Origin: an uncultured virus (IMG/VR IMGVR_UViG_3300017776_000001)
Lineage: Duplodnaviria; Heunggongvirae; Uroviricota; Caudoviricetes
Virus record (IMG/VR): IMGVR_UViG_3300017776_000001
Span: 52,302 to 72,301 of that record
DNA: 20,000 bases
Reading direction: 5' to 3' (one strand)
Shown here: in pieces, positions 1 through 20,000 of the stretch
Numbering within the stretch: position 1 is the first letter of the stretch
Layout of the letters: each line of letters begins with the position of its first letter
Program-made: the position numbers and the translations under genes
Notes under the pieces: generated by a model
Seen by the model: the letters and a program-made list of their open reading frames with translations, nothing else
The model's database searches: none
What the model was told of the DNA's origin: nothing

Positions 1-10
1 GGATTAGAAC

Positions 11-421
11 ATGGCAAAATCAAATGCATTTAAATTAGCTGAACTAATCCGTGGGATTCAATTCGATGTTGACAATGATAAAATTGTTACAGCGAAAAAA
101 GTTGAAACCAAAAATACTAAGAGAGAGTCATCTACGACAACATCGACAGATGCATTCTCATTAGATACCTTTGCAAAAGCAACCTACAGGGCTGCAAGAT
201 ATATTGTAGTAATGTCTAAAGGTACGGATTACCATTCTACAGAAGTTATGTTAGTACATGATGGTACTACAGTTACTTTAACTCAGTACGGTACATTGAA
301 GTCAACACCGTTAGCTACATTTGACGCAGATATTTCGGGAGATGACGTAAGATTACGTGTGACCCCAGCATCAAATGCTAGTACAACGTTCAAATTTGAC
401 AGAACAGTAGTAGACGCGTAA
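11..421 (+). CDS. Virion structural protein with a beta-rich C-terminal domain of the kind seen in aquatic T4-like phage tail/fibre proteins
   Basis: 136-aa ORF. Its C-terminal domain (LDTFAKATYRAARYIV..GTDYHSTEVMLVHDG..TQYG..FDADISGDDVRLRVTP) is clearly paralogous to the C-terminus of 522..1268. Located in the structural gene block. Confidence 0.65.
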   Translation: MAKSNAFKLAELIRGIQFDVDNDKIVTAKKVETKNTKRESSTTTSTDAFSLDTFAKATYRAARYIVVMSKGTDYHSTEVMLVHDGTTVTLTQYGTLKSTPLATFDADISGDDVRLRVTPASNASTTFKFDRTVVDA

Positions 422-440
422 CAGTTCAGAGAACTAATTA

Positions 441-468
441 AGGGGGAACTTAGGTTCCCCTTTTTTTT
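441..468 (+). terminator. Rho-independent terminator
   Basis: Stem GGGGAAC (443-449), loop TTAG, stem GTTCCCC (454-460), then T8 (461-468), about 20 nt after the stop at 421. Confidence 0.9.
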
Positions 469-482
469 GCCCTTACAAAATG

Positions 483-490
483 CATAAATA
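483..490 (+). promoter_or_regulatory. T4-like late promoter variant (CATAAATA)
   Basis: One mismatch to the gp55-type TATAAATA consensus. Intergenic, just after the terminator and 31 nt before the ATG at 522. Confidence 0.65.
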
Positions 491-521
491 GTATTAGATT
501 CAACATTATGGATTATATTAA

Positions 522-1268
522 ATGGGAATAAAGAAGAAATTTTTAGCAGACTACGGTGAAGAAATACATGGTGACTTAGATGTTACTGGAGATGTTTCTG
601 TGTCAGGTGGTTTGACAATATTAGGAACAACGACTACTATAGATTCGGTTACCAAATCGGTTGATACATCTATGTTTGAACTTGCTAATGCAAATACATC
701 CCAAGACTTGATTGACTTTGGTATATACGGTAACTATAATGACGGTCTATCAGATGGAGGTGCAAGTGAGTTTTCAGGTTTGTTTAGAGATGCAACTGAT
801 TCCACATGGAAATTATTTGATGGACTAGAAATAGAACCGACAACAACAGTAGACACTGAAGGAACTGGATGGTCTTTTGCAGACCTAAAGGTAGGTGATT
901 TAGAATCGACAGGAACATTAACTGCAGTAGGGCCACTCAACTTACAGAATTTAAGAATGGATGCAAACAATACATTGACTACTACTGCAACAGATGAGGT
1001 AGAACTAGATAGTTTTCCATTGTTATCATATAGAAGTGGAAAATATCATGTACAAGCTTCACAAGGAACAAATTTTCATGCATGTGAAATTATGGTAATA
1101 CATGATTCATCAAGTGCATCACACCAAGTGTATGGAAGTGTAACCACAAATGGAGAGTTGTTTACAACATCAGTAGATACAAATTCAGGAGATGTCAGAG
1201 TCAAAGTTACACCATCATCATCGAGTTCAACAGTATTCAAAATAAGTAGAAATTTATTAACAGTATGA
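522..1268 (+). CDS. Tail fibre-like/virion structural protein
   Basis: 248 aa. The GDLDVTGDVSVSGGLTILGTTTT..DFGIYG..GLFRDATD segment resembles a segment near the C-terminus of 1659..3962. The C-terminal domain is shared with 11..421. Confidence 0.65.
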   Translation: MGIKKKFLADYGEEIHGDLDVTGDVSVSGGLTILGTTTTIDSVTKSVDTSMFELANANTSQDLIDFGIYGNYNDGLSDGGASEFSGLFRDATDSTWKLFDGLEIEPTTTVDTEGTGWSFADLKVGDLESTGTLTAVGPLNLQNLRMDANNTLTTTATDEVELDSFPLLSYRSGKYHVQASQGTNFHACEIMVIHDSSSASHQVYGSVTTNGELFTTSVDTNSGDVRVKVTPSSSSSTVFKISRNLLTV

Positions 1269-1290
1269 TAACCTTTAGGGGATTGGTTCT

Positions 1291-1298
1291 CCTAAATA
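1291..1298 (+). promoter_or_regulatory. T4-like late promoter variant (CCTAAATA)
   Basis: Intergenic TAAATA core 25 nt upstream of the ATG at 1324. Overlaps the 3' arm of a 9-bp hairpin (1274-1296). Confidence 0.5.
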
Positions 1299-1323
1299 CA
1301 TTCATACAAACAGGGGATTTTTA

Positions 1324-1659
1324 ATGGCAACAGCAAACTTTACAATCGATTATGGTTTGACAGTTGGTTCATCTGAAGTAATCACATCTAGTGGTAAAGT
1401 AGTGGCAGCTGCAGTATCAACTTTGACAACTGATAATTTAACACAGGGGTCGACAAATCTGTATTTTACAGGTTCACAGTTTAATACATCTTTTGCTTCT
1501 AAAGACACAGACGATTTATCAGAAGGGTCATCAAACCTTTACTTCACAGATACTAGAGCGAGAGGTTCTATATCTTTAGCATCAGGTGAAACCAATTTAT
1601 CTTATAACAGCACAAGTGGTGAACTATCATTACCAACAGTTGATGGAGGTACATTCTAA
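1324..1659 (+). CDS. Small fibre-related virion protein
   Basis: 111 aa. The N-terminus (NFTIDYGLTVGSSEVITSSG) and the TDxLxEGSxNLYFT repeats resemble those of the next gene. Its stop overlaps the next start (TAATG). Confidence 0.6.
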   Translation: MATANFTIDYGLTVGSSEVITSSGKVVAAAVSTLTTDNLTQGSTNLYFTGSQFNTSFASKDTDDLSEGSSNLYFTDTRARGSISLASGETNLSYNSTSGELSLPTVDGGTF

Positions 1660-3962
1660 TGGCAGGTGAAAAGAATTTTAACGTCAAGAATGGTCTATCG
1701 GTTGCTGGAACAGAAGTCATTCAAACAGATGGAACTTATGTAGGTTCCATTTCTGCAACTGCACTTAACGAAAGTGTAGACGATAGAGTTGCAAACCTCT
1801 TACAAGCAGGAGCTGGTATTGGATTATCATACGATGATGCAAATAACCAATTAACAATCACAGGTAATGTTGGTGATATCACTGGTGTTAACGCAGGTGC
1901 TGGTTTAACAGGTACTGCAACTTCAGGTGATGCAACATTAAACATTGGTGCTGGTACAGGTATTACTGTAAATGCAGATGACATTGCAATCAACTTTAAA
2001 GACGAAGACAACATGTCTTCAAACAGTGCAATACACGCTGCAACACAACAATCAATTAAAGCATATGTAGATTCCCAAGTATCAAGTAAAGACAACACAG
2101 ACGAAATTACAGAAGGAAGTTCAAACCTCTACTATACAAATGAAAGAGTAGATGACAGAGTAAGTTCATTACTTACCGAAGGAAGTGGTATATCATTAAC
2201 ATATGATGATACAGCTAACACACTTACAGTTGCAAATACAAACTCTGCAGATATTACAGCAGTAACAGCAGGAAATGGTTTGACTGGTGGTGGAACTTCA
2301 GGTGCAGTGTCACTTGCAGTTCAAGTTGATGACAGTTCATTAGAACTTGCATCAGATACAGTTCAAGTAAAAGCAGGTGGTATCACTAATGATATGTTAG
2401 CAGGTTCTATTGTAAATGGAAAACTTGCAAACAATTCAATATCAGTTAACTCAACTTCCGTATCCCTTGGTGGTTCTGTTACTTTAGACACTGGTGATAT
2501 TTCAGAAAATGGAAATCTATACCATACATCAGAAAGAGTTGACGATAGAGTCAATGCATTAATTACTGCTGGTACCAATATAACAACATCATATGATGAT
2601 GCAGCTGGTACACTTACAATTAACTCTTCAGGTAAAACACAAGAACAAATAGAAGACATCGTAAATGGTTTAGTAGTTGGTGGAACAAACATCACTTCTA
2701 CATACGATGATACAAATGGTACACTTACACTTGCTGGTTTATCAAATGGAGATATCAGAGGTTTATTATCTGCAACTGGAGATTTATCATACAACAGTAC
2801 TACAGGTGCATTCTCATTCACAGAAAGAACAAATGCAGAAGTAAGAGGTTTATTCTCAGCAGGTGGTGACTTAGCATACAACAGCACAACAGGTGCATTT
2901 AGTGTAACAAAATTCACAACTGCAAATGCAAGAAGTTCAATTTCAGCAGGTGGTGATTTAGCATACAATTCAAGTACTGGTGTTATCTCATACAGTGAAC
3001 CTACAATGTATGCAGACTCAGATGCAAGAGGAGCTATATCAGTAACAGACTCAGGTGGAGACGGTTCACTTGCATATAATTCTTCTACTGGTGTTATCAC
3101 ATACACAGGCCCAAGTGCATCAGAAGTTCGAGCTCATCTAAGTGCTGGAACTGGTGTTGGATTCTCAGGTGGTGCATTTAGTATCGGTCAGGCAGTCGCA
3201 ACAAACAGTAATGTAACATTTGCAGATGTAAATGCAAGTGGTGATTTAGTAGTCACAGGTGACTTAACAGTTAATGGGTCAACAGTTACCAACAGTGCAT
3301 CAAATACAACAATCGAAGATGCATTGATTGAACTTGGTTCAGGTAACACAGGTTCAAACTCTAATGACTTAGGTCTTATCCTCGAAAGAGGTTCAACTGG
3401 TGATAATGTATTCATGGGTTGGGACGAAAGTTCAGATAGAGTTAGATTTGCAACTACAACAGCAACAGGTTCATCCAGTGGTGCATTAACACTTACTAAT
3501 GCAAACATACAAGCAGGAAGACTTTACGGTGCTGTTACAGGTAACGTAACTGGTAATGCAGACACAGCTTCTGCATGGGCAGATGCAAGAACTATCTCTT
3601 TAGGTGGTGACCTTACAGGTTCCGTATCTATAGATGGTAGTGCAAACGCAACACTTAATGCAACAGTTGGTTCAAATGCAGTTGCATTAGGTTCAAACAC
3701 AACAGGAAATTACGTATCAGGAATATCAGGAACCTCAAATGAGATTACAATCTCAGGTTCAGGTAGTGAAAATGCAACAGTAACAATAGGTCTACCCGAT
3801 GATGTAACTATCGGTGATGCATTATCAGTTACTGGTAAAGGTACTACAGATTTTACAACAATCGGTAGTTCAGACGGAGCATTTAGAAATACTTTCATAC
3901 ATTCAGCAGGCCCATCAGGAAGTGATGGACAAGTCGGTGATGTATGGATAACTTACTCATAA
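1659..3962 (+). CDS. Long tail fibre-like protein
   Basis: 767 aa, G/S/T/A/D-rich. Recurring motifs ERVDDRV.xLL.AG.GI.LxYDD, GDLAYNSxTG, AGxGLTGG and GNVTGNADTA. Ends in a GPSGSDGQVGDVWITYS motif typical of phage fibre modules. Confidence 0.75.
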   Translation: MAGEKNFNVKNGLSVAGTEVIQTDGTYVGSISATALNESVDDRVANLLQAGAGIGLSYDDANNQLTITGNVGDITGVNAGAGLTGTATSGDATLNIGAGTGITVNADDIAINFKDEDNMSSNSAIHAATQQSIKAYVDSQVSSKDNTDEITEGSSNLYYTNERVDDRVSSLLTEGSGISLTYDDTANTLTVANTNSADITAVTAGNGLTGGGTSGAVSLAVQVDDSSLELASDTVQVKAGGITNDMLAGSIVNGKLANNSISVNSTSVSLGGSVTLDTGDISENGNLYHTSERVDDRVNALITAGTNITTSYDDAAGTLTINSSGKTQEQIEDIVNGLVVGGTNITSTYDDTNGTLTLAGLSNGDIRGLLSATGDLSYNSTTGAFSFTERTNAEVRGLFSAGGDLAYNSTTGAFSVTKFTTANARSSISAGGDLAYNSSTGVISYSEPTMYADSDARGAISVTDSGGDGSLAYNSSTGVITYTGPSASEVRAHLSAGTGVGFSGGAFSIGQAVATNSNVTFADVNASGDLVVTGDLTVNGSTVTNSASNTTIEDALIELGSGNTGSNSNDLGLILERGSTGDNVFMGWDESSDRVRFATTTATGSSSGALTLTNANIQAGRLYGAVTGNVTGNADTASAWADARTISLGGDLTGSVSIDGSANATLNATVGSNAVALGSNTTGNYVSGISGTSNEITISGSGSENATVTIGLPDDVTIGDALSVTGKGTTDFTTIGSSDGAFRNTFIHSAGPSGSDGQVGDVWITYS

Positions 3963-3976
3963 GAGTTTAATATAAT

Positions 3977-6900
3977 ATGGCGCAACGAATAAAGAACCCT
4001 ACGGGGTGGGTAAACACAACAGGAAGCTGGGTAAAAACATCTCCAACTGAATGGTCGGCAGTAGATTCTATCTATTCAAAGACACCTACTGGGTGGGTAA
4101 AGTCATCAGGACAAATGCCAGCTCAAGTAGTTGCAACAAGACCAGCAGTTGGGACAAGACCTTACAACTTCCAACAATCTTATCAATTCACTGTGCAACA
4201 GTCGTATCAGTATCATAATAGGGTACAGGCATCTACACAACAGTCATATCAGTATCATAACAGGGTTCAAACAAGTGTTCAACAAGATTACACTTATCAC
4301 AACCGTGTTCAACAAAATACTCAACAGACATATACCTATCATAATAGAGTACAAAGAAGAAGACCAGTACAACAAGCATATACCTATCATAATAGAGTAC
4401 CTAGACGTAGACCAGTACAACAGACTTATAGTTATCACAATCAGGTACCAAGACGTAGACCAGTACAACAGACGTACGTCTATCATAATCAGGTACCAAG
4501 ACGTAGACCTACACAACAATCATATCAATACCATAATAGAGTTGGTAGACAACGTGTAGTACAACAGGGTTATACTTATCACAATAGAGGACAAGCTTCT
4601 ACCCAACAGACTTACCAGTATCATAACAGAGTTCAAACAAGTACTCAACAACCTTACACTTATCATAATAGGGTACCTAGAAGAAGACCTGTACAACAGT
4701 CGTATCAGTACCATAATAGAGTACAAAGAAGAAGACCTGTTCAACAGACGTATACCTATCATCATAGAATACCAAGACGTAGACCAGTACAACAGGCATA
4801 CACTTATCACAATAGGATACAAACAAGTACTCAACAGGCATACACTTATCACAATAGGGTACCTAGAAGAAGACCAGTCCAACAGGCATACCAGTACCAC
4901 AATAGGGTGCAGAGAAGAAGACCTGTTCAACAGTCGTATCAGTACCATAATAGAGTACCTAGAAGAAGACCAGTACAACAAGGGTATACTTATCATAATA
5001 GAGGACAAGCATCAACTCAACAGACTTATCAATATCATAACAGAGTTCAAGCTTCTACTCAACAGAGTTACCAGTATCATAATAGGGTTCAGACTAGTGT
5101 ACAACAATCATACCAATACCATAATAGAGTACAGGTAAGTACACAACAGAATTACCAGTACAACAATACTGAATCAAGAAGAAGACCTGTACAACAAAGT
5201 TACCAGTACAACAATCAAGAGTCTAGAAGAAGACCAGTACAACAGGTATACCAGTATCATAATCAGGTACCTAGAAGAAGACCTGTACAACAGACGTATA
5301 CCTATCATAATCAGGTACCAAGACGTAGACCTGTACAACAAAGTTACCAGTACAATAATCAAGAGACAAGACGTAGACCAGCACAACAGTCTTATACGTA
5401 TCATAATAGACTTCAAGCTAGGTATAGTTACCAACAACCTTATAGTTATCACAATCAGGTACCAAGACGTAGACCTGTGCAACAAGCATACACTTATCAT
5501 AATCAGGTTCCAAGACGTAGACCAGTTCAACAGTCTTATCAGTACAATAATCAAGAGTCAAGACGTAGACCAGTTCAACAGTCTTATCAGTACAATAATC
5601 AAGAGCCAAGACGTAGACCAACACAACAGTCTTATCAGTTTAACCAACCTACACCTAGAAGAAGACCTGTACAACAAACATACCAGTTTAACCAACCTAC
5701 ATCTAGGACAAGACAGACTACAGTAAGGAATAGCGCACACACAGCTTACATCCATTATGGAAATATCTATGGTGGTGGTGGTGATACATCTGTTATTAAG
5801 GTAGAAACTCCATACGGACAAAGAACTTCCTATATACCATCTTTTGAGTTCTCGGGTTTCCCAATGAATGCTCAGAATACAGGTACTGCAAGTCCATTTG
5901 GTTTTGCAGGAAGACCTGATGGAAAAGGACATGAAAGAGATTCCTTTAGAGGAAACATGATGTTCAGAGGGCCTTCGTTACAAATGTCAGGTACACAATC
6001 ACCATTCTTTACTGGTAGTGGCCCACAAAACCAATCAACATCACCGAAGAGTTGGCACTATAGAAGTTACTTTGGTGGACAAAGACAGTGGCAGGGTGTG
6101 TTAAGATTTGTTGGTGCGAACATGGAATTTGGTGCTGATTTCGTTGCAGGGCCAGCTGCTCAATCTGTTCAAAGTATACCTAACCCACAGAGACAAGGTT
6201 CAATACCTATTACAGGACAAGCACCAACTAATTCTCAATATGGTGCAAAAATAACGAGTGGACAGACTGCAACATTTAAATGGTCACAAGATGGTCAGAT
6301 GCAGTCACAATCACCCGGCGGTGGAGGTGGAGGATTCCCACTATTTGTCAGAAACAAAGGTGATGTATTCGTTAGAAGTAGAGATTTGTCTCATGTTCAC
6401 CAAGTAACTTTCAGTAATAGTGCTGGTGTGACATGGCCTCAAGGTCAGATGAACGAGATGCAACAGCCTGGTCAACAGAACCAACCGTACACTTATCATA
6501 ATAGGGTACAAAGACGTAGACCAACACAACAACCGTACACTTATCATAATAGGGTACCTAGAAGAAGACCAGTACAACAGGCATACACTTATCATAATCA
6601 GGTACCTAGAAGAAGACCTGTGCAACAAGCGTACACTTATCATAATCAGGTACCAAGACGTAGACCTGTACAACAAAGTTACCAGTACAACAATCAAGAG
6701 TCTAGAAGAAGACCAGTACAACAAAGTTACCAGTACAATAATACTGAGACTAGGAGAAGACCTGCTAGGTCAGACTATCGAGTCAACCAACCTACTCCTA
6801 GAAGAAGACCAGTACAACAGACGTATACCTATCATAATAGAATACCGAGACGTAGACCAGTGCAACAATCTTATCAGTACAATAATACTGAGACTAGAAG

Positions 6901-8125
6901 AAGACCAGTGCAATCGTCTTATCAGTACAATAATACTGAATCTAGAAGAAGACCAGTTCAACAGACGTATACTTATCATAATAGAATACCAAGACGTAGA
7001 CCTGTACAACAAAGTTATCAGTATCATAATCAGGTACCTAGAAGAAGACCAACTAGAGTACAAACATTACAGAGGGTGTCAAGACAGAGACCAGCAAGAG
7101 TACAAGCTTTACAACGTGTATCAAGACGTAGACCAACAAGAGTACAACAGTTGCAACGTGTCTCTAGACAAAGACCAGCAAGAGTACAGGTTAACATTCA
7201 AGAAACAAGAAGAAGACCAGTACAACAAAGTTACCAGTACAATAATATTGTAACTAGACAACGTCCTGTACAACAAGGTTATCAATATAATAATATTGAG
7301 TCTAGAAGAAGACCAGTGCAACAGGGTTATCAATATAATAATACTGAGACTAGAAGAAGACCAACTAGAGTACAGGTGAACCAACCTTCTCCTAGAAGAA
7401 GACCTGTTCAACAGAGTTATCAGTATAATAGTACTGAGAACAGACAGAGACCAGTACAACAAGGTTATCAGTATAATAATATTGAGACTAGACAACGTCC
7501 TGTACAACAAGGTTACCAGTATAATAATGTTGAGACTAGAAGAAGACCAGCAAGAGTACAACAGTTGCAACGTGTTTCTAGACAAAGACCTGCTAGAGTT
7601 CAGGTAAATATACAAGAAACTAGAAGAAGACCAGCACAGCAAACTTATCAGTACAATAATATTGTAACTAGACAACGTCCAACACAACAGAATTATCAAT
7701 ATAATAATACTGAAAATAGACAGAGACCAGTGCAACAAGGTTACCAGTATAATAATACTGAAAACAGACAAAGACCAGTGCAACAGGGTTATCAATATAA
7801 TAATATTGAGTCTAGAAGAAGACCAGTGCAACAGGGTTATCAATATAATAATATTGAGTCTAGACAAAGACCAGCAAGAGTTCAGGTTCTACAGAATGTA
7901 ACTAGACAAAGACCTGCTAGAACACAGGTATTGCAGAGAGTTTCAAGACAGAGACCTACTAGGGTACAGGTATTGCAAAGAGTTTCAAGACAGAGACCAG
8001 CACAGTCATCCCGTCAGAAGGTTACAGTTGGTATACAACCATATGCATATCAACAACCGTATAGAAATACAGTTCAGAAATGGGATGGTACAACGTCTTG
8101 GCCTGCACAACCAATATCCTCTTAA
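3977..8125 (+). CDS. Giant Arg/Gln/Tyr-rich repeat protein with mirror-symmetric arms; putative hairpin fibre or adhesin
   Basis: 1382-aa uninterrupted ORF directly after the fibre gene. Layout: Trp-containing N-terminal cap (aa 1-82), repeat arm (aa 83-574), unique domain (aa 575-843), repeat arm (aa 844-1335), C-terminal cap. The CDS is secure; the function is inferred. Confidence 0.8.
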   Translation: MAQRIKNPTGWVNTTGSWVKTSPTEWSAVDSIYSKTPTGWVKSSGQMPAQVVATRPAVGTRPYNFQQSYQFTVQQSYQYHNRVQASTQQSYQYHNRVQTSVQQDYTYHNRVQQNTQQTYTYHNRVQRRRPVQQAYTYHNRVPRRRPVQQTYSYHNQVPRRRPVQQTYVYHNQVPRRRPTQQSYQYHNRVGRQRVVQQGYTYHNRGQASTQQTYQYHNRVQTSTQQPYTYHNRVPRRRPVQQSYQYHNRVQRRRPVQQTYTYHHRIPRRRPVQQAYTYHNRIQTSTQQAYTYHNRVPRRRPVQQAYQYHNRVQRRRPVQQSYQYHNRVPRRRPVQQGYTYHNRGQASTQQTYQYHNRVQASTQQSYQYHNRVQTSVQQSYQYHNRVQVSTQQNYQYNNTESRRRPVQQSYQYNNQESRRRPVQQVYQYHNQVPRRRPVQQTYTYHNQVPRRRPVQQSYQYNNQETRRRPAQQSYTYHNRLQARYSYQQPYSYHNQVPRRRPVQQAYTYHNQVPRRRPVQQSYQYNNQESRRRPVQQSYQYNNQEPRRRPTQQSYQFNQPTPRRRPVQQTYQFNQPTSRTRQTTVRNSAHTAYIHYGNIYGGGGDTSVIKVETPYGQRTSYIPSFEFSGFPMNAQNTGTASPFGFAGRPDGKGHERDSFRGNMMFRGPSLQMSGTQSPFFTGSGPQNQSTSPKSWHYRSYFGGQRQWQGVLRFVGANMEFGADFVAGPAAQSVQSIPNPQRQGSIPITGQAPTNSQYGAKITSGQTATFKWSQDGQMQSQSPGGGGGGFPLFVRNKGDVFVRSRDLSHVHQVTFSNSAGVTWPQGQMNEMQQPGQQNQPYTYHNRVQRRRPTQQPYTYHNRVPRRRPVQQAYTYHNQVPRRRPVQQAYTYHNQVPRRRPVQQSYQYNNQESRRRPVQQSYQYNNTETRRRPARSDYRVNQPTPRRRPVQQTYTYHNRIPRRRPVQQSYQYNNTETRRRPVQSSYQYNNTESRRRPVQQTYTYHNRIPRRRPVQQSYQYHNQVPRRRPTRVQTLQRVSRQRPARVQALQRVSRRRPTRVQQLQRVSRQRPARVQVNIQETRRRPVQQSYQYNNIVTRQRPVQQGYQYNNIESRRRPVQQGYQYNNTETRRRPTRVQVNQPSPRRRPVQQSYQYNSTENRQRPVQQGYQYNNIETRQRPVQQGYQYNNVETRRRPARVQQLQRVSRQRPARVQVNIQETRRRPAQQTYQYNNIVTRQRPTQQNYQYNNTENRQRPVQQGYQYNNTENRQRPVQQGYQYNNIESRRRPVQQGYQYNNIESRQRPARVQVLQNVTRQRPARTQVLQRVSRQRPTRVQVLQRVSRQRPAQSSRQKVTVGIQPYAYQQPYRNTVQKWDGTTSWPAQPISS
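4223..5698 (+). repeat. Coding tandem repeat, N-arm: 32 units of 48 or 42 bp
   Basis: 16-aa units such as VPRRRPVQQxYxYHNR and 14-aa units such as VQASTQQSYQYHNR. Order: 3x14, 5x16, 2x14, 3x16, 1x14, 3x16, 4x14, 11x16. Confidence 0.95.
6506..7981 (+). repeat. Coding tandem repeat, C-arm: 32 units of 48 or 42 bp
   Basis: 16-aa units such as ESRRRPVQQGYQYNNI and 14-aa units such as VSRQRPARVQVLQR. Order: 11x16, 4x14, 3x16, 1x14, 3x16, 2x14, 5x16, 3x14. Confidence 0.95.
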
Positions 8126-8133
8126 ATAAAAGG

Positions 8134-8141
8134 ACTAAATA
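8134..8141 (+). promoter_or_regulatory. Possible T4-like late promoter variant (ACTAAATA)
   Basis: TAAATA core in the intergenic gap before 8182, the same core as seen in other intergenic gaps of this window. Confidence 0.45.
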
Positions 8142-8144
8142 TTA

Positions 8145-8173
8145 TTGACTAAAACATGATTAGATGTTATAAT
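8145..8173 (+). promoter_or_regulatory. Sigma70-type (early) promoter
   Basis: TTGACT (8145-8150), a 17-bp spacer, then TATAAT (8168-8173), with an extended -10 TG at 8165-8166. Confidence 0.75.
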
Positions 8174-8181
8174 GGAGTATT

Positions 8182-9636
8182 ATGAAGTATATTGATTTAC
8201 CCGACCCAGTGAGTGTGAAAAGTTCTTTCAACGACCATCTTGGTGGATTGAATAAAACAAAACCCAAGAAAGAAGTGATGATTAAAATCAAAGAAAAGTT
8301 TGATGAAATCTCACGTATATACAAACCTAAAATAGTTTCACTTGGTGACTTGCACAAAAAGTATGGTGTAAGTTACCAAGAAGACTCCTCACATAAAATT
8401 AGGGATTTCTTTCGTGCATTACAAGTTGGAGAAGCAGCTGTTGATGCAGAAGACTTTGAAAGAATAAATGGTGATGAGAACTCTTCTCGTCTCTATCATG
8501 CAACTAAATTACATTTCTTAATTCAAGATATCCGAGACAAAGGAATTGAATACGGCCCTCAAGGTGTATTGTATTGGCCTCCTACTGCAGATGCAGATGA
8601 GATTAGATACTTTGTACATCCCGGCACTGGAAGATATTCTGCAATCAAATATTTACAAAAATGGGATACTGAGTGTTTGGTATGGGATGCATATGACGTA
8701 TGTTATGACCATAAACCAATGTCTTACTCTGAATGGATAGTTCACACTTTTAAAAATAATCTATATCCCGATATGAATCATGTGTCTTATTGTTGGAATC
8801 AAGGTATCATAGAAGCACACCAAAATAGAGACATGAGAGGTGACTATACTGAAGCAAATGACTACTTACATTATACACTATTCAATGGTGAGATACCAAC
8901 TATATACGTTGGATATGATGGTAGACATGGTGAAGTTTCAGATGTTTGTATAAAGAGTATACAACATTCTATTGAAAGATACAATAACAAAATGGGAGAC
9001 TTATCAAGTGTTCCGTGGAATGCATTCGTTAATATTAAAAAACTTGACGTTTCAAAGATTCCCGAGTATACTAGAGAGTATGCAAACCAATCAACAGAGT
9101 TTACGTATAGTAGATTCATGATACCATACTTAGAGAAATATCAAGGTGTCAGTATGTTTGTGGATGATGACTTTATCTTCACAGAAGATATGTTACACTT
9201 ATTTTATTCACTAGGACATACTGATTCCGTTGCATGTTTCCATCATGACTTTTCTGATAAAGGTATTACAGAAAAATTAGGTGGAGAAAAGAATGTATGG
9301 TATCCTAAAAAACTATGGTCAAGTCTTATGATATTTAACAACGGTCATAAGGATTGTAGAAAACTAACACCCGAGGTGGTAAACACACAATCGGGTCAAT
9401 ATCTACATCAATTTAAATGGACAGATAATGTAGTCAAACTTCAAGACGATTGTTGTTGGACTGAAGGTTACTCTGATGAACCATATAACGTAAAGAAACA
9501 TAGAATGATTCATTACACAAATGGGGGCCCATGGATTGAAAACTTCAATGATAGTGTTCAACAAATTGGTAGATATAATTATTATAAAAATCTCGTAGAG
9601 ATTGACAACAAAAAGGTGAAAGAAAATGGCAAATAG
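8182..9636 (+). CDS. Two-domain protein: N-terminal ParB/Srx-like domain plus C-terminal GT-A glycosyltransferase (GT8-like phage family)
   Basis: The C-half has IYVGYD, STEFTYSRFMIPYL, a DxD motif in FVDDDFIF, WSSLMIFN and HYTNGGPW. The N-half has LIQDIRDKG..PQGV..YFVHPGTGRYSAIKYL, resembling the ParB-like core. Confidence 0.75.
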   Translation: MKYIDLPDPVSVKSSFNDHLGGLNKTKPKKEVMIKIKEKFDEISRIYKPKIVSLGDLHKKYGVSYQEDSSHKIRDFFRALQVGEAAVDAEDFERINGDENSSRLYHATKLHFLIQDIRDKGIEYGPQGVLYWPPTADADEIRYFVHPGTGRYSAIKYLQKWDTECLVWDAYDVCYDHKPMSYSEWIVHTFKNNLYPDMNHVSYCWNQGIIEAHQNRDMRGDYTEANDYLHYTLFNGEIPTIYVGYDGRHGEVSDVCIKSIQHSIERYNNKMGDLSSVPWNAFVNIKKLDVSKIPEYTREYANQSTEFTYSRFMIPYLEKYQGVSMFVDDDFIFTEDMLHLFYSLGHTDSVACFHHDFSDKGITEKLGGEKNVWYPKKLWSSLMIFNNGHKDCRKLTPEVVNTQSGQYLHQFKWTDNVVKLQDDCCWTEGYSDEPYNVKKHRMIHYTNGGPWIENFNDSVQQIGRYNYYKNLVEIDNKKVKENGK

Positions 9637-10192
9637 AGCTTTAATATATGATGCAACTAATACGTTAGTTATTATCAAAGAAACAGGGTTAAGAATTGTT
9701 TATCAAAATGTAGACAAACCCGAATTAGGTTTCGAATACGAAGGACTCGTATACGACCAAGATGAATTCAAAATCTTAGAAGTAAATCCATCTAATTGGG
9801 ATGCATCGGAAAAACTTCCGTTAACTGATTCAGACAGAGATAAGATTGAAAAATTTATCGATGATGCAGAAGCACCCGATGGTACAAACCTAAACAACCA
9901 ATACATCGATGATTTGTATGATGTTGTTTCAAAAAATGTATATCAATTATGTGTTGAAATGAGAATTGAAAATCTATATGAAGCTACATACATTGGTAGA
10001 GAAGATTCAAATCATCCTTTTAGGTCAGATGCACGAAGAGTGTTAGAATTTGCAGATAGTTCTTACAGTGTACTAGAACAAGTTTGTAGTTCTCTAAGTA
10101 GAACCCGAGAAGACCAACTTAAAGACTTTGAAGATTATTGTGATGACTTGTTGCAGTTACCACCTGTACAACAATTCCAAGGTCAGCAGTAA
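9626..10192 (+). CDS. Hypothetical acidic protein, possibly related to tail fibre assembly chaperones
   Basis: 188 aa, overlaps the upstream stop. The C-terminal ENLYEATYIG..SNHPFRSDARRVLEFAD loosely resembles motifs of fibre-associated phage proteins. Weak functional call. Confidence 0.4.
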   Translation: MANRALIYDATNTLVIIKETGLRIVYQNVDKPELGFEYEGLVYDQDEFKILEVNPSNWDASEKLPLTDSDRDKIEKFIDDAEAPDGTNLNNQYIDDLYDVVSKNVYQLCVEMRIENLYEATYIGREDSNHPFRSDARRVLEFADSSYSVLEQVCSSLSRTREDQLKDFEDYCDDLLQLPPVQQFQGQQ

Positions 10193-10195
10193 TGT

Positions 10196-10885
10196 ATGGA
10201 AGTTGTATATCTAGATAAACCCTTTAAGATACAGAAATTCCCCTTAGATAAAATCTATGTCTTAGACGATTGGGTAACATACGAAATCATGTATAACATG
10301 AGGAGACTAACCTCAAGAACTATATGGGCTCAAAACAATCAGGTAAATAGAAACGGTAAGATACGTCATCTGTTTTGGGGTGCAACATTCTATGAGGGCA
10401 AAGATAAAAAAATTAGAGACCATACTTATCATATGCAAGACACCTATCTTATCAGATATCTAGATTGGAAACTTCAATCAGAGTTTGGTTTTAGATGGGA
10501 AAAATTTCAGTATGCTGGTATGAATGGTCAGACCACTGGTCTTCAAGGGACTATACACGAAGATAGTTCTCCTGAAAATACAACTAATATATCTTTCTTA
10601 TGGTACAACACTGAGTATTGGGAAAAAGAATGGGGTGGCCCACTTAAATTTTATAACGAAGAAGCAAAACATATAGATGGTTATAAAGAAGAGTATTTAA
10701 AACATCAGATTGCACAGGTTGATTATAAACCAAATAGATTACTAATGTTTGATGGGAGTATACCACACAATGCAGATGCTCCAAATGATGCATGTGAATA
10801 TGCATGTAGACAGTCTCTAGTTATACGAGGTGATGCATGTCGACTAGAGAATGAATTAGATTATTATGCCAACGATAGAATTTAA
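10196..10885 (+). CDS. 2OG-Fe(II) oxygenase, prolyl 4-hydroxylase-like
   Basis: HxD motif (IHEDS), WEKEWGGPLKF, PNRLLMFDGSIPH (distal His) and RQSLV (2OG-binding Arg). Confidence 0.85.
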   Translation: MEVVYLDKPFKIQKFPLDKIYVLDDWVTYEIMYNMRRLTSRTIWAQNNQVNRNGKIRHLFWGATFYEGKDKKIRDHTYHMQDTYLIRYLDWKLQSEFGFRWEKFQYAGMNGQTTGLQGTIHEDSSPENTTNISFLWYNTEYWEKEWGGPLKFYNEEAKHIDGYKEEYLKHQIAQVDYKPNRLLMFDGSIPHNADAPNDACEYACRQSLVIRGDACRLENELDYYANDRI

Positions 10886-11741
10886 CACAACAAACGAAAA
10901 AGCATTTAAAGAATATCGTCCTGTAGTTGCAAAACATATACATCCTAATTGGTGGAAAGAGATGAGTGTTTCAGCTAATGGACGAGACAATATTAAGATG
11001 TGTCCTTCAATGTTAGATGTGTTGGGTAGTGGTTACTACATTACATGTGTTGAAGATATTAAAATAGAATACCCTAAAAATGATTTAGATGGTTCACCCA
11101 AATATGAACTGGGACAATTTGCAAAGTGTCCACACAATCCTAATTATGAAACTACTGGTCACCCTAGAGAACAATTCCCTAACTTCGAGTATGCAAAGGC
11201 AGATGTAGAAGAAAATCTAGAAAAAAATAATGCAGTCAAAATTAGAGTTCCATGGAGTGTAACAACACCATTGGGTTATTCTTGTTTATATCTAGACCCA
11301 TTTCTATTTCAAAATAGATTCTTTCAGACTTGGCAGGGGGTTATGGACACCGATAAATATACAGGTGGAGACTTAAATGGTTTAATTATTCTGTATCCTA
11401 AGACAAGAGAAGAGTTTGTTATTCCAGCAGGAACACCTATAGCACAGATAGTTCCATATAGAAGAGAGTCGTGGAAAGCTAGTATCGATTTGATTAGTAC
11501 CGAACAATATCAAAAAGACCATGATGCATTTCTATATCATAAGTTTGCAACAGATGATTCAACACCCTTTAAGAAAGGTGGTGGAATAGAAAAGAAATGG
11601 GTTCCAAAATCACCACTCTTTGAAAAGGATATTTTTGACCCATTCAATATTATTCCGACTGAAGAAGAACTTGAACAAGAAAGAAAAATATCAAAAGAAG
11701 TTAGGAATGCAAAATCTCTAAGAGAGAAAATTGAGGATTAA
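10866..11741 (+). CDS. Conserved phage protein, DUF6065-like with dUTPase-like beta-fold motifs
   Basis: KMCPSMLD..GY, PWSVTTPLGYSCLY..P, GVMDTD and IPAGTPIAQIVPY. Family assignment is from motif recall. Confidence 0.55.
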   Translation: MPTIEFNTTNEKAFKEYRPVVAKHIHPNWWKEMSVSANGRDNIKMCPSMLDVLGSGYYITCVEDIKIEYPKNDLDGSPKYELGQFAKCPHNPNYETTGHPREQFPNFEYAKADVEENLEKNNAVKIRVPWSVTTPLGYSCLYLDPFLFQNRFFQTWQGVMDTDKYTGGDLNGLIILYPKTREEFVIPAGTPIAQIVPYRRESWKASIDLISTEQYQKDHDAFLYHKFATDDSTPFKKGGGIEKKWVPKSPLFEKDIFDPFNIIPTEEELEQERKISKEVRNAKSLREKIED

Positions 11742-11744
11742 ATT

Positions 11745-12497
11745 ATGGCAGTAGAATTACTATTCCCAAACTATGTTTTTCATAGACAACTAACCGCTGA
11801 AAACTTACACGACAGACAGGGTGTATCTTTTGACTATCTACAGTCGTTGAAAGATGAAATGGATGGAATGAGAGCTAGAGATGAAGGTAGGTCGGTATCT
11901 AACAGAAATGGATGGCAATCTAATGATGGGTGTGAATCAAATCCTAGATTTCAAAAATTGATGAATAGAATTATACGTATGTTTGATGATGAAGTCTTAC
12001 CCTTCTATGGGTTTAACAAAGGAGATGTCAGTGTACAGATTGGTAATTCTTGGGCAAACATTAATGGTCACATGTGTTGGAACTCTCCTCACTTACATAA
12101 TGGTTGTTGGTATAGTGGAGTGTTTTATATACATGCAGACGGTGACGAGGGAGATATTGATTTCATAGACACAGATGAAAAAGTGGTACACGACATGCCA
12201 CCATCACCCATGATACAGATGTCATCACATCAACAACCGACTACAGGTAAATTGATATTGTTCCCAAGTGGTTTGATGCATATGGTAGAACCCAACATGA
12301 CACAGAAAGAGAGATACAGTATATCCTTTAACATCAATTATCAGATGAACAATCAAATAAAGATTGGTGAGTCATTATCAAATAGATATTATCCATGGAT
12401 ATTTGAATTAGACCAAGAGGGGTATCCCTTAAATTATCAAGATATAACTGGAAATATGCCACCACTCGAACCCCTTGAGGACGATACGATTACCTAA
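11745..12497 (+). CDS. 2OG-Fe(II) oxygenase-like protein (TIGR02466 / 2OG-FeII_Oxy_5 type)
   Basis: GWQS, SWANIN..NSPHLH..YSGVFY and GKLILFPSGLMHMVEPN..RYSISFN. Confidence 0.85.
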   Translation: MAVELLFPNYVFHRQLTAENLHDRQGVSFDYLQSLKDEMDGMRARDEGRSVSNRNGWQSNDGCESNPRFQKLMNRIIRMFDDEVLPFYGFNKGDVSVQIGNSWANINGHMCWNSPHLHNGCWYSGVFYIHADGDEGDIDFIDTDEKVVHDMPPSPMIQMSSHQQPTTGKLILFPSGLMHMVEPNMTQKERYSISFNINYQMNNQIKIGESLSNRYYPWIFELDQEGYPLNYQDITGNMPPLEPLEDDTIT

Positions 12498-12500
12498 ATA
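12493..12500 (+). promoter_or_regulatory. Possible late promoter variant (CCTAAATA)
   Basis: Overlaps the stop of the oxygenase gene, only 5 nt before the ATG at 12506. Confidence 0.3.
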
Positions 12501-12505
12501 ATCGT

Positions 12506-12772
12506 ATGGAACAAGGAATATTCATCGACCCCCATCTTATATGGAATCTTTTTTTAACAATGGTGTTACTACCAGTGGGTTTTTTCGTGCGTAGTGCTTT
12601 GAACGAACAAAAAAGAATCGATATACTTCTAAACAAAACAAGAGAAGAGTTAGCAAAGGAATACGTATCTAAAGATGAATTCCAACAATCTATGGATAGA
12701 TTAATAGATTCTATGGAAAGAATTGACGAAAAACTCGACAGACTCCAATCTCGCACTTACTTCCAAGAATAA
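12506..12772 (+). CDS. Small protein with an N-terminal hydrophobic helix and a coiled coil
   Basis: 88 aa. LIWNLFLTMVLLPVGFFV is followed by a heptad-like charged helix (MDRLIDSMERIDEKLDRL). Confidence 0.6.
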   Translation: MEQGIFIDPHLIWNLFLTMVLLPVGFFVRSALNEQKRIDILLNKTREELAKEYVSKDEFQQSMDRLIDSMERIDEKLDRLQSRTYFQE

Positions 12773-12776
12773 TTGT

Positions 12777-12784
12777 TATAAATA
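12777..12784 (+). promoter_or_regulatory. T4 late promoter TATAAATA
   Basis: Exact gp55 consensus in the gap upstream of gp13. Confidence 0.85.
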
Positions 12785-12817
12785 GTATTGAACATTTAAA
12801 AAAATGGAAATAGTACT

Positions 12818-13633
12818 ATGGCAATACCAAACTCAAGGGCATCATTTAAAGAATATATTCTAAGAAGTCTTGGAGCTCCAGTGATTGAAATCAACGTGGA
12901 TGATGACCAAGTAGATGATAGAATAGATGAAGCCTTGCAATACTACAACGAATACCATTACGATGGTTCTATTCGTACCTATCTAAAACATCAATTGACT
13001 CAAAGTCAAATTGATACCATGAAGACTAACGAAACACATACTGGTGTTAATAGTTCCAGTAATGCATATCAAAGTCAAGAGTTCAAAGAAGAACAATCAT
13101 ATGTAGTGTTACCCGAATCAGTATTATCAGTAGTACGAATATTTCCTTTCAACGATAAACACAACCTCAATATGTTTGACCTTAGATATCAACTAAGATT
13201 GAATGATGTATATGACCTAACTGCAACTAATGTATTGTACTACGAACAAGTGCAACAACACATCAGTCTATTAGACCATATGTTAGTGGGTGAAATACCT
13301 ATAAGATATAAACAAGTTACTAACAGGTTATACCTAGATATGGATAAAGATTCTGTTACTGCTGGTGAGTTTATCTTGATTGAGTGTTTTAGAAAACTAG
13401 ACCCTACGACTTATACAGACATATACAATGACATGTGGTTAAAAAGATATACAACTGCATTAGTTAAATATCAATGGGGTTCAAACCTTTCCAAATTCGG
13501 TGGGATGCAATTGCCTGGCGGAGTTGAGTTAAACGGAAATGAAATAATGACACAAGCACAGGAGGAGATTCGAAGACTAGAAGAGGAATCAAGATTGAAC
13601 TATGAATTACCTCCTATAGATATGATAGGTTAA
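12818..13633 (+). CDS. gp13: Neck protein gp13
   Basis: LRSLGAPVIEINVDDDQVDDRIDEAL, WLKRYTTALVKYQWGSNLSKFGGMQLPGGV, plus T4 synteny. Confidence 0.95.
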   Translation: MAIPNSRASFKEYILRSLGAPVIEINVDDDQVDDRIDEALQYYNEYHYDGSIRTYLKHQLTQSQIDTMKTNETHTGVNSSSNAYQSQEFKEEQSYVVLPESVLSVVRIFPFNDKHNLNMFDLRYQLRLNDVYDLTATNVLYYEQVQQHISLLDHMLVGEIPIRYKQVTNRLYLDMDKDSVTAGEFILIECFRKLDPTTYTDIYNDMWLKRYTTALVKYQWGSNLSKFGGMQLPGGVELNGNEIMTQAQEEIRRLEEESRLNYELPPIDMIG

Positions 13634-13635
13634 TT

Positions 13636-14505
13636 ATGCCAACAAATGTATTTTTCAATCATGCAGTATCGTCTGAACAACACCTGTATGAAGACTTAGT
13701 TGTTGAGTCACTTAGAATGTATGGTCACAACATCTACTATCTTCCTAGGGAGATAATAGAAGAAGACACCATTTTAGGAGAAGATGTTGCATCAAAATTT
13801 GGAGATGCATATGAGATTGAAGCATATCTAGAAAACGTAGAAGGATTTGAAGGAGAAGGAGACTTATATTCTAAGTTTGGTGTAGAGATAAGAGACCAAG
13901 CAACCTTTGTGATTGCACTTAGAACATGGGAAAGATTCGTATCTCTAGATAATAACCTCACCTCATCATTCAGACCAAACGAAGGTGATGTAATACACTT
14001 CCCTCTCAGTGGTTCTTTATTTGAAATTAAGTTTGTTGAACATGAAGACCCATTCTATCAAGTCGGTAAGCTCTTTGTATTCAAGTGTAGATGTGAATTA
14101 TTTGAATATAGAGGAGAAGATTTTGACACTGGTACTAATGCAGACTTGGTTGAAGCAGAAAGAACATACACTATAAGTGCAACAATGACTGCTGGTTCAG
14201 GAGACTCAGGTAATTACACAGAAAATGAAGAACTTAAGATTGGTGATAATGTTATTGGTGAAGTGTCTACATATAAAAGGTCTAACAGAACTCTTACAAT
14301 CATACACAACAATACACCACTTGCAGTGGGTGACAGATTAGTAGGTGCAGTGTCAGGTGCAACTAGACAGATACAAACAATTACCGATGCACTTGATATG
14401 CCAAATGACCCGAATGCACAAAATAAAGAATTCGAAGATGCAGCTGATAATTACATAGACTTCAGTGAAACAAACCCTTTCGGTGAGATAGGAAATAATA
14501 GTTAA
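13636..14505 (+). CDS. gp14: Neck protein gp14
   Basis: EQHLYEDLVVESLRMYG..YYLPRE, SKFG, RPNEGDVIHFP, FEIKFVEHEDPFYQVGK, C-terminal DFSETNPFG. Confidence 0.95.
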   Translation: MPTNVFFNHAVSSEQHLYEDLVVESLRMYGHNIYYLPREIIEEDTILGEDVASKFGDAYEIEAYLENVEGFEGEGDLYSKFGVEIRDQATFVIALRTWERFVSLDNNLTSSFRPNEGDVIHFPLSGSLFEIKFVEHEDPFYQVGKLFVFKCRCELFEYRGEDFDTGTNADLVEAERTYTISATMTAGSGDSGNYTENEELKIGDNVIGEVSTYKRSNRTLTIIHNNTPLAVGDRLVGAVSGATRQIQTITDALDMPNDPNAQNKEFEDAADNYIDFSETNPFGEIGNNS

Positions 14506-14507
14506 TC

Positions 14508-15542
14508 ATGTTTACATATTTTTACAATGAAACAATAAGACGTTCAGTATCTGTGTTTGGTACCATGTTTAATAATATCACAGTTAAACAGACTAAATCA
14601 GATGGGACAGTTGTAAACAGTATTAAAGTTCCTTTGTCGTATGGTCAAAGACAGAAGTTCTTACAGAGATTAAAAGAAGAACCCGATTTGAATGACAACT
14701 TAAGAAGTGCAATATCACTTCCTAGAATGGGATTTGAAGTCAGTGGTTTCACCTACGACCAAAATAGACAACAAAATAAACTTATCCGTTCCACTAAAAC
14801 TACTATGGAGTCAGATAATGTTAGTAGAAAGTTTCAATATCAACCCACACCATATGATATAAACTTTACACTATCCATCTATGCAAAGAACATGACAGAT
14901 GGTTTACAAATAGTAGAACAAATACTACCGTATTTTCAACCCGAATATACGGTTGCAATGAAAATGATTGATGATATGTCAGAAGTAAGAGACGTACCTA
15001 TCATTTTAACAGGTGTAAATATGGACGACCAATTCGAAGGGTCGTTTGAAGACAAGAGAGTAATTAACTTTACTCTAGATTTTACAATGAAAACTTATTT
15101 CTTTGGCCCAGTATATAAAGGTAAAGTTATTACTAAGGTTAGAGAGAAAACATTTATAAATGATGGAAGACATGGTTTCACATCATCAGAACTTACTACA
15201 TCAGGCATCGTAAAGGACGTTAAGTTTTACGAACCAGCATTTGAAGGAACAGTTGCAAGTGCAGTGTCTAATAACACTACAGTGACTTTCTCAGCTGCAA
15301 TAGATAGTAATGTATCTGTAAATGATACTATGGAAGGTTCATCTACTAATCCCGACCCAACAGTCTCTTCTATAGCAGGAGACAGACTGTCTGTAGTGGT
15401 TTCTAGTAACGTTACTTTGTCCCAAGGTGATAAAGTATACTTCACAGGAAGTGCATCTGCAGAGGACAATTATGTTATATCAGAAGATGTATCATTCTTT
15501 GATGAGGGATATGGTGGTAATGAAGCTTCAACCACAGACTAG
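14508..15542 (+). CDS. gp15: Tail sheath stabiliser / tail terminator gp15
   Basis: YFYNETIRR..FGTMFNNI, KVPLSYG, LPRMGFE, PYDINFTL, QIVEQILPYFQP, plus synteny. Confidence 0.95.
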   Translation: MFTYFYNETIRRSVSVFGTMFNNITVKQTKSDGTVVNSIKVPLSYGQRQKFLQRLKEEPDLNDNLRSAISLPRMGFEVSGFTYDQNRQQNKLIRSTKTTMESDNVSRKFQYQPTPYDINFTLSIYAKNMTDGLQIVEQILPYFQPEYTVAMKMIDDMSEVRDVPIILTGVNMDDQFEGSFEDKRVINFTLDFTMKTYFFGPVYKGKVITKVREKTFINDGRHGFTSSELTTSGIVKDVKFYEPAFEGTVASAVSNNTTVTFSAAIDSNVSVNDTMEGSSTNPDPTVSSIAGDRLSVVVSSNVTLSQGDKVYFTGSASAEDNYVISEDVSFFDEGYGGNEASTTD

Positions 15543-15551
15543 TGAAAAATT

Positions 15552-15974
15552 ATGACAGACAATGTTGACGATAAATTAAATCAAGTATTAGATATAAACA
15601 CGGACATGAAGAAGGACTTAAAGAAAGTCCCTACAGTCCGTACAGACCTCTCTAAGGAGTCTTTAGAGACAGACTATAGATATGCAAGGGAAAATCTTTA
15701 CGACCTTGTAGAGAGGGGACAGGATGCATTAGACGGTATCCTAGACCTATCTAAAGAGATGGAGAATCCTCGTGCATATGAAGTGGCAGGACAGATACTT
15801 AAAACCACCTCAGAGATTGCAGAAAAACTTTTAGACCTTCAGGTCAAAATGAAAAGTATCAACAAAGAAGAAATTGCAAAAGAAGGTGATACTCATAATC
15901 ACTTATACGTTGGGTCAACATCAGACTTACAAAAATATTTGAAGAAAAACAAACATGGTAAATCCGAAGAATGA
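15552..15974 (+). CDS. gp16: Terminase small subunit gp16
   Basis: DYRYARENL, PRAYEVAGQILK, VGSTSDLQK. Overlaps the gp17 start. Confidence 0.92.
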   Translation: MTDNVDDKLNQVLDINTDMKKDLKKVPTVRTDLSKESLETDYRYARENLYDLVERGQDALDGILDLSKEMENPRAYEVAGQILKTTSEIAEKLLDLQVKMKSINKEEIAKEGDTHNHLYVGSTSDLQKYLKKNKHGKSEE

Positions 15975-17544
15975 AGGTTATCTAGGTAACACTCAAATCA
16001 AACGTGCAAACGTTGAGACGAAGTATACCAAAGAAGAACTAGACGAATATCTCAAGTGTCAACAAGACCCTTGTTATTTTATTGAATCTTATACACAGAT
16101 TATCTCTCTTGATGAGGGTATGGTTCCTTTTAAGTTACGTGGATATCAAGAAAGTTTAATAACACATTATAATGAAGAAAGATTCAGTATAGTACTTGCA
16201 TCGAGACAAAGTGGTAAGTCTATTACGTCTTGTGCATATTTACTATGGTATCTATTGTTTACACCCGAAGTTACAGTAGCTGTTCTTGCAAACAAAGGTG
16301 CAATTGCAAGAGAGATGGTTGCAAGGATAACTACTATGTTAGAATCTGTTCCTTTCTTTTTACAGCCTGGGGTTAAGATTCTAAACAAAGGTAATATAGA
16401 ATTTGGTAATGATAGTAAACTAGTTGCAGCTGCAACATCATCATCATCAATTCGTGGACTTTCTATTAATATGTTGTACCTAGATGAGTTTGCATTCGTT
16501 GAAAATGCAGAAGAGTTCTACACTGCAACATATCCCGTGGTTACTTCAGGTAGAGATTCTAAGGTAATTATCACTTCTACTGCAAACGGTGTGGGTAATA
16601 TGTTCCACAAAATATATGAAAGTGCAACTGTAGGTGAATCAGAATACAAATCGTTTCTGATAAACTGGTATGATGTTCCAGGCCGTGATGAAGAATGGAA
16701 GAAACAAACTATTGCAAACACTTCTGAGTTACAGTTTCAACAAGAGTATGGTAATAGTTTCTTAGGAACGGGTAATACACTTATTGCATCTGATACACTG
16801 TTAGGATTACGTTCATCAAATCCTATCTGGCACAAGGAAGGTTTTAGTGTTTATAAAAAGCCAGAGAAGACTCACACCTATATATGTACTGTAGATGTAT
16901 CGAAAGGGAGAGGTTTTGACTATTCAACCTTTACAATTTTCGATGTATCCACTGAACCATTTGAACAGGTTGCAGTATATAGAGACAATATGATATCTCC
17001 ATTACTGTATCCCGATGTAATTGCAAAATATTGTTCACACTATAACACTGCATTAGTAATTATAGAAAACAATGCAGAGGGAGCTGTGGTTGCACAACAG
17101 ATGCATTATGATTTAGAATATGATAATGTATTCGTTCAGGGTGGTTTAAGATTAGAAGACATCGGGGTAACAATGACCCGAAAGATTAAAAGAATAGGAA
17201 CTTCTACACTTAAGGAAGTGTTAGAAGAAAATAAATTGAAAATTTGTGATAGGGAGTTGATAAAAGAACTCTTAACTTATGTGAATAAAGGAATGTCTTT
17301 TGAAGCAGATAGAGGTTATCATGATGATTTAGTTATGAATTGTGTGGTGTTTAGTTGGTTTTTAACAACTCAATTTTTTGAACACCTAACAAACAATAAA
17401 GTTAAAGACTTACTATACGCAGGACAACAACAGGAAATATATGACGATGTCTTACCAGTAGGAGTTTTTGGAGAACTGGATAAAGAGTCTCACTCATTTG
17501 TAGACACGAGTGGAGACCGATGGTATTTACAAGAGAACGACTAA
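15955..17544 (+). CDS. gp17: Terminase large subunit gp17
   Basis: Walker A SRQSGKS, Walker B LYLDEFAF, coupling motif ITST, nuclease motifs VDVSKG and HDDLVM. Confidence 0.97.
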   Translation: MVNPKNEGYLGNTQIKRANVETKYTKEELDEYLKCQQDPCYFIESYTQIISLDEGMVPFKLRGYQESLITHYNEERFSIVLASRQSGKSITSCAYLLWYLLFTPEVTVAVLANKGAIAREMVARITTMLESVPFFLQPGVKILNKGNIEFGNDSKLVAAATSSSSIRGLSINMLYLDEFAFVENAEEFYTATYPVVTSGRDSKVIITSTANGVGNMFHKIYESATVGESEYKSFLINWYDVPGRDEEWKKQTIANTSELQFQQEYGNSFLGTGNTLIASDTLLGLRSSNPIWHKEGFSVYKKPEKTHTYICTVDVSKGRGFDYSTFTIFDVSTEPFEQVAVYRDNMISPLLYPDVIAKYCSHYNTALVIIENNAEGAVVAQQMHYDLEYDNVFVQGGLRLEDIGVTMTRKIKRIGTSTLKEVLEENKLKICDRELIKELLTYVNKGMSFEADRGYHDDLVMNCVVFSWFLTTQFFEHLTNNKVKDLLYAGQQQEIYDDVLPVGVFGELDKESHSFVDTSGDRWYLQEND

Positions 17545-17555
17545 GTTCAAAAAAA

Positions 17556-17563
17556 TATAAATA
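17556..17563 (+). promoter_or_regulatory. T4 late promoter TATAAATA
   Basis: Exact consensus upstream of gp18, followed by an AGGAG Shine-Dalgarno sequence. Confidence 0.88.
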
Positions 17564-17603
17564 CATTAAAAGAATTGACTAAGGTCGCAAAAAGGAGAAA
17601 AAT

Positions 17604-19610
17604 ATGGCATTTCAAGTATCACCAGGCGTACAGGTTAAAGAAGTTGACCTTACAAATGTAGTACCTGCAGTAGCAGGGACAAGTGGTGCATTTGCTGGAA
17701 CTTTTTCATGGGGCCCAGTTGATGAGGTTGTAACCGTATCAGGTCAACAAGAGTTAGTAGAGGTTTTTAATTCACCAGCAAATAATAACGCAGGTGCAGA
17801 AGATTTCTTTACTGCAGAGGGTTTCCTAAGATATGGTTCATCATTAAGAGTAGTTAGAGTTAACTCAACAAACCTTGCAAACGCAAACGCTTCTTCAACC
17901 GCTTCACAAATTATTAAGAACGGTTCAGAATACATAGAGTCTTACAGAGACTTGAGTAATTCAGGAAGTGTTGGAGCATATGTTGCTAAGTTCGCAGGTG
18001 CATTGGGTAATTCATTAAGTGTTCATGTTTGTGCATCTTCAAATGCATGGCAGGAAGCTTCAGCAGGTAACACAACTGCAGACAACGCTCTAAATGCAAC
18101 GTCTATCACTGGTGTCACAAACGCATCAACACTATTTGTTGTTGGTGACGTTATCGTGTTTGACAATCACACTCAAGAGTATAAAGTAACTGCAGTAGCA
18201 GGAACTTCACTAACTATTGAAGCACTTAACCAACCAGCTGGAACAGGTTTAACATCTGCAGTTGATGGTTCAGGTTCAGGTGCAGCAGTAGGTATTACTC
18301 GTAAGTGGGAATGGCAATCATATTTTGAAAAAGCACCTGGCACATCTGCACTAGCAGCTGCTAATGGTTCATCTAACGATGAAATTCATATAGTAATCGT
18401 AGACGAAGACGGAGATATATCAGGAACTAAAAATACAGTTCTTGAATCATATGGATTTGTTTCATTAGCATCAGACGCAAAAAATTTAAACGGAGATTCA
18501 AACTTTTACAGAGATGTATTAGAGAGAGACTCACAATGGGTATATGTTACTTCACACTTGGCAGCAATTGTGTCAAACACAAGTACTATATACACATCTT
18601 CATCTTTAGGTTCAAATAACCTAACACCCGACTTACCACAGAAAACAGCATTCGGTGCTGGTAATGATGGTAACCTTCCTACAGCAGGACAAAAGTACGG
18701 TGCATGGCAAGACCATTTCGAAGATGGAGAAACATCAGACATTTCATTCCTTATCGTAGGTTCAACAAGAACTGATAACGGAAGTGGAACAGAACAAGAT
18801 ACCCTTGCAGATTGGACAACAATCGTTAATCAGGGTATATTGGTTTGTGAAAAACGTAAGGATTGTCTATTATTAGCATCACCAAGAAGAGCATCAGTTG
18901 TTAACGTTTCATCAGAAGCGACCCAATTGTCAAACGTACTAGCAGACGTTAATACTGCATCAAGTTCTTCATTCTGTGTCTTTGACTCAGGTTGGTTATA
19001 TGTCTATGATAAGTACAATGATAGATACGTTTATGTTCCTGCTAACGGACACACAGGTGGAATTATGGCAAGGTCAGACTTATTGAATGACCCATGGTTC
19101 TCACCAGCAGGTTTCAACAGAGGACAATACCTAGGAGTAACCAAACTTGCATTTAATCCTAAGAAGGCATCAAGAGATGACTTGTATAGAGCAAGAGTTA
19201 ATCCAGTGGTAACATTCCCTGGCCAAGGAACCGTGTTGTTTGGAGATAAAACAGGACTAACACAACCATCAGCGTTCGATAGAATTAACGTACGAAGACT
19301 ATTCATCGTATTAGAGAAAGCAATTTCAGCAGCAGCTAAAGGTAGACTCTTTGAATTCAATGACGGATTCACAAGAGCTCAGTTTAGAAGTGCAATTGAA
19401 CCTTTCCTAAGAGATGTTAAAAATAGAAAAGGTATTTACGACTTCTCAGTAGTATGTGATGAGTCTAACAATACTGATTCGGTGGTAGATAGAAATGAGT
19501 TTGTCGCATCTATCTTCATTAAACCAGCTAAATCTATTAATTTCATCACTCTTAACTTCGTGGCTGCAAGGTCAGGTGTTGAGTTTGAAGAACTTTATGG
19601 TGCAATCTAA
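17604..19610 (+). CDS. gp18: Tail sheath protein gp18
   Basis: FQVSPGVQVKEVDLT, FSWGPV, PWFSPAGFNRG, FDRINVRRLF, FEFND, IKPAKSINFITLNF. Confidence 0.97.
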   Translation: MAFQVSPGVQVKEVDLTNVVPAVAGTSGAFAGTFSWGPVDEVVTVSGQQELVEVFNSPANNNAGAEDFFTAEGFLRYGSSLRVVRVNSTNLANANASSTASQIIKNGSEYIESYRDLSNSGSVGAYVAKFAGALGNSLSVHVCASSNAWQEASAGNTTADNALNATSITGVTNASTLFVVGDVIVFDNHTQEYKVTAVAGTSLTIEALNQPAGTGLTSAVDGSGSGAAVGITRKWEWQSYFEKAPGTSALAAANGSSNDEIHIVIVDEDGDISGTKNTVLESYGFVSLASDAKNLNGDSNFYRDVLERDSQWVYVTSHLAAIVSNTSTIYTSSSLGSNNLTPDLPQKTAFGAGNDGNLPTAGQKYGAWQDHFEDGETSDISFLIVGSTRTDNGSGTEQDTLADWTTIVNQGILVCEKRKDCLLLASPRRASVVNVSSEATQLSNVLADVNTASSSSFCVFDSGWLYVYDKYNDRYVYVPANGHTGGIMARSDLLNDPWFSPAGFNRGQYLGVTKLAFNPKKASRDDLYRARVNPVVTFPGQGTVLFGDKTGLTQPSAFDRINVRRLFIVLEKAISAAAKGRLFEFNDGFTRAQFRSAIEPFLRDVKNRKGIYDFSVVCDESNNTDSVVDRNEFVASIFIKPAKSINFITLNFVAARSGVEFEELYGAI

Positions 19611-19620
19611 GGAGTAAACA

Positions 19621-20000
19621 ATGGCAAGTATAGACAGTTTTAAAGCACAATTACTCGGTGGAGGCCCAAGAGCAAATAGATTTAAGGTTTTCCTACCTAG
19701 GTCAGGTGGTAAGATTGAGTTCCTTTGTAAGGCAGCTCAGATACCAGCATCAACTATCCCAGCATTTGAGGTGAACTTTAGAGGTTCAAAACTTAAAATC
19801 GCAGGTGATAGAACATTTGAAGATTGGACTGTTTCAATCATCAATGATGTGGAGTTCTCTGCAAGAACAGCTCTAGAAGCATGGCAGAGAGATATCCAAG
19901 AACTAGATTCAGGAGAAGGTTTAACATCACTAGATTATCTATTAGATAGGGCTTTCGTTGAACAATTAAACAAAGACGATACTGTGTTGGCAAGATATGA
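19621..20000 (+). CDS. gp19: Tail tube protein gp19 (partial, runs off the window end)
   Basis: Not in the ORF track. The ATG at 19621 follows AAGGAG and translates MASIDSFKAQLLGGGPRANRF..FLCKAAQIPASTI..FRGSKLKIAGDRTFEDWTVSIIND. Confidence 0.93.
   Translation, partial: MASIDSFKAQLLGGGPRANRFKVFLPRSGGKIEFLCKAAQIPASTIPAFEVNFRGSKLKIAGDRTFEDWTVSIINDVEFSARTALEAWQRDIQELDSGEGLTSLDYLLDRAFVEQLNKDDTVLARY

Follow-up and report, generated by a model that had tools for sequence, protein, structure and literature searches.

In SMC and Rad50 proteins, the N- and C-terminal arms pair antiparallel, with an apex domain between them and both termini at the base, and arm lengths and discontinuities co-vary. The shafts of the adenovirus fibre and of reovirus sigma1 are triple beta-spirals built from ~15-residue pseudo-repeats with a proline or glycine turn. 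Streptococcal antigen I/II (AgI/II) carries three long repeats per side, which pair outer-to-outer and inner-to-inner. The repeat regions flank a central domain and form a long fibrillar stalk with proline-aromatic contacts (PMC3707005), in which a polyproline-II helix lies against an alanine-rich alpha-helix; in the solved structure, the A3-P1 pair measures 155 Å (Larson et al. 2010, via PMC3707005). The needle of the T4 fibre protein gp37 is approximately 150 by 25 Å (PMC3004832). Its D10 domain, at the base, combines residues 811–881 with 1010–1026, the chain running out and back (PMC6957217). Histidines of the trimer bind seven iron ions that hold the needle together, and LPS and OmpC are bound by the tip subdomain (PMC6957217). 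The claim in the initial annotation of the protein described here, that no described phage fibre is like it, was too strong in view of this out-and-back path in gp37.

The gene lies in a 20,000-nucleotide stretch of an uncultured virus genome (the window) and sits between the genes for baseplate gp8 and neck gp13. Its neighbours encode gp8 (baseplate wedge), a 917-aa tail-fibre protein, an LtfC-like protein, and gp13, gp14, gp15, terminase, sheath and tube. The reading frame at 3977–8125 on the plus strand is open, and its 1382-aa product has the following parts:

3977..4180, plus strand: N-terminal flank, aa 1–68; unique, Trp/Gly-rich, candidate virion-attachment end
4181..5740, plus strand: N arm, aa 69–588, 34 units (from unit parse, constant-sum test and ladder view)
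5741..6463, plus strand: central unique domain, aa 589–829; predicted tip, candidate receptor-binding domain
6464..8023, plus strand: C arm, aa 830–1349, 34 units (from unit parse, constant-sum test, ladder view and junction code)
8024..8125, plus strand: C-terminal flank, aa 1350–1382, and stop codon; opposite the N-terminal flank in the ladder

The location of the gene in a baseplate/fibre module (gp8, fibre genes, gp13–gp19), together with conserved ends and a variable centre, places the product in the fibre/receptor-binding class. It is best read as a fibre protein on the virion of a T4-like marine myophage, with virion location and receptor binding suggested by gene context. The protein matched no Pfam or PHROG family besides a sub-threshold match to PF08017 (Fibrinogen_BP, 16-residue repeats), which scored 38 bits against a gathering cut-off of 50 and covered the C-arm repeats only. 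No Pfam match was obtained for the N-terminal flank, and no Pfam, PHROG, PDB or usable ESM Atlas match for the central domain. In the PDB, no chain was found at E ≤ 0.1 for the whole protein or at E ≤ 1 for a profile of the centre. Pfam, PHROG and PDB showed no similarity to the collar or needle domains of gp37, gp12, gp10 or gp11, and Pfam showed none of the alanine-rich A repeats, proline-rich P repeats or V domain of AgI/II. The whole protein gave no tblastn match among 50,697 phage records, a search in which the low-complexity filter masks the arms, and megablast of the window returned a 46-bp match only. The T4 late-promoter motif TATAAATA occurs twice in the window, no more than expected by chance, and in neither case near the gene.

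The common unit of the arms, L, has 16 aa and the pattern xxRRRPVQQxYxYxNx. Units of 14 aa lack either the Arg motif (y) or the Tyr motif (r), and one 16-aa unit (Y) has a degenerate Arg motif. From base to tip the N arm reads y4 L5 y2 L3 y1 L3 y4 L5 Y L5 r, and from tip to base the C arm reads y L5 R L5 r4 L3 r1 L3 r2 L5 r4, which reverses the N arm exactly, with each unit replaced by its complementary type. The mirrored arms had been noticed in the initial annotation, and its lists of unit lengths cut aa 83–574 (nt 4223–5698) and aa 844–1335 (nt 6506–7981) cleanly into 32 units and 492 aa each, with the lengths exactly reversed and the aberrant 16-mer in sixth place of the block of eleven 16-mers in both arms. 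Separate Viterbi parses of the two arms, made with three unit profiles and blind to mirroring, gave identical unit strings and added one unit pair per end, for 34 pairs and 520 aa per arm (aa 69–588 and 830–1349). Because the gene contains no inverted DNA repeats, the mirror is not a DNA inversion, as the annotation had also held.

The relation between the arms can be followed at residue level without any parse. At an index sum of 1413, every N-arm Tyr motif faces a C-arm Arg motif (33/33) and every N-arm Arg motif faces a C-arm Tyr motif (21/21). All 54 N-arm motifs are matched at this one sum, compared with 22 and 17 at the next-best sums and only 16 and 10 in the best parallel (constant-difference) registers. 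The mirror order also withstood comparison with shuffled unit orders, as none of 20000 C-arm shuffles reached 54 matches (maximum 46, mean 25.5); ten short units among 32 allow 64,512,240 placements. A unit without the Arg motif always lies opposite one without the Tyr motif, and the two aberrant 16-mers face each other likewise. The unit junctions carry a second code, in which YxYHN is always opposite YxYNN (93/93 H/N pairs). The 95 junction pairs from nine proteins comprise 50 H:N, 43 N:H, no H:H, no N:N and 2 others; for E, they comprise 38 E:x, 38 x:E, 19 x:x and no E:E. This code holds in the inner blocks too, with both types intermixed in both arms. In L:L pairs, an alignment of units at their boundaries (N position a opposite C position 17-a) makes R16 face E1 and V1 face I/T/V16, but in short pairs it makes R face V, so sequence by itself does not single out one exact physical register.

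These facing residues bear on the idea that the arms do not touch each other and instead both run, in opposite directions, along some other partner of polyanionic or periodic nature (DNA, another fibre or a host surface polymer), with the mirror reflecting the symmetry of that partner. The extreme basicity of the protein would suit it: the net charge is +80 for the N arm, +94 for the C arm and +186 for the whole protein, with 211 Arg and Arg clusters every 14–16 residues. A common partner predicts like opposite like, however, whereas Arg-less units are always seen opposite Tyr-less units and H always opposite N, with no H:H or N:N pair among the 95, which points to complementarity between the arms themselves. 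The gene is also placed in a fibre/baseplate block and not among head or DNA-handling genes, and we regard a third partner as very unlikely.

A paralogue of 746 aa is encoded 7 kb upstream. With the paralogue included, the mirror is kept in six of ten distinct full-length relatives, in five different patterns. L002 has 10 inner units, not 11, in both arms, and two Tyr-less N-arm units lie opposite two Arg-less C-arm units, the reverse polarity (motif matches 30/30 and 22/23). The paralogue (L006) differs from L007 in a single L-to-short switch, which the two arms show at mirrored positions (13/13+7/7 and 13/13+6/6). In P0014, which is 24–49% identical to L006 depending on the region, five Tyr-less outer N-arm units face five Arg-less outer C-arm units (5/7+10/11), and the long units of 20 and 26 aa are swapped in order with an equal total. 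The initial annotation had proposed to test whether arm lengths always co-vary among homologues and had named unequal arms as the contrary case; co-variation is seen in the six mirrored relatives, but in the other four one arm is short by 1–5 units. In each of these four, one contiguous block of units is absent from one arm: the N arm of P0011 has one unit fewer, beside the tip; the outer N arm of P0012 has two fewer; P0013 lacks a 30-aa r+L block within the C arm, resulting in two registers, 708 and 738; and P0003 lacks approximately five units of the C arm. P0003 settles on no one register; in the other three, the remaining sequence keeps to one constant register or to two. Each of the four comes from a short-read metagenome assembly, and a fragment from a near relative of P0013 (P0004) holds the absent block and mirrors the P0013 N arm exactly. 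The unequal arms may be collapsed repeats of short-read assemblies, or they may be real. Searches of viral contigs for split (two-gene) or more distant forms, with a degenerate DNA pattern and C-arm alignment, returned the same four contigs and fragments; one chance match in a high-GC contig was also recorded. No further members were found by a protein search with P0014, nor by a protein-database search with the centre at lengths of 760–2419.

Conservation is graded along the protein. Within the main type, identity is 91–100% at the termini, 83–90% in the arms and 74–75% in the centre; relative to L002 and L003, the N-terminal flank is 91–94% and the C-terminal flank 91% identical. Proteins of the paralogue type have 89–100% identity at the termini compared with 49–59% in the centre. 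The centre, 24% identical to that of P0014, is the least conserved part, with 57 invariant columns among five sequences. Conserved termini and a variable centre suit a protein with both termini at its base and the centre at its distal tip. A proposed equivalence of the N-terminal flank with the C-terminal flank of the paralogue, as the same attachment module, found no support and was discarded (BLASTP matched a different stretch, at E = 0.25). There is strong support for in-register antiparallel pairing of the arms, given by the residue-exact mirror complementarity in the 1382-aa protein, by the second, independent H/N junction code, by the matched changes in both arms of relatives and paralogue, and by the conserved termini with a variable centre.

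The repeat order could in principle have been created by misassembly, or the arms could be a disordered low-complexity tract without pairing. Logan contigs from four runs in four studies match the gene at ≥99% (139/140 pieces), but the pieces span 200–990 bp of the gene and break inside the arms, with none crossing an arm, and the four relatives with unequal arms point the same way. Against this, the longest exact DNA repeat inside the gene is 67 bp, 31-mers of the gene are present at 86–96% in 20 runs from 12 studies, and two exact complementary codes could not be created by misassembly. The assembly artefact that the initial annotation had itself considered is unlikely because the outer-arm pattern is common to three independent assemblies. 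Taken together, an artefact or an unpaired disordered tract is extremely improbable.

The arms almost certainly pair antiparallel, probably within one chain, as a fold-back stalk with a receptor-binding tip. The chain would run out through the N arm, enter a tip domain of ~240 residues and return through the C arm, with the two arms pairing in antiparallel register from the first to the last of the 34 unit pairs. Such pairing would bring both conserved termini together at the virion-proximal base and place the variable, host-binding centre at the distal tip. The register would be set by the peptide pairing code, each rung consisting of the Arg motif (xRRRPx) of one arm opposite the Tyr motif (QQxYxY) of the other. 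A 16:16 pair would make two Arg/Tyr contacts and a 14:14 pair only one, as the Arg motif is lost in one arm and the facing Tyr motif in the other; at the unit junctions 'HNx|V' is always opposite 'NNx|E'. Unit lengths are all even (14, 16, 20 and 26), and Tyr-motif spacings are even in 281/281 cases from 12 proteins. These values fit the two-residue periodicity of a beta-strand, and the stalk is therefore probably of beta type, either a ribbon or several bundled hairpins. Both arms are strongly basic, which is an observation against folding back: direct pairing would need to outweigh the repulsion between like charges, or else a polyanionic partner may take part. Of the hairpin proposed in the initial annotation, antiparallel in-register pairing is strongly supported by the mirror, the junction code, the matched changes and the conservation gradient; the intrachain fold, contact between the arms, beta geometry, a length of 45–175 nm (by geometry), the oligomeric state and the receptor-binding role are inferences, and a bare two-stranded ribbon of ~160 nm is one form that the stalk may take.

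Among known systems, the T4 gp37 needle and streptococcal AgI/II come nearest to the protein. The fold-back stalk resembles T4 gp37 in that a T4-type fibre chain would run to a receptor-binding tip and back, bringing sequence-distant segments next to each other. In gp37 as described, however, the return arms are a few dozen residues without tandem repeats or unit code, compared with the 520-residue arms found here. Unlike gp37, the protein lacks iron-coordinating histidine motifs; its single HxH, at aa 806, lies in the central domain, and none is present in the paralogue or P0014. S. mutans AgI/II likewise has a central domain flanked by two repeat regions and, if the arms pair as proposed, the long stalk is shared too. 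AgI/II is a bacterial cell-wall adhesin, whereas this is a phage protein with 34 short units per side, the same Arg/Tyr units and both motifs in both arms, even unit lengths and only 44 Ala in 1382 aa, and the two are unrelated in sequence. A helix like that of AgI/II is excluded here by prolines. These occur at intervals of 1–15 residues in the C arm (longest proline-free stretch, 15), so that, judged by composition, the arms cannot be alpha-helical coiled coils. The arms of SMC and Rad50 are such coiled coils, in ATPases acting on chromosomes; heptad helical arms of that type were not found here, the 14- and 16-aa units containing PRRRP, with prolines throughout the arms. A literature search found no paper matching this protein design, and a fibre with mirror-coded fold-back arms is not yet described.

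The evidence demands only that N arm and C arm pair antiparallel, with no need for a covalent turn, and phage fibres are usually trimers, with chains interacting closely in the gp37 tip, e.g. G921-F970 and G964-H929 of the neighbouring subunit (PMC6957217). Pairing between chains has some, if limited, chance of being correct. In a head-to-tail dimer, the N arm of chain A would pair with the C arm of chain B, giving a rod about twice as long, the two centres lying next to each other in its middle; in a domain-swapped trimer, the N arm would pair with the C arm of a neighbour, which keeps the fold-back topology and is a variant of the intrachain stalk. The head-to-tail rod, with a variable domain in the middle and two equivalent ends, fits poorly with the conservation gradient and attachment by one end. 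Of the four variants with unequal arms, three have the difference at the tip or base, where an overhang would be tolerable in a hairpin.

The chain could also fold back more compactly, its units forming the coils or hairpins of solenoid-like columns docked antiparallel, with a stalk of ~16–45 nm and not ~170 nm. Gln, Asn and Tyr occur at fixed unit positions in the arms and could stack into ladders like those of beta-solenoids. The code works at unit level, so co-loss of Arg and Tyr motifs could mean a lost lateral contact, and ~15-residue repeats form compact triple beta-spirals in the adenovirus fibre. Those shafts, in contrast, consist of three parallel chains, each with one run of repeats that leads to a head at the C terminus, a fold that needs no mirrored complementary arms. 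Columns would also bring the three Arg of every unit into register through 34 layers, in a protein with 211 Arg. A stack also needs no match of unit lengths, yet residue sums are exactly constant over 520 residues, the 20- and 26-aa units of P0014 are swapped with an equal total, and all unit lengths are even. We consider the compact form unlikely.

Structure predictions were of very low confidence and gave no guide to the geometry. AlphaFold2 gave pLDDT 27.5 and pTM 0.17 for the 746-aa paralogue (2-row alignment) and pLDDT 38 and pTM 0.36 for a tip construct of aa 527–891 (12 rows), with the arms as coil in both and an all-beta, low-confidence model of the central domain. A complex prediction of the outer N arm (aa 69–290) with the outer C arm (aa 1125–1346) scored 0.00 in both runs, with partner pLDDT below 50 and the controls unfolded, so the score has no bearing on pairing either way.

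A fuller form of the fold-back stalk is put forward tentatively, its chances being close to even at best. The protein would be a single-chain beta-type hairpin with more than 500 residues per arm and a two-layer code (Arg/Tyr; HN|V versus NN|E), its length set by the phage through gain or loss of matched rungs in the two arms. Each virion would carry two fibres, of ~170 and 70 nm (the 1382-aa and 746-aa proteins), with interchangeable tips, and the unequal arms would be evolutionary intermediates in which a compensating change has yet to follow.

If the arms pair as the code implies, the protein would be a natural sequence-addressed antiparallel zipper of more than 500 residues with rungs readable from sequence, and its pairing rules would be directly testable with matched and mismatched arm fragments. 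Protein design would gain a rod whose length can be programmed and whose two ends lie on the same side. Among phage fibres, fold-back is known from the short gp37 needle only, and tandem repeats would extend it approximately ten-fold; the finding would also reveal how host-recognition fibres are built, and their length tuned, in abundant, uncultured marine myophages related to the SAR11 and OM43 phages.

Three repeat units make up the arms of the window protein, and the short units differ between the arms.

L unit: 16 aa, xxRRRPVQQxYxYxNx.
y unit: 14 aa, VQxSxQQxYxYHNR, without the Arg motif.
r unit: 14 aa, VSRQRPARVQVLQR, without the Tyr motif.

The unit lists of the initial annotation cut both arms cleanly, with 32 units and 492 aa each, and the mirrored order that it described was reproduced, as the C arm has the unit lengths of the N arm in exactly reversed order and, in both, the sixth unit of the inner block is the odd 16-mer. 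A Viterbi parse run on each arm separately resulted in the same unit order plus one extra pair at each end, so that an arm comprises 520 aa and 34 units (aa 69–588 and aa 830–1349). For a parse-free test the Tyr and Arg motifs were located by regular expression and a constant index sum, the sum of facing residue positions, was sought between the arms. At a sum of 1413, each of the 33 Tyr motifs of the N arm lies opposite an Arg motif of the C arm, and each of its 21 Arg motifs opposite a C-arm Tyr motif; the runner-up sums gave 22 and 17 motifs and the best parallel registers 16 and 10. The mirror order also withstood comparison with shuffled C-arm unit orders, none of 20,000 reaching 54 (maximum 46, mean 25.5).

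The pairing follows two codes. In the first, each short pair consists of an N-arm unit lacking the Arg motif and a partner lacking the Tyr motif, the lost motifs being precisely the two that the constant sum would set opposite one another. The same Arg/Tyr co-loss is seen in the pair of aberrant 16-mers, without the two-residue deletion. The second code, which goes beyond the initial annotation, pairs a unit ending in YxYHN with one ending in YxYNN at facing junctions. The 95 facing junctions in nine proteins comprise 50 H:N and 43 N:H pairs, no H:H or N:N pair and two others (V:H and S:H), and a Glu that opens the following unit is distributed as 38 E:x, 38 x:E, 19 x:x and no E:E. Regional uniformity could produce the H/N pairing in the outer arms. 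In the inner blocks, H-type and N-type junctions are intermixed in both arms, and for the 12 inner pairs of the window protein, with 7 N-type, a perfect complement would be expected by chance once in 792. The code of the arms is complementary, beyond mere symmetry.

A DNA rearrangement cannot be the origin of units that run in the same direction in mirrored order. No inverted DNA repeats were found in the window protein gene, which bears out the initial view that the arms are not a DNA inversion. The longest exact direct repeat in the gene is 67 bp. Two others, of 62 bp (window 5183–5244 in the inner N arm and 6662–6723 in the inner C arm) and 53 bp (5303–5355 in the inner N arm and 6638–6690 in the inner C arm), point to a recent, directly oriented exchange of sequence between the arms, despite the mirrored unit order. 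In 20 of the 24 sequencing runs listed (12 studies, seawater and viral metagenomes), 86–96% of the 31-mers of the gene are present, and contigs from four of these runs match at at least 99% over the pieces covered, with the arms never spanned.

The family is small. A protein search of 1.84 billion representatives (E ≤ 0.001) returned eight proteins and a word-indexed database seven, a third search added no new members, and IMG/VR and the JGI metagenome contigs contributed eight and four loci, giving 10 distinct full-length sequences in all. Loci with the two arms split over separate genes were sought in viral contigs and not found. The main type has three members (the window protein and its relatives L002, 80% identical, and L003, 88%) and a paralogue type seven (L006, L007 and its identical copy L008, P0011, P0012, P0013, P0003 and P0014). 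The initial annotation raised the question of whether arm lengths always co-vary in homologues; the whole-arm mirror is kept in 6 of the 10 sequences, in five distinct patterns, and the arms are unequal in the other four. Among the mirrored members, the window protein and L003 have a common pattern. L002 has 10 rather than 11 units in the inner block of both arms, and two of its N-arm r units face two C-arm y units, a reversed polarity. The pattern of L006 is L5 y2 L2 y4 against r4 L2 r2 L4(+1), from which L007 differs by a single L-to-short switch, made in both arms at mirrored places. P0014, with no more than 24–49% identity to L006 by region, places five outer N-arm r units opposite five outer C-arm y units and carries in each arm two long units of 20 and 26 aa, with equal totals. 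In the 746-aa paralogue, the centre is homologous to that of the window protein (44% identity), and the 14-unit arms follow both codes in a different pattern. The last 65 residues of the paralogue are 89–92% conserved in close relatives and 49% in the distant P0014, and the gene after that of the paralogue is LtfC-like (110 aa).

Of the unequal members, P0011 is one y unit short beside the tip, P0012 is missing two L units from the outer N arm, and P0013 has two registers, 708 and 738, because a 30-aa r+L block is absent inside its C arm. This block is present in the fragment P0004, which is closely related to P0013 and exactly mirrors the P0013 N arm. The C arm of P0003 is about five units short, with no single register (best 6 of 12 motifs). 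All four were assembled from short reads (contigs of 141,688, 34,554, 4,912 and 3,643 bp); the unequal arms could be collapsed repeats of such assembly or natural intermediates of arm-length change.

The window spans a block of tail and neck genes from a T4-like myophage, with a GC content of ~36%, and its tail sheath is 48% identical to the sheaths of Pelagibacter phages Mosig and HTVC008M and Methylophilales phage Melnitz. The features of the block and its surroundings are as follows.

Window 3977–8125, + strand: window protein gene (1382 aa), starting 14 bp past the end of the 767-aa structural gene.
Downstream of it: gp13-like and gp14-like neck proteins.
Downstream: gp15 (tail sheath stabiliser).
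Downstream: small and large terminase.
Downstream: tail sheath and tail tube.
Upstream, same 72-kb virus record: gp8 baseplate wedge protein.
Upstream, same record: 2208-aa DUF4815 protein.
Upstream, same record: 917-aa tail-fibre protein.
Upstream, same record: LtfC-like 110-aa protein and more fibre-like proteins.
~7.2 kb upstream, outside the window: 746-aa paralogue (G000:C1:46844–49084 = L006:2959–5196 = L025:10845–13085).
Window 1324–3962; L025:8068–10821 and 13848–15449: genes sharing PHROG 697.

Segments of PHROG 697 ("structural protein") are common to the neighbouring 111-, 767-, 917- and 533-aa structural proteins, suggesting that the two mirror-coded genes sit amid a modular set of fibre proteins. 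Within the 767-aa gene, 46 bp (window 2040–2085) match a structural-protein gene of Pelagibacter phage HTVC115P, a podophage, at 93.5% identity, and megablast of the whole window gave no match besides this stretch. The 484-aa ORF directly downstream of the window protein gene (8182–9636), with PHROG 28018 (unknown function) as its sole match, could encode a partner of the fibre or a factor for its assembly. Two ORFs with 2OG-Fe(II) oxygenase matches (10196–10885 and 11745–12497), separated by a 291-aa ORF of unknown function, occupy window 10196–12497, after the fibre genes and before gp13.

For the window protein, no Pfam family reached the cut-off (Fibrinogen_BP, 38 bits against 50), and PHROG and PDB sequence searches gave no match. 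None of the papers searched contains the unit motifs RRRPVQQ, YQYNN or YTYHNR, and among the matches listed in full-text searches on fold-back, antiparallel repeat tail fibres and on pelagimyophage tail fibres (including PMC6851490 and PMC5537660), none describes such a protein. The nearest structural analogues are the T4 gp37 needle and streptococcal antigen I/II. The window protein belongs to neither family and would have the fold-back principle in common with both. The needle is reportedly described by Bartual et al. in 2010. The gp37 D10 domain is given as residues 811–881 plus 1010–1026 in PMC6957217, and in antigen I/II the central domain is flanked by an alanine-rich and a polyproline-II helix, which make a fibrillar stalk (PMC3707005).

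Spacings between Tyr motifs are even in 281 of 281 cases and those between Arg motifs in 280 of 285, three of the five odd ones arising from a match at the centre's edge, and the rest from one split 14 (overlapping pattern matches in P0014). This evenness is suggestive of β-strand periodicity, and not strongly so, since only about four kinds of indel underlie it. Coiled-coil arms were excluded, with prolines every few residues. AlphaFold2 models of the 746-aa paralogue and of a tip construct were both of very low confidence. If fully extended, the arms would measure ~170 nm in the window protein and ~70 nm in the paralogue; the T4 half-fibres measure 70 and 74 nm (PMC3004832).

The window protein has no Cys and is extremely basic (211 Arg, net charge +186; N arm +80, C arm +94). 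Seawater salt may make this charge tolerable; the charge may help in binding anionic cell surfaces, or it may indicate a polyanionic partner. In phage receptor-binding proteins the attachment end is usually kept and the distal end varies, whereas this family keeps both ends and varies in the middle: identity is 91–94% at the termini, 83–90% in the arms and 74–75% in the centre of the main type, and 89–100% at the termini and 49–59% in the centre of the paralogue type. Such a gradient fits a fold-back. As two exact complementary codes have been kept through matched changes, the arms have most likely been under selection for antiparallel contact with each other, within or between chains, which is the only explanation found for these codes.

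Follow-up and report, generated by a model that had tools for sequence, protein, structure and literature searches.

Mirror-complementary repeat arms in a putative fibre protein encoded by an uncultured phage

The two repeat arms of a 1382-residue phage protein are mirror complements of each other, unit by unit, and relatives of the protein retain this complementarity through compensated changes. As these relatives keep the match by altering both arms together, the likeliest structure is a fibre of great length in which the arms are zipped to each other in antiparallel fashion. The reading that we favour, and that we hold to be probable, is a fold-back fibre in which the arms pair antiparallel, the central domain forms the distal tip, and the aperiodic order of the units fixes the register.

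The gene and its genomic setting

The gene lies in a 20,000-nucleotide stretch of viral DNA, here called the window (Table 1). Its neighbours are fibre-like structural genes, the stop of the upstream one being 14 nt ahead of its start, and the homologues of gp13 to gp19 found downstream place it in the late structural region of a myophage. The closest TerL is that of Phage C48C1 (Kyanoviridae), with 56% identity. The T4 late-promoter motif TATAAATA is matched twice, against 1.94 matches expected, and never ahead of this gene. Taken as a whole, the best explanation, which we consider a fairly probable one, is that the gene comes from an uncultured marine T4-like myophage and that its product is a structural fibre protein. 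The protein has 110 Pro residues, with Pro at two positions of nearly every 16-residue unit (Pro11 and Pro15).

Table 1. Features of the gene and its surroundings, in window positions
Feature	Position	Strand	Details
Whole ORF	3977..8125	+	1382 aa; net charge +186; Cys absent
N-terminal non-repeat part, aa 1-73	3977..4195	+	Trp 11, 18, 26, 40; 92-95% identity in orthologues
N arm	4196..5719	+	aa 74-581; 508 aa; 33 units (14 or 16 aa); net +79
N-arm inner block	5144..5719	+	units 22-33; aa 390-581; irregular His-type/His-free order; differs in orthologue L002
Central non-repeat domain	5720..6478	+	aa 582-834; 253 aa
C arm	6479..8002	+	aa 835-1342; 508 aa; 33 units; net +92; mirror complement of N arm
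C-arm inner block	6479..7054	+	aa 835-1026; complements N units 33-22
C-terminal tail and stop codon	8003..8125	+	aa 1343-1382; Trp 1369, 1375
Upstream fibre-like structural protein, 767 aa	1659..3962	+	phrog_697 structural protein, E 8.7e-35
T4-type neck, terminase, sheath and tube genes	12818..19998	+	gp13, 14, 15, 16, 17, 18, 19 homologues

Searches of PHROG, NCBIfam and PDB sequences with the 1382-residue protein returned no match. Pfam gave only a sub-threshold match of residues 1135-1344 to Fibrinogen_BP (PF08017, which has 16-residue repeats), which scored 38 bits where 50 are required; this match reflects repeat composition. In the phage collection, the gene had no match at the DNA or protein level, and the central region had no relative among approximately 5.8 billion proteins (of near lengths). 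Scans of IMG/VR with the central domain, its profile and a back-translated unit motif led to the same four contigs only, and a near-identical copy was the only match in a metagenome scan.

Mirror complementarity of the arms

When pairs are counted from the centre, so that N unit i is set against C unit 34-i, both members of a pair are of equal length (14 or 16 residues) in 33 of 33 cases, and exactly one of them is of the His type, again in 33/33. The 14-residue units of the N arm (units 1, 2, 3, 9, 10, 14, 18, 19, 20 and 21) and those of the C arm (units 45, 46, 47, 48, 52, 56, 57, 63, 64 and 65) form sets that are exact mirror images, ten out of ten. Much of this had been claimed in a sequence-only reading of positions 4223 to 7981, which fall within the arms (4196 to 8002), and its descriptive claims were borne out. 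The 14-mers of the N arm have YxYHN and lack the PRRRP half, and those of the C arm have RxRP and lack YxY. There is one His-type partner at each mirrored junction, as found in all 33 pairs after the units were re-parsed. Outward from the centre, the inner block reads n,n,n,n,H,H,H,n,H,H,n,n in the N arm and H,H,H,H,n,n,n,H,n,n,H,H in the C arm (H, His-type; n, His-free), and both HNRG units (N9 and N18) are opposite the two NIQET units (pairs 16 and 25). Cognate unit pairs also occur with the arms swapped and are thus orientation-independent. In addition, an ancient duplication of a 9-unit block is found at mirrored places of both arms. In direct, non-mirrored order, only 9/33 pairs are right, and sliding the mirrored pairing by one unit leaves 21 of 32 pairs right in length and type and breaks the other 11.

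Chance, faulty assembly and side effects of DNA repeat dynamics are all exceedingly improbable sources of this pattern. When the C-arm units were shuffled 200,000 times, the observed score of 33 was never reached (best, 26), nor was it when whole runs of like units were shuffled (0/200,000; best, 29). An inverted repeat was looked for in the DNA of the gene and none was found; thus, a DNA palindrome was rejected as the cause of the mirror, and DNA repeat dynamics are disfavoured as well. Regarding assembly, tandem repeats are easily mis-assembled, and Logan contigs break within the arms, with none spanning them in the runs examined, so that the unit count rests on assemblies; moreover, four relatives have unequal arms. 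Nevertheless, the DNA identity between units is only about 70%, which makes them distinguishable in assembly, and the same 1382-residue protein, or a version with a single substitution, is present in three separately stored records. Pieces identical to the window were also found in runs of 2017, 2023 and 2025. In any case, mis-assembly would ruin a 33/33 complement instead of creating one.

Purifying selection acts on the arms, whose dN/dS is 0.06-0.12 at a dS of 0.6-1.1. Together with the low DNA identity between units, this indicates that the repeats are old and are held by selection on the protein.

Compensated change in relatives and the proposed register of pairing

Loss of the complementarity in homologues had been named by the sequence-only reading as an argument against itself; instead, homologues with differing unit patterns are kept complementary by paired changes, and the arms thus appear to act as antiparallel physical partners. 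For instance, in the 1373-residue orthologue L002, six flips of His type and two changes from 16 to 14 residues are found in the inner 12 pairs, and the rule still holds in 33/33; its N arm carries RVQ-type 14-mers, opposite HNRVQxS-type 14-mers in the C arm. The rule also holds in 33/33 pairs of L008, and in 13/13 pairs both of L006, a 746-residue paralogue of the same phage, and of its orthologue L004. Pair 6 is 14:14 in one of the latter two and 16:16 in the other. In P0016, a divergent relative of 807 residues with 192 residues per arm, segment lengths are mirrored and the ordinary pairs are His-complementary (11/11), while one 30-residue block has His motifs on both sides.

Overall, a homologous central domain (43-76% identity across the family) between equal arms of mirror-complement 14- or 16-residue units is found in long, short and P0016-type forms. 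The edit distance from the mirror rule is 0 in five of nine parsed members, and the other four differ by whole-unit indels only. These four (P0003, P0010, P0011 and P0012, from ten distinct family members) have arms that are unequal by 1 to 5 whole units, with edit distances of 1, 2, 2 and 5 and no substitutions among the deviations; the difference may stem from collapsed assemblies or, if the variants are genuine, from units that have no partner. The three long orthologues have the outer 21 pairs in common and, consequently, the pairs counted greatly outnumber the independent events of evolution.

Covariation between mirrored positions, which the earlier reading had proposed to examine, is partner-specific. 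Between H16 and n16 units, it clusters along the anti-diagonal i+j=16 for the true mirrored partner only, with a mean z of 8.2 that rests on few rare variants, and z falls to between -0.02 and 2.5 when the partner is slid by one or two units. This register, the best supported one, brings Arg12 of either unit opposite Tyr4 of its partner, which fits the claim that Arg tracts face Tyr tracts, and the reciprocal two-residue deletions fall in facing half-sites. Arg:Arg clashes are absent from registers -3 to +4, except for -1 (7 clashes) and +3 (2 clashes), and number 12 to 58 beyond that range. Composition scans (Arg:Arg, Arg:Tyr, Pro:Tyr and His:Glu) do not separate i+j = 16, 17 and 18, and a whole-protein scan of the sum S is not specific for short forms.

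The pairing code that had been read from the arms therefore stands in part. Antiparallel partnership and the facing of Arg and Tyr (at i+j=16) agree with these data, and so does the idea that the pattern works as a barcode against slippage: a slip of one unit breaks the pairs counted above, and when the arms of one paralogue are set against those of the other from this phage, no more than 8 of 13 units match, compared with 13/13 and 33/33 for self. By contrast, the proposed pairing of His with Glu does not fit the best-supported register, since at i+j=16 His7 is opposite position 9 and not Glu10, and Glu is opposite only at i+j=17 (20 pairs). His7 is invariant within its class and, consequently, covariation cannot probe its contacts.

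The arms might also share a mirror pattern without touching each other, if both bound a common symmetric partner (a fibre protein, a polyanion or nucleic acid) whose symmetry they reflect. A net charge of +186 invites a polyanion, and AF2 gave no usable structure of arm pairing. The model of residues 390-1026 (2-row alignment; pLDDT 27) is unusable, being a low-confidence one without helix, and the predicted complex of the inner N arm with the inner C arm scored 0.00, which carries no weight for or against binding. However, reciprocal deletions in facing half-sites, orientation-independent cognates and partner-specific anti-diagonal covariation are all predictions of direct contact, and a third component would need a matching change in every lineage, so that such an arrangement is very unlikely.

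A proposed fold-back fibre and its meaning

In the proposed fibre, the chain would start at a small Trp-rich base (residues 1-73), putatively proximal to the virion, and run outwards through 508 residues in 33 short units. The 253-residue central domain would form the distal end, which is likely the host-binding tip, and in the return leg, of 508 residues as well, each unit would lie antiparallel to the outgoing unit of the same level, until the last 40 residues come back to the N-terminal part at the base. Every level would hold one His-type and one His-free unit and two reciprocal half-sites, with the Tyr-x-Tyr half opposite the Arg/Pro half of the other strand. A half-site could be shortened by two residues only where the facing one is shortened too (14:14 pairs). 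Since the unit order is aperiodic, a single register satisfies all levels; the order of lengths and types would thus serve as a vernier by which this long and repetitive hairpin finds its register, and it would also prevent the long paralogue from pairing wrongly with the short one encoded by the same phage. The mirror complementarity, its upkeep by compensated changes, the purifying selection on the arms and the genomic setting are shown by the sequences, and we infer physical pairing, intramolecular fold-back, beta-type structure, an oligomeric state (trimer or other), a place in the virion and binding to a receptor.

No part of the protein evolves faster than the central domain: its identity is 75-76% among orthologues and 44-45% when the paralogue is compared, whereas the outer arms reach about 91%. 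Its AF2 model (14-row alignment) is all-beta, with a pLDDT of 43. A Foldseek search of this model against the PDB found nothing at E <= 0.001, model confidence being too low for the top rows to be used, and the best feature score for this domain in the ESM Atlas was 0.75, which gave no lead.

Mirror complementarity, compensated changes and anti-diagonal covariation are the data behind the out-and-back topology, and intermolecular antiparallel pairing predicts the same; a dimer is equally compatible with them, and the sequence data do not separate it from fold-back. In such pairing, two or more chains would be arranged head to tail, without fold-back, the N arm of one being set against the C arm of another, with central domains in the middle of the rod and one N and one C terminus at each end. 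This arrangement seems unlikely, as a fast-evolving central domain suits an exposed tip more than a buried mid-rod junction. Besides, the out-and-back tip of T4 gp37 is a precedent for fold-back, as described in PMC6957217. Finally, a fibre fixed at one end and binding at the other is better served by fold-back, and local concentration favours intramolecular pairing.

The net charge of +79 and +92 per arm and the Pro at two positions per 16-mer mean that a canonical two-stranded beta ribbon is not assured. Perhaps each unit is instead one rung of a solenoid-like stack, with the N stack going up beside the C stack going down, in a rod of tens of nm rather than about 170 nm. Units of 14-16 residues are within the range of short beta-solenoid turns, such as those of insect antifreeze beta-helices. 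Also, Pro11, Pro15 and the Arg run suit corners more than long strands, and part of the covariation is off the anti-diagonal, for instance that of H-unit position 13 with n-unit position 10. Nevertheless, the probability of such stacks appears low: Arg triplets stacked at each rung would be strongly repulsive, the strict 14:14 matching that an extended in-register ribbon requires would be merely optional in a stack, and covariation is strongest along just one anti-diagonal.

The closest known system to the fold-back fibre is the needle (D10-D11) of T4 gp37, a fibre protein of a T4-type myophage, which is the kind of role proposed here. Its crystal structure was reportedly determined by Bartual et al. 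in 2010. As described in PMC6957217, D10 comprises residues 811-881 and 1010-1026 and D11 residues 882-1009, the chain goes out to a distal receptor-binding tip made by its middle (residues ~937-959) and then back, and HxH motifs in the stem bind seven iron ions. His recurs along the gp37 stem as it does along the arms here, and the out-and-back course of the gp37 chain is the one proposed for the 1382-residue protein. gp37 is a homotrimer, which is one candidate state of the phage protein studied here. However, the gp37 stem is non-repeat, with ~60-70 residues each way, compared with 508 residues and 33 coded units per arm here; neither arm has any HxH but one His per level, the sole H.H being at residue 806, in the central domain. 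No similarity to the C-terminal region of gp37 was found by Pfam, PHROG, NCBIfam or PDB sequence searches.

In SMC, Rad50 and MukB, N and C arms of equal length run antiparallel in one chain, with a globular apex and the termini together at the base. Indels have to be matched between these arms, whose coiled coils are built of alpha-helices on a heptad pattern, and ATPase heads are present. The phage protein has similarly equal arms and matched indels, and an apex domain and joined termini are proposed for it; but it has 110 Pro, no helix in the low-confidence AF2 model, and no ATPase or other Pfam domain. In the triple beta-spiral shafts of adenovirus fibre and reovirus sigma1, pseudo-repeats of ~15-16 residues have alternating side chains and Pro/Gly turns; they are unidirectional in a parallel trimer, and a complementary second arm is unnecessary. 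The likeness lies in a viral fibre shaft built of short pseudo-repeats of this kind, and the mirror-complement second arm is the difference; Pfam gave no match of the 1382-residue protein to such shafts.

More tentatively, the short peptide units of the arms could follow a code of pairing that arose in nature and can evolve, an analogue of base pairing in proteins, in which cognates are reorderable and a unique register is kept over ~500 residues. We regard this as possible, though doubtful. The cognates would be His-16 with non-His-16, His-14 with RVQ-type 14, and HNRG with NIQET, in either orientation, with both arms changing together. If, in addition, the fibre is trimeric, every level would display three His, and one fibre could then offer as many as 33 metal sites in an ocean where iron is scarce.

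The gene is common: at least 88% of its sampled words are present in each of 18 runs, which come from 11 seawater and viral metagenome studies. Among the runs listed as containing such words, none is an RNA run, and two labelled as cDNA libraries contain small shares. Mirror-complementary repeat arms in a phage fibre were not found described in the limited full-text collection searched. If the arms do zip, the fibre would follow a building principle not described for any virus in that literature, with register over hundreds of residues coming from aperiodic complementary units, where other fibres rely on a coiled coil or on a parallel trimer nucleated by a chaperone. Annotators would gain a recognition rule for proteins that no family library now recognises, and those who design proteins would gain heterospecific pairs of strands already tested by nature. 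Finally, matched gains of units in both arms would explain how these fibres may be lengthened or shortened stepwise, together with swaps of the tip domain.

Mirrored unit complementarity of the arms

The repeat arms of the 1382-aa protein are exactly 508 aa long on either side of the central domain, and the units in them fall into four classes (see the table). The protein contains 211 Arg, 125 Tyr, 252 Gln and 110 Pro, lacks Cys and has a net charge of +186. When units are paired from the centre outward, all 33 mirrored pairs have members of equal length, and all 33 contain exactly one His-type member. As the sequence-only reading had proposed, each junction thus faces a His type with a His-free type, and the irregular inner pattern is reproduced as first written. 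The reciprocal shortening that it described is likewise exact, with ten N-arm 14-mers opposite ten C-arm 14-mers, and both HNRG units do lie opposite the two NIQET units. If the mirror is slipped by one unit, 21 of 32 pairs remain correct in length and type, and in direct, non-mirrored order 9 of 33 are correct. None of 200,000 unit shuffles reached 33 (best 26), and neither did any of 200,000 whole-run shuffles (best 29). No inverted repeat was found in the DNA of the gene, and so the mirror exists only at the protein level. In one odd pair (pair 7, in the window's protein and its 1379-aa orthologue L008), both facing half-sites are altered together: the N unit ends with an Arg-Tyr-Ser-Tyr stretch in place of RRRP, and the C unit begins with Arg and a single Tyr in place of QQxYxY.

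Features of the protein and of its genomic surroundings (nucleotide positions refer to the window unless another record is named)
Feature	Coordinates	Remarks
Non-repeat N-terminal part	residues 1-73	four Trp
N arm	residues 74-581	33 units, each 14 or 16 aa long
Non-repeat central domain	residues 582-834	
C arm	residues 835-1342	33 units
C-terminal tail	residues 1343-1382	two Trp
Unit class 1, His-type 16-mer		YxYHN, then PRRRP-like
Unit class 2, His-free 16-mer		YxYNNxE or NQPT forms, then RRRP or RQRP
Unit class 3, His-type 14-mer		Arg/Pro half shorter by two residues
Unit class 4, His-free 14-mer		RVQxLQRVS-like; Tyr half shorter by two residues
767-aa fibre-like protein upstream of the gene		phrog_697 match, E 8.7e-35
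Five genes directly 3' of the fibre gene	8182-9636, 9626-10192, 10196-10885, 10866-11741, 11745-12497	
Homologues of T4 gp13, gp14, gp15, small and large terminase subunits, tail sheath and tail tube	12818-19998	
Occurrences of TATAAATA (+)	12777-12784, 17556-17563	shortly before the genes for the gp13 and tail sheath homologues
Long open frames opposite the arms (-)	4520-5008, 5174-5554, 5558-5932, 6341-6724, 7121-7867	
746-aa paralogue of the window's phage	G000:C1 about 46.8-49.1 kb = L006:4001-6238	outside the window

A finer register can be sought by asking which position i of one unit covaries with position j of its mirrored partner. Among 72 distinct pairs of a His-type with a His-free 16-mer, the mutual information clusters at i+j=16 (mean z 8.2), a signal carried by few rare variants and located at position pairs 15/1, 1/15, 13/3, 3/13, 14/2 and 5/11. 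Sliding the partner by one or two units, a control that preserves regional relatedness, lowers the mean z to between -0.02 and 2.5. In the 14-mers, sum 14 is among the elevated sums (mean z 5.0) and sum 10 is higher (6.7). Taking the sum as equal to the unit length amounts to a single global register without gaps, where residue n of the N arm faces residue 1415-n of the C arm. At i+j=16, Gln1 lies opposite Pro15, Tyr6 opposite position 10 (Val or Glu), and Asn8 opposite another Asn8. The suggested facing of Arg and Tyr is recovered provisionally, with Arg12 opposite Tyr4 in both directions; the suggested facing of His and Glu is not, as His7 lies opposite position 9 and not Glu10. In effect, the unit-level code is solid; contacts between individual residues are provisional because so few variants carry them and composition scans fit sums 16-18 alike.

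Relatives, compensated changes and exceptions

Members of the family are rare in the collections searched. A phage collection search returned no match, four IMG/VR contigs carry the family, and a profile-free exhaustive search of the central domain against 1.84 billion representative proteins gave 8 matches, to which word-indexed searches added a few further proteins. At least 88% of the gene's sampled words are present in each of 18 runs, which come from 11 studies of seawater and viral metagenomes dated 2017-2025; pieces identical to the window occur in three runs, none of them spanning an arm. Two runs labelled as cDNA libraries (X19 and X20) hold 11-15% of these words, and X19 contains a 252-base central-domain piece identical to the window, but both are flagged as probably DNA and are thus not evidence of expression.

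Two of the long-gene records, L001 and L003, contain the window's gene with 2 base differences each, and L008 scores 33/33 with the window's unit pattern. L002, an orthologue of 1373 aa, resembles the window's protein in its outer 21 pairs (identity about 91%) and differs from it in the inner 12. These changes comprise six flips of His-type orientation and two pairs that went from 16:16 to 14:14, all of them compensated, so that the score is again 33/33. Here, N-arm 14-mers of the RVQ type lie opposite C-arm 14-mers of the HNRVQxS type, and hence cognate pairs work in either orientation.

A second mirror-armed protein, about 746 aa in length, is encoded 7-9 kb upstream in the same phages; in the window's phage, it has fibre-like proteins of 918 and 539 aa on either side. 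Its central domain is related to that of the long form (43-45% identity) and its termini are different. Both L006, from the window's phage, and L004 have 13+13 units of which 13/13 pairs are complementary; one has 16:16 at pair 6, the other 14:14. As regards the suggested barcode, the two paralogues of the window's phage draw on one set of unit classes. Cross-matching of their arms gives at most 8 of 13 units, whichever offset is used, compared with 13/13 and 33/33 for self-pairing. A more distant relative, P0016 (807 aa), has arms of 192 + 192 aa (aa 23-214 and 557-748) with segment lengths of 14x5, 4, 26, 14, 16x4, 14 in one and 14x5, 26, 4, 14, 16x4, 14 in the other, read backwards. Its ordinary pairs are His-complementary in 11/11 cases; one 30-residue block has the His motif on both sides, and the rule of exactly one His is therefore not absolute.

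Unequal arms are found in four metagenomic short-form proteins: the N arm is one unit short in P0010 and lacks two outer units in P0011, and the C arm lacks two units in P0012 and five in P0003. Relative to a perfect mirror complement, all four differ by whole-unit indels only, with zero substitutions. They may be assembly collapses or real variants with unpaired units. For P0012, an assembly collapse is suggested by the fragment P0007, whose central domain is near-identical: by eye, the 13 units of the P0007 C arm are complemented perfectly by the P0012 N arm. Perfectly scoring pairs total 125, although these amount to about a dozen independent evolutionary tests (compensated events), because the three long orthologues have outer pairs in common.

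Arm dN/dS is 0.06-0.12 at dS 0.6-1.1 (window against L008 or L002). DNA identity among units averages about 70%, and units with identical peptides are still only 86-98% identical in DNA. It follows that the repeats are old, do not undergo homogenisation and are maintained by selection on the protein. DNA similarity also has a 9-unit periodicity at mirrored places in both arms (N9 with N18, N10 with N19; C15 with C24, C17 with C26), indicative of an ancient duplication of a block that became fixed in the two arms. Among orthologues, divergence is greatest in the central domain (75-76% identity, versus 91% in the outer arms and 92-95% at the N terminus).

Genomic setting

The virus record is 72.3 kb long, and the window forms its 3' end; every large ORF lies on the + strand. 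The nearest annotated terminase is that of Phage C48C1 (Kyanoviridae; 56% identity), and cyanophage terminases are about 44% identical. A gap of 14 nt separates the start of the fibre gene from the stop codon of the fibre-like gene before it. The upstream proteins of 248, 111 and 767 aa (522-3962) match 'structural protein' PHROGs and have in common Gly/Ser/Thr-rich direct repeats, such as a recurring SNLYFT..ER motif; by eye, these repeats are ordinary and one-directional, and the mirror design is not seen in them.

Downstream, a 484-aa protein matches an unnamed PHROG (phrog_28018) and contains a DDD motif. Two others lack a named family, one of them with a match to the unnamed phrog_7084, and another two have 2OG-Fe(II) oxygenase Pfam matches. 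PDB and NCBIfam searches of these proteins gave nothing useful. Could their products hydroxylate or glycosylate the fibre, which is rich in Pro, Arg and Asn? The sequence TATAAATA, the T4 late-promoter consensus, occurs twice in the window, versus 1.94 times expected by chance, and is absent before the fibre gene, which abuts its predecessor. The antisense open frames are most likely a by-product of biased, repetitive codon content. Coding-strand AT skew is 0.24-0.35 over 4001-8000, and GC skew is negative over 4001-7000.

Proposed architecture

The simplest account of the sequence data is that the two arms lie antiparallel and in register against each other. It draws on the mirror order, the strict length matching and the reciprocal deletions in facing half-sites, as well as on orientation-independent cognate pairs, partner-specific anti-diagonal covariation and compensated change in three subfamilies. 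An antiparallel dimer would fit these data nearly as well and is considered unlikely; so would a compact stacked form, which is given the same low probability. The arrangement favoured as probable is an intramolecular fold-back in which the central domain forms a distal host-binding tip, because the gene lies in a T4-type phage fibre cluster, the centre evolves fastest, and the out-and-back tip of T4 gp37 provides a precedent. In extended form, the arms would reach about 170 nm, given 508 residues and the approximately 0.34 nm per residue of beta-strand geometry. The T4 long tail fibre consists of two half-fibres of about 70 and 74 nm (PMC3004832).

In gp37 (PMC6957217 and PMC5221442), D10 is formed by residues 811-881 and 1010-1026, on either side of D11 in the chain; the residues of the tip lie near 937-959. 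The proposed topology is common to the gp37 needle, but sequence, scale and repeat logic are not shared and, in contrast to the HxH iron sites of gp37, the arms contain zero HxH motifs. SMC-type arms follow a similar equal-length antiparallel logic but are helical. AF2 gave a pLDDT of 27 for aa 390-1026 and of 43 for the central domain, whose model had no Foldseek match, and family libraries and solved structures contained no match to the 1382-aa protein. A full-text search of one literature collection found no description of such mirror-complementary arms. Among fold-back phage fibres, the unit-pairing code would be the unprecedented feature of this protein.
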